Shown here piece by piece: positions 1 through 64,000 of a DNA stretch of 64,000 bases. The stretch lies in the NCBI GenBank assembly GCA_036555485.1, contig DATBLG010000004.1, positions 2,090 through 66,089 on the forward strand, read 5' to 3'. The stretch comes from Gemmatimonadales bacterium. Lineage in GTDB: Bacteria; Gemmatimonadota; Gemmatimonadetes; Gemmatimonadales; GWC2-71-9. The position numbers were made by a program, and so were the translations under genes. Under the pieces are notes generated by a model, which ran no database searches, was not told the DNA's origin, and saw nothing but the letters and a program-made list of their open reading frames with translations. Each line of letters starts with the position of its first letter. Position 1 is the first letter of the stretch.

Positions 1-193
1 GCGTCCTGCAGGCAGTGATCCGGAGCCGCTCGAGCCGCGCCGCCGCCGCTGAAGATGCGACTGCCGCGCGCTGCGTCCGGGCGAGCGCACGGGTGAGCGA
101 CGCCGTTTCGGCGGCGAGCCCCAGGATCCCCACCGCGAACACGACGAGGGCGACGAGCACCTCGACCACTGTGAACCCACGCGCCGCTGCCAT
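1..193 (-). CDS. Prepilin-type N-terminal domain protein (minor pilin-like). Only the 5' part is present; the gene runs off the left edge.
   Basis: My own minus-strand translation from the ATG at 193-191 gives MAAARGFTVVEVLVALVVFAVGILGLAAETASLTRAL... This is a short leader ending in G, then F-T-x-x-E and a hydrophobic helix. It is absent from the ORF track because it is truncated. Confidence 0.6.
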   Translation of the reverse strand, partial: MAAARGFTVVEVLVALVVFAVGILGLAAETASLTRALARTQRAAVASSAAAARLERLRITACRT

Positions 194-275
194 GATGGGC
201 CGAGGATAGTGAAGGTCCCGCGCGGCCGCATAGGGCAAATCCACGCTGCCGTGGGCATTTCCCCGCGAAACGAGA

Positions 276-309
276 GAACCCCGCGCCACCAAACGGCGGC
301 GCGGGGTTC
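276..309 (-). terminator. GC-rich hairpin after the PilX-like gene (possible intrinsic terminator)
   Basis: Perfect 12-bp inverted repeat GAACCCCGCGCC (276-287) / GGCGCGGGGTTC (298-309) with a 10-nt loop, 25 nt past the stop at 334. The minus-strand 3' flank TCTCGTTTCG is only a weak U-tract. Confidence 0.45.
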
Positions 310-333
310 CCGCGATCGGGCCTGCGACGACGG

Positions 334-2151
334 CTAGTTGGGCGTCAACAGGTCCCAGTACGCGGCGACGTTGAACCCGGTGGGCTCCACCTCGAAGTAG
401 TGGCCACGTGCAAAGTGCCCCGTGGTCGGGAAGTACGGCGGCGGATTCGTGAGACCGCACTGGTCATACGAGTACCGCTTGATGTACCCCGAGCCGTTGG
501 TGAGACCGACGGCGCCGCGTTGCTTCTGGATGATGCCACCGGTCAAGAACAGACAGCCGCGGGCGGAATTGACGCCGCCGCACGGCGTGGCGGTCAGATC
601 GACCCACTGGTTGTATTGCTGGACCGTGAAGATCTCGAGCGCCAGTACGAAACCGTGGATGAACTCGTCCTGGGTCTCGTCCCATTGCACATCGGTCCCG
701 CTGCTGCTGATGTACGGAAGCGGATTGTTGAGCAGGTTGTCAGCCACCACGATGGAGTCACCGCTGAACATCCCGAGGATGTCCTTGCAGTTTCCCGCCC
801 CAGGGTTGGTGACGTAGGTGACGTCGTCGGCGAGGATGATGTTCCCCGTCGCCGCGAGCGTGACGCGGCCCCGCAGCTTCCCGCTCACCGCGACCTTTCC
901 CTCGACGTGGACGACGCCCTTGAAGTTCGGGTTCAACCCGCGCGTGATGGGCCACATGTACGGCGCCTGCGCCGCGCCGACCGCGACAATCACCCGTGGG
1001 TCTACGGCACCGGGCCACAGGAGCCAGGTCCCGCGACCGTCGGCAGGCAGGAAGGCGCCCAGGGGATTGAGGATGTCCGACCCGCCCAAGTAACACCGGC
1101 GCGTCGCGCCGCCATTGTTCGGGGCGTTGCTCTTGGAGTCGTTGCCGGCGACCCACAAGACCGAGTGGTTGGCAAACGTGACGAACCCTCCCAACGGGTG
1201 GTTTGTGCCCGCCCCGGTATAGACGTGCCCGCAGTTCGGGGAATTGCGCACGCCGTTGGTAGCGCCTGTACCCGTATAGCTGTTCGTATCCGCGACGACC
1301 CACCAGGCGTTGGCGGCCAGGGGAACCTGGTACACCTTCATGAATCCTTCGTCTTCGTCGGTCGAGTCACCATCGACGTTGAGGTCGAGCGCCACGAACT
1401 CGATGCGCGTCGTGGCCTGCCCCGCGTTGCCGCCCATGGTACTGGTGATTGACGTGCTCCCGATCATGGCCTGGTTTTTCAGCTTGGCCAGGTCGGCGGT
1501 GCCGGGCATCGGGATGATGGGGACGTTTTGCTTGTATCCCTGGTTGTACGTGCCGTACGAGAGCCCCGAGATGGTCGACCCGGTCGACACCGGGCCATGG
1601 AACGTGGCGCCCGAGGACGCGATGTTGATCACGTCGTTGGAATGCACCGGCCCGAAGATCTGGTCGCCATTGGCGAAGTAGATCAGTCCTTCGATCGTCG
1701 TGAAATAGGCGTACTTGGAGAAGCTCTCCTGGAACACCTCACCGCGCCGCACCACCCGGTTGCCCTGGGGGTCCTCGGCGACAGCCACGACGCTCCCGAA
1801 CACGCCGTACTGGCCGGTGGTCACGCCGCTCGGTCCGACATAGAGCCAGCGCTTCACGTTGGGAATCACCGAGCCGTCGGCCGCATACACGGTCGCGCCG
1901 GCCTCGATGGTGTTGAACCCCGAGTCAGGGTACTGCGTCTTGTCCCCGTTGATCAGGGACCGGGCCTCCTCCAGGCCGGCGTCCGCCACCGTCTCGAGGA
2001 CGCTGAGCCGAGCCTGGTGCCGGCTGATGAGGTTGGTGTTCGAGCCCAGCATCGCGGCACCCGCGATGATGGCCGCGACGGCCAGCACCACCAGCAGCAC
2101 GACGACCAGCGCGATGCCGCGCTCATTCCCGATTACCCGATGGGTCCGCAT
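334..2151 (-). CDS. PilX N-terminal-domain pilus assembly protein (large, 605 aa)
   Basis: The N-terminus MRTHRVIGNERGIALVVVLLVVLAVAAIIAG follows the E-x-G plus hydrophobic helix pattern of PilX_N proteins. There is a GAGGA RBS upstream of the ATG at 2151. It is the last gene of the minor-pilin operon. Confidence 0.65.
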   Translation of the reverse strand: MRTHRVIGNERGIALVVVLLVVLAVAAIIAGAAMLGSNTNLISRHQARLSVLETVADAGLEEARSLINGDKTQYPDSGFNTIEAGATVYAADGSVIPNVKRWLYVGPSGVTTGQYGVFGSVVAVAEDPQGNRVVRRGEVFQESFSKYAYFTTIEGLIYFANGDQIFGPVHSNDVINIASSGATFHGPVSTGSTISGLSYGTYNQGYKQNVPIIPMPGTADLAKLKNQAMIGSTSITSTMGGNAGQATTRIEFVALDLNVDGDSTDEDEGFMKVYQVPLAANAWWVVADTNSYTGTGATNGVRNSPNCGHVYTGAGTNHPLGGFVTFANHSVLWVAGNDSKSNAPNNGGATRRCYLGGSDILNPLGAFLPADGRGTWLLWPGAVDPRVIVAVGAAQAPYMWPITRGLNPNFKGVVHVEGKVAVSGKLRGRVTLAATGNIILADDVTYVTNPGAGNCKDILGMFSGDSIVVADNLLNNPLPYISSSGTDVQWDETQDEFIHGFVLALEIFTVQQYNQWVDLTATPCGGVNSARGCLFLTGGIIQKQRGAVGLTNGSGYIKRYSYDQCGLTNPPPYFPTTGHFARGHYFEVEPTGFNVAAYWDLLTPN

Positions 2152-2172
2152 ACAGATGTTCCTCTTTCGTCC

Positions 2173-3339
2173 TTAAGGAATGTTGACTTGCAGAGTCTCG
2201 ACCCGGGTAGACGTCAGCGGCGTACAATCCTGCGCCGCCAGCCCGTAGATGTACGAGCTCCCGGAAACGACAGCCGCGTCGGTGTACCCATAGACGGGCA
2301 GCCCGGCCGGCGGGATGCTCAGGTACGGATCGCCGAACGCCAGCTCCGTACTGAGGCGACGCCAGATGACATACCGCTGCACGTCTTTTTCTCCACCCAC
2401 CTCGTCAACCGCCGCGTTCCAGGCCAGGTCCACTCCGCCGGCAACCGGATTCCAGGTCGCCGTCAGTCCAACGCCGAGGATTGGCTCGTCGCCGCACGTT
2501 TTCTTGTTCGCCAGGCCGACGTTGGGCAGGCGCATGTAGCGGCTCAGCGCCCGCGTCCGCTCCGCCGTGCCGGTGAGACCGTTCGTCACGGTAAAGCTGA
2601 CCTGCACCGCCCGAACGCTGTCGATGCGTGACACCGCACCGGTATCGCTCAGCGCCAGATGAATGGGCACCGAGTGCTGCCAGGGAAGGGTCGCGTTCGC
2701 GACCAGGGCGAGCGTCGGATTCCCGGACACCATGGCGAGCCGGTGGTACCGGAAGAAGGGCACTCCCGTCGTCTGGAGGATGTTCCGCGACACGAGCTCG
2801 GGAGTCAGGTTGTTGACCTGGCGGTACAGGATGAAATCATCGACCCGGGCGGTCGTCGAATCCGTCACGAACCAGAAGGTGATGGTTTCGGCATCGCTGT
2901 TGATGCCAAGCTCGACATACGATGTGTCCGGATACGCGAACGAGGTCGTGGGAAGCGTGATCCGCTCGGCCTTGGTCATCGCGGCCGTGCTGCCCGTGAC
3001 GGCGTCGGGGTTGTAGTAGACCGCGAACACGTCCCCAGGGGTGTTCGTGAGGTAGTTGGCGTTGAACGCCAACGTCGATGCCCCGATGTAGATCAGCGGC
3101 GGCTGGATGTCGGGAGCGCCGGCGCCCGCGGTGCGCAGATCCTTCTCCAGCAGGTCGATCGCGAAGCGGCCGTTCTGCAGCATGGCAACGCGTTGGCTGC
3201 CCAGGGAAAAGCTGCGTCCCTGCGCGCGCAGGAACGCCAGCGCGCCCGCGAGCACGGCCGAGAACACCACCAGGGCCACCAGCATTTCGATGAGGGTCAA
3301 GCCGCGCTCATCGGTCGGGCGTCGAAGCATGTTCGTCAT
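2173..3339 (-). CDS. PilW-like minor pilin (prepilin-type N-terminal methylation domain) with an FN3-like C-terminal module
   Basis: MTNMLRRPTDERG|LTLIEMLVALVVFSAVLAG is a prepilin cleavage/methylation motif. The C-terminus has WNAAVDE..VQRYVIWRR..YTDAAVVSGSSYIYGLAAQD. The start overlaps the upstream stop as ATGA (3336-3339). Confidence 0.7.
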   Translation of the reverse strand: MTNMLRRPTDERGLTLIEMLVALVVFSAVLAGALAFLRAQGRSFSLGSQRVAMLQNGRFAIDLLEKDLRTAGAGAPDIQPPLIYIGASTLAFNANYLTNTPGDVFAVYYNPDAVTGSTAAMTKAERITLPTTSFAYPDTSYVELGINSDAETITFWFVTDSTTARVDDFILYRQVNNLTPELVSRNILQTTGVPFFRYHRLAMVSGNPTLALVANATLPWQHSVPIHLALSDTGAVSRIDSVRAVQVSFTVTNGLTGTAERTRALSRYMRLPNVGLANKKTCGDEPILGVGLTATWNPVAGGVDLAWNAAVDEVGGEKDVQRYVIWRRLSTELAFGDPYLSIPPAGLPVYGYTDAAVVSGSSYIYGLAAQDCTPLTSTRVETLQVNIP

Positions 3340-3716
3340 GGGGCCGCCACCGTCACCGTCCGGACGACCGCCGGGGAGACGCCCGGACCGGTGACCCGCA
3401 CGGTGACTTTCTTGTAGTCGTTGGGTTGCCCGACCCCGCCGGTCCGCACGATGCTCGTCACGCGCGTGAACCCGGACAGCGTCGGGAACGTGGTTTCGGT
3501 CGCCGTATAGGCGGTATCGAGGGCGTCGTAGCGCGGATCGGCACGGATCTGCTCCACTCGATCGAGCGCCAGCTGGATCGCCGCATTCTGGTTCCCGCTC
3601 GTGGTGGCGATGTGCACCGTTTTCCCCGTCGTGCTCGCCAGCATCATCATGACCACGAGCAGAATGGTGAGGGCCAGGATGACCTCGATCAGGGTGAAGC
3701 CGCTTTTGTTGTTCAT
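3336..3716 (-). CDS. PilV-like minor pilin
   Basis: 126 aa; MNNKSG|FTLIEVILALTILLVVMMMLAS is a prepilin N-terminal motif. The size and operon position fit PilV. Confidence 0.7.
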   Translation of the reverse strand: MNNKSGFTLIEVILALTILLVVMMMLASTTGKTVHIATTSGNQNAAIQLALDRVEQIRADPRYDALDTAYTATETTFPTLSGFTRVTSIVRTGGVGQPNDYKKVTVRVTGPGVSPAVVRTVTVAAP

Positions 3717-3717
3717 G

Positions 3718-4350
3718 TCAGAACGCCCTCCGCCACGACGGCGGCCCGTAGCGATACCAGGACGCGCGGCCGGTGGCCCGTTCGAGCTCGATGGCGCGCG
3801 TGTCTTCCACGTGGGTGCCCGACGTCGCCGCCCGCACCGAGGTCAGATAAAAACCCCCGGCCTCGCTGGCGCTGCCGTCCCGGTGGAACACCACCGCCGG
3901 TAGTCCATTGACCATTTTCGTGAACGTCACGGGGCCGGGACCCATCGGGCGGGCCGGGGCGCTGGCACGGCCGAACACGACCCCTTCTCCCAACGCGACG
4001 CCACGCACCCGCTCGCCTGTCTCGACCAGCCCGTTGTTGTTCTTGTCGTCATGGATGCGGATCAGCCCTTGGGGCGCGTTGAAGGTCAGGATGACGTCGT
4101 GCTGCTGGGTGATGGCCTGCCGCTCCGCCGCGAGCAACGTCATCCCCACGCCCTGCATGTCCGCCTCCAACTTGAACCGGGTGATGTCGATCTTCGGCGC
4201 GACGATCGCTACGACGAGTCCGAGGATGGCCATCACGATGAGGATCTCGATCAACGAGAACCCGGCCGTAGACGCCGGAGCGCCCGCCGCACCGCGGCCA
4301 GACATCAGCCCCGACGCTCCTTCTCCTGCGCTCCATAGGTGCCGTTTCAT
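3718..4350 (-). CDS. FimT/GspH-like minor pilin
   Basis: Contains ...STAG|FSLIEILIVMAILGLVVAIVAPKIDITRFK. The ORF track extends to 4425. I prefer the ATG at 4350 (GGGAGGA 7 nt upstream). The ATG at 4305 (AAGGAG upstream, 15-aa leader) is an alternative. Confidence 0.7.
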   Translation of the reverse strand: MKRHLWSAGEGASGLMSGRGAAGAPASTAGFSLIEILIVMAILGLVVAIVAPKIDITRFKLEADMQGVGMTLLAAERQAITQQHDVILTFNAPQGLIRIHDDKNNNGLVETGERVRGVALGEGVVFGRASAPARPMGPGPVTFTKMVNGLPAVVFHRDGSASEAGGFYLTSVRAATSGTHVEDTRAIELERATGRASWYRYGPPSWRRAF

Positions 4351-4486
4351 GCCAATCCTCCCTGGGTTCGCCGGCTTGCAAGTACAGGAACCGTGCCCAC
4401 CATCATTTCGTTGCGATATAAGCACTTACATAATTGCGTGCCAGCCTTGAACCGCGCAATTGTCTGCATTTATGCAAAAAGTTGCG

Positions 4487-5836
4487 CTATTCGAGATGGT
4501 ACCGATGCATCTTGTAAAACAGCGTCCGGAGGCTGATCCCGAGCTGCTCGGCGGCCGCTCGACGGTTGCCGTCCGCGGCCTGGAGGCCCTCGAGGATCGC
4601 TTGCCGTTCGGCCTGCTCGGCGATCTCGCGCAACGTCCGACCGGCTGCTCCGGGAACCGGTGGGGCAACGGCTGGAGCGGAATCCTGGCGCAGGTCGTCG
4701 GGCTGCAGCAGCTCATGCCCAGACAGCACGGCCGCACGCTCGATCGCGTTTTCCAGCTCCCGGACGTTCCCCGGCCACCGTTGTGCTTGCAGCCAGGCCG
4801 CCGCTTCGGGGGTGAAGTCGATCAGTCGTCCCAGGCGTCGCGCCAGGCGCGCCGCGAAGTGCCGGGCGAGCGGCAAGATGTCTTCGCGGCGCTGCACCAG
4901 CGGGGGCAGCAGGATGGTGACGACCTTGAGGCGATAAAACAGATCCTCGCGGAAGCGCCCGGCGGCCACCTCGACGTCGAGCGACCGTGCGGTCGCCGCC
5001 AGGAGACGCACATCCACCCGGCGGGTCTTGTTGTCCCCGACCCGGCGGATCTCCTCCTCCTGCAGCACGCGCAGCAGCTTCGCCTGCAGCCCGAGGGGCA
5101 TCTCGCCGATCTCGTCCAGCAGCAGCGTACCGCCATCCGCCTGCTCGAACAGACCGGACTTGTCACCGGTGGCCCCGGTGAAGGCGCCGCGCACGTGGCC
5201 GAACAGCTCGGATTCGAGCAAGCTCTCCGGGATTGCCGCGCAATTCACTCCGATGAAAGCCGCTCCCGCCCGTGGACTGGCGCGGTGGATTGCGTGCGCG
5301 ATGACTTCCTTCCCGGTGCCGCTCTCCCCGGTGATCAGGACCGTGGTCTTGTGCTCGGCGACGCGCTCCACCAGCTCCATGGCGGCCTGCATCGCGGGAC
5401 TGGCCACCACGAGGGCGCGGGCCTCCGGACCACGGTCGAGCTGCGCCCGCAGACCCACGACGGTCCGGCGCAGGCGCTCCCGCTCCTCCGCCTTGCGCAG
5501 CGCCAGCACCACCTCGTCGGGACGAAATGGTTTGGGGACATAGTCGTAGGCCCCCTCCTTCATCGCAGCCAGCGCGGCATCCTCGCCACCATAGGCGCTC
5601 ATCATGATGACCAGCGCGGTCCCGCCCCGATCCCGATAGCCGCGCAGAAACTCGATGCCGCTGAGCTGAGGCATCCTGACGTCGCACAGCACCAGGTCGA
5701 ACGACTCCGCGAGGGCCCGCTCCAGCCCGCGTCGCCCATCGCTTTCGGCGACCACGTCATAGCCCGCATCGCCCAGCAGCAGGCCCAGCGATTGGCGCAG
5801 CCCCGGCTCGTCATCCACGATGAGGACCCGACTCAC
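4487..5836 (-). CDS. Sigma-54-dependent response regulator (NtrC/PilR family: REC + AAA+ + Fis-type HTH)
   Basis: REC domain [27 protein letters not shown]; Walker A GESGTGKE; GAFTGA loop; C-terminal HTH AAAEQLGISLRTLFYKM. I set the start at GTG 5836-5834, which overlaps the kinase stop (GTGA). The 6175 start in the track is an artefactual extension. Confidence 0.85.
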   Translation of the reverse strand: MSRVLIVDDEPGLRQSLGLLLGDAGYDVVAESDGRRGLERALAESFDLVLCDVRMPQLSGIEFLRGYRDRGGTALVIMMSAYGGEDAALAAMKEGAYDYVPKPFRPDEVVLALRKAEERERLRRTVVGLRAQLDRGPEARALVVASPAMQAAMELVERVAEHKTTVLITGESGTGKEVIAHAIHRASPRAGAAFIGVNCAAIPESLLESELFGHVRGAFTGATGDKSGLFEQADGGTLLLDEIGEMPLGLQAKLLRVLQEEEIRRVGDNKTRRVDVRLLAATARSLDVEVAAGRFREDLFYRLKVVTILLPPLVQRREDILPLARHFAARLARRLGRLIDFTPEAAAWLQAQRWPGNVRELENAIERAAVLSGHELLQPDDLRQDSAPAVAPPVPGAAGRTLREIAEQAERQAILEGLQAADGNRRAAAEQLGISLRTLFYKMHRYHLE

Positions 5837-6963
5837 CGCCCCGCCTCCGGAAAGAACAGCTTGAACGCCGCACCACCCTCGCGCGCCTGCTCGAGCCACA
5901 CGACCCCACCCATGTCGTAGACCGCTCGGGCCACGATCGCGAGCCCAAGGCCGGTGCCCCGGCCGGGCTCCTTGGTGGTAAAGAAGGGCTCGAAGATCTG
6001 CTCGCGATCCCCTGCACGCACTCCCGGCCCCGAGTCGGCGACGAAGATCAGCACCCCCGGCGCGCCCGCGGCGATCTCGCTGCGTGAGGGCCGCCGTCCC
6101 GGAGCCCTGGGGAAGACGGCGTCGGCGGCGTCGCTGGCCCGTCGCGAAATCAGACGGGCCGGCTGATAGGCCCACGGGCGCGCCCCAAGCACCAGGTCGC
6201 CGTCCGGAGCGGCATCGACGGCGTTGAGCAACAGGTTGACCACGGCCTGCTCCAGGAGGTGCGCCCGGCCCAGCACGGCTGGGAGGTCGGCCGGCAGGTC
6301 GAGCCGGGCCCGCACCGACCGCAGCGTCCCCTGGGCCTGGAGCAGCTCGAACGCCGCGGTGAGCACGACCCCGACGGAGACCGGCTGGGGCGCTTCATCG
6401 TGCGGGCGGGCATAGTCGAGGAGGCTGCGGATGATGCGGTCGATACGGTCGAGCTCGCGGGCCAAGGCGTCGGTCACTTCAGGGTCGCCGCCCCGCTTCC
6501 GCAGCACTTCGACGTACGTCGCCGCCCCGCCCAGCGGGTTGCCGATCTCGTGCGCGATTCCGGCGGCCAGACGGCCGACGCTCGCCAGCTTCTCGGCGCG
6601 CACCAGCTGACTCTGGGCGTCGAGCAGGTGATCCGTCATGCGGTTGAACCGGTCAGCCAGGGTGGAGAAGTCGTCGGTTTCGGCCTGCGGCGCGCGGGCG
6701 TCCAGATCGCCGGCAATGACCGCATCCGCGGAGGCCTTGAGACGCTGCATCGGCTTGAGGATCAGGCGGGTCACCAGGTAGTGGCCGAAGGCAATGAAGA
6801 TGACGACATCCCCGGCCACGACCGCCAGGACGAGAGGAAAGGCCCGCTCGGGAGCGAGGGTACTCGCCAGAAGACTGGTGGCGACTCCTAGGATGAGCGC
6901 TGTCGCCGCGAGGAACGCCAGCTGGACGAGGAGAACAGTTCTCAGTGGGGGTTTGACGGCCAC
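5833..6963 (-). CDS. Sensor histidine kinase (2 TM, minimal periplasmic loop, HAMP, HisKA, HATPase)
   Basis: Two N-terminal hydrophobic helices, a HAMP-like segment, the H-box [13 protein letters not shown] and the G2 box [11 protein letters not shown]. It is translationally coupled to the downstream regulator. The start is GTG at 6963. Confidence 0.8.
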
Positions 6964-6977
6964 GGCCGGTCACCCAA

Positions 6978-7011
6978 ACAGGAACGGCGGGGAAGTCCCC
7001 GCCGTTCCTGT
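6978..7011 (-). terminator. Hairpin terminator downstream of pilA1
   Basis: 15-bp stem ACAGGAACGGCGGGG / CCCCGCCGTTCCTGT with loop AAGT, 23 nt after the pilA1 stop. On the minus strand it is followed by TTTGGGTG. It ends 15 nt before the kinase start codon. Confidence 0.55.
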
Positions 7012-7033
7012 CCCAGATATCACGCCTGAGAAC

Positions 7034-7402
7034 CTACTTGCACTTCGGCTCGCCTTCCTTGGTGGCCTGGGCGATCGCCGTGCTGCCGATGAAGATCGCG
7101 CAGGTCTTGGACGTGTTCAGATTGGTCATTGTCGCCGTCCAGCCGTCGGCGGTCAACGCAATCGTCGGCGTGCCGTTCCCGGTCGTCACGGCGAACGCCG
7201 TGCCGAGGCTCGTGGTGTACTTCACGGAATCCGCGAAGTACGCCTCTTCCGCCGTCACCAGGTTGCGGAGATCCGACTTCATCGAGGCGAGGTACGCCTT
7301 CTCCTTCGTGTTGGCAAACTTCGGGATCGCGATGGCGGCCAGAATGCCGATAATCACCACCACGATCAGCAGCTCAATGAGCGTGAAACCCTTGCGGTTC
7401 AT
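7034..7402 (-). CDS. pilA: Type IVa major pilin PilA (copy 1)
   Basis: MNRKG|FTLIELLIVVVIIGILAAIAIPKF is a canonical short-leader prepilin. There is a C-terminal Cys pair (C101, C121). I chose the ATG at 7402 (GGGAGAA RBS), not 7462 as in the track. Confidence 0.9.
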   Translation of the reverse strand: MNRKGFTLIELLIVVVIIGILAAIAIPKFANTKEKAYLASMKSDLRNLVTAEEAYFADSVKYTTSLGTAFAVTTGNGTPTIALTADGWTATMTNLNTSKTCAIFIGSTAIAQATKEGEPKCK

Positions 7403-7457
7403 CTCGTTCTCCCGGGTTAAGAAATGATGGGCGCCTGTTGTTCCCGACGAGAGCATC

Positions 7458-7473
7458 GGCAAGGCCTGTGCCC
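7458..7473 (-). promoter_or_regulatory. Sigma-54 (-24/-12) promoter for pilA1
   Basis: The minus strand reads GGGCACAGGCCTTGCC. This is GGCAC-N5-TTGC with canonical GG-to-GC spacing, 56 nt upstream of the pilA1 ATG. Two sigma-54 activators are encoded nearby. Confidence 0.6.
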
Positions 7474-7567
7474 TGCTTCGAGCCGCCGCCTAAGCCGATA
7501 CAACATAATGCCTTGGGGGGTCCGGGAACAACCTGCCACGGGTGGCCTGAAGGCCCCGACCCACGCG

Positions 7568-7590
7568 TTTTGCAAGGTCCCGCTTGCAAA
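7568..7590. promoter_or_regulatory. Perfect inverted repeat; candidate enhancer (UAS) for a sigma-54 activator
   Basis: TTTGCAAG-GTCCCG-CTTGCAAA (8-bp arms, 6-bp spacer) lies about 95-117 nt upstream of the -24 element. The protein that binds it is unknown. Confidence 0.35.
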
Positions 7591-7658
7591 CGCACGGCCG
7601 AGCAAGACTAGGATCTGTCGGGCTTTTGCTTACCCTGCGAGGGCACCAAAGGCCTAAG

Positions 7659-7691
7659 ACAGGAACGGCGGGGAAGCCCCGCCGTTCCTGT
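7659..7691 (-). terminator. Hairpin terminator downstream of pilA2
   Basis: Same 15-bp stem as 6978-7011, but the loop is AAG (1-nt deletion). It lies 23 nt after the pilA2 stop. Confidence 0.55.
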
Positions 7692-7713
7692 CCCAGATAT
7701 CACGCCTGAGAAC

Positions 7714-8082
7714 CTACTTGCACTTCGGCTCGCCTTCCTTGGTGGCCTGGGCGATCGCCGTACTGCCGATGAAGACCGCGCAGGTTTTCTTGGTGTTCAG
7801 ATTGGTCATCGTCGCCGTCCAACCGTCGGCGGTCAAGGCAATCGTCGGCGTGCCGTTCCCGGTGGTCACGGTGAACGCCGTGCCGAGGCTCGTCGTGTAC
7901 TTCACGGAGTCCGCGAAGTACGCCTCTTCCGCCGTTATCAAGTTGCGGAGATCCGATTTCATCGAGGCGAGGTACGCCTTCTCCTTCGTGTTGGCAAACT
8001 TCGGGATCGCGATGGCGGCCAGGATACCGATAATCACCACCACAATCAGCAGCTCAATGAGCGTGAAACCCTTACGATTCAT
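7714..8082 (-). CDS. pilA: Type IVa major pilin PilA (copy 2)
   Basis: 122 aa. It differs from copy 1 at four residues (V49I, A71T, S98K, I103V). The start is the ATG at 8082 (GGGAGAC RBS). Confidence 0.9.
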   Translation of the reverse strand: MNRKGFTLIELLIVVVIIGILAAIAIPKFANTKEKAYLASMKSDLRNLITAEEAYFADSVKYTTSLGTAFTVTTGNGTPTIALTADGWTATMTNLNTKKTCAVFIGSTAIAQATKEGEPKCK

Positions 8083-8146
8083 CTCGGTCTCCCAGGCTTG
8101 AATGGTGTTGGGCGCTGACAAAAGCTATCCATTTGGGGCAAGGCGG

Positions 8147-17237: not shown

Positions 17238-18895
17238 GCGGCTTCTTCCTTCCGGCGGGCCGCCGGGAAGTACACGGTGAACGTCGTGCCATGGCTCGGT
17301 GCCGAGTCGACCAGCACCATGCCGCGATGCGCCACCACGGCGCGCTGCACAATGGCCAGGCCCAAGCCGGTGCCGCCGACCCGGCCCGTCACGAACGGCT
17401 CGAACAACCGCTCGCGCACCGAATCGGGGATGCCCGGGCCGTTGTCGCTGACCCGGAGCGCCACCGGCTTCTCGACGGCGATCCCCGGCGGCAGCTCCTC
17501 CGGGCGGGGGTTGAAGGTCTGCACCAGAATCCGGGCGCTCGATCCGGCGGCCTGCACTGCGTTGAGCACGAGGTTGGAGACGACGCGATGCAGCAGATCC
17601 TCGTCTCCGTCCATCGGGGTCGGTTCGCCCGTCAGCTCGATCACGACGTCCGCCGGGCAATCGGGGTGCGCACGCACCAGCCGGACCGCGGCCCCGGCGA
17701 TCGCCCGCAGGTCGATGGTGCGATACTCGGTCACGCGGACGCGCGAAAAATCGAGAAACTCCGACAGCAGCCGGCTGAGGCGGTCGCTCTCCCGCACGAT
17801 CAGGCCCGCCAGGAACTTCTCGTCCGGGTTGGTACGGCTCGATCGCGACAGCTGCTCCACCGAGGAACGGATCGAGGCGAGCGGGTTTTTGATTTCGTGC
17901 GCGAGGCTGGCCGACAGCTCCGCGACCGCTTCGAGCCGCTCGGCGCGCAGGTGCAGCTCCTCGAGCCGCTTGGAATCGGAAATGTCGGTGAAGATGGCCG
18001 TCACCCGCGGCGGGTGCCCCGCGCCGGCGTTGATCGTGGTCGTCGTGAGGCCGACTGGGAACGTCCGATCGGTCCGGCGCACGATCGCTTCCACGCGCAT
18101 CAGCCGGATGCCGCGCCGCGCCGTGGACGCGACCGCCGCCCAGAACTCCGGCGACGTACGCGCCAGCTCCGGCAGAAACGTCCTCCCAATCCAATCGTTG
18201 GCGCGGAACCCGAGGATATTCTCGGCCGCAGGGTTTGAATACAACAACCGGCCCTCGGCGTCCACGGTGAGGACTCCGCTGGCCAGGTTGTGCAGTACGT
18301 CGCTAGCCTCGAGTCGCGCCTGGCGCAGCTCGCCCGCGAGGGCCTCGTGCTCGGCGGTCATCACCTTGATCCGGCTCGCGAAATACGCCGGGACCGCCGC
18401 CACCACCGCGAACAGACCGAGCTGGATCCACAACGCCGAGGACACGGTGGTGTGGTGACCGAACAGCAGATCGGCGAGGTAGGCAAGACCAACGAGCACG
18501 GTGATCAGGGCGGTGCTCGCCGGTGGCATCAGCACCGCGGTCACCGCGATCACCGGGACGTACAAGGTCGAGAAGTCGCTGTCCGGACCCCCCGTGACGT
18601 GGACCACGGTGGTCACCAGCACGATATCGAACAGGGCCTGGAGGTAGAGGAACGTCCGTCCCGGTGGCCGGCGGCGCGCGTGCGTGTGCCAGTAGGACGC
18701 GCCCGTGAAGGCAAGCGTGGACAGCAACAGCACCGAGGTGACGAGGATGTCGAGCGGCGCGGCGATCCTCACCTTCAGCGCCGCCGTGAGGTAGATCGCG
18801 ATCGCGACCGAGACCCGCCCGATGTAAACGAGGCGGAGCAGATTCTTGGGGCTGGGGACCTTAGACGTTGTCGACGAACCGCCGAGCCAGCGCAT
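17234..18895 (-). CDS. pilS: PilS-like sensor histidine kinase (about 6 TM + PAS + HisKA + HATPase)
   Basis: Six N-terminal hydrophobic segments, a PAS-like region (GVLTVDAEGRLLYSNPAAENILGF), the H-box LAHEIKNPLASI and [12 protein letters not shown] at 18895 with a GAGG RBS. Confidence 0.75.
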   Translation of the reverse strand: MRWLGGSSTTSKVPSPKNLLRLVYIGRVSVAIAIYLTAALKVRIAAPLDILVTSVLLLSTLAFTGASYWHTHARRRPPGRTFLYLQALFDIVLVTTVVHVTGGPDSDFSTLYVPVIAVTAVLMPPASTALITVLVGLAYLADLLFGHHTTVSSALWIQLGLFAVVAAVPAYFASRIKVMTAEHEALAGELRQARLEASDVLHNLASGVLTVDAEGRLLYSNPAAENILGFRANDWIGRTFLPELARTSPEFWAAVASTARRGIRLMRVEAIVRRTDRTFPVGLTTTTINAGAGHPPRVTAIFTDISDSKRLEELHLRAERLEAVAELSASLAHEIKNPLASIRSSVEQLSRSSRTNPDEKFLAGLIVRESDRLSRLLSEFLDFSRVRVTEYRTIDLRAIAGAAVRLVRAHPDCPADVVIELTGEPTPMDGDEDLLHRVVSNLVLNAVQAAGSSARILVQTFNPRPEELPPGIAVEKPVALRVSDNGPGIPDSVRERLFEPFVTGRVGGTGLGLAIVQRAVVAHRGMVLVDSAPSHGTTFTVYFPAARRKEEAA

Positions 18896-18962
18896 CTAAC
18901 CTCAAGACTGACAAGGTGCTAAGTATTGGATGCGGTGTGGCAGAATGCAAGAATGGATGCCA

Positions 18963-18987
18963 AACGGGCCCCATTTCGGGGCCCGTT
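18963..18987 (-). terminator. Hairpin after pilC
   Basis: AACGGGCCCC-ATTTC-GGGGCCCGTT (10-bp stem), 29 nt after the pilC stop. On the minus strand it is followed by TGG.., so it has no U-tract and only moderate support. Confidence 0.45.
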
Positions 18988-19015
18988 GCCGGTCTCGATT
19001 CGCGAATCCGCCCGC

Positions 19016-20221
19016 CTACTGCACGGCGTTCACCATGTCGAAGATCGGCAGGTACATGGCCACCACCATGCCGCCGACGATCACGCCGAGCACCACGATC
19101 ATCACCGGCTCCATGAGGGAGAGCAGCGTGCTGACCGATGCGTCGACTTCCTCATCGTAGAAGTCGGCGATTTTGGAGAGCATTTCGTCCAACCCGCCCG
19201 TCTGCTCGCCTACCGCAATCATCGAGATGACCATGGGCGGGAACACCTTGGACCGCTGCAAGGGAGCGGCGATCGTATCGCCGCCGGCGATCGACTGACG
19301 CGATTCCATGACGGCGTTGTGGATCACCATGTTGCCCGCAGTGCGCGCCGTGATCTCCAGGCCGTCGAGAATCGACACACCAGAAGAAATCAGCGTGCCC
19401 AGCGTGCGCGTGAACCGCGACACCGCGGACTTGCGCAGCACGTCGCCCAGCACGGGCAACCGGAGCATGATCTGATCGATCTGCAGCCGCCCGCTCGGCG
19501 TCTTGTAGTAGCGGTTGAGCGCAAACGCGCCCAGCCCCATCACGCCGAGGATCACCCACCAGTAGCTCGTCAGCAGTCGGCTCATGCCGATGACGATCCG
19601 GGTCGGGAGTGGCAACTCGAGCTGCACCGAGGCGAACATCGTCTGGAACGTCGGGATGACGAAGATCAGGAGCACCGCGATCGCGATCACGGCGACGGAC
19701 ATGATCACCACCGGGTACACCATCGCGCCCTTCACTTTGCGGATGATGGCGTCGTTTTTCTCGAGGAATTCCGCCAGCCGCAACAGGATGGTGTCGAGGA
19801 TACCGCCCGCTTCGCCCGCCGCGACCATGTTGACGTACAAGTCGGAGAACGCCTTCGGGTGCTTGCGCAGTGCGTCGGCGAGCGTTTGTCCGCTCTCCAC
19901 GTCGTACACGACCTGGCGTGTCACGTCCGCCAGGACTTTGTTCTCGGTCTGTTGGGCCAGAATGTCGAGCGCCTGCACGAGCGGCAGCCCGGCGTTGATC
20001 ATCGTCGCGAACTGCCGGGTGAACACCACGACGTCGCGCGTTTTCACCCCGGCCTTGAACATGGCCCCGAACGAGATCGCCTTCGGCGCCTGCCGCACGT
20101 TGACCACCACGAGGCGGTTCTTGCGCAGATGGGCGATGACGTCGTCGCGGCCGGGGAGATCGACCTGCCCCTTCTCCAGGTCGCCCTTGAGGTTCCGGGC
20201 CGTGTATTCAAAGACTGGCAT
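19016..20221 (-). CDS. pilC: Type IV pilus platform protein PilC (GspF family)
   Basis: 401 aa. MPVFEYTARNLKGDLEKG.. with duplicated GspF-type repeats and 3 TM segments. GGAGGG RBS. Confidence 0.9.
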   Translation of the reverse strand: MPVFEYTARNLKGDLEKGQVDLPGRDDVIAHLRKNRLVVVNVRQAPKAISFGAMFKAGVKTRDVVVFTRQFATMINAGLPLVQALDILAQQTENKVLADVTRQVVYDVESGQTLADALRKHPKAFSDLYVNMVAAGEAGGILDTILLRLAEFLEKNDAIIRKVKGAMVYPVVIMSVAVIAIAVLLIFVIPTFQTMFASVQLELPLPTRIVIGMSRLLTSYWWVILGVMGLGAFALNRYYKTPSGRLQIDQIMLRLPVLGDVLRKSAVSRFTRTLGTLISSGVSILDGLEITARTAGNMVIHNAVMESRQSIAGGDTIAAPLQRSKVFPPMVISMIAVGEQTGGLDEMLSKIADFYDEEVDASVSTLLSLMEPVMIVVLGVIVGGMVVAMYLPIFDMVNAVQ

Positions 20222-20235
20222 GGGTCATCCCTCCG

Positions 20236-21369
20236 CTAGCGGCGAGCGGCCACCTTGGACTGACCGGCGGCGGCCGCGGCGGCCGCCGTCGCTTCGTCCG
20301 GCGGTGCTTCGCCGATCATCCGCAGGAACTCGTTCGGATCCGATGAAACCCGCAAGCACTCATCCTTGACCACATCGCGCTGCATGTACAACTGGTACAG
20401 CGCGTCGTTCAGCGTCTGCATGCCGTGCTTTTTCCCCGCCTGCATCGAGGAATAGATCTGGTGGACCTTGTCATCCCTGATCAGCGCCCGGATGGCCGGG
20501 GTGCACACCATGATCTCGGCCGCCATCACCCGGCCGCGCCCCTTGGCCTTCTGCAACAGGGTCTGGGTGACCACGCCCTCGAGCACGAAGGCAAGCTGCG
20601 CACGGATCTGGGACTGCTGGTGGGCGGGGAAAATGTCGATGATGCGGTTGATCGTTTCAGCCGCCGAATTCGTGTGCAGCGTCGCGAACGCGAGGTGGCC
20701 GGTCTCAGCGATGGTCAGCGCGGATTGCGTCGTCTCGAGATCGCGCATTTCGCCGATCAGGACGACGTCCGGGTCCTGCCGCAGCGCGTATTTGAGGGCT
20801 GCCGCGAAGCTATTGGTGTCGGTGCCGACCTCGCGCTGGTTCACCAGGCACGACTGGTGGCGGTGGATGAACTCGATCGGGTCTTCCACCGTGATGATGT
20901 GCCCCTTCATCTCCTTGTTGATCTTGTCGATCATCGCCGCCAGGGTCGTGCTCTTCCCCGAACCGGTAGGCCCGGTCACCAGCACCAGCCCGCGCGGCTT
21001 TTCGGAGAGCTTGGCGACGACCGGCGGCAATCCCAGCTCGTCGAAGGTCCGCACCGTGAACGGGATCTGCCGGATCACGAGGGACACGCAGCCGCGTTGT
21101 TTGAAGCAGTTGCCGCGGAACCGCGCCAGGTTCTGGATCCCGAAGGAAAAGTCGAGCTCGCTGTCGGTCTCGAAGCGCTTCTTCTGGCTTTCGGTGAGCA
21201 CCGAGTACGCCAAGGACAGCGTGTCCTTGGGCGTCAGCACGTCCTCGGCCGACGCGCTCAGGATGTCGCCGTCGACGCGCAGCTTGGGCCGCTCGCCGGC
21301 GACGATGTGGAGGTCGGAGGCGTCCTTCTCGATCATTTCCTCGAGCAGCGCTCGAAGGTTTATCGGCAT
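20236..21369 (-). CDS. pilT: Twitching-motility retraction ATPase PilT
   Basis: GPTGSGKSTT Walker A, DVVLIGEMRD, HLAFATLHTNSA His-box and an AIRALIRDDK motif (AIRNLIRE-like). GAAGGAGG RBS. Confidence 0.92.
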   Translation of the reverse strand: MPINLRALLEEMIEKDASDLHIVAGERPKLRVDGDILSASAEDVLTPKDTLSLAYSVLTESQKKRFETDSELDFSFGIQNLARFRGNCFKQRGCVSLVIRQIPFTVRTFDELGLPPVVAKLSEKPRGLVLVTGPTGSGKSTTLAAMIDKINKEMKGHIITVEDPIEFIHRHQSCLVNQREVGTDTNSFAAALKYALRQDPDVVLIGEMRDLETTQSALTIAETGHLAFATLHTNSAAETINRIIDIFPAHQQSQIRAQLAFVLEGVVTQTLLQKAKGRGRVMAAEIMVCTPAIRALIRDDKVHQIYSSMQAGKKHGMQTLNDALYQLYMQRDVVKDECLRVSSDPNEFLRMIGEAPPDEATAAAAAAAGQSKVAARR

Positions 21370-21382
21370 CGTGTCGCCTCCT

Positions 21383-23095
21383 TCAGGCGGCGGTTTCCTT
21401 CACGACCTCTTCGAGCGTGGTGACGCCTTTCTTGATCTTCACCAGACCGTCCATGCGCAGCGTCAGCATCCCCTCGGACACGGCGACTTCCCGCAACTCT
21501 TCCGTGGACGCGCCCTTGAGAATGTACCGCCGCAGCTGCGAGGACAGCGCCATCACCTCGTAAATACCCTGCCGGCCCTTGTACCCGGTGCCGTTGCACG
21601 TATCGCAACCCGTCCCCTTGAAGAACGGGCCTTGATCCCGGTCGATCCCGAACGCGTGCATTTCTTCGTCGGAGTAGTCGTGCTGCTGCTTGCAATCGAC
21701 GCAGATGCGACGCACCAGCCGTTGCGCCACGATCAGGTTGACCGCGCTCGCGACGTTGAATGGCTCGATGCCCATATCCACCATACGCGTCACGGTCGAC
21801 GGGGCATCGTTGGTATGCAGCGTCGACAGCACGAGGTGTCCGGTGAGCGCCGCCTTGATAGCGATCGAGCCGGTCTCGAGGTCGCGGATCTCGCCCACCA
21901 TGATGATGTTCGGGTCCTGCCGCAGGAAGGCCTTCAGCGCCGCGGCGAACGTCATCCCGACCTCGTTGCGGACGAGCACCTGATTGATCCCCATCAGGTT
22001 GTACTCGACCGGGTCCTCGGCGGTCATGATGTTCACTTCGATGGTGTTGATCTTCGACAATGCGGAGTACAGCGTCGTCGTTTTCCCCGAGCCCGTGGGG
22101 CCCGTCACCAGGACCATCCCATAGGGGTTCAAGATCGCCTTCAACAGATCGGCCTCGGCCTTGGGCTCGAACCCGAACTTCGAGAGATCGAAGGTGAGGT
22201 TACCCTTGTCGAGGATCCGCAGCACGATCTTCTCGCCGAACAGCACGGGCAGCGTGGAGACCCGGAAGTCGATCACCTTCGAGCCCATCTTCAGCTTGAT
22301 GCGCCCGTCCTGTGGCACGCGTCGCTCGGCGATGTTCAACTGAGCCATGATCTTCACGCGCGAGGTGAGCGCCGCCCGCATCTTGACCGGGGGGCGCATC
22401 ACTTCCTGTAGCGCGCCATCGACGCGATAGCGCACCCGCATTTCGTGCTCGAAGGGCTCGATGTGGATATCCGAGGCGCCGCGCTTGACCGCGTCGGTGA
22501 GCAATCCGTTGATCAGCTTCACGACCGGCGCGTCTTCGGCCAGCTCCGACGCCTTGACTTCCTCGTCCTGCTGCTCCGAGACCACCTCGAGGTCGTCCCC
22601 GCCCTCATCCTCGACGCTCTTCAGGAGGCTGGCGAGCTGCGCGTCGGATTGCGCGTAGTACTTGTCGATCGCGTTGCGCAGCGTGTACTCCCCGGCGATC
22701 ACCGGGAAAATGTCGCAACGCGTGATGAACTTGATGTCCTCGATCGCCGCGACGTTATTCGGGTCGGCGATGGCAATGGTCAGCGTCCGGCCTTCGCGCT
22801 TGAGCGGCAGCACGGCATACTTGGCGGCGATGTCGGCGGAAATCAGCTTGAGGATCTTGGGATCGACCTCGAAGCGCGACAGGTCGACGGCCGGCATGCG
22901 GTATTGCCGGGCCAACATCTTGGTGATTTCGGTCTCCTCGACGAAACCGAGCTTCACCAACGTGTAGCCCAGCCGTCCGCCGGAGCTCTTCTGCTCCGCC
23001 AGGGCGCGCTTCAACTGGTCCGCGGTGATCAGGCCATCGCGAACCAGAATGTCACCCAGCTTGTCAGGGGTAAGTGCGGCGGTTGTCGTACGCAA
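21383..23095 (-). CDS. pilB: Type IV pilus extension ATPase PilB (GspE family) with an N-terminal MshEN/T2SSE_N domain
   Basis: GPTGSGKTTT, tetracysteine motif CVDCKQ...CDTCNGTGYKGRQG, and N-terminal LGDILVRDGLITADQLKRALAEQ. The start appears to be TTG at 23095. Confidence 0.9.
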   Translation of the reverse strand: MRTTTAALTPDKLGDILVRDGLITADQLKRALAEQKSSGGRLGYTLVKLGFVEETEITKMLARQYRMPAVDLSRFEVDPKILKLISADIAAKYAVLPLKREGRTLTIAIADPNNVAAIEDIKFITRCDIFPVIAGEYTLRNAIDKYYAQSDAQLASLLKSVEDEGGDDLEVVSEQQDEEVKASELAEDAPVVKLINGLLTDAVKRGASDIHIEPFEHEMRVRYRVDGALQEVMRPPVKMRAALTSRVKIMAQLNIAERRVPQDGRIKLKMGSKVIDFRVSTLPVLFGEKIVLRILDKGNLTFDLSKFGFEPKAEADLLKAILNPYGMVLVTGPTGSGKTTTLYSALSKINTIEVNIMTAEDPVEYNLMGINQVLVRNEVGMTFAAALKAFLRQDPNIIMVGEIRDLETGSIAIKAALTGHLVLSTLHTNDAPSTVTRMVDMGIEPFNVASAVNLIVAQRLVRRICVDCKQQHDYSDEEMHAFGIDRDQGPFFKGTGCDTCNGTGYKGRQGIYEVMALSSQLRRYILKGASTEELREVAVSEGMLTLRMDGLVKIKKGVTTLEEVVKETAA

Positions 23096-23140
23096 CTCGT
23101 TGAATTTGAATGATCTAAACTATGTCGGGGCGTGGGACTG

Positions 23141-23545
23141 TCAAGGCAGTGCCCCCGAAAACGACACATAGGGCTTGAGCGCTTCGAGCAGCTTCACCCC
23201 GATCCCGGAGACGCTGTCGAGGCTGGTCAGGCTTCCGAACGGCCCATGCTGCTCGCGCCAGGCGACGATGCGCTGCGCCAGTGCGGGACCGACACGGGGC
23301 AAACGCGTGAGCGCCGTCACATCGGCGTGGTTCACGTCGATCCGCTCGCCGGGCGCGAGCGGACGCGCGAGCTCGGCGGCGCGGCGCGCCGTTTCTCGCA
23401 GCGCCGACGCCGGTGGCGTGTCGGCGGTGACCAGCTGGATGTCGCCGGGCGCGCGATCGTGCGACGGCGCGAGGAGGAACCGCACGGACGCGCCCGCGAG
23501 CGCGAGGCCGGCGAGGAGAAGAGCGGCGCGCTTGTCATCCATCAC
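23141..23545 (-). CDS. ComEA-like membrane-anchored helix-hairpin-helix DNA-binding protein
   Basis: One N-terminal TM segment, then IDVNHADVTALTRLPRVGPALAQRIVAWREQHGPFGSLTSLDSVSGIGVKLLEAL (tandem HhH). It lies directly upstream of pilB. Confidence 0.75.
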   Translation of the reverse strand: MMDDKRAALLLAGLALAGASVRFLLAPSHDRAPGDIQLVTADTPPASALRETARRAAELARPLAPGERIDVNHADVTALTRLPRVGPALAQRIVAWREQHGPFGSLTSLDSVSGIGVKLLEALKPYVSFSGALP

Positions 23546-23629
23546 CGGAGAGTAGCGGAAGGTCGTCGCAGAGCGGGATCGGAATGGCGCGACCTGTATC
23601 GGAAAGCTGCGGCCGAAGATGCGGAGCTT

Positions 23630-23751
23630 GACAGTCAGGCGCTTAGGCGCACAGGCGCGCAGTGGTGTGGAGGGAGTAGGAAGGAGGAACCCCGCTGGTC
23701 CCTAGTCGCTACCTACCGCTACGTACCTACGCGCCTGTGCGTCTGACTGTC
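23630..23751. repeat. Long bulged inverted repeat (structured intergenic element)
   Basis: GACAGTCAG (23630-38) pairs with CTGACTGTC (23743-51). CGCACAGGCGC (23648-58) pairs with GCGCCTGTGCG (23731-41). The purine-rich arm GGAGGGAGTAGGAAGGAGG faces the pyrimidine-rich arm CCTACCGCTACGTACCTAC. Confidence 0.45.
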
Positions 23752-23777
23752 CCACTGTCCTGACTCGTGCTGAGCCG

Positions 23778-24692
23778 TCACTCCCGAACCAGAGCGACTG
23801 CCACGTCCCCCACAATCTGCAATGACGCCGCACTCACCTTGTCCAACGTGTCTTCCGTCGTGTGCCAGTAGGGGTAGTCGAAGTCGACCACGTCGATTGC
23901 GTGGATGCCCGCGCGCTGCAGGCTGATGTGATCGTCGGTCAGCGAGTGCTTCACCTGGGGCACGAACACTTCCGCGTAGCCCAGCCGGTCCGCGGTACGC
24001 CACACCCGTTCCACCACTTCGGGCGCACCGGCCTGCGAGTACCCCTCGACGTAGATGTTCAGGTTCTTGTCGCCCACCATGTCGAACAGCACGGCGAACA
24101 ACGGCGGGTACCCCGCGGGCTGGTGCGCGGCGAACCAGCGCGAGCCGATCAGCACATCGTTCGAGTCCGCGAAGTTGCCGTAGTCCTCTCCGTCCACGAA
24201 TAACAGATCGACCCCGAGCGCCGGAGGGTTCGCCTTGAGCGCGTCGGCGACGCCCAGCAGCACGGCGACGCCCGAGGCGCCGTCACTGGCCCCGGGAACG
24301 GGCTGGCGCTGGGCGGCGAGGTTGGCGCTCTGGTCGGCGAAGGGGCGGGTGTCCCAGTGCGCGAGCAACAAGACGCGCTCGGCCGCGTCGGGCCGGAAGC
24401 GGGCGAAGAAGTTGCGCAACCGCAGCGTCTGTCCGCGCGCGGTGCGGTGCGAGATCTCCTGCACGATCACGGTATCCGCCCGCTCCCGGAGCTGGGCGAG
24501 GATCCAGTCACCTGTCTGCTCGTGCCCCGGCGTGCCGGGGATCCGGGGACCGAAGCGCATCTGCTGCTCCAGGTAGCCGAACGCGCGGGCGCCGTCGAAC
24601 TCGCGCGCCGGGGGCTTCGCCTTGGCGGAGCAGGCGGCGAGCGCCGCGGTGGCGAGGGCGAACCCGGCCCGAAACGGCCGCGCGCCGCTCAT
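23778..24692 (-). CDS. M28-family metalloprotein lipoprotein (aminopeptidase or type II glutaminyl cyclase-like)
   Basis: Lipobox ALAAC; AHWDTRPFAD; GASDGASGVAVLL; FVDGEDYG; LFDMVG; TDDH..YWHTTEDT. I chose the ATG at 24692, which overlaps the sprA-like stop (ATGA). The track start at 24908 is inside that gene. Confidence 0.7.
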   Translation of the reverse strand: MSGARPFRAGFALATAALAACSAKAKPPAREFDGARAFGYLEQQMRFGPRIPGTPGHEQTGDWILAQLRERADTVIVQEISHRTARGQTLRLRNFFARFRPDAAERVLLLAHWDTRPFADQSANLAAQRQPVPGASDGASGVAVLLGVADALKANPPALGVDLLFVDGEDYGNFADSNDVLIGSRWFAAHQPAGYPPLFAVLFDMVGDKNLNIYVEGYSQAGAPEVVERVWRTADRLGYAEVFVPQVKHSLTDDHISLQRAGIHAIDVVDFDYPYWHTTEDTLDKVSAASLQIVGDVAVALVRE

Positions 24693-27600
24693 CGGACCTG
24701 TCCCACGCTGGTGTTGAGCTGCACGAACGCCGTGAGGACGAGCTGGGACACCTTGCGGTTGATCTGTCGCTCGTCGTTGAGGACGTAGGCCATCTGGAGT
24801 CCCGCGCTGAGGGAAGGTGGAAAACTCGTGTCCATCGTGAGGTTGCCCTCGGTTCGCCGACTGTCCACGTAGGAGGCGCACGTCTCCTGTCCCGCGGCCC
24901 GCAGGCACGTGGTGTTGAGTGCATAAGAGTATCGCGCCGTGGTGCGGATGTCGGTCTTGAGCCGCACCAGTGAGGCCGGCGGGCGCCAGGCAAATGATAC
25001 CGTGCCGCCGCGCTGGCTGCGCACGGTGCGGAACAGATTGCCGGCGTTCACCTGCTCGCTCTGCAACCGGGATGCGTCGAACGAGGTCAGCACGCCGCGG
25101 GCCCAGGACGCAGTTATCCCCGGCGCAACCGTGCGGTCTGAGGTCTGGGTGATGGTGCGGCCCGCCGACGCGTCACCGCCGAGCGCCGGTTGCTCGCTCG
25201 CACCCTCCCGGACCAGCAGCGTCAGCTGCGCGGTGAGGCCCGACAGGAGGGCGTTGCGCGGCGGGGTGAACGCCCAGGTGATGGTGCCCGATGGCCAGTC
25301 GCGCGTTCGCTTGCGGATCGGCACCTGGTCGGCGATGCGCAGTAGCCACGTCGTGCCATTGACCCGCTGGTACGCCATGTTGACGCGGAGGCCGAGCGGC
25401 AGGCTCATGGCGACGGTGGCGCGGCCGGTGGTGTTGTAGATCGCCGAGCTGGCAAGCACGCCGTGCTGGCCGAGAAAGCCGGCGAAGCCGGTCCAGGCGA
25501 GCTGGTAGCCGAGGGTCGGTGCCCGTGCCACGCTGGCGTAGCTCGAGGTGCGGTCTCGGTTGAACCCCACGTCGAGCGATGTCACCCGCCCGAGCCAGCG
25601 CGCGATGCGGGCCGAGTCGCCGAACAGACCGCGGCCCAGGCGACCCAAGTCCACCTGTGTCCCGACGTCGAGTCGCTGGCTGTTACTGAACGCAGTGGGG
25701 AGCCGGAACGAGCCGGAGTCACCCAGTTCCCGGATGGGCACGCGGCCGTTGGCATCTCGGGTGAGTGAAAAGGTCGTGGCGAGCGAGCTGCGCGGCCGCA
25801 GCCAGGGCGCGAATTGCGGGGTGAGGCCGAAGAACGTGGTGAGGGACCGCTGCGATTCGAACCCCACGTCGACGCCCAGAAATGATTTCCGCGCCGCCTG
25901 GGCGATGCGCGCGATGCTCGACGAGTCGCCGTAGTCGCGCAGGTCCCGCTGCGACGAGAGATCGGCCCGCAGCTGGACGCCGCTGAGCGGCAGCAGGTCG
26001 AGCGAGGCGCTATTGCGCCATACGCGCGAGGTCGAGCGCGCCGGCACCAGGTTGATGTCTCCCGTGTCGGCCACCGGCAGACGGAAACTGGTGCGCTCGG
26101 CGCGGCTCCCGGCGAGGGACGAGCGCAGCCGGAGCGCCGTCGGCGTGATCCGCAGCCGGGCCCGTTCGAGCCGGTCGGTGAACCCGCTCCGCCCGATGAA
26201 CGCGGGCAGCTTCCGGAACAGCTGCACCAGAAACCGCGGCGCGGCAGGCACGGAAGCCGCTCCGGGAGACAGTCCGTAATCGAGTGACGCGGTCCAGCTC
26301 CGCGCCGTCGCCTGGCTGAGGCTGGTGCGCCCATCGCTCGCGGCGTAGGCGGTGGAGAACACGAGCGGGTCGATGAGGTAGCGCGGAAGGCCCTGCTGGG
26401 CGCGACGCGCCCGCCGCAGCGTCAAGGCGTAGCTCCGGGCCACCGACCGCGGGGTGCGCAACCCGGCGAGCGCGGTGCTCGTGATGTCGGTGCCCCCGAG
26501 GAACAGGGGATCGCTGGTGACGGCCGCGCGGCGCACCGTGAGCGGCGCGGCGAGTCCCCAGGCGGCCGGCAGGAACCGCTCCAGGTGGACGGTGGCGCTG
26601 AGGTTCAGCACGTCGTTCGTGACGTAGCTCGGATCCTCGCCGAGTTGGCGAAAGTCGCCGTCGCGATGCGACAGGCCCAGGGTGACCTCGGCCAGGTTGG
26701 CGACGGTAAGGGCCACGTCCAGCGCCGCCGCGGTCCCCATGTCCTGCACGACGTCGTGCAACCGGATGTCGTCCACCCAGATCTCGGCCTGGTCGATGAA
26801 CGTGGCGGCACGCACCCGCAGGATCCCCGCGGCCACCTCCTGCACCGCCGCCAGGTTGGGCGGCGCGATCCCCGGGTCCTTCACATGGGCGACATACGGC
26901 CCGTCGCACATGACATACGCCGAGTCGAACGGGGTGATGGTGCTGTCGGGACAGCTCGCGTCCACGAACGGCGGGGCGCCAGAGAGCCACGCCCGCTCGA
27001 TGCGCGCCCGCAGCGCCACCCACCGGTCCAGCACGATCACGACCTCCGGCTCCCACGAGCTGGTGCGCGCCGGCGCATGATATAGATAGAAGTTGTCGGC
27101 GTTTTTCCCGACCTTGAAGAAGAACTCCAGGTCGCCATCCTCCCACCCCGGACCGCGCCCGCGCGCCCACACCCGCAGCTGGCGGTACTTGAGGAAGTTC
27201 TTGTCACCCTCGGTGCCGAACCGAGTGAACGCTTCGGCGCGCTGTCCGACGGCGAGGCCGCGCGCCAGCAGCCGCATCGACTGTTCGTTGATCTGGGTCG
27301 ATCCGACCTGGAACCCGACGTCGGCCCGCCCGGCCTGATCGATCACCCCTGGCGGCGGCGTATAGCCCAGGTCCCGGTTCTCGGTGCTCACTACCGACGC
27401 ATTCACCTCCCCCAGTCCGGTGCCGCGATCGCCGCCCAGCCCCGCGACCGGCGTCTCGGCGCGCTTGAGCCACGTGCTGCCGACCAGCCGCACCCGCGAC
27501 AGCGCAAAGTAGACTTGTGGATCGGGCTCGCCGGGCAGCGCCGTCTCCGGCGCCAGCACCGTGAGACGCAGCGCCTGCACCTGCCGCAGATTGGGCGACC

Positions 27601-30600
27601 CCAGCTGCAACGTGTCCGTCCGGAACGGGATCCGGTACAGCCGCCAGCCGGACGCGCCCCCGCCCTGACTCGCGTCCACCGGCACCATGCCGCCGTCGCG
27701 CACGAAGTATTGCTCGCCGCCGATGGGAAACACGAAGCGGACGAAGTCCTCCTGGGTGCGCACGCCCACCGCCACGTCGAGCTTTGAGTCGCCGTCCTGG
27801 TCCTCGGCATCCAGCGCGCCGTTGCGACGGCCGCAGCGCGAGCGCGGGTCGCCAAAGGCATAGTTCTGCAGCTGGCCGTTCACCGTGGCGCTGCACAGCG
27901 GCAGCGAATCGAGCAGCTCTCCCGTGGTCGCGTTGCGGATGCCGTCCACCACCCGGTCGGAGAGGATTCCTTCGTCGTCGGTCGCGGCGTTCCACGAACG
28001 GGTGATCGGGTCGCGCTCGGTATCGAGCCGTCCCACCCCGACGGTCCGGACGCCGTGATAGGTGGTGTCACCGGCGTCGGTGACGGTGAAGGAGTCCGGG
28101 ATAAAGGCGAGCCCATCCTCGAATACGGAGCCGAAATCGAACAGCACCGCGGTCCCGTTGGCGCGCGCGGTGCGCCGGTTGTCCTCCCACACCCAGAACT
28201 CGAGATACTCGACGCGCGACAGGTCGACCCCCGTCGTCGAGAGCGTCTGGGTGATCGACCGCCATCGCGTGGCGACTCGGGCATTGGCGGTGTTGCCGGG
28301 CCGGCGCCAGTTCGGATTGCCGTTCTTGTCAGCGAGCCCCATCATCGTGTCGGGCTTGAGCATCAGCCACAACACCGGCTCGGCTGCCTGGCCTTGCCCG
28401 ATGATCCGGATGCTCGGGTCGATCTGCTGTGGCAGGAACTGGACGAGGCGACCGCCGAAGTCCACCGGCAAGGACTGCCAGGTCAGGGAGACCGCATCGA
28501 CCGTGTCGAACCCCACCGCCGGGATGTTGAACACCGTCGCCCCGCGACTGGACGACGGGACGCTCCCCCACCGCCAGGCGTTTTCGCCCAGCGACACGAA
28601 GCGGCCCGCTTCGCCCTCGAACTCTTCGATGTAGGCCTGACCGAGGGGGTTGGGACGCGGCTGCGACAGCGCCACCTCGCCCGCGAGCGTGAGAAACGAG
28701 GGCGCGTCGCTGTGCGGACCCGGGAGGAGATTGGCCAGGCCGGTGATCCACTGCGGCTCGAAGTGGAGGTTGGCGCTCACCCCACCGATGAAGCTCGAGG
28801 CCGGCTCGAATCCGAGTTGCGGGCGGGTGTACGCCGTCTGCTCCTTCTGAAACAGTCCCGTCAGGTTCACCTGGCCAATGGATCCGAGATCGTAGCGGCC
28901 GGCGAGGCCGTAGATCGATGTCGGCGCGATCGTGAAGGTGGCGCGCTCCTCGAACTGGGCGTGCACCACGCCCGGTCCGCCGCCGAAGAGGGTTTCCGGG
29001 TTCTTGAAGGTGACGAGCCCTACCGTGTAGTCGATGGTGTAGTCGACGTCGCGAATCAGCTGGGTATTGCCGAGGAACAGCTTTTCGCTGCCTTCGCGAA
29101 TCTGAAAGCTCGACAGCGAGAGGGTTCCCCGGTCCGCCGAGGCCGATGCATCGGCGTGTACCGTCAGCGTAAACAGCGACGGCGGCCCCTGGGTGGCGAG
29201 CAGGCCGCGCGGCGTGCGATACAGCGAGTCGTTGCGCTCGGCCGGCACGAGACGAGTCGAGTCGGCGAACGGGACGAGGTGCGGAAATACGACGTAATAA
29301 TCCCGCAACGGGGTGGTCTCCTGGTCGCGAACGCGCGGGAACAGCCGGTTGTATTCGTCGAACGCGTTGGGGTCGTTGGCGAGCGCCAGCCCGAGGAGCC
29401 CGAGAAACGTTTCGGTCGAGCCCTCTGGCCGCTCGCGCTGGTTCAGCGACAGGGCCAACGTGAGGGTGGCGCGGTCGATCTCGCGCCCGCCGACGCGATA
29501 CGTGGCCCGGATTTCGAAGCGGAACGCGGGGGACGCGGCGGTCACGCCGGGACGCGGGTCGTACACCAGGCGAAGGGTGTCCACGACCGTCGTGTCCGGA
29601 TTGGCGGTGAGGGGGAACGTGCCCACGCAGCCGCCGGTCGCGCAGCTTGCGACTCCGAACGGAATGTAGGACACCGCGAGGTAGTCGTTGGGATCGAGCC
29701 GGCTGGCCAACGCGAACCAAACGCCTGTAGGATCCTTGTAGTAGTCCCGGTCCTCCGCCAGCAGCTCCCACTGGAACGGCCCGGCCCGCTCGGTCGTGCA
29801 ATCCACGGCCTGCGCGCCCGGTCCGCAGGCCACGGCGGTGACGCCGCCGATGTTCTGGTTCGTGTTGCCGGAGGTGGCGAGCGAGCGGACCCGATATACC
29901 TGCAGGCCGGCGACGCGTAGCGAGTCGGGTAGCGTGGCGGCCTGGATATTCAGGATGTCCACGGCGGGGTAGCCGGGGATGGCGGCCGGATCCACCGCGA
30001 AGAAGAATCGACCCGGCTCGTAGTCCAGGTCGCGGAACGCGCGGTCGATGGCCTCGGTCGTCGTCTCGCCCACGGTATAGACGCGATCGCGGACGACGTT
30101 GCCCTTCTGCTGCGCGTAAATGCCCCGCAGCTCCAGCGCGCCGACCTGGGCGACGGCCTGCACCCCGAAGTTGTTCGCCGGGATCGCCGCACTGATGAAG
30201 CGCGAGCCGGGCGCCTGGAACGACACGTTCCCCGCCTCGACGCGCCGCAGGATCTCGTCCTCGAGGCCTTCGTACCAAACTTGAAGATTGTTGTTCGCGT
30301 CAAACTCGCGCTGGCTGTCGAAGTCCACGTTCAGATGCAACCGCTGCCCCACCACGCCGCCCGAGCGGATGGCGTACTGGGGATTGGGCGTGACGGTGGG
30401 GAACCCCGCCCGACATCCCGACACCACCTGCTGCTGCTCGAACGCGTTACAGCGCAGATTGCGAAACTGATCCGCTTTGAGCTCGAAGCGGAGGTTCAGA
30501 TCCATCCCGAGGTTGGCGAACTGGCCCAGTACACCGGTCGGGCCCGCGGCCTGAAACACTTCCGGTGGCGCCGGCGCTCCCGGCGCGGCGGCGAGAGCCG

Positions 30601-30886
30601 CCAGGGCGGCGACCGCCGACGTGTCGGCCGATTCGACCGCGAGCCCGCGCGGCAGCGCGTCGCGCACCCGCCGTTCCCAGGCGGCCGCCACGAGACCCGG
30701 GGGGAGGCGCGCGCCCAGCCGCCCACCCGGCGCGAGCGCCGGCACCGCAACGCTCACGAGCGAGTGGTAGCGATACACGAGCACGAACGCCGGCAGCCGT
30801 CCCGTGTCGGCAACGGACTCCTGCGCGCGGGCTTGGGGAAGCAGCAGCGAGAGTGTGAGAACGACCAGCGAGGCGGGGCGCCACAT
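24689..30886 (-). CDS. sprA: Giant outer-membrane protein, SprA-like T9SS translocon (2065 aa)
   Basis: Signal peptide MWRPASLVVLTLSLLLPQARA|QE. The block DFDSQREFDANNNLQVWYEGLEDEILRRVEAGNVSFQAPGSRFIS..FGVQ..YAQQKGN matches my memory of the conserved SprA N-terminal signature. The beta-rich composition continues throughout. The track ORF extends to 31756, antisense into the first Lpt permease gene, and I reject that extension. Confidence 0.7.
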   Translation of the reverse strand: MWRPASLVVLTLSLLLPQARAQESVADTGRLPAFVLVYRYHSLVSVAVPALAPGGRLGARLPPGLVAAAWERRVRDALPRGLAVESADTSAVAALAALAAAPGAPAPPEVFQAAGPTGVLGQFANLGMDLNLRFELKADQFRNLRCNAFEQQQVVSGCRAGFPTVTPNPQYAIRSGGVVGQRLHLNVDFDSQREFDANNNLQVWYEGLEDEILRRVEAGNVSFQAPGSRFISAAIPANNFGVQAVAQVGALELRGIYAQQKGNVVRDRVYTVGETTTEAIDRAFRDLDYEPGRFFFAVDPAAIPGYPAVDILNIQAATLPDSLRVAGLQVYRVRSLATSGNTNQNIGGVTAVACGPGAQAVDCTTERAGPFQWELLAEDRDYYKDPTGVWFALASRLDPNDYLAVSYIPFGVASCATGGCVGTFPLTANPDTTVVDTLRLVYDPRPGVTAASPAFRFEIRATYRVGGREIDRATLTLALSLNQRERPEGSTETFLGLLGLALANDPNAFDEYNRLFPRVRDQETTPLRDYYVVFPHLVPFADSTRLVPAERNDSLYRTPRGLLATQGPPSLFTLTVHADASASADRGTLSLSSFQIREGSEKLFLGNTQLIRDVDYTIDYTVGLVTFKNPETLFGGGPGVVHAQFEERATFTIAPTSIYGLAGRYDLGSIGQVNLTGLFQKEQTAYTRPQLGFEPASSFIGGVSANLHFEPQWITGLANLLPGPHSDAPSFLTLAGEVALSQPRPNPLGQAYIEEFEGEAGRFVSLGENAWRWGSVPSSSRGATVFNIPAVGFDTVDAVSLTWQSLPVDFGGRLVQFLPQQIDPSIRIIGQGQAAEPVLWLMLKPDTMMGLADKNGNPNWRRPGNTANARVATRWRSITQTLSTTGVDLSRVEYLEFWVWEDNRRTARANGTAVLFDFGSVFEDGLAFIPDSFTVTDAGDTTYHGVRTVGVGRLDTERDPITRSWNAATDDEGILSDRVVDGIRNATTGELLDSLPLCSATVNGQLQNYAFGDPRSRCGRRNGALDAEDQDGDSKLDVAVGVRTQEDFVRFVFPIGGEQYFVRDGGMVPVDASQGGGASGWRLYRIPFRTDTLQLGSPNLRQVQALRLTVLAPETALPGEPDPQVYFALSRVRLVGSTWLKRAETPVAGLGGDRGTGLGEVNASVVSTENRDLGYTPPPGVIDQAGRADVGFQVGSTQINEQSMRLLARGLAVGQRAEAFTRFGTEGDKNFLKYRQLRVWARGRGPGWEDGDLEFFFKVGKNADNFYLYHAPARTSSWEPEVVIVLDRWVALRARIERAWLSGAPPFVDASCPDSTITPFDSAYVMCDGPYVAHVKDPGIAPPNLAAVQEVAAGILRVRAATFIDQAEIWVDDIRLHDVVQDMGTAAALDVALTVANLAEVTLGLSHRDGDFRQLGEDPSYVTNDVLNLSATVHLERFLPAAWGLAAPLTVRRAAVTSDPLFLGGTDITSTALAGLRTPRSVARSYALTLRRARRAQQGLPRYLIDPLVFSTAYAASDGRTSLSQATARSWTASLDYGLSPGAASVPAAPRFLVQLFRKLPAFIGRSGFTDRLERARLRITPTALRLRSSLAGSRAERTSFRLPVADTGDINLVPARSTSRVWRNSASLDLLPLSGVQLRADLSSQRDLRDYGDSSSIARIAQAARKSFLGVDVGFESQRSLTTFFGLTPQFAPWLRPRSSLATTFSLTRDANGRVPIRELGDSGSFRLPTAFSNSQRLDVGTQVDLGRLGRGLFGDSARIARWLGRVTSLDVGFNRDRTSSYASVARAPTLGYQLAWTGFAGFLGQHGVLASSAIYNTTGRATVAMSLPLGLRVNMAYQRVNGTTWLLRIADQVPIRKRTRDWPSGTITWAFTPPRNALLSGLTAQLTLLVREGASEQPALGGDASAGRTITQTSDRTVAPGITASWARGVLTSFDASRLQSEQVNAGNLFRTVRSQRGGTVSFAWRPPASLVRLKTDIRTTARYSYALNTTCLRAAGQETCASYVDSRRTEGNLTMDTSFPPSLSAGLQMAYVLNDERQINRKVSQLVLTAFVQLNTSVGQVR

Positions 30887-30916
30887 CCCTTGTAGCAACT
30901 TGGAGTTCCGAATATA

Positions 30917-32377
30917 ATGGCCGGACCCCCCGTGCGCATCCTCACGCGTTACCTGTTGCGACAGCACGCGGCACCGCTCGGCTTCGCCCTCACGGCGCTC
31001 ACCGCGTTGCTGCTGCTCAACCAGATCGCCAAGCAGCTCGGCAACCTGGTCGGCAAAGGGCTGCCGTGGAGCGTGATCGTCGAAGTGTTCGTGCTGAGCA
31101 TCCCGTTCATCGTCGCGATGACGTTGCCGATGGCGGTGCTGGTGGCCGTGCTCCACACGATGAGCCGCCTCGCGGCCGACCACGAGATCACCGCCATGAC
31201 GGCGAGCGGCATCAGCGTGGGCCGCATCGCGCGGCCGGTGCTCGCCGGGGCGACGGCCGTGGCGCTGTGCTCGTTTCTGCTGAACGACCAGCTGCTGCCG
31301 CGCTCGAATCACCGCCTCCGTACGCTGCTGGTGGACATCCAGCGCAAGAAACCCTCCTTCACGCTCAAGGAACAGGTGATCAACGAGGTCGTCGCGGGCC
31401 AGTTCTTTCTCCGGGCGGCGCGGATCGACCAGGCGACCAATCGGCTTCGGGATGTGACGATTTACGATTTGGGCGATGCCGACCGCCGCCGCATCATCAC
31501 GGCCGACAGCGGGCACATGGCTTATACCCCCGGCCAGACCGATTTGTACCTGACCCTGCTGGAAGGCGACATCCAGGAGGTGCGACGCGGCGAGGATGCG
31601 CAATTCAACCGCACCTTCTTTCATACCAACCGCATCCGCGTCAAGGGGGTCTCGAACCAGTTCGTGAAAACCGAAGAGGACACCTACCGCGGTGACCGCG
31701 AGATGACGATCTGCGAAATGCAGCAGGTCGTCTCGGCGGCGCGTGACGACGCGCACGCGGCGCGCCGCGACGCCAACACCACCGTCACGCAGGATCTACG
31801 GCGGCTCGCCGGTCTCGCGCCGGTTCCCGTGGCTCCCCAACGGTCTGATTCCGCGAGGGGCGGTGTCTATTGCCGGATGTTGCGGCAGCTGGGCCGCTGG
31901 CTGCTGCCGGCGGAAATCAAGGCGCAGACGCCGGCGCCCCGTCCACCGGCGCCGCGCGTCACGTTCGGCGTGACCGCCGGCGAGAACCAGCGCGTGGACG
32001 GCGCGCGCCGCCGCGCGGCCATTTACCTCGTCGAGATCAACAAGAAGCTCGCCATCGCGTTCGCCTGTTTCGTGTTCGCGCTGATCGGTGTCCCGCTGGC
32101 GCTCCGCTTCCCGCGCGGTGGCGCCGGGCTCGTCATCGGGACCAGCGTGATCGTGTTCGCGATCTATTACGTCGGACTGATCGGCGGGGAGGACCTGGGT
32201 GACCGACTCATTGTGTCCCCGTTCCTGGCGATGTGGGCTCCCAACTTGCTGTTCAGCGTCGCCGGTGCAGCCGGGCTATGGGCGACGCGCCGAGCAAGCC
32301 CGACGGCGCGGGGGGGCGGCTGGTCCGATGTGCGGGACGCCATCGTGGGACTGGTGAAGCCTCGGAGGCACGCGTGA
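30917..32377 (+). CDS. LptF/LptG-family LPS export permease (YjgP/YjgQ), long form
   Basis: RILTRYLLRQHAAPLGFALTALTALLLLNQIAKQL is a typical family N-terminus. Six TM segments surround a large periplasmic insert. Confidence 0.8.
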   Translation: MAGPPVRILTRYLLRQHAAPLGFALTALTALLLLNQIAKQLGNLVGKGLPWSVIVEVFVLSIPFIVAMTLPMAVLVAVLHTMSRLAADHEITAMTASGISVGRIARPVLAGATAVALCSFLLNDQLLPRSNHRLRTLLVDIQRKKPSFTLKEQVINEVVAGQFFLRAARIDQATNRLRDVTIYDLGDADRRRIITADSGHMAYTPGQTDLYLTLLEGDIQEVRRGEDAQFNRTFFHTNRIRVKGVSNQFVKTEEDTYRGDREMTICEMQQVVSAARDDAHAARRDANTTVTQDLRRLAGLAPVPVAPQRSDSARGGVYCRMLRQLGRWLLPAEIKAQTPAPRPPAPRVTFGVTAGENQRVDGARRRAAIYLVEINKKLAIAFACFVFALIGVPLALRFPRGGAGLVIGTSVIVFAIYYVGLIGGEDLGDRLIVSPFLAMWAPNLLFSVAGAAGLWATRRASPTARGGGWSDVRDAIVGLVKPRRHA

Positions 32378-33450
32378 TCCGGACGCTCGATCGCTATGTG
32401 CTGCGGGAATGGGCGCGCGTGTTCCTCGTCGTCATGTTCGGCTTCCCCCTGCTGGTCATCGTTATCGACCTGACCGACAAGCTGGACCGCTATCTGGGGC
32501 GGGGGCTCGACATCGGCAAGGTGGCGCTGGCGTACTTCTATGGAATGCCGGACACGATGTTCCTCGTGCTGCCGGCGGCGGTGTTGTTCGCCACGGTGTT
32601 CACGGTCGGCACGATGGGGCGGCATTCCGAGCTCACCGCGGCCAAGGCCTCGGGGATTTCGTTTTACCGGTTGGTGCGACCGGTCTTCCTCGCAGCGGTG
32701 GCCGCCTGCCTCTTGGGGATCGGGCTGAGCGAGCTCGTTCCGCTCGGGGCGTCGCGCCGTGCGGAGTTGTTGGGCGACAAGGCCACGCGCGTCGGCAGCT
32801 CGCGCTTCAACTTCGTGTACCGCGCCGACGGGGGGTGGGTGTACGCGATCCGCTCGCTCGAGATCGCGACGCGCGAGATGCAGGATCTGATCCTGGAGCG
32901 CGGGGGCACGGGGCCCGAATACCCCACCATCGTGGTGACGGCGAAGCGGGCCCGCTACGGCCGGGCTGGCGGATGGACCTTGCAGGACGGGAGTGTGCGG
33001 TACCTGCTCGGTCCCGGCGTGGAGCGGGCATTCGGGTTCCGCACGATGCGCGCGCGGATGCTCGTGGAGACGCCGGGAGACTTGTTGGCCGAGCCGAAGG
33101 CGCCCGAGGAAATGCGCTACGCCGAGCTGGGGCGGTATATCGACGCGCTGGCGCGTTCGGGATCGGACACGCGCAAGCTGGCGGTGGATCGCGCGCTCAA
33201 GCTCGCGATCCCGTTCACGTGCATCATCATCGCCCTGTTCGGCGCGCCGCTGGCGGTGTCCAACCCCCGCGGCGGCGCGGCGTGGGGCGTGGCGGTGAGT
33301 CTCGCCACCACATTCATCTTCCTGCTCCTGATGCAACTGTCCCGCGCGGTGGGTGGTGGTGGGTTATTGCCGCCAGTGCTCGCGGCCTGGCTGCCAAACG
33401 GCCTCGCGGCGGTGGGTGCAGCATGGTTGTTGAAGAAGGTACAGACGTGA
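32374..33450 (+). CDS. LptF/LptG-family LPS export permease
   Basis: VIRTLDRYVLREWARVFLVVMFGFPLLVIVIDL. GTG at 32374 overlaps the upstream TGA (GTGA), with GGAGG 6 nt upstream. Confidence 0.8.
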   Translation: MIRTLDRYVLREWARVFLVVMFGFPLLVIVIDLTDKLDRYLGRGLDIGKVALAYFYGMPDTMFLVLPAAVLFATVFTVGTMGRHSELTAAKASGISFYRLVRPVFLAAVAACLLGIGLSELVPLGASRRAELLGDKATRVGSSRFNFVYRADGGWVYAIRSLEIATREMQDLILERGGTGPEYPTIVVTAKRARYGRAGGWTLQDGSVRYLLGPGVERAFGFRTMRARMLVETPGDLLAEPKAPEEMRYAELGRYIDALARSGSDTRKLAVDRALKLAIPFTCIIIALFGAPLAVSNPRGGAAWGVAVSLATTFIFLLLMQLSRAVGGGGLLPPVLAAWLPNGLAAVGAAWLLKKVQT

Positions 33451-33567
33451 CTTTCTCGTTACCCGGACGCGCGCCGGCCGTCCTTGACGCGGTCCGGACC
33501 GAAGACCAGTTTCTTGAGTGATGGTGCCTGTACCCACCGTGGTGAGTTCCGCTCGAGGAGGTTCCGT

Positions 33568-36500
33568 ATGAAAAGGGTGTTATCCGTCTGCCCGCTTATC
33601 GTGATGGTCTTGGTGGTGGGGACAACCGCGTTGGCTGCCCAAGGCGTGACGACCGCGTCGATCAGCGCGACCGTCACCTCCGAGAGCGGCACCCCGATCC
33701 CGGGGGCCCGGGTCCTCGCGGTCCACGGACCCTCGGGAACCACGTATTCGGCCGGAAGCCGGGCGGACGGACGCGCCTCCGTTCCCGGGATGCGCGTCGG
33801 TGGTCCGTACAGCGTGACGGCCACCGCCATCGGCTTCCAGAGCCAGACGCGAGAGAACATTTACCTCACGCTCGGCGTGGCCACCAATGTGGCATTCGCG
33901 CTGCGTGAGGTTGCCGTGGAGCTCGCCGGGCTCACCGTCACGGCGGAACGCGACGCCATCTTCAGCTCCAACCGGACCGGCGCGGCGACCTCGGTGGGTC
34001 GCGAGGCGCTGGCGTTGCCCACCATTTCCGGAAGGATCGAAGACTTCGCCCGGTTGACCCCACAGTACAGCGGCTCCGGGTTCGGGTTCTCGTTCGCTGG
34101 TCAGGACAATCGCCTCAACAACATCACGGTGGACGGCTCGTACTTCAACAACTCCTTCGGGTTGGCCGGCCAGCCTGGCGACCGCACCGGTGTCGCGCCG
34201 ATTTCGCTCGACGCCATCGAGCAGGTGCAGGTCAACATCGCCCCGTACGACGTGCGCCAGGGAAATTTCGTCGGCGCGGGGGTGAACACCGTCACCCGCA
34301 GCGGCACCAACGAGTTCTCCGGGTCCGCCTATTACCAATTCCGCAACGAAAGCATGGTCGGGAGCGATGCCGGCGCCAGCCCATTCGATCCGGGCTTGTT
34401 CAAGTTCCACAAGACGGGCGTCAACCTCGGTGGCCCGATCATTCGGAACAAGCTCTTTTTCTTCGGCAGCTACGAGTCCGACGGCCTCGCGTCGCCGGGA
34501 ACGACCTTCCGAGCCAATACCGGTGGGGAGACGGTGGGCGGCAACATCACGCGCGTCCTGGCGACCGACCTGGACCAGCTCAGCACCTACCTCTCGACGA
34601 ATTTCGGATACGACGCCGGTCCGTATCAGGGGTATGAGCACGAAACCCCGGCCACGCGGTTCCTGGCGCGGCTCGATTTCAACATCAGCGAACGCAACAA
34701 GCTGAGCCTCCGCTACAACCTGTTGAATTCGAATACCGATGTGTTGTTGTCCAACTCTTCGTCCTTGGGTTTTGGCACCAGACGGTCCAATACCACCGGG
34801 CTGAACTACCAAAACTCCAACTATCTCATCCTGGAGAATATCCGCTCAGTGGTAGGCGAGTGGAACTCGATCGTGGGCAGCAATAAGTCGAACAACCTCA
34901 TCATCGGGTATACCCACCACGACGAAAGCCGCGACTCGCGAGGGACGTTCTTTCCCATGGTGGACATTCTCGAAGGAGGCTCCGTCTATACCACGTTCGG
35001 CTTCGAGCCCTTCACACCGAACAACGAGCTGCGCTATAGCAGCTTCCAACTGCAGAACAACTTCACGATCTACGGCGCCAAGCATGACCTGACGTTCGGC
35101 GTGAGCGCGGAACGATACGAATCCGAGAACGTGTTTTTCCCGGGCTCGCAGAGCGCGTACGTCTACAATTCGCTGGCCGATTTCTACACCGACGCCAACG
35201 ACTACCTCGCCAACCCGAACCGCACGGTTTCGCCGATCACGCTGCGCACCTTCCAATTGCGGTGGTCCAATATCCCGGGGCAGGTCAAGCCGATTCAGCC
35301 GCTCGAAGTGTTCTATACGGGCGCGTATGCCCAGGATGACTGGCAAGCCACCAGCAACCTGAAAGTGGTGGCGGGCGTGCGGCTGGACCTGCCGTTTTTC
35401 GGCAACACCGGGTTTGCCAACGCTCAGGTCGACACGCTGTCCTTCCGGGATGAATCCGGCAATACGGTCCGCTATTCGACGTCGCAGCTTCCTGGGAAGA
35501 ACCTGCTCATCTCGCCGCGTATCGGGTTCAACTGGGATGTGCGGGGCGATCGCAGCACGCAGGTGCGCGGCGGGTCGGGCATCTTCACCGGCCGGCCGGC
35601 GTATGTGTGGGTGTCCAACCAGATCGGCGAGAACGGCGTGCTGACGGGCTTCGAACAGCTGACGAACACGACGGCCCGCCCGTTCCACCCGGATCCGGAT
35701 CACTACAAGCCGGCCAGCGTCACGGGGAATCCGGCGAGCAGTTATGGGCTGGCCTTCACCGATCCGAACTTCAAGTTCCCGCAGCTATGGAGAAGCAACC
35801 TCGCCGTCGACCACAAGTTGCCGTTTGGACTGGCCGGCACGCTCGAGCTGCTGTACAACCGCGATGTGAACGGGATCTCCTACATCAACGCCAATCTCTC
35901 GGCGCCGAGCGCGTTCTTCACCGGCGCCGATGCCCGCCCGCGCTGGACCGCCGGCAATCGGGTCAACGGCATCATTACCAGCGCCATCGTGCTCAAGAAC
36001 GAGAGTGAGGGCGACTCGTACAACGTCGCCGCCTCACTGGAGCGGCAATTCCGTGGTGGCCTGTTCGCCAAAGCCGCCTACAGCTATGGCCGGTCGAGAA
36101 GCACCGTCGACGCCGGGTCGATCGCCTTTGGCTCATGGAACAACAATCAGCATGCGGGCGATCCGAACAATCCGGGCCTGGGCTTCGCCGCGACGAATCC
36201 CGGTCACCGGGTGTTCGCGGCCCTCTCATACCGCAGGGAATACTTCCGCTTCGGCGCGACCACGGTGTCGCTGTTCTGGGAAGGTCGGACCGATGGGAAC
36301 GCCAGTTACACGTACTCCGGCGACCTGAACGGCGATGGTGGCACCAGCAACGACCTCCTCTACATCCCGCGCGATGCCAGCGAGATGCACTTCCAACAGT
36401 ACAACGTTGGGGCGGACACGTTCACCGTTGCAGAACAAGTCGCTGCCTGGGACGCCTACATCGAGCAGGACGACTATCTCAGGCCGAACCGCGGGAAGTA

Positions 36501-36852
36501 CACGTCCCGCGGCGGCGTGTGGCTCCCGATGGTGTTCCGGGCCGACTTCAGTATCGCCCAGGAGGTGTTCACGGACGTCGGGGGGAAACGGAACAAGCTG
36601 AGTGTCCGGCTCGATATCCTGAATTTCGGCAATCTCCTGAACAAGAACTGGGGCCAGGGGAACCGCCTGGTGAACGCGCAGCCATTGATCGTCCCGACGG
36701 CCGCACAGGGCGGTCCGGCGGACGCACAGGGTCGCACGCAGTACCGGCTGCGCGCCATCGGGGGGCAGTTGATGACAAAGACCTTCGAAAAGACCGCGTT
36801 CTTGAACGACGTGTACAGACTGCAGCTGAGCCTGCGGTACGACTTCAACTGA
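33568..36852 (+). CDS. TonB-dependent receptor with an N-terminal carboxypeptidase-regulatory-like domain (Oar-like)
   Basis: Signal peptide MKRVLSVCPLIVMVLVVGTTALAA|QG, a CarboxypepD_reg-like stretch (TVTSESGTPIPGARVLA..SVPGMRVGGPYSVTATAIGFQ) and a long beta-barrel. GAGGAGG RBS. Confidence 0.8.
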   Translation: MKRVLSVCPLIVMVLVVGTTALAAQGVTTASISATVTSESGTPIPGARVLAVHGPSGTTYSAGSRADGRASVPGMRVGGPYSVTATAIGFQSQTRENIYLTLGVATNVAFALREVAVELAGLTVTAERDAIFSSNRTGAATSVGREALALPTISGRIEDFARLTPQYSGSGFGFSFAGQDNRLNNITVDGSYFNNSFGLAGQPGDRTGVAPISLDAIEQVQVNIAPYDVRQGNFVGAGVNTVTRSGTNEFSGSAYYQFRNESMVGSDAGASPFDPGLFKFHKTGVNLGGPIIRNKLFFFGSYESDGLASPGTTFRANTGGETVGGNITRVLATDLDQLSTYLSTNFGYDAGPYQGYEHETPATRFLARLDFNISERNKLSLRYNLLNSNTDVLLSNSSSLGFGTRRSNTTGLNYQNSNYLILENIRSVVGEWNSIVGSNKSNNLIIGYTHHDESRDSRGTFFPMVDILEGGSVYTTFGFEPFTPNNELRYSSFQLQNNFTIYGAKHDLTFGVSAERYESENVFFPGSQSAYVYNSLADFYTDANDYLANPNRTVSPITLRTFQLRWSNIPGQVKPIQPLEVFYTGAYAQDDWQATSNLKVVAGVRLDLPFFGNTGFANAQVDTLSFRDESGNTVRYSTSQLPGKNLLISPRIGFNWDVRGDRSTQVRGGSGIFTGRPAYVWVSNQIGENGVLTGFEQLTNTTARPFHPDPDHYKPASVTGNPASSYGLAFTDPNFKFPQLWRSNLAVDHKLPFGLAGTLELLYNRDVNGISYINANLSAPSAFFTGADARPRWTAGNRVNGIITSAIVLKNESEGDSYNVAASLERQFRGGLFAKAAYSYGRSRSTVDAGSIAFGSWNNNQHAGDPNNPGLGFAATNPGHRVFAALSYRREYFRFGATTVSLFWEGRTDGNASYTYSGDLNGDGGTSNDLLYIPRDASEMHFQQYNVGADTFTVAEQVAAWDAYIEQDDYLRPNRGKYTSRGGVWLPMVFRADFSIAQEVFTDVGGKRNKLSVRLDILNFGNLLNKNWGQGNRLVNAQPLIVPTAAQGGPADAQGRTQYRLRAIGGQLMTKTFEKTAFLNDVYRLQLSLRYDFN

Positions 36853-36856
36853 CGAT

Positions 36857-36935
36857 CCCTCGTTCCGAGGGACGGTAGACGCGTAGGGGCGCAGCATGCT
36901 GCGCCCCTACGTCTTGTTACGCGCCCCTACATCCC
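36857..36935. repeat. REP-like palindromic elements in a convergent intergenic region (probable bidirectional terminator)
   Basis: CCCTCG-TTC-CGAGGG (36857-71), then the 30-nt perfect palindrome CGTAGGGGCGCAGCATGCTGCGCCCCTACG (36882-36911), then a partial extra arm GCGCCCCTAC (36921-30). Confidence 0.6.
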
Positions 36936-36949
36936 TCCCTGCCTGGACC

Positions 36950-38320
36950 TCACCCCCGACGCATGGTCCGGCGTCGGAGGTAGTACATCGGGACGCCGCT
37001 CAAGATGATCCCGATGTCCAGCGCAAAGGCGGCGGTCTCCGACACGAGGTAGTTCCCCAGCAGGAACACGGCGCCGAGCAGGAAGACGAACGGCACCACC
37101 GGATATCCCCAGGTGCGGTACGGCCGCTCCAGGTCCGGGCGCGTGCGCCGCAGCACGAAAACCCCCGCGACGGCCAGCGCGTAGAACGGCCAGATCCCGA
37201 TGATGAACTGGTCGGCCAGCTCGGTGAAGGTCCGGATCAGAATGAAGATCATGCCCATCACCGTCATGAGCACCACGGCCCCAGTGGGCGCGTGCGTGCG
37301 GGGGTCCACGCGGGCGATGGCCTTGGGGAACATCCCGTCTTCCGCCGCGGCGAAGAAGATGCGCGGTGCCGTCATCATCGAGCCGTTGAGCGTCCCGAAC
37401 GTGCTCACGGCGATCGCCGCCGACACGACCACGACGCCCGCGGACCCGATCACGAGCCGCGCGACGTCCGCCGCCACCAGCTCCGCCTCCTTTATGCCCT
37501 GAATCGGGATCAGGTACAGATAGACGAGATTCGCGGCGAGATAGAGCGCGACCACGGTCCCCGTCCCGATCAGCAGCGCGCGCGGCAGCGTGCGCTGGGG
37601 ATCCTTGACCTCCCCGCCCACGAACGCCAGGTCCGCCCATCCGTCATAGGCCCAGAGGATGGCGACCATCGCGAGCAGGAACGGCGAGAGCCCGACCGCT
37701 GCGCGCTGGGCGAACACACCCCCCTCAGGGATCCCGACGGGACTCCCCAGCGCGAATCCGAGCACCACCAGCAACACCAGCGCGCCGACCTTGAAGGCCG
37801 TGCTCAGGTTCTGGAGGATCGCGCCGCGGTGGATGCCGAAGTAGTTCACGGTGCCCACGATCGCGATGTAGAGCGCCCCCAACAGCTGTTCGGACCGGAT
37901 GTCGACCGGCCCCGCCGCGATGACAATGCTTGCGGGGTCGTACCCCAGGGTGCGCAGCGTGTACGCCGAGGCGGTGATCCCGATCGCGCCGAACGCGCCG
38001 GGGCGGATGATCCACAGCTCGGCCCAGGCGAACAGGAACGCCGGCATCGGCCCGAGCGACTCGCGCAGGAAGACGTACACACCGCCCGAGCGCGGAAACG
38101 CGGCCGAGAGCTCGGAATAGGTGAGCGCGCCGCACAGCACCACCACCCCGCCCAGCGCCCAGGCGAGGAGGAACAGCGGCACGTCGTCGATGCGCTGGGC
38201 CACGCCCGCCGGCGTGCGGAAGATGCCGCTGCCGATGGTCGAGCCGACCAGCACGGCCACGGCGCTCCACAATCCGAGTCGGCGAGTCAGCCGCTCGCCG
38301 AATTGATCGGGGACAGTCAT
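36950..38320 (-). CDS. APC-superfamily amino acid permease
   Basis: LGLWSAVAVLVGSTIGSGIFRTPAGVA signature and 12 hydrophobic segments. I chose the ATG at 38320. The track start at 38467 reads through intergenic repeats. Confidence 0.8.
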   Translation of the reverse strand: MTVPDQFGERLTRRLGLWSAVAVLVGSTIGSGIFRTPAGVAQRIDDVPLFLLAWALGGVVVLCGALTYSELSAAFPRSGGVYVFLRESLGPMPAFLFAWAELWIIRPGAFGAIGITASAYTLRTLGYDPASIVIAAGPVDIRSEQLLGALYIAIVGTVNYFGIHRGAILQNLSTAFKVGALVLLVVLGFALGSPVGIPEGGVFAQRAAVGLSPFLLAMVAILWAYDGWADLAFVGGEVKDPQRTLPRALLIGTGTVVALYLAANLVYLYLIPIQGIKEAELVAADVARLVIGSAGVVVVSAAIAVSTFGTLNGSMMTAPRIFFAAAEDGMFPKAIARVDPRTHAPTGAVVLMTVMGMIFILIRTFTELADQFIIGIWPFYALAVAGVFVLRRTRPDLERPYRTWGYPVVPFVFLLGAVFLLGNYLVSETAAFALDIGIILSGVPMYYLRRRTMRRG

Positions 38321-38356
38321 GGAGGAGTGAATATAGCCTGCGGCCCGAGGCGCGGT

Positions 38357-38443
38357 GTCATTCCGAGGGTGCGAAGCACCCGAGGAATCTGGTCTCGAGA
38401 TCCCGTGCGCCAGATCCAGATCCCTCGCTTCGCTCGGGATGAC
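38357..38443. repeat. Inverted pair of short REP-like repeats
   Basis: GTCATTCCGAGGGTGCGAAGCACCCGAGGAATC (38357-89) and the reverse complement of GTCATCCCGAGCGAAGCGAGGGATC (38419-43). They lie in the divergent intergenic region between the permease and ctaA. Confidence 0.55.
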
Positions 38444-38465
38444 ATACGGACCTAGATTTGGATCC

Positions 38466-39281
38466 ATGACACGCCGCTATCGCGCGCTCGCCTGGACGGC
38501 CTCCGTCGCAACCTATCTCCTCATCGTACTCGGCGCCGTGGTGCGGATTACGGGATCCGGGATGGGCTGCGGCGACGACTGGCCGGTGTGCCACGGCCGG
38601 CTGGTGCCGCCACTCGACGATATCGGCACGCTGATCGAGTGGAGTCACCGCCTGGTGGCCGCGATTGTCGCGATCCTGATCGCCGCGCTCGCGGCGCTCA
38701 CCTGGTGGTCCCGGCGCCGTGGGGCGGCCGTGGGCCGCGCCGGCTACCTGGCGCTCGCGCTGCTGGTGCTCCAGGTGCTGCTCGGCGCGGTCACCGTGCG
38801 GCTCGAGCTGCCGCCCTGGAGCGTGATCCTGCATCTCGGCACGGCGATGGTGCTGCTGGCCGTGCTGCTGTACGCCGCCCTCGGCGAACCGACCGCGCGG
38901 CCAGGACCTGCCGCGCTCGTCGCGGCAGCCATGGCTTTCGTCACGGTGCTGTTCGGCGCGCTCACCGCGAATCTCGGCGCAGCGACGGCGTGCATCGGGT
39001 TTCCGTTGTGCAACGGGCAGTGGATCCCTGAAGGCAACTACCTCCAGCACCTCCACTGGACCCACCGGTTGCTGGCGTATGGACTGTTTGCGTATCTGGC
39101 GATCTGGGCGTGGCGTACCCGGCGCCGCGGCCCGGCGCTGGCGCTGGGCTTAGCTGCTGTCCAGGTCGCCGTGGCCGCCGCGATGGTGCTGCTCGCCCTG
39201 CCCCAATCGCTCCAGGCGGCGCATGCCGCCGTGGGGACGGCGTTGTGGGCGGCGCTCGCCATCACTGCGATGCGCGAATGA
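38466..39281 (+). CDS. ctaA: Heme A synthase (COX15/CtaA family)
   Basis: RITGSGMGCGDDWPVCHG, IEWSHRLVA and HWTHRLLA motifs with 8 TM segments. ATG at 38466. Confidence 0.8.
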   Translation: MTRRYRALAWTASVATYLLIVLGAVVRITGSGMGCGDDWPVCHGRLVPPLDDIGTLIEWSHRLVAAIVAILIAALAALTWWSRRRGAAVGRAGYLALALLVLQVLLGAVTVRLELPPWSVILHLGTAMVLLAVLLYAALGEPTARPGPAALVAAAMAFVTVLFGALTANLGAATACIGFPLCNGQWIPEGNYLQHLHWTHRLLAYGLFAYLAIWAWRTRRRGPALALGLAAVQVAVAAAMVLLALPQSLQAAHAAVGTALWAALAITAMRE

Positions 39282-39286
39282 AAAAG

Positions 39287-39309
39287 GGCCCCGGCAAGTT
39301 GCCGGGGCC
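39287..39309. terminator. Bidirectional intrinsic terminator
   Basis: GGCCCCGGC-AAGTT-GCCGGGGCC is flanked by AAAAA (39281-85) and TTTTT (39311-15). It lies between the convergent ctaA and lipoprotein genes. Confidence 0.8.
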
Positions 39310-39334
39310 ATTTTTCCAGAACGCTGTGCTCGGC

Positions 39335-40453
39335 CTACTGCACTTCGATCTTGATGTAGTAGTTCAGCGCCCCGCCCCCGTCGAAATCCTGGGTGACGAG
39401 CCAATAGGTGCCGGCAGGATAGAGGACGCCGCCAGCGACTTCAGGCTGCGAGGCGCCAGCGCCACCCAAACCGTCACCCGCGCACGGGTCGAACGTGGTG
39501 AATGTCACGTCGAAGCTCGCCAGCGCCGAATCGGAGCAAATGACCGCGTCGACATCTCCGCTGCCGCCGTCCCAGTTCACCTCGAACGAGATGGTGGTCG
39601 GTGCCGCAAGCGTGAACTTGAAGATCGAGCAGTTCCCGGAAGGACCGAACCCGAACCGGTCCTCGGCGCAGGTGAGCGGGGGATTCCCGGCCGTACCGGT
39701 CGCGACAAACACTGGGCTCACACCCACCGTTGCCGGGATCAAGGACGTGATGTCCGGTGCGGTCTGCCACTCGTTGTTCCCCGGGAACGGGTCCCCCGTC
39801 GGCGTGAAACTGCCCGAGGTGGCCAGGGTTACGACGAGCCCCGGCACGTAGGTCACCGCGATGTTCGTAATAGTGATCGGCCCCGGGTCGCCGAACGGTA
39901 CCAGCACCTGAATCTGGTCCACGGTCGCCGACAGGATTGGCGGGACTGCGCCACCCGCGAAAATGACGGTGCTGGTCGCGGGGTCGAACTTGAGCGAGGA
40001 GGTAGAGGAAATGGTCAGGGTCGAGCCGGGAATCGCCGAGTTGGTGGATAACGCACCCGCGAAGCTGGTCGGGAGCACGATGAGCTGCACCGTGTCAGGC
40101 TTGGCGCCCGCGGCCGAGGCCGTGATGCAACTGGCGTTCGCGCCCACGGCCGCGATAGTCGCGCGCTCGGCGAGCGGCGGCACCGGGTTGAAGGTCGGGT
40201 CCGCGGTCACGGTCGCCGTCGCGGCATCGCACGACGCGAACGTGATGTCACCCTCGAGCGGCGTGAACCGGCTGTCCACGATCCGCGCCACGACCTGGGC
40301 GGAGGAGCCCTGATCGAGCGTCAGAGACGAGAAATCGAGCACCACCGCAAACGGCGAGCCGACGCCTTCCGCGGTGGGATCGTTATGGCACGCCAGCGCA
40401 GTGCCCGCGAGCAGAGCCACAATGCCATAGAGTCCGGAGATCCGAGGTTTCAT
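39335..40453 (-). CDS. Secreted or lipoprotein with Ig-like repeats and a PPC-like C-terminal domain
   Basis: MKPRISGLYGIVALLAGTALAC|HNDP (lipobox-like), Big_2/IPT-like beta repeats and a C-terminal FEVNWDGGSGDVDAVICSD...GTYWLVTQDFDGGGALNYYIKIEV. Confidence 0.55.
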   Translation of the reverse strand: MKPRISGLYGIVALLAGTALACHNDPTAEGVGSPFAVVLDFSSLTLDQGSSAQVVARIVDSRFTPLEGDITFASCDAATATVTADPTFNPVPPLAERATIAAVGANASCITASAAGAKPDTVQLIVLPTSFAGALSTNSAIPGSTLTISSTSSLKFDPATSTVIFAGGAVPPILSATVDQIQVLVPFGDPGPITITNIAVTYVPGLVVTLATSGSFTPTGDPFPGNNEWQTAPDITSLIPATVGVSPVFVATGTAGNPPLTCAEDRFGFGPSGNCSIFKFTLAAPTTISFEVNWDGGSGDVDAVICSDSALASFDVTFTTFDPCAGDGLGGAGASQPEVAGGVLYPAGTYWLVTQDFDGGGALNYYIKIEVQ

Positions 40454-40502
40454 GCGGTCCTCACGTGAAGGGCTTCCAGTGATCGCTCCTGATTCTCAAG
40501 TC

Positions 40503-41882
40503 TTACAGCTCGAGATCCGCTAGTCCATCGGGACCGAGCATTTCCTGCCAGTCCGGCCGGCTCCGCTCCCGCACGTCGTTGGTGAAGATCAGCGTGTAGT
40601 TGCCGAACCGGGTCAAATCCATGAACACGTACTTCAAGTTCCGGTTGCGTGTGTACTTCCAGATCTCGTATGGCGATGCACCGGTCTGCACCCGGCGCTC
40701 CAGCACCTCGTCCGGCGCTCCGTACTTGATGAACACCCGCCCGCGGTCGGTACGCCATCCGGGAATCGCCGACGCTCCACCTTCGCGATACCGGCGGTTC
40801 GCTTCTTCGATAGCGGCGTAGAACCGCTCGCGCTCTTCGTTCCGCCTCGTCCCCGCGGTGGGGTCGCGCCGGGCCCAGAATTGCCGCAGCCACTTGCGCT
40901 TCCCTTCCAGCGACAGCGACGAGTACACCCCCTGCTCCTCGGCGCTCATCAGGTAGATGAGCGGCTGATACGCCTCGTCGAGCTCCGGCTCCGTGAGACT
41001 GGCCGGCCACTCTCCCGCGGCCGCCACGGCCGCGGCCTGTACCACCGTCTCGAACCCCGTCATCCCGAACATCGCCGACCGCACCACCTGCGAGTCCGGC
41101 CCCGTCGCGGTTACCTCGAACCGGTAGCGACCTGGGGGCAGTCCCGCGAGGTCGACGACCCCATTGGTGAACCCCCCACCCGAGCCGATCGCGGCCGGCG
41201 TCGGCGCCGTCGCCACCAGCTGCGTGCCCGACTCCGTCAGCACGCGGGCCGCCACCATCACGCTCTCCGCGTGCGTGGGGTACAGCTCCAAGTAGTACGC
41301 CAGCTTCGATGCTTGCGGCGTCAACACCGGCTCGCCGGACGTCACGAGGAACAGCGATCCTCGGCGCAGCTCTCCGGCCCGCGCGGCCGTATCCGCCGCC
41401 TCCGCGGCCCGCATGTCGCTCGCGACGAGCAGGTCCGACCCCGCCGGCGCGCGCGCGAACGCGTCCACTGTCGCTGCCGCCCGCGCGATCCTTCCACTGG
41501 CCGAATCGGTGACCGTCACCGACACGGCATACCGGCCTGGCCGCGCCGCGAACGTCACGTGCTCCGCGGTGGAGGCGCCGCGAGTGCGTAGCAGCTCGCC
41601 ACGCACCGGTGTGAGCCACGATTGCGACACCAACTCGAGCCCGGCCGAATCGCGCACCGAGATCGCGAACCGGAACGCCCCCCCGCCGCTGCCCGTCGTC
41701 CCCTGCGGGGTCACGAGCAACAACGGAATCCGGCAGAACACGTCCACCACGGTCTGCGAGGTCGCCGCGCGATACGATCGCACGACGCTCACGCTCACTG
41801 CGGCTTCGTCCGGCTGCGACTGGCCGGCACCCACGGCCGGAACGGCCGTGAGTGCCAGCGCAACGACCCCTGCGTACTTCAC
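40503..41882 (-). CDS. GWxTD domain-containing protein
   Basis: Signal peptide; C-terminal IPGWRTDRGRVFIKYGAPDEV...YEIWKY is the name-giving motif. The GTG start is 10 nt after the PorV-like stop. Confidence 0.75.
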   Translation of the reverse strand: MKYAGVVALALTAVPAVGAGQSQPDEAAVSVSVVRSYRAATSQTVVDVFCRIPLLLVTPQGTTGSGGGAFRFAISVRDSAGLELVSQSWLTPVRGELLRTRGASTAEHVTFAARPGRYAVSVTVTDSASGRIARAAATVDAFARAPAGSDLLVASDMRAAEAADTAARAGELRRGSLFLVTSGEPVLTPQASKLAYYLELYPTHAESVMVAARVLTESGTQLVATAPTPAAIGSGGGFTNGVVDLAGLPPGRYRFEVTATGPDSQVVRSAMFGMTGFETVVQAAAVAAAGEWPASLTEPELDEAYQPLIYLMSAEEQGVYSSLSLEGKRKWLRQFWARRDPTAGTRRNEERERFYAAIEEANRRYREGGASAIPGWRTDRGRVFIKYGAPDEVLERRVQTGASPYEIWKYTRNRNLKYVFMDLTRFGNYTLIFTNDVRERSRPDWQEMLGPDGLADLEL

Positions 41883-41892
41883 GTCAGATCGG

Positions 41893-43020
41893 CTACCAGC
41901 TCACACTGAAGCTGACGAAATTAGTGCCGCCCAGGGCGCCGAGATCGCGGTAGGCATAGTCGAACCCGACCCGCCAGTTGCCGCGCCCGTAGGCCAACCC
42001 ACCGCCCAGCGCCAGTCCATCCTTGGAGAAACTCGACGTGCTTTGCGTAGTCGCGAAGCCCGCGCCCGTGCCCGGATCGAGCTTATTGTCCGGCTGCAGC
42101 GTGTAGCTTCCACGCGCCGCCAGCGAGAAGCCCGAGTTTCCGACGTTGGTCAGCGCCCATTCCAGCCCGGCGCCCGCTCCCGGCTTCGTGTTCACCGGCT
42201 GCGTAAACTCCCCCAACACCGACACCCGGTTCATCCCCGAGCTGAGCAGGTCGAGTGCCACGCCCACGCGGAATTGCACCGGCAGTCCCCACGAGCTGGT
42301 CCGCAACCGCACGGGCTGCAGCTCCTGAGGAATGTCCACCGTCCCGAGGGGCGGTTGACGCGCGACGCCGGTTTCCAGCGCCGAGCCGTCGTGCCGCAGG
42401 TTCGTGCCCAGGTTCTGGATCACGAACGCGGCCCGGATCGGCCGTTCGCCGATCATCGCGTGGAAGTTCGTGCCGAAATCGAGCGCGAACCCCGTGGCTT
42501 TCGTCGACCCCAGCTGATCCGAAATCAGCTTCCCGGTGAACCCCGCCGAAAAGCGGTCCGAGAAGTTCTGGGCATAGGTCATCGACAGGAACGTTTCCGC
42601 CACCGAGTACGTCTCCCCCGTTCCATCCGGGTCCTCGAGGGTGTACACGGGCTGTTCACTGAACCCGAAGCTCCCGACCGCGAAGCCCACGGCGCGGGAG
42701 CCGCCGCCCATCGGCAGCGCGATGCCGACCCAGTTGTATCGAGTGCTCGACACATAGCTGTAGGACGACACCAGGATCCCCGGCCGGCTCATCTGCGCCA
42801 GCCCGGCGGGGTTGTAATACAACGCGGACACGTCGGTGGTCAGGGCCGCGTACGCCCCGCCCAACGCCGCCCCGCGGGCGCCGGCGCCCAGCAGCAGGAA
42901 CTCGCCGCTGGTGCTGCCGTAGCCCGTATTGTCCTGCGTGGTCTGGGCCCCGAGCGGCGCCACGGTCAGCGCCGCCAGGCCCATGAGCGTGCCGAGCACG
43001 CGAGTCAGTCGATGCGTCAT
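41893..43020 (-). CDS. PorV/PorQ-family outer-membrane beta-barrel (T9SS shuttle-like)
   Basis: Signal peptide ..APLGA|QTT; GEFLLLGAGARGAALGGAYAALTTDVSALYYNPAGLA is the family N-terminal signature. It ends in ..FSVSW. GAGGAG RBS. Confidence 0.75.
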   Translation of the reverse strand: MTHRLTRVLGTLMGLAALTVAPLGAQTTQDNTGYGSTSGEFLLLGAGARGAALGGAYAALTTDVSALYYNPAGLAQMSRPGILVSSYSYVSSTRYNWVGIALPMGGGSRAVGFAVGSFGFSEQPVYTLEDPDGTGETYSVAETFLSMTYAQNFSDRFSAGFTGKLISDQLGSTKATGFALDFGTNFHAMIGERPIRAAFVIQNLGTNLRHDGSALETGVARQPPLGTVDIPQELQPVRLRTSSWGLPVQFRVGVALDLLSSGMNRVSVLGEFTQPVNTKPGAGAGLEWALTNVGNSGFSLAARGSYTLQPDNKLDPGTGAGFATTQSTSSFSKDGLALGGGLAYGRGNWRVGFDYAYRDLGALGGTNFVSFSVSW

Positions 43021-43033
43021 GGTTATGGTCTCC

Positions 43034-46000
43034 TCACGGCGCGAAGTTGACGACGGTGAACCGACCCACTTTGGACTTCCCGTCCGGGGTTTCGACGTGA
43101 TAGAAGTACACGCCGCTCGCCACGAACTGGTTGTTCCGGTTGCGGACGTTCCACGTCAACGCACTGCCACCGGTTGGGTCGTTGTGCGTGAGCACGTTGA
43201 CCAGGATCCCACTCACCGAGTAAATGCGGACGATCGCCCGCGCCGGCAGGTTGACGAACTTCAGGATCTTGGTGTTGGCCGTGGCCTCGAGCGCATTGGT
43301 CACGTAGTACGGATCCGGCACCGTATGGACGCGCTCCAGATTCGCGGCGGTGACGCTGGTCGGATCGAACGTGGAACCGGTGTATTGGATCGTGGCTCGC
43401 AGCCCCGGCACCGCCGGCGGCCGGATGTCCGGCGTGAAGGCGAAATCACCGCCTGCCGCCGTGCCCGTGATCACGCCCGAGTAGAAGCGGGCAAACCACA
43501 CCGTCCCCGCCGCTGGGAGCGCGGCCATCTGCATCAGGAAGAAATGCCCGTTCAGATAGAAGATGAATCCGTTGCCGCCAGCCACGTAGGCGGGATCTGC
43601 CGTTCCTGCATAGGTGGCGGACCGTCCAGCCACGATGGGTGACAGCGTCGCACGGTTCATGAACACGGCCGAGCTCTGCGCCGCCCCACCGCAGCGGGGC
43701 AGGTAGGTATGCACCGGAGCAACGCAGAAGATGTCCGACCAGGTGAGCTTCGAGTTGTTCCCGTCCTGGGTCGTCGCGGCGTTCGTGCCGCCCAGGATAA
43801 ACGACGAGTCGTTCAGGATTCCCCAGGAAGCGCGGAGCTTGGTGCTGAACGGCACCGGCACCTTGTGGGTGAGATCGACCACTGAGTCGATGGCGCCGTT
43901 CGCCCCCCACACCACCTTGATGTCCGCGGCGCGGAACACCGTGGAGGTGATCGCCTCTATGTCCCGTCCCGGCACGTTGGGCGTGTTCAGATAGGACGCC
44001 GGGTGGAAGATAGTATCCACGCCGGGGAGCGCGCCCGCGGTGCGGCTCAGATCGGACAGCACGCAGGCCCCGTTCGAGGGGACGCAGCCCGTCCCATTTG
44101 GATCGGGGGTGTTTTCGTTGGCCGTCCCGGCCCACCAGCGCGGTCCGTTGACAGCGGAATTGGCCGGCGCGGCATTGGCGTCACCGCGACCCTGCCCGGT
44201 GGTGTGCCATGTCCCGGACAGGCTGACCGTGGTGCTCCCGAACAACGCGTACGAGGCGTCGCCGCCGAAACGGGCCGACTGCGTCTGGTCGATGTTGGTC
44301 GCCGGGAAGCTCACCGTCGCCTCGGTCAGGCCGTCAAACGCGTCCTGGTGCACCGGGAACACCAGCGTATCCACCGCCGGCCCGGAGCCCTGGGCGCGAG
44401 CATAGTAGATCGGATCGATGCCGCCGATCAACACCGAGCCCGGCAGGATCGAATCGATCGTCAGGCTCACCTGACCGCTCGCGCCCAAGAGCTCAGGCAG
44501 GAAGTTGGCGAGCCCAAGCTCCAAACCGTCAGCCGGCGGGAACGGGCCGGAGAAGATGCCCGTCGCGGCGTCGATGCTCGGTTGCGTACCCGTGAGCACC
44601 GAGCCGTCGGCGCCCAGCAGCTGGACGGAGCTCAGTGTGCCGCTCACCGTCTGCCCGGAGGAGGTCTGCGGCGCGACGGTCTTGGGGATGCGCGCCGACT
44701 CGATCGCCGACGGCCCCGACTTGAGCGAATTCACGTCGAACGCCGTGACCGCGTAAAAGTAGTTGAAATTGTTGCGCACGCTGCGATCGACGAACGAGAA
44801 CGACACGCCACTGTTGGTCAGCGCCGGGTTCCCGCTCGCCCCGCCCGTGACGGCGGTGTCGGCCGACAGTACCAGCACGCTCGAATCAGCGAGCGCCACA
44901 CGGCCGCCGATGGGCACCTGGATCACACTGCCCACGAGATCGTGCTCGATACCCCCAACTGACGGGAAGTTGTCGGGGCAGTCCTGCTGGATACCCAGCT
45001 CCGGCGCGCACTGGCTGATGCCGTTGCCGTCTTCATCCACCTGGTAGGCGAAGGAACCCGTGAAGTCGACGAGCGAGGTCCCGGCGTAGTCGAACTGGGC
45101 AATGAGCCGCAGGTCGCCGGTGGTGCGGCCGCGATAGATGCGGTAACCCTCGACGTCGTACTGCCGGAAGTTCGGATCGTACAGCACCGACGTCGGATCC
45201 GACGCGACCGCGAAGAACGGGTCGCCGCCACCGGGCTGCACCGTTTCCGACGCGGACTTCTGCCACACGATCGTCACCTGATTGTCGCCCGGGATCAGGA
45301 AGAAGGGCGGCGCATCCGGCGAGAACGGCAGCAGGAACTTGTTGTCGTACACGGCCTGGGCCACCAGCGCCTTGTTAAGCAGTGAGCGCGGCAGGGTGAC
45401 CACCTCGTCCTGCGTGATGGCGAAGTTGGTGTCGCGATCCTGCTGCGTCACCCACCCCATCGCCCGCTCGATCGGCCGCACTTTGGTCGTGTCGAGCCCC
45501 AGCTCGCTCGAGTTGGCGGGGATATCCGGCTTGAAGTCGCCGCCGATCTGCGAGACGACCACCGCCGTGGGGGCGGCGAAGATGTAGGCCACCACGATGC
45601 TCTGCGACTGGCCCGGGGCGAGCGTCAGCGGTCCGGACGACTGGAAGAACCGCGCGTCGGCGAAGTTCTGGGCCAGGAAGCAGAACTTCCGGGTCAGCTG
45701 CTGCCCCTGGAAGTTGCAGGGGTTGTCGCCGGCGGCCGGATCGGAGGTGCCCGAGATGTAGCGGAACAGCTGGATGACGCCCACCGGATCGGGGTAGCCC
45801 GTCCCGGCGTTCAGGGTGTTGGAGAAGATCGTGAGTCCGACGGGGTTGCCGAGATTATCGAGGGGGGATTTCAGGTACTTCACCCCGATAAAGCCCGGCG
45901 ACGGAACGAACGGCGCCCCGAAGATCTCGGCCGGGAACAACCACGACGGCTCGAGGAAGTCGGACTTGTAGGTGATGCCCATGCTGAACGGCAGCACCGC

Positions 46001-46873
46001 CGTCGCGTAGTTGTGGCTCGCGTCACCGACGTCCATGTCGGCGAAGAACGCGGCGTAGGTGTTTTCGAGGGTATACCCGCCGTCGGGGATGTCGAGCCCG
46101 AAGCGGGCTTCGTTGCGGTCTTGGAAGTTGGCGCCGATCGCGGCGATCTCACCGGCGATCGCGGGGTCCAGACCGGCGTACACGGCCGCGTTCCGCGCGG
46201 TCACGTTATAGAACGTGTACACGAAATAGACGATGTCTTCGTTCCCGGTCGGGAAGTTCCAGGCCATGCCGCGCTCTTCGACCAGGATGCCCATCGGATG
46301 GGTCCGGCCCGAGAGGAAGGCGGGGTTGCCTTCCCAGGTGCGCACCCACAGGTCCTGCTGGGAGATGAAATCCCGGTTCAAGAGCACCGAGCTGTAGAGC
46401 GACGAATCCCGCACCTTCGCCCCATTGGGCCAGGCGGCCGCGTCGCCCAGATCGAGTGAGTTGAACACCAGCGTCACCGGGTCGCCCTGGGCCTGCGTAC
46501 CGCGCGGGTCCATGAAGTACGCGCCGACGGTGTCGCCCGCCCACGCGAACCCGGCGGTCGCCGGAATCGTCCCGGCCAGCTGCAGCCCGGAGTTGAAGAC
46601 GTACTGATCGGGGCTGCCCTTGGGCCAGAAGCCGCCGCCCACGACCGGTGAGTTGGTCGGGTCGACGCACACTTCCCCGATGTTGTTGATGCCGCAGAAG
46701 ACGCGGTTCACGTTCATGACGCCGAACGTGAGCGCGAACAGGTTGAGACCGGACCGCTTGGCCGGACGGCCGGGCGCCGGCTTGGCCGACGCCGGTGCCA
46801 CCTCGACCAGGGCGACGAGCATCGCTGTCGCCACGGCGGCCCGGACTGCGCGAGTAAACCAGGTTGAACGCAT
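43034..46873 (-). CDS. 1279-aa secreted protein with a T9SS C-terminal sorting domain (FlgD-Ig-like type A CTD); body of unknown function
   Basis: Signal peptide ..APASA|KP. The C-terminus VPDPYYVTN..KILKFVNLPARAIVRIYSVSGILVNVLTHND..WNVRNRNNQFVASGVYFYHVETPDGKSKVGRFTVVN fits the CTD pattern. There is an internal FN3-like YDVEGYRIYRGR. Confidence 0.7.
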   Translation of the reverse strand: MRSTWFTRAVRAAVATAMLVALVEVAPASAKPAPGRPAKRSGLNLFALTFGVMNVNRVFCGINNIGEVCVDPTNSPVVGGGFWPKGSPDQYVFNSGLQLAGTIPATAGFAWAGDTVGAYFMDPRGTQAQGDPVTLVFNSLDLGDAAAWPNGAKVRDSSLYSSVLLNRDFISQQDLWVRTWEGNPAFLSGRTHPMGILVEERGMAWNFPTGNEDIVYFVYTFYNVTARNAAVYAGLDPAIAGEIAAIGANFQDRNEARFGLDIPDGGYTLENTYAAFFADMDVGDASHNYATAVLPFSMGITYKSDFLEPSWLFPAEIFGAPFVPSPGFIGVKYLKSPLDNLGNPVGLTIFSNTLNAGTGYPDPVGVIQLFRYISGTSDPAAGDNPCNFQGQQLTRKFCFLAQNFADARFFQSSGPLTLAPGQSQSIVVAYIFAAPTAVVVSQIGGDFKPDIPANSSELGLDTTKVRPIERAMGWVTQQDRDTNFAITQDEVVTLPRSLLNKALVAQAVYDNKFLLPFSPDAPPFFLIPGDNQVTIVWQKSASETVQPGGGDPFFAVASDPTSVLYDPNFRQYDVEGYRIYRGRTTGDLRLIAQFDYAGTSLVDFTGSFAYQVDEDGNGISQCAPELGIQQDCPDNFPSVGGIEHDLVGSVIQVPIGGRVALADSSVLVLSADTAVTGGASGNPALTNSGVSFSFVDRSVRNNFNYFYAVTAFDVNSLKSGPSAIESARIPKTVAPQTSSGQTVSGTLSSVQLLGADGSVLTGTQPSIDAATGIFSGPFPPADGLELGLANFLPELLGASGQVSLTIDSILPGSVLIGGIDPIYYARAQGSGPAVDTLVFPVHQDAFDGLTEATVSFPATNIDQTQSARFGGDASYALFGSTTVSLSGTWHTTGQGRGDANAAPANSAVNGPRWWAGTANENTPDPNGTGCVPSNGACVLSDLSRTAGALPGVDTIFHPASYLNTPNVPGRDIEAITSTVFRAADIKVVWGANGAIDSVVDLTHKVPVPFSTKLRASWGILNDSSFILGGTNAATTQDGNNSKLTWSDIFCVAPVHTYLPRCGGAAQSSAVFMNRATLSPIVAGRSATYAGTADPAYVAGGNGFIFYLNGHFFLMQMAALPAAGTVWFARFYSGVITGTAAGGDFAFTPDIRPPAVPGLRATIQYTGSTFDPTSVTAANLERVHTVPDPYYVTNALEATANTKILKFVNLPARAIVRIYSVSGILVNVLTHNDPTGGSALTWNVRNRNNQFVASGVYFYHVETPDGKSKVGRFTVVNFAP

Positions 46874-46902
46874 ATCGTTTCCCTCTCGGGTCTAGAGCCG
46901 GA

Positions 46903-46932
46903 GGAGCGGCGCCCGTCGCCGGGCGCCGCTCC
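46903..46932 (-). other. Intercistronic GC hairpin between the TonB-dependent transporter and the T9SS cargo gene
   Basis: GGAGCGGCGCCC-GTCGCC-GGGCGCCGCTCC (12-bp stem) with no U-tract. The role (attenuator or processing/stability element) is unknown. Confidence 0.5.
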
Positions 46933-46946
46933 GCATTACACGGGCG

Positions 46947-49900
46947 TCAGAAGTTCAACTCGAAGCCGACGCGGATGTGGCGCGGCTGGCCGTACATGGT
47001 CTGGACGCCGTTGAACAGGTCGTAGAAGGCGTTCAACGCCGTCGTCTGTTCGGCCAGCGTATACACGCCGTCGCCATCGCCGAACCGCGCCTCGGTGCGG
47101 CGCAACATCACGCAATTCACCGGGCCGGCATCGGTGGCCGTCCACGTGGTGCAGGACGGGCGCAGGTCGACCGAGCCGTTGGCGAGGAGATAGCCTTCCT
47201 CGTCGGCCTCGTTTGCCAGGTCCGCGAATTCGGAGCTGAGGGTGTTGGTGCGATGCAGCGCGTTTACGATGTCGTCCGTTTCCACGAACAACTGCGCCAC
47301 ATTCTTGAAGTTCAGGGCGTTGCGCAGGTCGGCGAACGCCGTGATATCGGCGCGACCCACCCGCAGGCCCTTGTTGAACCGCAGGTCGAAGAACTTGGTC
47401 CACGGCATCGTGGACGAATTGATCGGCTCCACCTGCGTGGAGATGAGGCCGAACCCGAGGCGCGGCGCCGTATTGCCCTGGCCGGCGTTACGCAGCCGGG
47501 TGTACGGCAGCCCGCTGACCGCCCGGAACGTCGCGAACACGCCGACGTTGCGGAGAATCGCGCCCATGGTCGTGCCTTGCTGCCAGTCACCGGGGACGCT
47601 GAGCGAGGCGGTGCCCACGAAATTGTGGGTCCGGTTGTCGTCCGTCGGGAGCGGCTGCTCCGGCGGCGGCAGACGATCGCCGGTCACCTGCGAGATCTGG
47701 CGACCCGACGTGTTGATGTAGGCGAACGGATCCGACCCGGTGCTGCGGGCCACCTGGAACGTGTAACCGCCGGACACGCTCATCCAGTTGCCGACCCGCT
47801 TGTCGAGCTTCAGGTCGATGCCGCGGGCGTAGCCGAAGTCGGCGGTCGTGAGCACGTTGACGTTCACTACGTCACCAACCACGGCCGGATCAGCGTACCC
47901 TTTGATGCGGTACGTCAGGTCCGAAACCTTGTCCTTGTTGTACGCCGAGATGTCGAGCACCAAGTCCGGACCAAACGCGTGCCGGACGCCGAACTCGAAC
48001 TGCACCGTCTTCCCGAACCCGACGTCGCGTCCAAACGCGTCGTTGGTGTTCGTGAACGACAGATCGTTGTTCGAGCCCGAAAGCAAGGTGAGGAAGTCGG
48101 GCGTCTGCACCTGGTGCGCGTACGACATACGGAAGTCGGTCCGTTCCGTGATCGGGAACGACACCCGCAGCCGCGGCGAGAGCGTGCTGTGCGCCTCGGC
48201 GGGCGTGAAGACGGCCGCCACCGACGCCGCATAGGCGGCATCGTTCGTCGCCGCTGCGCTCTGCCACGCCGGATTCGTGAAGATGCGGCCCGGGGTGTTG
48301 GAGAACAACGCCTTCGAGTCCATGTAGTCGTAGCGGATACCAAGCTCGAGCACGACGTCGCCCAGGTCCAGCCGGTCCGCGCCCCACACCGCGTACGTCA
48401 CCGGGTTCACGACGAACGCGTCCATGGCGAACTGGGTGATGAAGCTCGACGCCCAGAAGTTGATGTCGGTCTTCTTGTATTCGCCGCCGAAATTGAAGCG
48501 GTGGAACCGGTTCGCCTGCCAGTCCGCCTGGGCGAACACCCGATAGCGGTTCTCGGCGTTGAGCTGCGAGCGCGCCGGATTGAACCCTTGCGTGGTCCAG
48601 CCGCCGCGCAGCATCCCGTAGGGATTCATGCGGTACGGCTGGGCGTTGCTCAGGTCGGTGCGGTCCAACAGCGGAGTCCGCAGACCGGTGTTGGTGCGGA
48701 TGTTCCGAATGATCTGGTCCGTAATCGGGAACGGCATCGGCCCGAACCCGGCGAAATTGAGCGTCGAGAACTCGATCCCCATGGTGGGATCGCGCGTGCC
48801 GACTTCGGACGCTGGATCGAGCGGCCCGACGATACCACGCTCCTGGCCCCAGCTCAGGTTCACGTTCAGCGCGAGCCCGGACTCGGCTCCCTTGAAGAAC
48901 GAATGGTTCAGGTTGAGCACCGCGAGGCGCTGCCAGTTGTGGAAGCCGCGGAACAGCGCCGGGTCGCCGATCAACGTGCCCGGCCAGGTGCGGCCCTGCT
49001 GCCCGCTCGCAATCCCGGTGAGCCCGATGCTCGACCCGCTCCCGTAGGAGTAGGCCAGCTTGCCGGACGTCTGGATCGAGCTGTTCCAGTTCATCGGGCG
49101 GCGGCGGCCCTGGCACTCGAAGCCGAAGTTGGCCGACGCGTCGCACTCCCCGGCGAACTGCACGAACCGGGGAATCTCCACCGACTGCGTGCCGCTACCC
49201 GACGGCACCGACACCGTGGTGTCGGTCCCGCCCATCAGATAGGAGGGCACCTTCTCCGCTCCGAAGCCGAGGAATGCCGCCTCCTGCCCCTGCACCACGG
49301 CCGACACGAAGAAGCGCAGGTTGCTCACGATCGGGATCGGTCCGCCGAGCGCGCCCTCGAAGCGGTTGTACCCGACGCTGATCGCGTCGCCGAACGGCTC
49401 GTCGCTCGTGTAGTTCAAGCTGCCCGCCAGCCGCTCACCACCAGTCCGTGTGGTGTAGGAGATGATGCCCGACTGCGCGTCGCCGAAATCAACGCCGATC
49501 GCGCCCGTCGTCACCGACGCCTCTTCCACCGCGTTGGTGCCGACCGTAATCGACTGACTGCCGAGACTGGCGCTGCGCACCGGTGCACCGTCGATGTAGA
49601 CGTTCGCCTCACCCGGCCGGCCGCCGCGGATCACGAGACCGTTGCCCGAACCGGACTCGACCACGCCTGGCTGTACCGAGATCATGTTGCGCACGTCGTC
49701 GATCGGCAGGTTGTTGATGTCCGACCCCGCGATGATCGATTTCGACGTCACCTGGTCGCGCGGCACGATCGGGTTCGAGGCGGTCACGCTGATGGTGCCG
49801 ACCTGAATGGCCGACGGCGTCAGTTTCACGTTCACCGTGATCGTCTGACCGCCGAACACGCGCGTGTCACGCTGCTCCGACGGCGCATAGCCGATGAACT

Positions 49901-50162
49901 GCGCCCGGATCGTATAGCTGCCGACCGGCACGTTATTGATGAAGAAGTAGCCCCGGTCGTTCGTGACCGCGCCAAACGAGGTCCCGACGACGAACACCTG
50001 GGCATTCGCAAGCGGCACACCCGCTTGATCCGTCACCGTACCCTCGAGTTTCCCCGCGGTTTGCTGCGCCGCTGCCGGCGCGACCGCCAGGAACCCGGCG
50101 ATCACGAGCATGACGCTCAGCGCGAGGAAGCGACCGAAGGCGCTTCGCACACGATAAGTCAT
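46947..50162 (-). CDS. TonB-dependent transporter with a CarboxypepD_reg domain (Oar/SusC-like)
   Basis: Signal peptide ..APAAA|QQ, KLEGTVTDQAGVPLANAQVFVVGTSFGAVTNDRGYFFINNVPVGSYTIRAQFIGY, plug motifs (LPIDDVRNMISVQPGV, GLVIRGGRPGEANVYIDGAPV) and a terminal ..VGFELNF. ATG at 50162 with a GGGAGGAA RBS. Confidence 0.8.
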   Translation of the reverse strand: MTYRVRSAFGRFLALSVMLVIAGFLAVAPAAAQQTAGKLEGTVTDQAGVPLANAQVFVVGTSFGAVTNDRGYFFINNVPVGSYTIRAQFIGYAPSEQRDTRVFGGQTITVNVKLTPSAIQVGTISVTASNPIVPRDQVTSKSIIAGSDINNLPIDDVRNMISVQPGVVESGSGNGLVIRGGRPGEANVYIDGAPVRSASLGSQSITVGTNAVEEASVTTGAIGVDFGDAQSGIISYTTRTGGERLAGSLNYTSDEPFGDAISVGYNRFEGALGGPIPIVSNLRFFVSAVVQGQEAAFLGFGAEKVPSYLMGGTDTTVSVPSGSGTQSVEIPRFVQFAGECDASANFGFECQGRRRPMNWNSSIQTSGKLAYSYGSGSSIGLTGIASGQQGRTWPGTLIGDPALFRGFHNWQRLAVLNLNHSFFKGAESGLALNVNLSWGQERGIVGPLDPASEVGTRDPTMGIEFSTLNFAGFGPMPFPITDQIIRNIRTNTGLRTPLLDRTDLSNAQPYRMNPYGMLRGGWTTQGFNPARSQLNAENRYRVFAQADWQANRFHRFNFGGEYKKTDINFWASSFITQFAMDAFVVNPVTYAVWGADRLDLGDVVLELGIRYDYMDSKALFSNTPGRIFTNPAWQSAAATNDAAYAASVAAVFTPAEAHSTLSPRLRVSFPITERTDFRMSYAHQVQTPDFLTLLSGSNNDLSFTNTNDAFGRDVGFGKTVQFEFGVRHAFGPDLVLDISAYNKDKVSDLTYRIKGYADPAVVGDVVNVNVLTTADFGYARGIDLKLDKRVGNWMSVSGGYTFQVARSTGSDPFAYINTSGRQISQVTGDRLPPPEQPLPTDDNRTHNFVGTASLSVPGDWQQGTTMGAILRNVGVFATFRAVSGLPYTRLRNAGQGNTAPRLGFGLISTQVEPINSSTMPWTKFFDLRFNKGLRVGRADITAFADLRNALNFKNVAQLFVETDDIVNALHRTNTLSSEFADLANEADEEGYLLANGSVDLRPSCTTWTATDAGPVNCVMLRRTEARFGDGDGVYTLAEQTTALNAFYDLFNGVQTMYGQPRHIRVGFELNF

Positions 50163-50476
50163 GGACAGTTCCTCCCAAGACGAGAATGCGAGTGGACTAC
50201 CGGACAAAAAACAGTTGGCGACACGTCACCTCCCTCCGGGTGAGTGTTTCCGTGGAGACGGCTGCGGAACTTCATTAAACCAATACTGCCGCGCGTTCCG
50301 AGGGACTGTCAAGGAAGCAGAAATCGCCCATGTCCCCCAGAGTGGACATCAATTCGCCGGGCGATAATGCGCCCCAAACAGTCACCCCGCAAGGCCCCCC
50401 GATTCCGGTGCGCCGCTGAACCAGTCGCGGATTCCGGTCGCCGTCTTCCTCTACTATAAGGAGGATTCGATTCGGC

Positions 50477-51655
50477 TCACACGAGGAACAGGTCCCGTTG
50501 CGGGGCCGCCGGCGTCACCTCCGGGCCCGATTCCGCCAGATACACGTTGATCTCACTGCGCACGCCGTAACGCCCTGGGAAGTACACCCCCGGCTCCACG
50601 GAAAACCCGATGCCGGGTTGCAGTTGCCGGGTGTCAGCGGTTTCGAAATTGTCGAGATGGGGACCGGAGCCGTGCAGGTCCCGGTCGATCGAGTGGCCGG
50701 TGCGATGCACGAAGAACTCACCGTACCCCGCCGCCTGAATCACGCCGCGCGCGGCATCGTCGAGCTGCGCTCCGGTGACCGCCCGAGCGCCCCACTGCTC
50801 GACCAGCCGCGCCACCGCCGCGTCGCGCGCCTCCCGGACCACGTTCCACACGCGTGTCACTTCCCCCGGGGGCTCGGCGCCAGCAAACGCCATCCATGTC
50901 TGATCGGCGAACACGGTCCCGGGCGCCGGGCCCGCCCACAGATCGAGCAGCAACACCTCGTTCGGTGCGAGACGGCGATCCGCCCCTTCACCCGGCTCGT
51001 AATGGGGATTGGCGGCATTCTCCGCGAACGCGGCAAGCGGCGGATGGTCGGTGACCAGGCCGGCGCGCACGAACGCCTCGAGCACGCGACGCTGTACCGT
51101 GGTCTCACGCACTTCCTCGCCCCGGGCGAGCGCGCCGCCGGCCCAGGTCAGCGCCTCGCGCGCGATCTGGGCCAGCGCTTCCGCCGCGCGGCGGTGTCCC
51201 TCGAGCTCGCCCGAGGACCAGCGCGCCGCGAAGCGGGTCACGAGCGGCGCCGACGACACCACCCGCGCCCCGAACGACTCCAGCAGCTGGACCACGCCAT
51301 GCGGCACGCGATCGAGGTAGGGAACGCCATCCAGTGGCGACACCTCCATTGCGAGGGTCTTGCCGGCGACCAGCGGCTCGAGCAGTGCATGCAGCTCGCG
51401 CCATGCCGAGTAGGGGTGGACCGTGCCGGGGAAGCCGTCGAACGCCTGCAGCTCGATCCGGTGCGCCACGGCCACTGGCGGGCCAGACCGCGGCAGCACC
51501 ACGAAGTAGCGCCGGGTGCTCATTCCATGCACGTCGAGCACCCGCCTGGCGATCGGATTCACGCCGCGGAAGTCGAACAACAGCCAGGCGTCGGCGCCCA
51601 ACTCCTCAAGGGTCGCCGTGAGCGCGGCGAAATCGAAACCGGACAGGGGGGGCAT
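50477..51655 (-). CDS. M24-family metallopeptidase (Xaa-Pro aminopeptidase-like)
   Basis: HRTGHSID, GFSVEPGVY and SEINV motifs. The ATG at 51655 shares 1 nt with the upstream stop (TGATG). Confidence 0.8.
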   Translation of the reverse strand: MPPLSGFDFAALTATLEELGADAWLLFDFRGVNPIARRVLDVHGMSTRRYFVVLPRSGPPVAVAHRIELQAFDGFPGTVHPYSAWRELHALLEPLVAGKTLAMEVSPLDGVPYLDRVPHGVVQLLESFGARVVSSAPLVTRFAARWSSGELEGHRRAAEALAQIAREALTWAGGALARGEEVRETTVQRRVLEAFVRAGLVTDHPPLAAFAENAANPHYEPGEGADRRLAPNEVLLLDLWAGPAPGTVFADQTWMAFAGAEPPGEVTRVWNVVREARDAAVARLVEQWGARAVTGAQLDDAARGVIQAAGYGEFFVHRTGHSIDRDLHGSGPHLDNFETADTRQLQPGIGFSVEPGVYFPGRYGVRSEINVYLAESGPEVTPAAPQRDLFLV

Positions 51656-52260
51656 CAGTGGTGCCTCGGATCGGGTGTAGCCGCGCGCCACTCGCAGCGG
51701 TCGACGCCGCCGCTGCGGCACGCGGTGTGGAGCATCGCGCTCTCGAAGCCCATCAGGAGGCGCAGCAGCTCGGCGAACGCCGCGGAGTACAGGACGCAGG
51801 CCGCGCCATCGGGGGTCGCGCGGATCGCGAGCGCATCGCGCACGCGGGCCACCGGCAGCCGTCCTTCGCGGCCCAGCTCACCGCCCAGCACCACCCGGGC
51901 GGCGCGCCGGGCGGCGGCGTACCCGAGACTGTTGGGCGCCAGCCAGGCCAAGAGCCGCGCGCCGATGAACGCCCGACGCACCGCGCGGCGCGCCGCGCGC
52001 CGACCCGCATCGGCGAACACGAGGTCGGCGTCCGGCCGCCGGCCCACCAGTCGCAACAACGCTTCGACGTGCGCCGGTGCCACGCGCGCGTCGCGGCGCA
52101 CCAGCGCCTCGTATTCGGCGAGCTGCGTCTGCACGGTCGCCGAGAGGCCGAAGCGCTTGATGAGAAGCTCGTCGGCGAACTCGCCCAACCCGTCCTCGAC
52201 GGGGGTGTCGAGATTGCGGATGGCCTCGAGCACCGCGAGCGGTAGGATGCTGTGAATCAC
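51655..52260 (-). CDS. Hypothetical protein with a V4R-like C-terminus
   Basis: 201-aa ORF with GC3-rich codon usage. The C-terminal ...HTACRSGGVDRCEW resembles the C-x(7)-C motif of V4R domains. This is a weak assignment. Confidence 0.4.
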   Translation of the reverse strand: MIHSILPLAVLEAIRNLDTPVEDGLGEFADELLIKRFGLSATVQTQLAEYEALVRRDARVAPAHVEALLRLVGRRPDADLVFADAGRRAARRAVRRAFIGARLLAWLAPNSLGYAAARRAARVVLGGELGREGRLPVARVRDALAIRATPDGAACVLYSAAFAELLRLLMGFESAMLHTACRSGGVDRCEWRAATPDPRHH

Positions 52261-52276
52261 GACGCGCGTAACCTAG

Positions 52277-52336
52277 CGCCGTTCCAACCGACCGCGCCAG
52301 GCAACGCACGATCGCGGACTGACGGTTGGAACGGCG
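52277..52336. promoter_or_regulatory. 14-bp perfect inverted repeat in a divergent promoter region
   Basis: CGCCGTTCCAACCG (52277-90) and CGGTTGGAACGGCG (52323-36), separated by 32 nt. It lies 52 nt upstream of the ECF sigma ATG, and the right arm contains GGAAC. Confidence 0.4.
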
Positions 52337-52387
52337 TGGGCACCCCATTGCGGAACCCGGGAGCGGGCGGCACCCTTAGCCTCGTCC

Positions 52388-52984
52388 ATGGCGCACACTC
52401 CCGCTCCAGCTCCGAGCCCGCCCCCCCCTCCAGCCGACGAAAAACGGTCCAGTTTCGAACGCGAAGCGCTGGTGCACCTCGACGCCATGTACCGCGTCGC
52501 CCTGCGACTCACCGCGAATCCCGCCGACGCCGAAGATCTGGTGCAGGACGCGATGCTGCGGGCCTACCGCTCCTGGGATCGCTTCACCCTCGGCACCAAC
52601 GCGAAGGGGTGGCTGCTCACCATCCTCCGCAACCTCTTCATCAATGAGTACCGCCGCCGCCGCCGGCACCCCGAAACGGTCGATCTGGACACAATCGAGC
52701 CGTTCGCGGTGTTTGAGAAAGTGCAGGAGGACCCCCAGGGGGCCTTCTTCGACCGCATCGTAGACGCGGAAGTGCTGCGCGCGGTGGACGCGCTCCCCGA
52801 GGTATTCCGGGAAGCGGTGCAGCTGTCGGACGTGGAAGGGCTGTCCTACGAAGAAATCGCCAAGGTGCTCGACGTCCCCGTCGGGACGGTGAAATCGCGG
52901 CTCTACCGGGGACGCCACATGCTGCAAACCAAGCTGTACGAGTACGCCGTGAGCATGGGATACATCAAAGGACGCACGACATGA
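52388..52984 (+). CDS. ECF (group 4) RNA polymerase sigma factor
   Basis: Region 2 DAEDLVQDAMLRAYRSWDRF..WLLTILRNLFINEYRRR. Region 4 VQLSDVEGLSYEEIAKVLDVPVGTVKSRLYRGR. Confidence 0.9.
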   Translation: MAHTPAPAPSPPPPPADEKRSSFEREALVHLDAMYRVALRLTANPADAEDLVQDAMLRAYRSWDRFTLGTNAKGWLLTILRNLFINEYRRRRRHPETVDLDTIEPFAVFEKVQEDPQGAFFDRIVDAEVLRAVDALPEVFREAVQLSDVEGLSYEEIAKVLDVPVGTVKSRLYRGRHMLQTKLYEYAVSMGYIKGRTT

Positions 52985-53205
52985 ATTGCCGGGAGTGCGT
53001 GGAACACCTCTACGAATACCTGGATCGGGAGATGACCCCGGACCTGGAGCGGGAGATCCGCGCCCACCTGGCCCACTGCCCGCCGTGCGGCGAGCACCAC
53101 GACTTCGAGGCGCTGTTCCTCAAGTTCCTCCACGCCCGCTGTACCACGCAGGGGGCGCCGCCGGTCTTGCGGCGCCGCATCCTCGAGCAGCTGTTCGACG
53201 AGTGA
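52981..53205 (+). CDS. Zinc-binding anti-sigma factor (ZAS, RsrA-like, soluble)
   Basis: 74 aa; C-x2-C..H-x3-C-x2-C (MNCRECVEH...AHLAHCPPCGEHH). ATGA overlap with the sigma gene. Confidence 0.8.
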   Translation: MNCRECVEHLYEYLDREMTPDLEREIRAHLAHCPPCGEHHDFEALFLKFLHARCTTQGAPPVLRRRILEQLFDE

Positions 53206-53888
53206 GGTGGCTCACCCCGGGCGGTGTAGCCGCCGCCCTCATGGTGGGGGGAGCCGTGTGGTGGGGACTCGGGTGGGGCGGCCTGGCGCCTCTGTTCGCT
53301 TTCCTTGTTACTGGCAGCCTCCTGACGCGCCTCGCCGAAGGCGGAGCCGGCCCCCGGACCGCGCGGCAGGTGTTGGCGAACGGTGCGGTGGCAGCGTGTG
53401 CCGCCCTCCTCGGTTCCTGGCCGGCAGCCGCCGGGGCGATCGCCGCGGCCACCGCGGACACCTGGGCCACAGAAATCGGATCCTTCTCCCCCCGTCCCCC
53501 TCGGCTCATCACCACCGGAGCGCGAGTGCCCCGCGGGCGGTCAGGGGGTATGACCCTGCTCGGCACGCTCGGCGGGATCGGGGGCGCGTTCGTCATCGCC
53601 ACGATATCGGCACTCGTGGCCCCCCGACTGCGGGGGCCCGGCGTATGGGTTGTGGGCGCGGCCGGGTGCGTCGGGATGCTGATCGACTCGCTGGCTGGCG
53701 CGACGTTGCAGGCAGCCTACCGGTGCCCCGCGCCAGGGTGCGGCGCGGTCACGGAGCGGCCCGGGCAGTGCCACGGGACAGTCGAGCTGGAACGAGGAGT
53801 GCGATGGCTGAACAACGACGGCGTGAATCTGGTGGGATCCCTGAGCGGCGCATTCGCGGCGGCCGTGGGATCCTCGCTCCCGTCCTAG
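53202..53888 (+). CDS. DUF92/TMEM19-family integral membrane protein (family of plant VTE6 phytyl-phosphate kinase)
   Basis: Multi-TM and Gly-rich (LLGTLGGIGGAFV), with RWLNNDGVNLVGSLSGA near the C-terminus. GTG at 53202 overlaps the anti-sigma stop (GTGA). Confidence 0.65.
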   Translation: MRWLTPGGVAAALMVGGAVWWGLGWGGLAPLFAFLVTGSLLTRLAEGGAGPRTARQVLANGAVAACAALLGSWPAAAGAIAAATADTWATEIGSFSPRPPRLITTGARVPRGRSGGMTLLGTLGGIGGAFVIATISALVAPRLRGPGVWVVGAAGCVGMLIDSLAGATLQAAYRCPAPGCGAVTERPGQCHGTVELERGVRWLNNDGVNLVGSLSGAFAAAVGSSLPS

Positions 53889-53922
53889 CCTTCGTGTTCA
53901 CCCGCCTCGGCTGAGCGCCGCC

Positions 53923-55161
53923 GTGCCGGCGCGTTGGGATGCCATCGTCGTCGGGGCGGGACCGGCCGGTTCCGCGACGGCGCTGCAGCTCGCGCGGGCG
54001 GGCGCGCGTGTCCTGCTCCTCGACCGCGCCCGGTTTCCCCGCGACAAGCCCTGCTCGGAGTATCTCAGCCCCGCTGCCACGCCGCTGCTCGAGCGACTCG
54101 ATGGCGCGCTGGTCGCCGCCGTGGAACGGGCCGCGCCGGGCCGGTTGTATGGGATGCGCGTCGTTGCCCCCGACGGGAACGCTGCCGACGGTCGCTTTGC
54201 CGCCGCCCATCGGTTCGCGAGTCCGCAACCCTACGGCTATGCGTTGCCGCGCACCGTGCTCGACAGCCTGCTCGTGCACGCCGCCCTGCGAGCCGGTGCG
54301 GTTATGGAGGAAGGCGTGCCGGTGGAGGAATTGCTGTACGACCAGGGGGCGGTGGGTGGTGTGGTGGCGCGCGGCGCCGCCGGCGGACGGCCGGCGCTGC
54401 GGGCGCGCGTGGTCGTGGGCGCCGACGGCCTGCGCTCCGTGGTCGCCCGGCGGCTCGGGCTGCGGCGCGCTTCGCGGCCGGAACGCATCGCGTTTTCGGC
54501 GCACTTCACGGGCGTCGGGGGCATGGGCGACGCGGGGGAGATGCACATCGGTTCCCCCGGGTACGTGGGCCTTGGGCCGATCGGCAACGGCGTGACGACG
54601 GTCGCGCTGGTCCTGCCCCGGGCGGTGGCGCGAGCGCGCGCCGCCGCGCTCCGGCAGGATGGCCTCGTGACGGAGCTGGAGCGGTTTCCCCGGCTGCGCG
54701 GCCGGTTCGCCGCCGCCCGCGAGGTGCGGGCGCTGCTCGTCACCGGGCCGTTCGCGCAGTGGTCGCGCCACGCGGTGGCTCCCGAGGGCGGGGCGTTGCT
54801 GGTCGGCGACGCGGCCGATTTTTTCGATCCGTTTACCGGCCAGGGACTGTACGCCGCGTTGCGTGGCGCGGAGCTCGCGGCGGCGACTTTGATCGCGGCG
54901 CTCGCCGCGGAGGGCGGCGGTCCGCTCCGGGCGGCGGCGCTGTCCCCCTACTCGGCGGCGCGGCGGCGCGCGTTCGTCGGCAAATGGGTGCTCGAGCGTC
55001 TCATCGGATGCGGCGTGGGCTGGCCGTGGCTCGCACGGCGCGTCGTGGCTCGGCTGGCGCGGCGCCCCGCCCTGGCGGATCTTGTGGTCGGGGCGACCGG
55101 CAACTTCGTGCCGGCCCGCGCGGTGCTCGCGCCGTCCACCCTTCTCCGGTTGCTCGTGTGA
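53923..55161 (+). CDS. Geranylgeranyl reductase-family FAD-dependent oxidoreductase
   Basis: WDAIVVGAGPAGSATALQLARAGARVLLLDRARFPRDKPCSEYL (dinucleotide fold plus DKPC motif). GTG start at 53923. Confidence 0.8.
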   Translation: MPARWDAIVVGAGPAGSATALQLARAGARVLLLDRARFPRDKPCSEYLSPAATPLLERLDGALVAAVERAAPGRLYGMRVVAPDGNAADGRFAAAHRFASPQPYGYALPRTVLDSLLVHAALRAGAVMEEGVPVEELLYDQGAVGGVVARGAAGGRPALRARVVVGADGLRSVVARRLGLRRASRPERIAFSAHFTGVGGMGDAGEMHIGSPGYVGLGPIGNGVTTVALVLPRAVARARAAALRQDGLVTELERFPRLRGRFAAAREVRALLVTGPFAQWSRHAVAPEGGALLVGDAADFFDPFTGQGLYAALRGAELAAATLIAALAAEGGGPLRAAALSPYSAARRRAFVGKWVLERLIGCGVGWPWLARRVVARLARRPALADLVVGATGNFVPARAVLAPSTLLRLLV

Positions 55162-55643
55162 GCGTGTCGGGCGTCGATCCCGCGCAGTTCCGCCAGCTGC
55201 TCGGTCGTTTCGCCACCGGCGTCAGCGTGGTGACGGCGCGCGCGGTTGACGGCCAACCGCTCGGGATGACCGCGAGCTCCCTCGCCTCGGTGTCGCTCGA
55301 TCCGCCGCTGTTGCTCGTCTCGGTGGACCGGGTCAACGAGATGCACCACACGCTCGAGACGGTGCCGCACTTCGTTGTCAATGTGCTCGCGGCCGACCAG
55401 GAGGCATTGTCGCGAAGGTTTGCGGCGGTCGACGAGAACCGCTTCGACGGCGTGAGGTACCGGGAAAGCCGCCACGGCGTGCCGTTGCTCGACGGCGCCC
55501 TGGCCTACATCGAATGCGTCCGGCATGCGTCCGTTCCGGGCGGCGACCACACGGTGTTTTTCGGCCTGGTCACAGGCGGGACGGTGACGGATCGCCGGCC
55601 GCTGCTGTACTATCGGGGTGGGTATGCGAGTCTGGGGGGATAG
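55158..55643 (+). CDS. Flavin reductase-like (HpaC/NAD(P)H-flavin oxidoreductase family)
   Basis: FRQLLGRFATGVSVVTA..GMTASSLASVSLDPPLLLVSV..YYRGGY. GTG at 55158 overlaps the upstream TGA (GTGA). The track shows it only as the tail of an artefactual 569-aa frame. Confidence 0.8.
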   Translation: MSVSGVDPAQFRQLLGRFATGVSVVTARAVDGQPLGMTASSLASVSLDPPLLLVSVDRVNEMHHTLETVPHFVVNVLAADQEALSRRFAAVDENRFDGVRYRESRHGVPLLDGALAYIECVRHASVPGGDHTVFFGLVTGGTVTDRRPLLYYRGGYASLGG

Positions 55644-55647
55644 TAGA

Positions 55648-55706
55648 GTTGTCAGTTTTCAGTTTTCAGTTGTCAGCTGATCACTGAGAACTGACGACTG
55701 ACGACT
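55648..55706. repeat. Hairpin built from tandem heptamers
   Basis: Left arm GTCAGTT TTCAGTT TTCAGTT GTCAGCT (55651-78). Right arm ACTGAGA ACTGACG ACTGACG (55683-703). By hand-folding, 17 Watson-Crick pairs and 2 G-U pairs in 22 stem positions. It lies between the flavin reductase stop and the SRPBCC start. Confidence 0.55.
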
Positions 55707-55714
55707 ATCGTATC

Positions 55715-56182
55715 ATGCGAACCGTCGACCGCGTTTTGATCCGCGCTCCCCTCGACCGCGTCTTCGCGCTGGCCCGCGACGTCGAACGCTGGCCCGAGCT
55801 GCTGCCGCACTACCGCTGGGTGCGGATGCTCGAGCGCCGCCCCGACGGCGGACGGGTGGAGATGGCGGCGTGGCGACCGTTCGGCCCGCCGCCGCTGCGC
55901 TACCCCACCTGGTGGGTGTCGGAAATGCACGTCGAGCCCGCGGCCGCGACGATCCGCTATCGACACGTCGCGGGGATCACGACGGGCATGGATGTGCGCT
56001 GGAACATGCGGGACGCGGGCGACGGCGGAGGCATCGCGGTGGAGATCGTACATGAGTGGGCCGGTCCGGCCTGGCCGATCGTCGGGCGGATCGCCGCCGA
56101 GGTGGTGATCGGACCGGTGTTCGTGCACGGGATCGCGTCGCGCACGCTCGCCGGCATTCGGCGCCACGCGGAGGCGGCTTGA
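55715..56182 (+). CDS. SRPBCC-superfamily protein (polyketide cyclase/dehydrase or lipid-binding START-like)
   Basis: MRTVDRVLIRAPLDRVFALARDVERWPELLPHYRWV is a typical SRPBCC N-terminus. 155 aa. Confidence 0.7.
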   Translation: MRTVDRVLIRAPLDRVFALARDVERWPELLPHYRWVRMLERRPDGGRVEMAAWRPFGPPPLRYPTWWVSEMHVEPAAATIRYRHVAGITTGMDVRWNMRDAGDGGGIAVEIVHEWAGPAWPIVGRIAAEVVIGPVFVHGIASRTLAGIRRHAEAA

Positions 56183-57420
56183 GCGCGGGGCGGCGCGTGG
56201 TCATCACCGGCGTCGGCGCCGTGACGCCGATCGGGACGGCCGCCGACGGATTGTGGGCGGGGCTCGAGGGTCGCCGCTCCGCGGTGCGCACCCTCACGCG
56301 CTTCGATCCCAGCCCGTTCCGCAGCAAGATCGCCGCGGAGATTCCCGATTTTCGCCCCCAGGACTTTCTCGACACGAAGCGCGCAAAGCGGCTGGATCGT
56401 TTTTCCCAGTTGGCCGTGACGAGCGCCCGGCTCGCATTGCAGGACGGCGCTCTCGATCCGGCGCGCGAGGATCCCGATCGGGTGGGCGCGATGATGGGCT
56501 CCGCCCTGGGAGGCGTCGCCTTTGCGGAGTCGCAGGTCGGCAACTATCTGCGGGAGGGGCCGCGCGGCCTCGATGCCTCACTCGCGCTCGCGGTGTTCCC
56601 CGGCGCGGCGAGCTGCAATATCGCCATCGAGTTTGGATTCACGGGCCCCAATGCCACCAATGCGATGAGCTGCGCGTCCGGGACCATCGCCGTGGGCGAA
56701 GCGTTCCACGCCGTGCGGGACGCGCGGGCGGATGTGATGATCGCGGGTGGCGCGGAAGCGCCGCTCGCGCCGCTCACGTTCGCCGCCTTCAGCAACATCC
56801 GGGCGATGAGCACCCGCAATGACGATCCCGCCACGGCCTCGCGGCCGTTCGACGTGGCGCGGGACGGCTTCGTGATGGGCGAGGGAGCGGCTGTCGTGGT
56901 GCTCGAGGAGCGCGGGCGGGCGCTGGCGCGCGGCGCCCAGATCTACGGTGAAATCGTGGGGTACGGCTGCACCAACGACGCCTACCACATGACCGCCCCG
57001 CGCCCCGACGGCCGCCAGGCGGCGCGGGCCATGCAGCTCGCGCTCGCGGACGGCGACGTGGTGCCGGCAGAGGTCGGCTACGTCAACGCCCACGGTTCTT
57101 CCACTCCGCTCAACGATTCCACCGAGACCCTCGCGATCAAACAGGTGTTCGGGGAACACGCATATCGGTTGGCGGTGAGCGGCACCAAGGGCTACTACGG
57201 GCACGCGCTGGGCGCGAGCGGGGCGATCGAGCTGGCGATCTGCGCCTTGTCACTGGCGCGCGGCTGGTTGCCGCCGACCATCAACCTGTCCAAGCCTGAC
57301 CCCGCCTGCGATCTCGATTGTCTCCCCGGACAGGGACGCGACGCCCAGCCCGATGTGGTTCTCAGCAACTCGTTCGGGTTCGGCGGCGTCAACGCCACCC
57401 TGGTGTTGCGGCGCGCCTGA
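56179..57420 (+). CDS. Beta-ketoacyl-ACP synthase II-like (FabF family)
   Basis: RVVITGVGAVTPIG, active-site ..NAMSCASG.., ..NAHGSSTPLND.., GHALGASG and NSFGFGGVNATLV. The probable TTG start at 56179 overlaps the SRPBCC stop. Confidence 0.85.
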   Translation: MSAGRRVVITGVGAVTPIGTAADGLWAGLEGRRSAVRTLTRFDPSPFRSKIAAEIPDFRPQDFLDTKRAKRLDRFSQLAVTSARLALQDGALDPAREDPDRVGAMMGSALGGVAFAESQVGNYLREGPRGLDASLALAVFPGAASCNIAIEFGFTGPNATNAMSCASGTIAVGEAFHAVRDARADVMIAGGAEAPLAPLTFAAFSNIRAMSTRNDDPATASRPFDVARDGFVMGEGAAVVVLEERGRALARGAQIYGEIVGYGCTNDAYHMTAPRPDGRQAARAMQLALADGDVVPAEVGYVNAHGSSTPLNDSTETLAIKQVFGEHAYRLAVSGTKGYYGHALGASGAIELAICALSLARGWLPPTINLSKPDPACDLDCLPGQGRDAQPDVVLSNSFGFGGVNATLVLRRA

Positions 57421-57468
57421 CTTCACCGGTAGATTGGCGGCCCGCATCCCTATTCGGAGGAATCCTCG

Positions 57469-58143
57469 GTGAATGCCACGTTTCGGCCGCTGCTCGCGGA
57501 GTTTCTCGGCACGGCCCTGTTCGTTTTCATCGGCACCGCCAGCATCGTCGCCAACGCGATGACCGCGGGCGGCGTCTCGAGCCTCGGCATCGCGGCGGCG
57601 CACGGCGTCGGCATGGCGGTGCTGATCAGTTCGCTCATGAGCGTCTCCGGCGCCCACTTCAACCCAGCGGTGAGCGTGGGACTGCTCGTCGCCGGGAAGA
57701 TCGACGGCCGGACCTGCGCTCGGTACGTCGGCGCGCAGCTGGTTGGGGCGGTCGCCGGTGCGGCGCTCCTCAAGGCCTTGTTCTCGGCCCCAGCCGTGGC
57801 GGCCGTATCCGCCGGGACGCCGCAGCTGTCGGCGAACATCGGCTTCGTCCAGGCGATCGGGATCGAGGCGGTGTTCACGTTCATCCTCGTTTCCGCGGTG
57901 TTCGGCACCGCCGTATCGAGTCAGGCGCCGAAGATCGGCGGATTTGGAATTGGTCTCGCGATCTTCGTGGCAGCCGTCGTGGCGGGCGGGCTCACGGGCG
58001 CCGCGCTCAATCCCGCGCGGGCGTTCGGCCCGGCGCTCGTCGCCTGGACGTGGCACTCGCAGGCGGTGTATTGGGTCGGTCCGATCGTTGGCGGAGTGGC
58101 GGCGGGGTGGGTTTGGAAAGCGTTCTTACTACCAAAGGCGTAG
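57469..58143 (+). CDS. aqpZ: Aquaporin (MIP family)
   Basis: Two NPA boxes (HFNPAVSVG, ALNPARAFGP). 224 aa. GTG start with GGAGG 8 nt upstream. Confidence 0.88.
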   Translation: MNATFRPLLAEFLGTALFVFIGTASIVANAMTAGGVSSLGIAAAHGVGMAVLISSLMSVSGAHFNPAVSVGLLVAGKIDGRTCARYVGAQLVGAVAGAALLKALFSAPAVAAVSAGTPQLSANIGFVQAIGIEAVFTFILVSAVFGTAVSSQAPKIGGFGIGLAIFVAAVVAGGLTGAALNPARAFGPALVAWTWHSQAVYWVGPIVGGVAAGWVWKAFLLPKA

Positions 58144-58277
58144 GGAGAAACTACCAAAGGCGTAGGGAGATGGGCGTAGAGTCGAAAGGCGTAGGGAAGA
58201 GGCGTAGGCACAGCGGTTAGCTGTCACGATTCCTCCTTACGTCTTTCTACGGTACGCTTCTTCCTTACGATTCCCTC
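58128..58277. repeat. Decamer-repeat hairpin element that includes a 22-bp duplication of the aqpZ 3' end
   Basis: ACTACCAAAGGCGTAGGGAGA occurs at 58128-48 and 58150-70. GGCGTAGGGA-like units start at 58137, 58159, 58173, 58188 and 58201. The apex is ACAGC-GGTTA-GCTGT (58210-24). The pyrimidine-rich arm carries CCTTACG units (58231-77). Confidence 0.55.
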
Positions 58278-58283
58278 TTGCGG

Positions 58284-58859
58284 ATGCTCAACTCCGTTCG
58301 CTTGACGATTGCCGGTTTCGCCTTCCGCCGGGCAGCATCTGCCTCCCCGCGCGGCGCGGTTCGCTGGCATCGCTTGGCATGCAACATCGCGCCGGCTCTC
58401 GTCCCCTCCTACCGCGCCCTGATGGACCTGCTGCGCGACCAGGAAGATCGCTGGGCCGCGCGCGCCGTCGCCCAGGAAGCGGCGGAGCGGTTCCCGGAAA
58501 ACTCGGACGCCTGGATGTTGCTCGCGTTGGGCTGGCAACTCGTGTACCGCCAGCAGGAGGCCCTGGCGGCCTTCGAGCAGGCGCTCGCGCTTGCCGAGCG
58601 GCCGGACGCGGCGCTCGAGGCGGGAACGATTTATGAACGCTTCGGGCAGCACGCCGACGCGGCGGAACGATTCGCGCGCGCGTACGCGGCGGGCGGAGGC
58701 CCCGAAGCCCTGCGCCACAACGCCGAGGCACTGTTCCACGCGGGCGACGAAGTCGCGGCGGAGCAGGCTCTCAGCCTATGGGCGACGCAGGTCCCGGAGG
58801 GGTTGGAACGGCTGCCGGCGATCCGGGCAGAACTGAAAGCGGGACGCCGCGCGAGTTAG
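58284..58859 (+). CDS. TPR-like repeat protein
   Basis: GC3-rich frame with helical repeats (AWMLLALGWQLVYRQQEALAAFEQALALAERPDAALEAGTIYERFGQHADAAERFARAY). The start is uncertain (TTG 58278, ATG 58284 or a later ATG). Confidence 0.5.
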   Translation: MLNSVRLTIAGFAFRRAASASPRGAVRWHRLACNIAPALVPSYRALMDLLRDQEDRWAARAVAQEAAERFPENSDAWMLLALGWQLVYRQQEALAAFEQALALAERPDAALEAGTIYERFGQHADAAERFARAYAAGGGPEALRHNAEALFHAGDEVAAEQALSLWATQVPEGLERLPAIRAELKAGRRAS

Positions 58860-58978
58860 GAATCGCGCGAGCCGCGGGTGCGGCGCACGAGGGCGATCGC
58901 GTATCCCAGCAGGATCACCGCGGTCACGACATACGCGGCGACCATGAAGGACGCGTTCTGCGGGATGGCCTCAGACAT
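58856..58978 (-). CDS. ccmD: Heme exporter protein CcmD (40 aa; not in the ORF track)
   Basis: My translation is MSEAIPQNASFMVAAYVVTAVILLGYAIALVRRTRGSRDS. It has a single TM followed by basic residues. The ATG at 58978 overlaps the ccmC stop by 8 nt. Confidence 0.6.
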   Translation of the reverse strand: MSEAIPQNASFMVAAYVVTAVILLGYAIALVRRTRGSRDS

Positions 58979-59633
58979 TCCGGGCCGCCCCACCCCCCCC
59001 GAGCGCGTAGCGCTGGATGACGAACCCGAGATACAGCAGGCTGAACACGCCGACCGACAAGAGGAGGGTGGTCACCATTTCCGGTGGCGCCGAAGGCGCG
59101 CTCGGCTTCAGCACGATCGGTTGCGGATGCAGCGTGCGGAACAGGTATACGCTCAGGTGGATGAACGGCAGCAGCACGAGGCCGCAGATCCCCACTACGG
59201 CGGCATAGCGCGCCCGCAGCGCCGGGTCGGTCACGGCGCCCCGCAGCAGCTGGTACCCGATAAAGATGAAGAACAACATCAGGGTGAGGGTCAGCCGCGC
59301 ATCCCAGGTCCACCACGTGCCCCACACCGGCTTGGCCCACAGCGGGCCGGTGGTGAGCATCACGCACGCGAACACCGTACCCACCTCCGCCGACGCGGCG
59401 GCGAACCGGTCGTAGCGCGTGTCCCGCACGAGCAGATACAGAATGCTCGCGAGGCCGACCAGCCCCATGGCCAGCATCGACGACCAGGCCGCCGGAACGT
59501 GGACGTAAAAGATCTTCTGAGCCGGCCCTTGGTGCAGCTCCACCGGGGTGAACGCCAGGGCGCGCACGTAGACGCCCCCAAGCAGCAGGAGCCCGATTCC
59601 CGTGAGCCACCGGCCGCTTTGCGCCAGCGTCAT
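58971..59633 (-). CDS. ccmC: Heme exporter / cytochrome c maturation protein CcmC
   Basis: WWD motif KPVWGTWWTWDARLT. The ATG at 59633 forms an ATGA overlap with the ccmB stop. Confidence 0.85.
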   Translation of the reverse strand: MTLAQSGRWLTGIGLLLLGGVYVRALAFTPVELHQGPAQKIFYVHVPAAWSSMLAMGLVGLASILYLLVRDTRYDRFAAASAEVGTVFACVMLTTGPLWAKPVWGTWWTWDARLTLTLMLFFIFIGYQLLRGAVTDPALRARYAAVVGICGLVLLPFIHLSVYLFRTLHPQPIVLKPSAPSAPPEMVTTLLLSVGVFSLLYLGFVIQRYALGGGGAARNV

Positions 59634-60310
59634 TCGGTCACCGTGAAGGGAAATAGCAGCGTTGCCAGCGTCACGAAGCAAACGTCGTAGGCCGCGAGCA
59701 ACCTAAACCACCCGGCGACCTCGCTCAAGGGACGCCCCGCGAACAGCGGCACCGTCACCTGGACCGCAGCGATCAACGGCGGGAGGAGGAACGGCAACAG
59801 CAGCACGGGCAGCATCAGCTCGGCGAACCGGGTGCGTACCACCATCGCGCTGAACAGTGTTCCCACGGCGATGAACCCCACGGTGGCGAGCGCCGTGACG
59901 GCCGCGAGCGGCGCCCACACCCGCCACACCGGCACGTTGAAGAACAGCATGAACAGGAGCAGCCCCGTCACCTGGACCAGCGCCACGAACACGAGATTGG
60001 CGCCCAGCTTCCCCCAGTAGAGGCTGGTGCGGCTGATCGGCGCGAGCAATAGTCCGTCGAGGGCCTGGTTTTCCAGCTCGGCTTGGAATGCCCGGTTGAG
60101 CGCCAGCATCGCCGCGAAGCTGAACGTGACCCACAGGATACTGGGCGCGAGGTTCAGCGTCGGCACGGCCGTCGGGTCGCGGCCGTGCTCGAACACGACG
60201 AGCACGAGCGCCGTGAACACCAACGCCGACGTCAGCGCCGTCCGCGAACGGAACTCGAGTCGCAGATCCTTGCGGGTCACCAGCCAGGCATGACGCAGCA
60301 GGTCAGCCAC
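59630..60310 (-). CDS. ccmB: Heme exporter permease CcmB
   Basis: 226 aa with 6 TM segments. RKDLRLEFRSRTALTSALVF is a typical N-terminus. It lies between ccmA and ccmC. Confidence 0.8.
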   Translation of the reverse strand: MADLLRHAWLVTRKDLRLEFRSRTALTSALVFTALVLVVFEHGRDPTAVPTLNLAPSILWVTFSFAAMLALNRAFQAELENQALDGLLLAPISRTSLYWGKLGANLVFVALVQVTGLLLFMLFFNVPVWRVWAPLAAVTALATVGFIAVGTLFSAMVVRTRFAELMLPVLLLPFLLPPLIAAVQVTVPLFAGRPLSEVAGWFRLLAAYDVCFVTLATLLFPFTVTE

Positions 60311-60983
60311 TCGCGACCGCCGTCCGATAGGCCGCCGTGAGCGCGACCGCGTCGCGTCCGGCGCGCGGCGCGTATGCCACGAATCGGCCGTCCCGCATGA
60401 AGGCGATGTCGGTCGCGAGCTCGGTGCCTTCCTCCACGTTGTGCGTGACGATCACCGTCGCCCGTCCGGCGGCGGCCTGGTCACCCAAGAGCCCGCGCAG
60501 CTCCTCCGCCGCCAGGCGATCGAGCCCGGTGAACGGCTCGTCGAGCAACAACACGTCGGGGTCGTGCATCAGCGCCCGGGCGATGGCCGCCCGCTGCGTC
60601 TGGCCGCGCGACAGTGTCCTGACTTGTTGATCCGCCTGGCGCGCGAGGCCAAGCCGTCGCAGCAGGTCGTCTTCTCGCAGCGCGACGTCCCGCTCCGGGA
60701 CGTCGTAGAGCGACGCCCAGAATCGGAGATTCTCGCGCACGGTGAGATGGTTGTAGAGCTGCGTCTGGTGGCCGATCCACCCGATGGCGCGGCGGCCGCC
60801 ATCGACGCCGGCCGCACCGCGCAGCGGGCGGATGAGCCCCGCGATCACCCGCAGCAGGGTCGTCTTGCCGGCGCCGTTCGGTCCGAAGATGGCGAGGGTC
60901 TGACCGCGTTCCAACGAAAACGTGATGCCGTCGAGCGCCGGAATCGCGCCGAACGCGTGGCCGAGGTCACGCGCCCAGAGCAT
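60303..60983 (-). CDS. ccmA: Heme exporter ATP-binding protein CcmA
   Basis: Walker A GPNGAGKTTLL, ABC signature LSRGQTQR and Walker B LLLDEP. Confidence 0.85.
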   Translation of the reverse strand: MLWARDLGHAFGAIPALDGITFSLERGQTLAIFGPNGAGKTTLLRVIAGLIRPLRGAAGVDGGRRAIGWIGHQTQLYNHLTVRENLRFWASLYDVPERDVALREDDLLRRLGLARQADQQVRTLSRGQTQRAAIARALMHDPDVLLLDEPFTGLDRLAAEELRGLLGDQAAAGRATVIVTHNVEEGTELATDIAFMRDGRFVAYAPRAGRDAVALTAAYRTAVASG

Positions 60984-61338
60984 CGATGCGGGATGCGAGC
61001 TCGTTCAGATCGAATGGCTTCACGAGATAGGCACTGTGGCCCAGATCGAGCACGTGCATCAGCGGCTCCATGCTCACGTAGGCGGTGGTGACGACGACGG
61101 GGAGGGTGGCGCGTTTCTGGCGGATGCGCTGTAGCAACGCGATGCCATCGGTGTCCGGCAGCCGCAGATCGAGGATCAATACCTCGGGCTCGAACGTCTC
61201 GAGCTGCTGCATCGCTTCCGCGCCGGTCCGGGCAAAGGCCATCTCGTAGCGCGAGCTGAAGTAGCGAGCGTAGGAGCTCTGCAGCGCCGCTTCGTCCTCG
61301 ACGAACAGCACTTTGCGCTTGGGTCCGGCGGCGGCCAT
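60967..61338 (-). CDS. Single-domain response regulator (CheY-like receiver)
   Basis: KVLFVEDE...VLILDLRLPDTDG...VVVTTAY...YLVKPF. 123 aa. It overlaps the ccmA start by 17 nt. Confidence 0.8.
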   Translation of the reverse strand: MAAAGPKRKVLFVEDEAALQSSYARYFSSRYEMAFARTGAEAMQQLETFEPEVLILDLRLPDTDGIALLQRIRQKRATLPVVVTTAYVSMEPLMHVLDLGHSAYLVKPFDLNELASRIDALGA

Positions 61339-61386
61339 AACCGTGGCAATATACGCACGGGCACACGGCCGTCCACGGAGCCCGGC

Positions 61387-61701
61387 CTAGTCGCCGCCCG
61401 CTTCCAGCTCGAACAGATCGTCCAGTTTGGTGAGCACCAGCAGGAATCGCAGCTCCTCGTTCGCCCCGCGCAGGCACACCGTTTGCCGGTGCTCCGCCGC
61501 CTTGCGCTGGATCAGCATCAGGGCGCCGAGTCCGGCGCTGTCCACCACCCGCGTCGCCGTCAGGTCGATGATCAGCCGTCCCGTGCCCTCGGGAAGCTGC
61601 TCCAGCAGCTCCGCGGCCGATCGCCGAAAGCTCGTGCGGGAGTCCAAACCGAGCGTTTCGGGCGCAGGGAGGACCTTCTCGCTCGGTAGAGTAGTCATCA
61701 T
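61387..61701 (-). CDS. STAS-domain protein (anti-sigma-factor antagonist-like)
   Basis: RLIIDLTATRVVDSAGLGALMLIQRKAAEHRQTVCLRGANEELRFLLVLTKLDDLFEL. The start is uncertain (ATG 61701/61698 or 61743). The track start at 61989 is not credible. Confidence 0.65.
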   Translation of the reverse strand: MMTTLPSEKVLPAPETLGLDSRTSFRRSAAELLEQLPEGTGRLIIDLTATRVVDSAGLGALMLIQRKAAEHRQTVCLRGANEELRFLLVLTKLDDLFELEAGGD

Positions 61702-61948
61702 GATAAACGAGCTCACGACTCCGGTATCGGGGACGGTTGCCATTCCCCGCACCCATTGCCACTTCAATGCCACTCCGGAGTGCGGCAACAACCCTTGTGG
61801 CCGCAAGGAGTTGGCGATTCCCTCCCAAGCAACCGGGCTGCCGCGAGATTCGCAGGACGCACGGCCCGGCGCATGCTGCAACCATGCTTGACCCGGCCAC
61901 GCCGGGCGGCGATACCTTACCACTCCCAACCCACACCTCAAGCGAGCC

Positions 61949-63889
<1,941 letters not shown>

Positions 63890-63899
63890 CCGAAGGCGC

Positions 63900-64000
63900 T
63901 CAGGACTCGCGCCGCACCGCGCTCCCGGCGACGATCGTGATCGCCGTAATGACCACCGCCGATCCGACGCACCAGCGGCAAATGGCGTGGAGCACGAACA
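63900..64000 (-). CDS. 3' end of an unidentified, probably membrane-protein gene (continues beyond the right edge)
   Basis: My minus-strand translation ends ..FVLHAICRWCVGSAVVITAITIVAGSAVRRES-stop (TGA at 63902-63900). The codons are GC3-rich. No function could be assigned. Confidence 0.3.
   Translation of the reverse strand, partial: FVLHAICRWCVGSAVVITAITIVAGSAVRRES

Follow-up and report, generated by a model that had tools for sequence, protein, structure and literature searches.

The five genes at 39335-50162 do form an outer-membrane operon, which is conserved across the Gemmatimonadota and, in its core, in several related phyla; they lie in a window of 64,000 nucleotides (the whole stretch of DNA analysed) from a Gemmatimonadales bacterium. 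[quoted passage not shown] We regard the cluster as a conserved T9SS-dependent outer-membrane module and not as a stand-alone system, a view for which the chances are evenly balanced. A literature search brought up no paper on such a cluster and, as the preliminary description had it, nobody has described it.

All five ORFs are read in one direction on the minus strand with intergenic gaps of 73, 13, 10 and 49 nt, and GC3 is 0.83-0.89 across all of them. Together with the upstream region of 314 nt, which separates the operon from an M24 peptidase gene (50477-51721), and with the strong terminator, the operon structure claimed beforehand was confirmed. The features are given in Table 1.

Table 1. 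Positions of the operon features and of the linked sprA gene in the window.
Feature	Position	Strand	Remarks
sprA/sov, T9SS outer-membrane translocon	24689..31756	-	ORF as listed; outside the operon
Bidirectional intrinsic terminator, closes operon	39287..39309		10-bp stem, 9 G-C pairs, T-runs on both strands
Lipoprotein, 372 aa, lineage-variable family	39335..40453	-	lipobox LAGTALA-C read in the sequence
GWxTD protein, 459 aa	40503..41882	-	signal peptide, two Ig/FN3-like sandwiches, C-terminal helical and four-strand GWxTD domain
PorV/PorQ-family outer-membrane beta-barrel, 375 aa	41893..43020	-	ends ...SVSW
BIG CTD, T9SS-type, PorZ-like subtype, ~residues 1180-1279	43034..43336	-	begins VPDPYY; predicted to be retained
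BIG, secreted, 1279 aa, uncharacterised family	43034..46873	-	beta-rich modules, five conserved Cys pairs
TBDT, 1071 aa	46947..50162	-	signal peptide, CarboxypepD_reg, Plug, barrel ending ...ELNF
Upstream region, 314 nt	50163..50476	-	TTGACA box, ~85-nt leader, two GGAGG, small hairpin and T-run

Most of the family assignments proposed earlier were borne out by profile searches. The TBDT passes the curated Pfam cut-offs for CarboxypepD_reg (67.9 bits) and Plug (28.5 bits), the barrel matches the PorV/PorQ family NF033709 with 128.4 bits (cut-off 90), and the GWxTD protein reaches 91.8 bits with TIGR04514 (cut-off 28) and 48 bits with PF20094. The C-terminal domain (CTD) of BIG scores 21.0 bits with TIGR04183, slightly below the cut-off of 23, and aligns with the PorZ model, within the CTD part of the latter, at an E-value of 6e-7, so that BIG can be addressed as a T9SS-CTD protein. 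The fifth protein had been called an Ig/PPC lipoprotein. It is a lipoprotein by its lipobox, but the PPC match was not significant (E 0.2), profiles revealed no Ig-like domain, and no other family was significant.

The gene order is kept in nearly all testable loci of Gemmatimonadota species representatives, which is more than chance. The TBDT gene is in place in 26 of 26 loci, the BIG gene in 31 of 32, the barrel gene in 41 of 42 and relatives of the fifth gene (136-750 aa), directly after the GWxTD gene, in 41 of 45. The five genes are thus clearly syntenic elsewhere in this phylum, where the cluster is near-universal and has a fixed position among housekeeping genes. The core trio of TBDT, CTD protein and barrel is also found in three loci of Fermentibacteria, one of Zixibacteria, a Bacteroidota-labelled MAG and three further MAGs, and in a rearranged form in one more. 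In Fermentibacteria, genes for ExbB, ExbD and TonB are found inside the trio, which fits a transporter driven by TonB. When compared with the TBDT of the window, those from clusters in other phyla score 141-202 bits and non-cluster TBDTs of Gemmatimonadota 31-82 bits. Because the TBDT is co-conserved across phyla, it is no chance neighbour of BIG and the barrel. The attachment of the GWxTD gene is only loose; in many other phyla it stands alone amid housekeeping genes, unlinked to the trio.

The system had been taken to be self-contained, which is not the case: a bona fide sprA gene lies ~8 kb downstream of the operon, and the linkage is kept in synteny, as 14 related loci have an sprA gene on the strand of the cluster, ~4-10 kb downstream of it. 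Its product scores 502 bits with TIGR04189 (cut-off 200) and also matches the SprA_N Pfam family. The true start of sprA is probably below ~30917, because lptF overlaps the listed ORF. Since the linkage to sprA is conserved, BIG is most likely exported by the T9SS.

The CTD is the best-conserved section of BIG (0.85 versus 0.68; 0.93 for the last 40 aa), and across phyla it is nearly the sole recognisable part of this protein. From this conservation it is predicted to be retained uncleaved. According to the NCBIfam models it resembles PorZ more than PorU, and the PorZ CTD was the best match for the barrel-adjacent CTD in six out of six clusters. A profile built from the BIG CTD gives 32-56 bits on proteins that are encoded in the cluster, as a rule next to the barrel, in several phyla, as opposed to 14-23 bits or no match at all on other CTD cargo of the same loci. 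By this preference the barrel looks dedicated to the adjoining CTD protein, in agreement with the preliminary description. All equivalog models score the barrel far below their cut-offs (PorQ 68, PorV2 62.7 and PorV 42 bits), the PorQ score exceeds the PorV score in seven of eight cluster barrels, and its only significant PDB relative is the F. johnsoniae PorV (6H3I, E 3.7e-4). Only one PorV-family gene was seen in the window and its flanks, and the barrel could be the only, general PorV of the organism.

BIG is conserved over its full length in Gemmatimonadales (54-89% identity). No Pfam family was found for it, nor any relative among PDB sequences, profile search included. Its AF2 model is of moderate quality (mean pLDDT 69.9, pTM 0.47), and Foldseek returned weak beta-supersandwich matches alone (TM <=0.2), among them domains of carbohydrate enzymes. 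The invariant cysteines form five close pairs, which suggests disulfides and not catalytic cysteines. Two candidate identities were rejected. As for a PorU protease, BIG hits neither Peptidase_C25 nor the PorU model NF033707, and Foldseek found no gingipain or PorU fold; as for a PorZ propeller, the PorZ model matches the CTD alone and Foldseek finds no propeller.

In our reading of the whole, which we hold with about as much confidence as doubt, all five products bear Sec signals, the fifth a lipobox in addition, and TBDT and barrel would insert in the outer membrane, across which the SprA translocon would carry BIG. The uncleaved PorZ-type CTD would dock on the cognate barrel, encoded 13 nt downstream, and would thereby tether BIG at the cell surface, in the way PorQ holds PorZ and PorV holds PorU. 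The tethered BIG would work with the co-transcribed, TonB-energised TBDT. As beta-sandwich modules make up the model of BIG, the protein probably binds a glycan or polymer. The GWxTD protein, located in the periplasm or elsewhere in the envelope, and the lipoprotein, which varies, would be lineage-specific accessories. A physical complex of BIG, barrel and TBDT is something we infer, and likewise the transported substrate and the direction of transport. We prefer a late-stage T9SS or surface-glycan function, as a counterpart of the PorF/PorZ/PorQ group of P. gingivalis; the chance of an uptake function dedicated to a single essential substrate is only slightly smaller.

That a single CTD protein has its own barrel is nothing new for the T9SS: the pairs PorU-PorV and PorZ-PorQ and type B cargo with PorP/SprF all follow this principle, and neither PorZ nor PorU loses its CTD, which stays bound to PorQ in the one case and to PorV in the other (PMC10202324). 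In the PorZ-PorQ subcomplex of the T9SS attachment complex of P. gingivalis, too, an exported surface protein has its retained CTD bound by a PorV/PorQ-family barrel (PMC10202324), and the model preferences of the cluster CTDs and barrels fit this pair. However, the body of BIG lacks the double beta-propeller of PorZ, all equivalog scores of the cluster proteins are far below cut-off, and the BIG and barrel genes are adjacent and co-transcribed with the TBDT and GWxTD genes, whereas porZ and porQ are separate loci, PG1604 and PG0602 (PMC5445135). PorF (PG0534) is a TonB-dependent-receptor-like outer-membrane barrel that already counts among the components of the T9SS, with a role yet to be assigned (PMC5445135, PMC12704123), and the porF mutant phenotype groups with those of porQ and porZ mutants (PMC12704123). 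By its type of barrel and its tie to type IX secretion the TBDT resembles PorF, of which it may be a homologue; PorF is not known to be encoded beside porZ or porQ. In PorU-PorV and in SprB/SprF-type cargo with a PorP-like barrel, a large CTD protein is encoded directly before its cognate barrel, as in the cluster, and the barrel shields the CTD from cleavage (PMC10202324; PMC9143113). BIG differs from PorU in having no C25 protease domain and from SprB-type cargo in its type A, PorZ-like CTD, which is not of type B; also, the cluster barrel belongs to the PorV/PorQ and not to the PorP/SprF family. As the body of BIG is unrelated to PorZ propellers and to the C25 protease of PorU, any functional equivalence with either would be by analogy alone.

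A possible but doubtful alternative is that the cluster serves nutrient capture without any role in secretion: BIG, displayed by T9SS and barrel, and the lipoprotein would bind an extracellular substrate and pass it to the TBDT for import, as SusCD does with surface glycan-binding proteins, although with unrelated parts. SusC/SusD polysaccharide utilisation loci indeed combine a TBDT that has an N-terminal CarboxypepD_reg domain, as found here together with the Plug, with co-transcribed surface-exposed accessories including a variable lipoprotein, and the length variation of the fifth protein recalls surface glycan-binding proteins. The weak fold matches of BIG to carbohydrate-enzyme domains and the ExbB-ExbD-TonB genes lying between the TBDT gene and the BIG-like gene in Fermentibacteria would also fit import. 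However, the TBDT reaches just 34 bits with the SusC model (cut-off 368), it is partnered by a protein that the T9SS displays and that has a barrel of its own, and the conserved genes of the cluster include none for a SusD-like protein, a degradative enzyme or a sensor. The near-universal locus at a fixed position phylum-wide and the high identity of BIG across the order are unlike variable multi-copy uptake loci, and the conserved sprA linkage would be unneeded.

It is improbable that the cluster is the porU-porV of the phylum, with BIG as a non-homologous or extremely divergent PorU sortase, the barrel as the general PorV shuttle and TBDT and GWxTD protein as mere neighbours. The porU-porV genes of Bacteroidota encode a protein of ~1100-1300 aa with a retained CTD, followed by a ~380-aa barrel, and gene order, sizes and CTD of BIG and barrel mirror this arrangement, with sprA nearby and a single PorV-family gene seen. 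PorU has 128 kDa and PorV 43 kDa (PMC5445135). The failed searches for a PorU protease in BIG, by model, PDB sequence and fold, argue against this identity, and so do the cysteine pairs, the CTD closer to PorZ than to PorU, the barrel closer to PorQ than to PorV and the co-conservation of the TBDT across phyla. The preliminary description had also considered export by an Oar-type TonB-dependent barrel, which would itself secrete or release BIG or another protein. There is a precedent in Myxococcus, where Oar serves the secretion of PopC, and the TBDT is of the CarboxypepD_reg type and tightly co-conserved with BIG. Nevertheless this reading fares worst and is very unlikely: the T9SS CTD of BIG and the linked complete SprA translocon offer a standard export route, and PF25183, the model of Oar-type barrels, matches the other large outer-membrane protein of the window (33484-36852), which has no detectable similarity to the TBDT, but not the TBDT itself.

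For the GWxTD protein a literature search found no paper on this family. Its AF2 model (mean pLDDT 76) gave generic Ig-type matches alone in Foldseek.

The region upstream of the operon gave no match in Rfam and no convincing consensus fold. The leader (~85 nt, with its two GGAGG motifs) and a TTGAC(G/A) box are kept across Gemmatimonadales loci, and the small hairpin with its T-run lies at 50230-50217. The TBDT starts with an ATG at 50162, with GGAGG 8 nt 5' of it; in the ORF list its frame reaches further, to a TTG at 50207.

The preliminary description had proposed five same-strand genes with short gaps, closed by a strong terminator, and the coordinates, the gaps (73, 13, 10 and 49 nt) and the hairpin were all borne out. 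The GC3 values of the five operon ORFs (0.83-0.89) are typical for real genes in a window of 66-70% GC. Among the proposed gene identities, those of the CarboxypepD_reg TonB-dependent transporter (TBDT), the PorV/PorQ barrel, the GWxTD protein and the lipoprotein with its lipobox stood, but the PPC domain of the lipoprotein did not, its match being non-significant (E 0.2). From the end of the M24-peptidase gene to the TBDT ATG there are 314 nt, GGAGG lies 8 nt 5' of this ATG, and a scan for sigma-70 promoters found no site.

Features of the operon and of other genes in the window (positions within the window)
Feature	Position	Strand	Remarks
TBDT	46947-50162	-	ORF; CarboxypepD_reg and Plug by curated models
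BIG (1279-aa second-gene protein)	43034-46873	-	ORF; T9SS CTD-like C-terminus, without Pfam family
Barrel	41893-43020	-	ORF; PorV/PorQ family model
GWxTD protein	40503-41882	-	ORF; GWxTD model
Lipoprotein (fifth gene)	39335-40453	-	ORF; clear lipobox
Terminator hairpin	39287-39309	both	10 pairs, 9 of them G-C; T-runs on both strands
sprA/Sov	24689-31756	-	TIGR04189 502 bits (cut-off 200); SprA_N in Pfam; about 8 kb downstream of the operon
lptF-lptG pair	30917-33450	+	divergently arranged relative to sprA
CarboxypepD_reg/OMP_b-brl_4 (Oar-type) barrel	33484-36852	+	1122 aa; after lptF-lptG
M28 peptidase	23778-24908		after sprA
PilB-like ATPase	21383-23095		type IV pilus/T2SS-type
PilT-like ATPase	20236-21369		type IV pilus/T2SS-type
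PilC-like platform protein	19016-20221		type IV pilus/T2SS-type
PilS-like histidine kinase	17234-18895		type IV pilus/T2SS-type region
Sigma-54 response regulator	4487-6175		region 2173-6963
HAMP kinase	5833-6963		region 2173-6963
Prepilin-type proteins	2173-4425		region 2173-6963

A leader of about 85 nt 5' of the TBDT start (window 50163-50300) is conserved at the nucleotide level across Gemmatimonadales. It contains two GGAGG motifs, with a TTGAC(G/A) box farther upstream, and in the window also a small hairpin with a T-run at 50230-50217. Most relatives have, 3' of the first GGAGG, a GTG in the reading frame of the TBDT. A 1-nt shift puts the GTG of the window out of this frame, where it would open a 21-codon upstream ORF that ends in ATGA. 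The leader had no match in Rfam, neither at the gathering threshold nor at E <= 1, and RNAalifold yielded no supported consensus structure (-1.35 kcal/mol) despite the conserved sequence. An ECF sigma factor is encoded at 52388-52984, followed by a 300-aa ORF (stretch 52388-53888) of which DUF92 spans only residues 71-289. Related loci place a zf-HC2 anti-sigma gene of its own (74-89 aa) before DUF92; in the window the two may be fused, or the ORF may have been called too long.

That the five genes form a conserved unit was confirmed by synteny in Gemmatimonadota, and for a core of three genes also in other phyla. An alignment of GWxTD proteins was used to scan one genome per species, which gave 80 loci (numbered with L), 49 of them from Gemmatimonadota, and each gene was counted in these 49 only where the contig reached far enough. 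The barrel gene lies directly upstream of the GWxTD gene in 41 of 42 loci, BIG is present upstream in 31 of 32 and the TBDT in all 26. In 41 of 45 loci the next gene after GWxTD is related to the fifth gene, and because these relatives span 136-750 aa the architecture of the fifth protein is variable. The wider syntenic neighbourhood comprises an ECF sigma factor, the M24 peptidase, COX15, an amino-acid permease, a second large outer-membrane protein and LptF/G. Individual loci deviate: a further full-length BIG paralogue, with no further barrel, lies 3' of the operon in L040 (9875-13759), a second GWxTD gene follows the lipoprotein gene in L022 (11796-12494), L023 (10819-12192) and L050 (1731-2225), and L009 is the sole locus whose GWxTD gene lacks the upstream barrel and BIG, with sprA still 6.6 kb downstream.

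Beyond Gemmatimonadota, TBDT, CTD protein (a BIG-like protein with a T9SS-type C-terminal domain) and barrel stand in this order in Fermentibacteria (L061, L072, L089), in a Zixibacteria MAG (L084), in a MAG labelled Bacteroidota (L060) and in the MAGs L052, L085 and L088; in L087 the three are rearranged. In the Fermentibacteria the TBDT is separated from the BIG-like gene by exbB, exbD and tonB, and the barrel is followed by two GWxTD genes. By this distribution the core of three genes is predicted to be older than the phylum Gemmatimonadota.

The TBDT of the window reaches 28.5 bits with the Plug model of Pfam (cut-off 23.9) and has the organization of a TonB-dependent transporter, a Plug and then a large beta-barrel whose last residue is aromatic (...FELNF). 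The Pfam barrel model is unmatched by this protein; TonB_dep_Rec_b-barrel is present in orthologues from the cluster. With the TBDT of the window as reference, the scores are 141-202 bits for cluster TBDTs from other phyla and 31-82 bits for non-cluster TBDTs of Gemmatimonadota; the second large outer-membrane protein of the window gave no match. Because cluster TBDTs outscore non-cluster TBDTs, the transporter is judged to be a co-inherited member of the cluster and not a chance neighbour. Its dependence on TonB is predicted, with indirect support from exbB-exbD-tonB inside the orthologous Fermentibacteria cluster. A SusC/SusD locus was considered and rejected: TIGR04056 gives 34.3 bits against a cut-off of 368, and the SusD family is absent from all five proteins.

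BIG has no family in Pfam and no relative among PDB sequences, searched with the single sequence or with a profile. The homology search scored 1183 relatives; the more than 100 of them listed match over the full length with 54-89% identity, and nearly all are unnamed. An orthologue with 67% identity carries the NCBI name 'T9SS type A sorting domain-containing protein'. The last ~90 residues of BIG match T9SS CTD models, including the CTD part of the PorZ model (E 6e-7), and contain the PNP/PDPYY start motif; TIGR04183 gives 21.0 bits (cut-off 23), and 23.8 for the counterpart in L060. This CTD is the most conserved part of the protein (column conservation 0.85 at residues 1195-1279 and 0.93 in the last 40 residues, versus 0.68 in the rest). 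Across phyla the bodies of BIG-like proteins are diverged beyond recognition and reduced to ~750-880 aa, yet the C-terminal ~100 residues from (V)PNPY/PDPYY onward still match with E 1e-16 to 1e-22. A profile of the BIG CTD gives 32-56 bits for proteins in the cluster, whereas other CTD cargo of the same loci scores 14-23 bits or is unmatched. The best NCBIfam match of the barrel-adjacent CTDs is the PorZ CTD in six out of six clusters, that of neighbouring cargo the generic Por_Secre_tail. When the last 115 aa of BIG were searched exhaustively, 887 cluster representatives had this CTD at E < 1e-10; the search was meant to show whether PorZ proteins of Bacteroidota turn up, but the best 150 matches were taken up by BIG orthologues and fragments. 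Three representative proteins from the search with the BIG C-terminus (P0394, P0437 and P0497, 1292-2295 aa) are matched in 9-13 separate stretches each and seem to consist of CTD-like Ig domains in tandem.

The invariant cysteines of BIG form five close pairs, which suggests disulfides in a surface protein. An AF2 model of residues 31-1200 is of moderate quality (mean pLDDT 69.9) and confident at model positions ~710-1140 (protein ~740-1170). With this model Foldseek finds weak beta-supersandwich matches of TM <= 0.2 (N-domains of GH15, GH94 and GH116; YidC P1), a hint of glycan binding and nothing more. Two known proteins were rejected as identities for BIG. As a PorU sortase it would need a C25/NF033707 hit, which is absent in Pfam, NCBIfam, PDB sequences and Foldseek; no gingipain fold is among the Foldseek matches, and the cysteines of BIG are paired; as a true PorZ (NF052228) it reaches 28.2 bits against a cut-off of 260, restricted to the CTD (model positions 689-757), and Foldseek finds no propeller.

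The barrel matches the PorV/PorQ family model NF033709 with 128.4 bits (cut-off 90), and its sole significant PDB relative is PorV of F. johnsoniae (6H3I, E 3.7e-4). It cannot be assigned to PorV, PorQ or PorV2 proper (NF033710, NF033711 and NF052325: 42.2, 68.0 and 62.7 bits against cut-offs of 250, 220 and 325), and orthologues of other phyla are likewise under these equivalog cut-offs. The PorQ model gives the barrels more bits than the PorV model in seven of eight cases, always below the cut-offs. BIG and the barrel appear to be cognate partners, with the CTD putatively retained. In PorZ-PorQ and PorU-PorV the CTD is kept and bound by its cognate barrel (PMC10202324); BIG and its barrel would share this pattern, with a CTD predicted from its conservation to be retained.

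The GWxTD protein is well recognized (TIGR04514 91.8 bits, cut-off 28; PF20094 48 bits, cut-off 26.9) and carries the motif as PGWRTDRG. Its predicted structure has two Ig/FN3-like sandwiches, with generic Foldseek hits (RbmA, transglutaminase), and a helical, four-strand GWxTD domain for which Foldseek gave no informative match. GWxTD genes without the TBDT, CTD protein and barrel are found amid housekeeping genes in Rhodothermales, Chitinophagales, WOR-3, Stahlbacteria, Latescibacterota and Acidobacteriota, where the neighbours (FtsY, RimO/MiaB-type, PurN, PurH, PriA) give no functional clue. GWxTD is a looser associate of the cluster.

The translocon that CTD cargo requires is encoded by sprA on the same contig, and 14 related Gemmatimonadota loci have a co-directional sprA 4-10 kb downstream. 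No T9SS gene besides sprA and the operon was found within the 64-kb window. In the related genomes L002/L003 sprA, lptF-lptG and the Oar-type barrel also flank the operon. The operon is linked to the T9SS.

A core envelope or late T9SS role is our preferred reading because of the near-universal conservation at a fixed, housekeeping-type, sprA-linked locus, and because P. gingivalis has in PorF a TBDT-like T9SS component with a porQ/porZ-like mutant. PorF resembles TonB-dependent receptors and its partners are unknown; like porQ and porZ mutants, the porF mutant forms beige colonies and has lost ~90% of gingipain activity (PMC12704123; PMC5445135). The putative likeness of PorF (PG0534) to the TBDT of the window is drawn from the published description of PorF. 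In the mechanism with the most support, SprA would export BIG, whose uncleaved PorZ-type CTD would tether it to the cognate barrel, and the tethered BIG would work with the TonB-energised transporter. A close rival is an uptake system devoted to a single essential substrate; a less probable one takes BIG for a non-homologous PorU and the barrel for the general PorV. Export of BIG through the TBDT, which the preliminary description had entertained as an export module, is the least likely reading, since the standard T9SS route is already available to BIG.

The core envelope or late T9SS role could be taken further, to a proposal that we consider rather improbable: TBDT, PorZ-type-CTD protein and PorQ-like barrel might be an ancient, vertically inherited module of FCB-related phyla, the ancestral, still clustered form of the PorF, PorZ and PorQ dispersed in Bacteroidota, in which the transporter would feed TonB-ExbBD energy into a late step of type IX secretion, with GWxTD as an envelope partner not recognised before. 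This step might for example be supply or exchange of the surface glycan or lipid for cargo attachment, or cargo release. If true, this would give the first mechanistic context for PorF and GWxTD.

It was already known that retained CTDs have cognate barrels and that the T9SS includes a TBDT-like component; the conserved operon, the BIG family, the GWxTD link and the embedded ExbBD-TonB appear undescribed, and the literature yielded nothing on GWxTD and nothing specific to the T9SS of Gemmatimonadota. Knowledge of the T9SS comes nearly exclusively from few Bacteroidota, and the roles of PorF and GWxTD are a gap on which the locus bears. A specific TBDT clade, a specialised, probably retained CTD and a cognate barrel are kept together across several phyla, sometimes with their own ExbBD-TonB and in Gemmatimonadota near sprA. 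This is a concrete, testable grouping of binding partners whose mutants are expected to share a phenotype, and a handle on the anchoring of surface proteins without sortase cleavage. A large family of ~1300-aa 'hypothetical' proteins also gains an annotation.

Elsewhere in the window, at 8147-15825 (strong AT skew, +0.19 to +0.27; GC 0.69-0.70), four ORFs of 517-586 aa on the minus strand have no Pfam or significant NCBIfam family; there is one weak NCBIfam hit below cut-off and one weak TPR hit. Between these ORFs lie genes for a GT2 glycosyltransferase (12696-13439) and a methyltransferase (13436-14257), and the four products may be integral membrane proteins that act in a glycan pathway.

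Follow-up and report, generated by a model that had tools for sequence, protein, structure and literature searches.

A candidate phenolic-lipid cassette embedded in a sigma/anti-sigma-headed operon of Gemmatimonadales

A tightly packed chain of seven plus-strand genes in a soil Gemmatimonadales bacterium, headed by a sigma/anti-sigma pair, raises the question of whether its enzymes form one pathway and, if not, how they belong together. We analysed the chain within a window of 64,000 nucleotides, the whole stretch of DNA under study (Table 1). The seven genes do not form a single pathway. They combine a stress operon specific to the lineage with an interleaved portable biosynthetic cassette, because the flavoenzyme tracks the SRPBCC protein and the ketosynthase FabF2 rather than DUF92, and the host genes persist without the cassette. 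As an explanation of the whole, we give about an even chance to a single transcription unit in which a host stress operon carries an embedded cassette making a phenolic or quinone-type lipid. No paper describing the cassette or its pathway was found in the searchable literature, as the preliminary description of this DNA had anticipated, and the cassette's ketosynthase, cyclase-like protein and flavoenzyme are unstudied.

Table 1. Features of the operon and its flanks (window coordinates; best supporting match or measure)
Feature	Position	Strand	Support
V4R-like gene, divergently transcribed	51655-52260	-	weak V4R 22.3 bits, below cut-off 31
ECF-type promoter, predicted	52352-52377	+	GGAAC-N17-CCTT, ends 10 nt before sigma ATG
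ECF sigma	52388-52984	+	Sigma70_r2 71.8 bits, r4_2 62.8 bits
zf-HC2 soluble RsrA-type zinc anti-sigma, 74 aa	52981-53205	+	zf-HC2 45.8 bits
DUF92 (VTE6/TMEM19 family) integral membrane protein	53202-53888	+	PF01940 179.5 bits
FAD_binding_3 / GG-reductase-superfamily protein, HidB/Fdo type	53923-55161	+	FAD_binding_3 89.6 bits
HpaC/StyB-type NAD(P)H:flavin reductase (Flavin_Reduct)	55158-55643	+	PF01613 150.7 bits
Heptamer-repeat hairpin	55647-55706	+	dG -36.2 kcal/mol, z = -6.1
SRPBCC (Polyketide_cyc), 155 aa single domain	55715-56182	+	Polyketide_cyc 38.9 bits
FabF2 (KAS II)	56179-57420	+	TIGR03150 510.9 bits
MIP/aquaporin	57469-58143	+	PF00230 178.2 bits

Gene string and predicted control

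The chain is held together by four 4-nt start/stop overlaps, ATGA at 52981 (joining the anti-sigma start to the sigma stop), GTGA at 53202, GTGA at 55158 and TTGA at 56179, with gaps of 34 nt (53889-53922) and 71 nt (55644-55714). These coordinates, and the placing of the heptamer hairpin in the 71-nt gap, confirmed the preliminary description throughout. The DUF92 frame starts with GTG at 53202; the mechanically called ORF at 53207-53914 matches no Pfam family and is a shadow of the true frame. The MIP/aquaporin gene extends the conserved string after a 48-nt gap and is its last member, and on the other side the V4R-like gene is syntenic across the order whether the cassette is present or absent. 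Among loci with enough flank on both sides, the exact layout of the window occurs in 14 related loci and near variants in about 50 more, so the arrangement reflects more than chance; the tight coupling described earlier is supported, and the chain is conserved.

A block, ATTGCGGAAC-N17-C(C/G)TT, is kept upstream of the sigma gene in genus and family relatives. From 50 to 59 kb, counting both strands, the pattern GGAA[CT]-N16-18-[CG][CG]TT matches at this site alone, and no sigma-70-like promoter was found in 51.5-58.9 kb. This block is a predicted ECF promoter that would yield a leaderless or near-leaderless mRNA. Two features count against such control of the entire string. The -10 element reads CCTT in place of CGTT, and the very stable hairpin before the SRPBCC gene might limit read-through. 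The hairpin consists of GTCAGTT-like units facing AACTGAC-like units and none of 200 shuffles folds as well; no U-tract follows it, and arrays of similar heptamers recur on many further contigs of this genome, marking a dispersed repeat.

The sigma factor is nearest to the SigH/SigR type, its best NCBIfam model being TIGR02947 (SigH_actino, 171 bits, below the cut-off of 251). The anti-sigma factor exceeds the cut-off of TIGR03988 (antisig_RsrA, 71.3 versus 62.5 bits), in agreement with its earlier designation as a soluble RsrA-type ZAS protein heading the chain; Cys-3, His-29, Cys-33 and Cys-36 fit the ZAS ligand pattern, with H-x3-C-x2-C present in the translation. The pair heads the string in about 50 of some 70 Gemmatimonadales-type loci, and in families f2 and f3 the locus has neither gene. 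A short soluble ZAS anti-sigma of RsrA equivalog rank, carrying the H-x3-C-x2-C motif and an N-terminal Cys and translationally coupled to a SigH/SigR-like ECF sigma, resembles SigR-RsrA of Streptomyces and SigH-RshA of Mycobacterium. The SigR consensus is GGAAT-N18-GTT, which the promoter in the window, read as GGAAC-18 nt-(G/C)TT, resembles. Unlike these systems, the window belongs to Gemmatimonadota and has no mycothiol context, its sigma falls below the SigH equivalog cut-off, its redox sensing is predicted from sequence, and its operon runs straight into membrane, flavin and lipid genes. In Rhodobacter sphaeroides, RpoE-ChrR likewise employs an ECF sigma and a ZAS anti-sigma to turn on lipid-modifying enzymes against oxidative damage, controlling furan fatty-acid synthesis in response to singlet oxygen; there, however, the enzymes (UfaM, UfaD, UfaO) and the stress differ, and the genes lie outside the sigma operon.

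Host genes and the embedded cassette

The host stress operon comprises the ECF sigma, the RsrA-type anti-sigma, DUF92, the flavin reductase and the aquaporin, and is found in Gemmatimonadales only, where the MIP gene is syntenic in most loci. At the locus of genome G155 all five are kept, with MIP directly after the flavin reductase, and flavoenzyme, SRPBCC and FabF2 are missing as a unit; at that of G174, DUF92 and the flavin reductase are kept and the other genes are gone. DUF92 adjoins the flavin reductase in both of these cassette-free genomes, and cassettes outside Gemmatimonadales have neither gene. DUF92 therefore belongs to the host operon and not to the cassette, contrary to the earlier grouping of DUF92 with a prenyl reductase as one module, since G155 keeps DUF92 without the flavoenzyme. 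The flavin reductase is a host gene, possibly recruited to feed the flavoenzyme; the partnership first proposed for the two is not obligate, because the reductase is absent from non-Gemmatimonadales cassettes and present without the flavoenzyme in G155.

The cassette is the FAD enzyme, the SRPBCC protein and FabF2, normally with a SAM methyltransferase. It recurs on metagenome contigs of 49-75% GC in three gene orders and without any other conserved neighbour. SRPBCC lies directly upstream of FabF2 on almost every contig holding both, and the two were jointly present or jointly absent in all 10 near-complete genomes checked: the five with SRPBCC carry FabF2 in addition to a canonical acpP-fabF, and the five without it carry the canonical FabF copy only. 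This recurrence, adjacency and joint presence or absence mark the cassette as a unit. No linked ACP, chain-length factor or thioesterase was found at cassette loci. The methyltransferase has been lost in the genus of the window, sister genera, and most relatives, carrying it at the position of the hairpin, and this loss could mean a changed or decaying pathway.

These distributions also bear on whether the genes share any function. They might be neighbours merely by stable gene order, with overlaps produced by genome compaction and a sigma/anti-sigma pair that controls other targets. Synteny does reach clearly unrelated flanks (an M24 peptidase and the V4R-like gene), host genes do persist without the cassette, and the pair is absent from the locus in two families. 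We nevertheless consider this improbable: the 4-nt overlaps number four, no sigma-70-like promoter or U-tract terminator occurs within the string, the only ECF-type promoter of the region stands at its head, distantly related lineages share the cassette core, and the FAD gene lies inserted among host genes, with one on each side, overlapping the flavin reductase gene by GTGA.

Flavoenzyme relatives in type III PKS operons

The FAD enzyme has TIGR02032 as its best NCBIfam model, at 145.3 bits and so short of the cut-off of 158.8. The protein belongs to the GG-reductase/halogenase superfamily, is QhpG-like, has YxGxGP where geranylgeranyl reductases have YxWxFP, and lacks the halogenase Lys and the WxWxIP motif. 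In cassette-free genomes, its sole close relative is the oxidoreductase of a methyltransferase/oxidoreductase/type III PKS operon. Two such genomes, G174 and G154, hold consecutive genes for a methyltransferase (NF004851, about 200-205 bits), a GG-reductase/QhpG-like FAD enzyme and a type III PKS. The window enzyme and the G174 oxidoreductase share 34% identity over their full length, are reciprocal best and nearly only genome-wide matches, and both keep the invariant motifs PRxKxC, GYxGL and GDAAxxxxPFTGxG. Outside the phylum, the closest kin of the G174 enzyme are planctomycetal (46-55% identity), and Planctomycetes have a published mtr-fdo-t3pks/hidABC alkylresorcinol operon (PMC10896814). 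Published operons of this kind produce alkylresorcinols and turn them into quinones by methylation and hydroxylation (PMC10896814, PMC9927152), and type III PKS, methyltransferase and hydroxylase together make alkyl-benzoquinones that serve as electron carriers (PMC9927152). These relationships suggest that the FAD enzyme is the probable ring hydroxylase of the cassette.

The same evidence tells against the stress-controlled isoprenoid module first put forward for this locus, in which DUF92 would act as a VTE6-like prenol-phosphate kinase, the FAD enzyme, fed by the flavin reductase, would saturate quinone, polyprenol or carotenoid chains, and SRPBCC would carry lipid. The family names fit (PF01940 for DUF92, TIGR02032 as best model), Gemmatimonadales keep DUF92, FAD enzyme and reductase in this order, and JGI names some SRPBCC homologues COQ10. 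Against this, the FAD enzyme misses both the reductase cut-off and motif, tracks SRPBCC and FabF2 instead of DUF92, has its closest homologues in type III PKS operons, and outside Gemmatimonadales never occurs in a cassette with DUF92 or a flavin reductase; a FabF paralogue would also be left without a role. We regard this reading as very improbable, and the proposed prenyl-chain chemistry was not upheld.

Further links join the cassette to type III PKS genes. The NF004851-type methyltransferase is single-copy and linked to either a type III PKS or the cassette, and a B12 radical-SAM gene found in some cassette operons has a 42%-identical homologue overlap-fused to a type III PKS gene in genome G062. 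The closest known systems are hidABC (hierridin, Cyanobium), planctomycetal mtr-fdo-t3pks, srsABC (Streptomyces griseus) and pkqABC (Mycobacterium smegmatis), in which a PRK06202-like SAM methyltransferase and a GG-reductase/QhpG-like FAD oxidoreductase lie beside the carbon-skeleton enzyme; the likeness to HidA/B, SrsB/C and PkqB/C is drawn at the level of family and layout. This layout also occurs in Gemmatimonadales, where its methyltransferase is of the same single-copy NCBIfam family as that of the cassette. The window differs in having no type III PKS and instead a FabF-type KAS II with a cyclase-like SRPBCC protein, in the absence of the methyltransferase from its genus, and in the embedding of the cassette in an ECF sigma/anti-sigma operon with DUF92, flavin reductase and aquaporin. 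FabF2 and the TcmN-like cyclase thus stand where the type III PKS would be. Counting against such replacement, the pattern of a type III PKS instead of the cassette was seen in two Gemmatimonadota genomes of one genus only, and two other genomes hold both; in these the PKS was not seen beside the methyltransferase/FAD pair, one gene being without such neighbours and the other at a contig end.

FabF2, the SRPBCC protein and the proposed route

FabF2 scores above the FabF equivalog cut-off (TIGR03150, 510.9 versus 493.75 bits) and is nevertheless a second paralogue: complete relatives have an acpP-linked FabF at about 620-640 bits and a second copy at about 500-530 bits, and its clade is split off with an SH-aLRT of 100. 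Cys-164, His-304, His-341, Lys-336 and Phe-401 are kept in 41 of 41 sequences, leaving the catalytic triad intact, and changes are fixed at 108, 109, 134-136, 139, 163, 194, 200 and 202, so that clade-specific substitutions lie near the acyl pocket, beside the catalytic Cys and in the region of residue 109. The condensing enzyme had been described as FabF-like and without an adjacent ACP, and both points hold.

In profile searches against the PDB, aromatase/cyclases were the strongest matches to the SRPBCC protein among solved members of its superfamily (BexL, 6e-9; WhiE and TcmN ARO/CYC, about 1e-6). Trp-26, His-32, Tyr-33, Arg-34, Trp-66, His-83, Met-91, Trp-95 and His-112 are invariant across phyla, and the equivalents of TcmN Tyr-35, Trp-63, Trp-65, Ser-67, Met-91 and Trp-95 are conserved. 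Fusion proteins join SRPBCC to the methyltransferase or to the FAD enzyme. The protein belongs to a separate subfamily, highly conserved and akin to the aromatase/cyclases of type II PKS, although the catalytic Arg-69 of TcmN is an invariant Met in the family, which counts against a cyclase function. A minimal type II PKS with a TcmN/WhiE/BexL-type ARO/CYC similarly pairs a Cys-His-His ketosynthase of the FabF superfamily with an SRPBCC protein, and the SRPBCC protein of the window shares several TcmN pocket residues and has ARO/CYCs as nearest solved relatives. In contrast, the ketosynthase of the window clusters with FabF and reaches equivalog rank for it, and the SRPBCC protein is a single 155-aa domain with Met for Arg-69. 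Neither a chain-length-factor partner nor a dedicated ACP was found for FabF2 at cassette loci, and FabF-type ketosynthases are not known to build poly-beta-ketones by themselves; both points count against the proposed route.

These features would suit specialised fatty-acid modification instead, in which one dedicated elongation or tailoring cycle on acyl-ACP would supply the membrane under stress with a fatty acid that is methyl-branched or bears a hydroxy or methoxy group. FabF2 and the methyltransferase would act with SRPBCC as dehydratase and the FAD enzyme as enoyl/methylene reductase or hydroxylase, FabG and AcpP being borrowed. The equivalog score with every catalytic residue kept, the lack of a linked ACP, chain-length factor or thioesterase, the C=C reductases in the FAD enzyme superfamily and the missing cyclisation Arg all agree with this. 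We judge it unlikely: the FAD enzyme and methyltransferase are single-copy counterparts of type III PKS operon enzymes acting on aromatic rings (PMC9927152), SRPBCC is closest to aromatase/cyclases among solved relatives, and the shared B12 radical-SAM tailoring gene ties the cassette to type III PKS.

On sequence grounds, the ketosynthase, cyclase-like protein and flavoenzyme probably make phenolic or quinone lipids without a type III PKS. If the pair works as SigR/RsrA does, oxidation or alkylation of thiols in the anti-sigma would release the sigma factor. The sigma factor would then act on the GGAAC-N17-CCTT promoter, 10 nt upstream of the sigma ATG, and the whole string would be transcribed. 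FabF2 would condense a fatty acyl-ACP with malonyl-ACP, the reductive steps being skipped, and folding and aromatisation by the TcmN-like SRPBCC protein would turn the product into an alkylresorcinol- or pyrone-type ring, replacing the type III PKS. The ring would next be hydroxylated by the FAD enzyme, with the adjacent flavin reductase perhaps feeding it, to an alkyl-hydroquinone or benzoquinone, which in this genus would be unmethylated. Such a product, made under thiol-oxidative stress, may act in the bacterium as an antioxidant of the membrane or as an alternative carrier of electrons.

The gene chain and its sigma/anti-sigma head

Pfam and NCBIfam searches confirmed seven plus-strand genes at 52388-57420, the coordinates that the preliminary description had assigned to them: ECF sigma, anti-sigma, DUF92, an FAD enzyme, a flavin reductase, an SRPBCC protein and the KAS II paralogue FabF2. 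The overlapping arrangement reported for the chain also held, with all four 4-nt start/stop overlaps and both gaps (34 nt and 71 nt) present. The DUF92 reading frame is that of GTG 53202; the ORF that overlaps it at 53207 is a shadow frame. The conserved string also takes in an aquaporin (MIP) gene, which follows FabF2 after 48 nt. A simple scan of the gene-chain region disclosed no sigma-70-type promoter, and terminator-like sites occurred there at a frequency no higher than chance. The source genome (G000) is metagenome-assembled and 74% complete.

Features of the operon region in the window
Feature	Position	Strand	Remarks
V4R-like gene	51655-52260	-	Divergent neighbour; weak V4R match, 22 bits, under cut-off
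ECF-type promoter	GGAAC 52352-52356; CCTT 52374-52377		Ends 10 nt before sigma ATG
ECF sigma		+	First gene of chain; Pfam/NCBIfam
zf-HC2 anti-sigma		+	74 aa; above RsrA equivalog cut-off
FAD_binding_3 protein		+	Best NCBIfam model geranylgeranyl-reductase superfamily, below cut-off
Flavin reductase		+	HpaC/StyB-type
Heptamer-repeat hairpin	55647-55706		60 nt, in vacated methyltransferase slot; dG -36.2 kcal/mol, z = -6.1
Polyketide_cyc/SRPBCC protein		+	PF03364, 38.9 bits
KAS II (FabF2)		+	TIGR03150, 510.9 bits (cut-off 493.75)

The anti-sigma factor is devoid of a hydrophobic span, matches zf-HC2 with 45.8 bits and carries the ZAS ligand pattern C3, H29, C33, C36, in which H29-x3-C33-x2-C36 is preceded by C3 26 residues upstream. 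It exceeded the TIGR03988 cut-off (71.3 vs 62.5 bits), and its gene overlaps the sigma gene at an ATGA. Zinc motif, short soluble length and TIGR03988 score all bear out the proposed RsrA-type soluble ZAS anti-sigma, and the preliminary description was right to see a lipid operon with a stress switch at its head. Upstream of sigma, relatives of the same genus and family have ATTGCGGAAC-N17-C(C/G)TT in common; the window contains a single match to this ECF-type motif between 50 and 59 kb, and its short distance from the sigma ATG implies a leaderless or near-leaderless transcript. Sigma and anti-sigma lead the string in most loci of family f1 and are missing from the locus in families f2 and f3, which suggests that redox control is a family-level addition. 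In the best-supported model, thiol-redox control of the host operon through the RsrA-type anti-sigma is predicted.

The V4R-like gene adjoins the operon with or without the cassette. In regulators of the XylR/DmpR type, V4R is the domain that binds small ligands of hydrophobic or aromatic character. Between this gene and sigma lies a 14-bp perfect inverted repeat, situated within an insertion of ~60 nt (window 52277-52336) that the window shares with a single genus relative (locus L038) and with no other. In relatives free of the insertion, ...TAGCA is joined straight to CCCCATTGCGGAAC, and the L038 insertion is flanked by a CTAGC duplication. The insertion has the look of a small, palindromic mobile element, not of a conserved operator.

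Host operon and interleaved cassette

A survey of neighbourhood conservation, proposed in the preliminary description as a check on the chain, found the whole string syntenic within the order, flanks included: M24 peptidase, V4R-like, sigma and anti-sigma (not at every locus), DUF92, FAD enzyme, flavin reductase, methyltransferase, SRPBCC, FabF2, MIP. Taken as proof of a single pathway, this synteny fails, since it also takes in unrelated flanking genes and so cannot define one pathway; distant lineages and deletion variants are needed for that. Four genes, and only these, recur together: the FAD enzyme, SRPBCC, FabF2 and a methyltransferase (Methyltransf_11/25, NF004851-like). They do so on metagenome contigs spanning GC 0.49-0.75 and in remote families of Gemmatimonadota. 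Three gene orders were seen, and SRPBCC is directly upstream of FabF2 on nearly every contig with both. Clustering of all flanking ORFs at 38 loci revealed no further conserved neighbours, including no ACP and no CLF. Conversely, in the Gemmatimonadota genome G155 the V4R gene is followed by sigma, anti-sigma, DUF92, flavin reductase and MIP with 0/4 cassette genes, and in G174 DUF92 and flavin reductase still adjoin V4R and the cassette is absent. Public predictions (P0137, P0230) include fusions of SRPBCC with methyltransferase (403 aa) and of FAD_binding_3 with SRPBCC (520 aa). The four-gene core shared across lineages, the host loci without it and the fusions together show that the seven-gene chain is a Gemmatimonadales-specific host operon (sigma, anti-sigma, DUF92, flavin reductase, MIP) carrying an interleaved portable cassette. 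The unpublished genomes G004, G018, G086 and G125 entered the tallies only, and no specific claim is based on them.

Several individual loci deserve description. The natural cassette-free operon of G155 (L247, G155:C1:1610000-1629999) is tightly packed at 8853-11679. At f2/f3 loci L024 (9012-10181) and L025 (8910-10271), the methyltransferase and SRPBCC frames are continuous with no stop and may encode fusion proteins. The G061 locus (L248, G061:C5:278000-297000) is degenerate at 5473-12533: its M24, sigma and FAD-enzyme genes are broken up, the last of them with two TGA codons in frame; SRPBCC is absent, the KAS is just 31% identical and MIP is reduced to a 21-aa fragment. Either the locus is decaying or the long-read assembly has introduced indel errors.

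In most genera the methyltransferase slot lies between flavin reductase and SRPBCC, and it is empty of this gene in g1, the genus of the window, and in g14. Relocation elsewhere in the genome would be one explanation; the family was found nowhere in the genomes G000, G016 (98% complete), G001 and G079 (100% complete), and the sole trace in G022, likewise a g1 genome, was a weak and incomplete match of 49 bits that covers about half of the model, which argues against it. The methyltransferase is lost in genus g1. The hairpin that now occupies the vacated slot could be taken for a dedicated regulatory element. Similar heptamer arrays are present on many G000 contigs, identifying it as a dispersed repeat instead of a dedicated signal. 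Tandem-heptamer hairpins with GTCAGTY facing RACTGAC occur on contigs C6, C29, C37, C41, C45, C91, C128, C140, C144 and others, and a second array type, (TGCGGAA)n, on C5, C10, C12 and C15; these arrays are an unclassified REP/MITE-like repeat family.

The FAD enzyme and its type III PKS-linked homologue

The FAD enzyme had been read as a member of the geranylgeranyl-reductase family and the chain as a module for isoprenoid or lipid chains. It scored 145.3 bits against TIGR02032, below the cut-off of 158.8, and far under the cut-offs of the MenJ, BchP/ChlP and DGGGPL reductase models. YxWxFP is the substrate-cavity motif of GGR structures; the window enzyme has GYVGLGP at this site. In the cassette enzymes, and likewise in homologues of a type III PKS-linked enzyme, Gly, Ala or Val stand where the motif has Trp and Phe, and the latter homologues have Arg for its Pro. 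Sub-threshold score and divergent motif lead us to reject a geranylgeranyl or prenyl reductase, and the isoprenoid reading with it. The DUF92 protein, whose family includes the VTE6 phytyl-phosphate kinase, matched PF01940 strongly (179.5 bits vs a gathering score of 27.5) and TIGR00297 with just 95 bits vs a cut-off of 205.85, and no isoprenoid genes are linked to it.

The best PDB matches of the FAD enzyme are FADH2-dependent (variant B) halogenases, and a flavin reductase adjoins it. Despite these features, alignment to 5buk, 8zop and 3e1t placed Arg or Leu at the halogenase Lys site and YvGlgP at WxWxIP, and no conserved Lys was present at the catalytic site across the FAD-enzyme family. 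A flavin-dependent halogenase was therefore rejected as well.

A closer counterpart was found within the phylum. The window enzyme has exactly one genome-wide match each in G174 and G154, which is the FAD enzyme from an operon with a type III PKS; reciprocally, that enzyme has the cassette enzyme as its best and nearly only match in five genomes that bear the cassette. The window and G174 enzymes are 34% identical over their full length, and PRxKxC, GYxGL and GDAAxxxxPFTGxG are invariant in both FAD enzymes, including K42, C44 and G216. This likeness extends to the HidB/Fdo-type oxidoreductases of phenolic-lipid operons, in that the closest homologue of the window enzyme sits in a methyltransferase/oxidoreductase/type III PKS operon, although the window enzyme itself adjoins neither a type III PKS nor a PRK06202-like methyltransferase. 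In a quick unrooted tree, one fully supported branch parts the cassette enzymes, which are diverse and deep, from the homologues of the type III PKS-linked enzyme, a compact clade in which PKS linkage was checked for the G174 and G154 members only. Outside the phylum, the nearest relatives of the G174 enzyme are planctomycetal (46-55% identity), and tblastn returned no plasmid relatives of the FAD enzyme.

Type III PKS was sought with Pfam across 151 genomes of the phylum and turned up in eight, the 74%-complete G000 not among them. G174 and G154, two of the eight, are without SRPBCC and FabF2. In both, a DUF2071 gene, an NF004851-type methyltransferase (~200-205 bits), the GG-reductase/QhpG-like FAD enzyme and the type III PKS stand in a row, the same layout as hidABC. 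The NF004851-type methyltransferase is single-copy, and its linked partner is either a type III PKS or the cassette. In Planctomycetota, 58/96 type III PKS genes lie in hidABC-like methyltransferase/FAD-oxidoreductase/PKS operons making alkylresorcinols (PMC10896814), and type III PKS with methyltransferase and hydroxylase yields alkyl-benzoquinones, possible respiratory carriers (PMC9927152). A further tailoring gene may be shared: some Gemmatimonadales cassette operons contain a B12 radical-SAM gene between DUF92 and the FAD enzyme (L028 6219-7676), and in G062 (L231, G062:C74, 5241-7843) a B12-binding radical-SAM gene overlaps the type III PKS start by 4 nt. The two are 42% identical and probably represent a common C-methylating tailoring enzyme.

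Ketosynthase, cyclase-like protein and a candidate lipid route

FabF2 resembles the FabF of type II fatty-acid synthesis in its equivalog score and Cys-His-His triad, and C164, H304, H341, K336 and F401 are kept in 41/41; it differs in not being the acpP-adjacent copy. A housekeeping role could be argued from G000, where it is the sole FabF. That assembly is incomplete and lacks the acpP region, and five near-complete relatives have two FabFs each, one acpP-linked (~620-640 bits) and one SRPBCC-linked (~500-530 bits), so this role was rejected. Five near-complete relatives without the SRPBCC gene have the canonical FabF alone. FabF2 shares 44-49% identity with the canonical FabFs of Gemmatimonadota, compared with a median of 59% with SRPBCC-linked copies of other lineages, and a quick tree split its clade from canonical FabFs, including that of E. 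coli, with an SH-aLRT of 100. Clade-specific substitutions fall at 108, 109, 134-136, 139, 163, 194, 200 and 202 (E. coli Met1 numbering). Position 163 adjoins the catalytic Cys, and several of these positions line the FabF acyl pocket.

The SRPBCC subfamily has W26, H32-Y33-R34, W66, H83, G90-M91, W95 and H112 as invariants and extends to other phyla, for example as a 46%-identical protein in Paenibacillus catalpae. Its profile retrieved type II PKS aromatase/cyclases first among PDB structures (BexL, 6e-9; WhiE and TcmN, ~1e-6, range to 3e-6), compared with just 0.036 for a Coq10-like structure. It shares the SRPBCC fold with TcmN, WhiE and BexL and keeps the equivalents of TcmN Y35, W63, W65, S67, M91 and W95. 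In contrast, the site of Arg69, which is catalytic in TcmN, is an invariant Met. Unlike in type II PKS systems, no CLF or ACP is linked to the cassette.

In the best-supported model, a host operon under predicted thiol-redox control carries a widespread ketosynthase-cyclase cassette in a version that lacks the methyltransferase, and the cassette is a parallel to the phenolic-lipid operons with a type III PKS; its chemistry is inferred. A FabF-type ketosynthase and a single-domain TcmN-like SRPBCC cyclase would use the housekeeping ACP to form resorcinolic or quinone lipids, and across many soil lineages that are uncultured this pair would take the place of type III polyketide synthases. Gemmatimonadales would have the cassette wired into the thiol-redox ECF sigma/anti-sigma operon and make the lipid on oxidative stress. 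That FabF2 and SRPBCC constitute such an unrecognised minimal route, replacing type III PKS and redox-wired in Gemmatimonadales, is a tentative proposal that we consider possible, somewhat short of probable. The main objections are the absence of a chain-length factor or dedicated ACP, the FabF-like nature of the synthase, the missing cyclase Arg and the few genomes with the replacement pattern. Our literature search found no paper describing the cassette, in keeping with the earlier remark that the chain is not a described pathway.

Natural variants provide a comparison set for lipidomics: cassettes with the methyltransferase, without it (this genome) or with the B12 radical-SAM gene, the deleted cassette of G155 and the type III PKS operon without cassette in G174. 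If the model is true, bacteria could draw on components of fatty-acid synthase for alkylresorcinol or alkyl-quinone lipids, a third route to phenolic lipids next to type III PKS and DarAB-type condensation, and one that the gene-cluster finders now in use would not see. An orphan cassette that is widespread in an abundant, little-studied soil phylum would also gain a function, and a redox-sensing sigma switch would be coupled directly to a membrane antioxidant or electron carrier.
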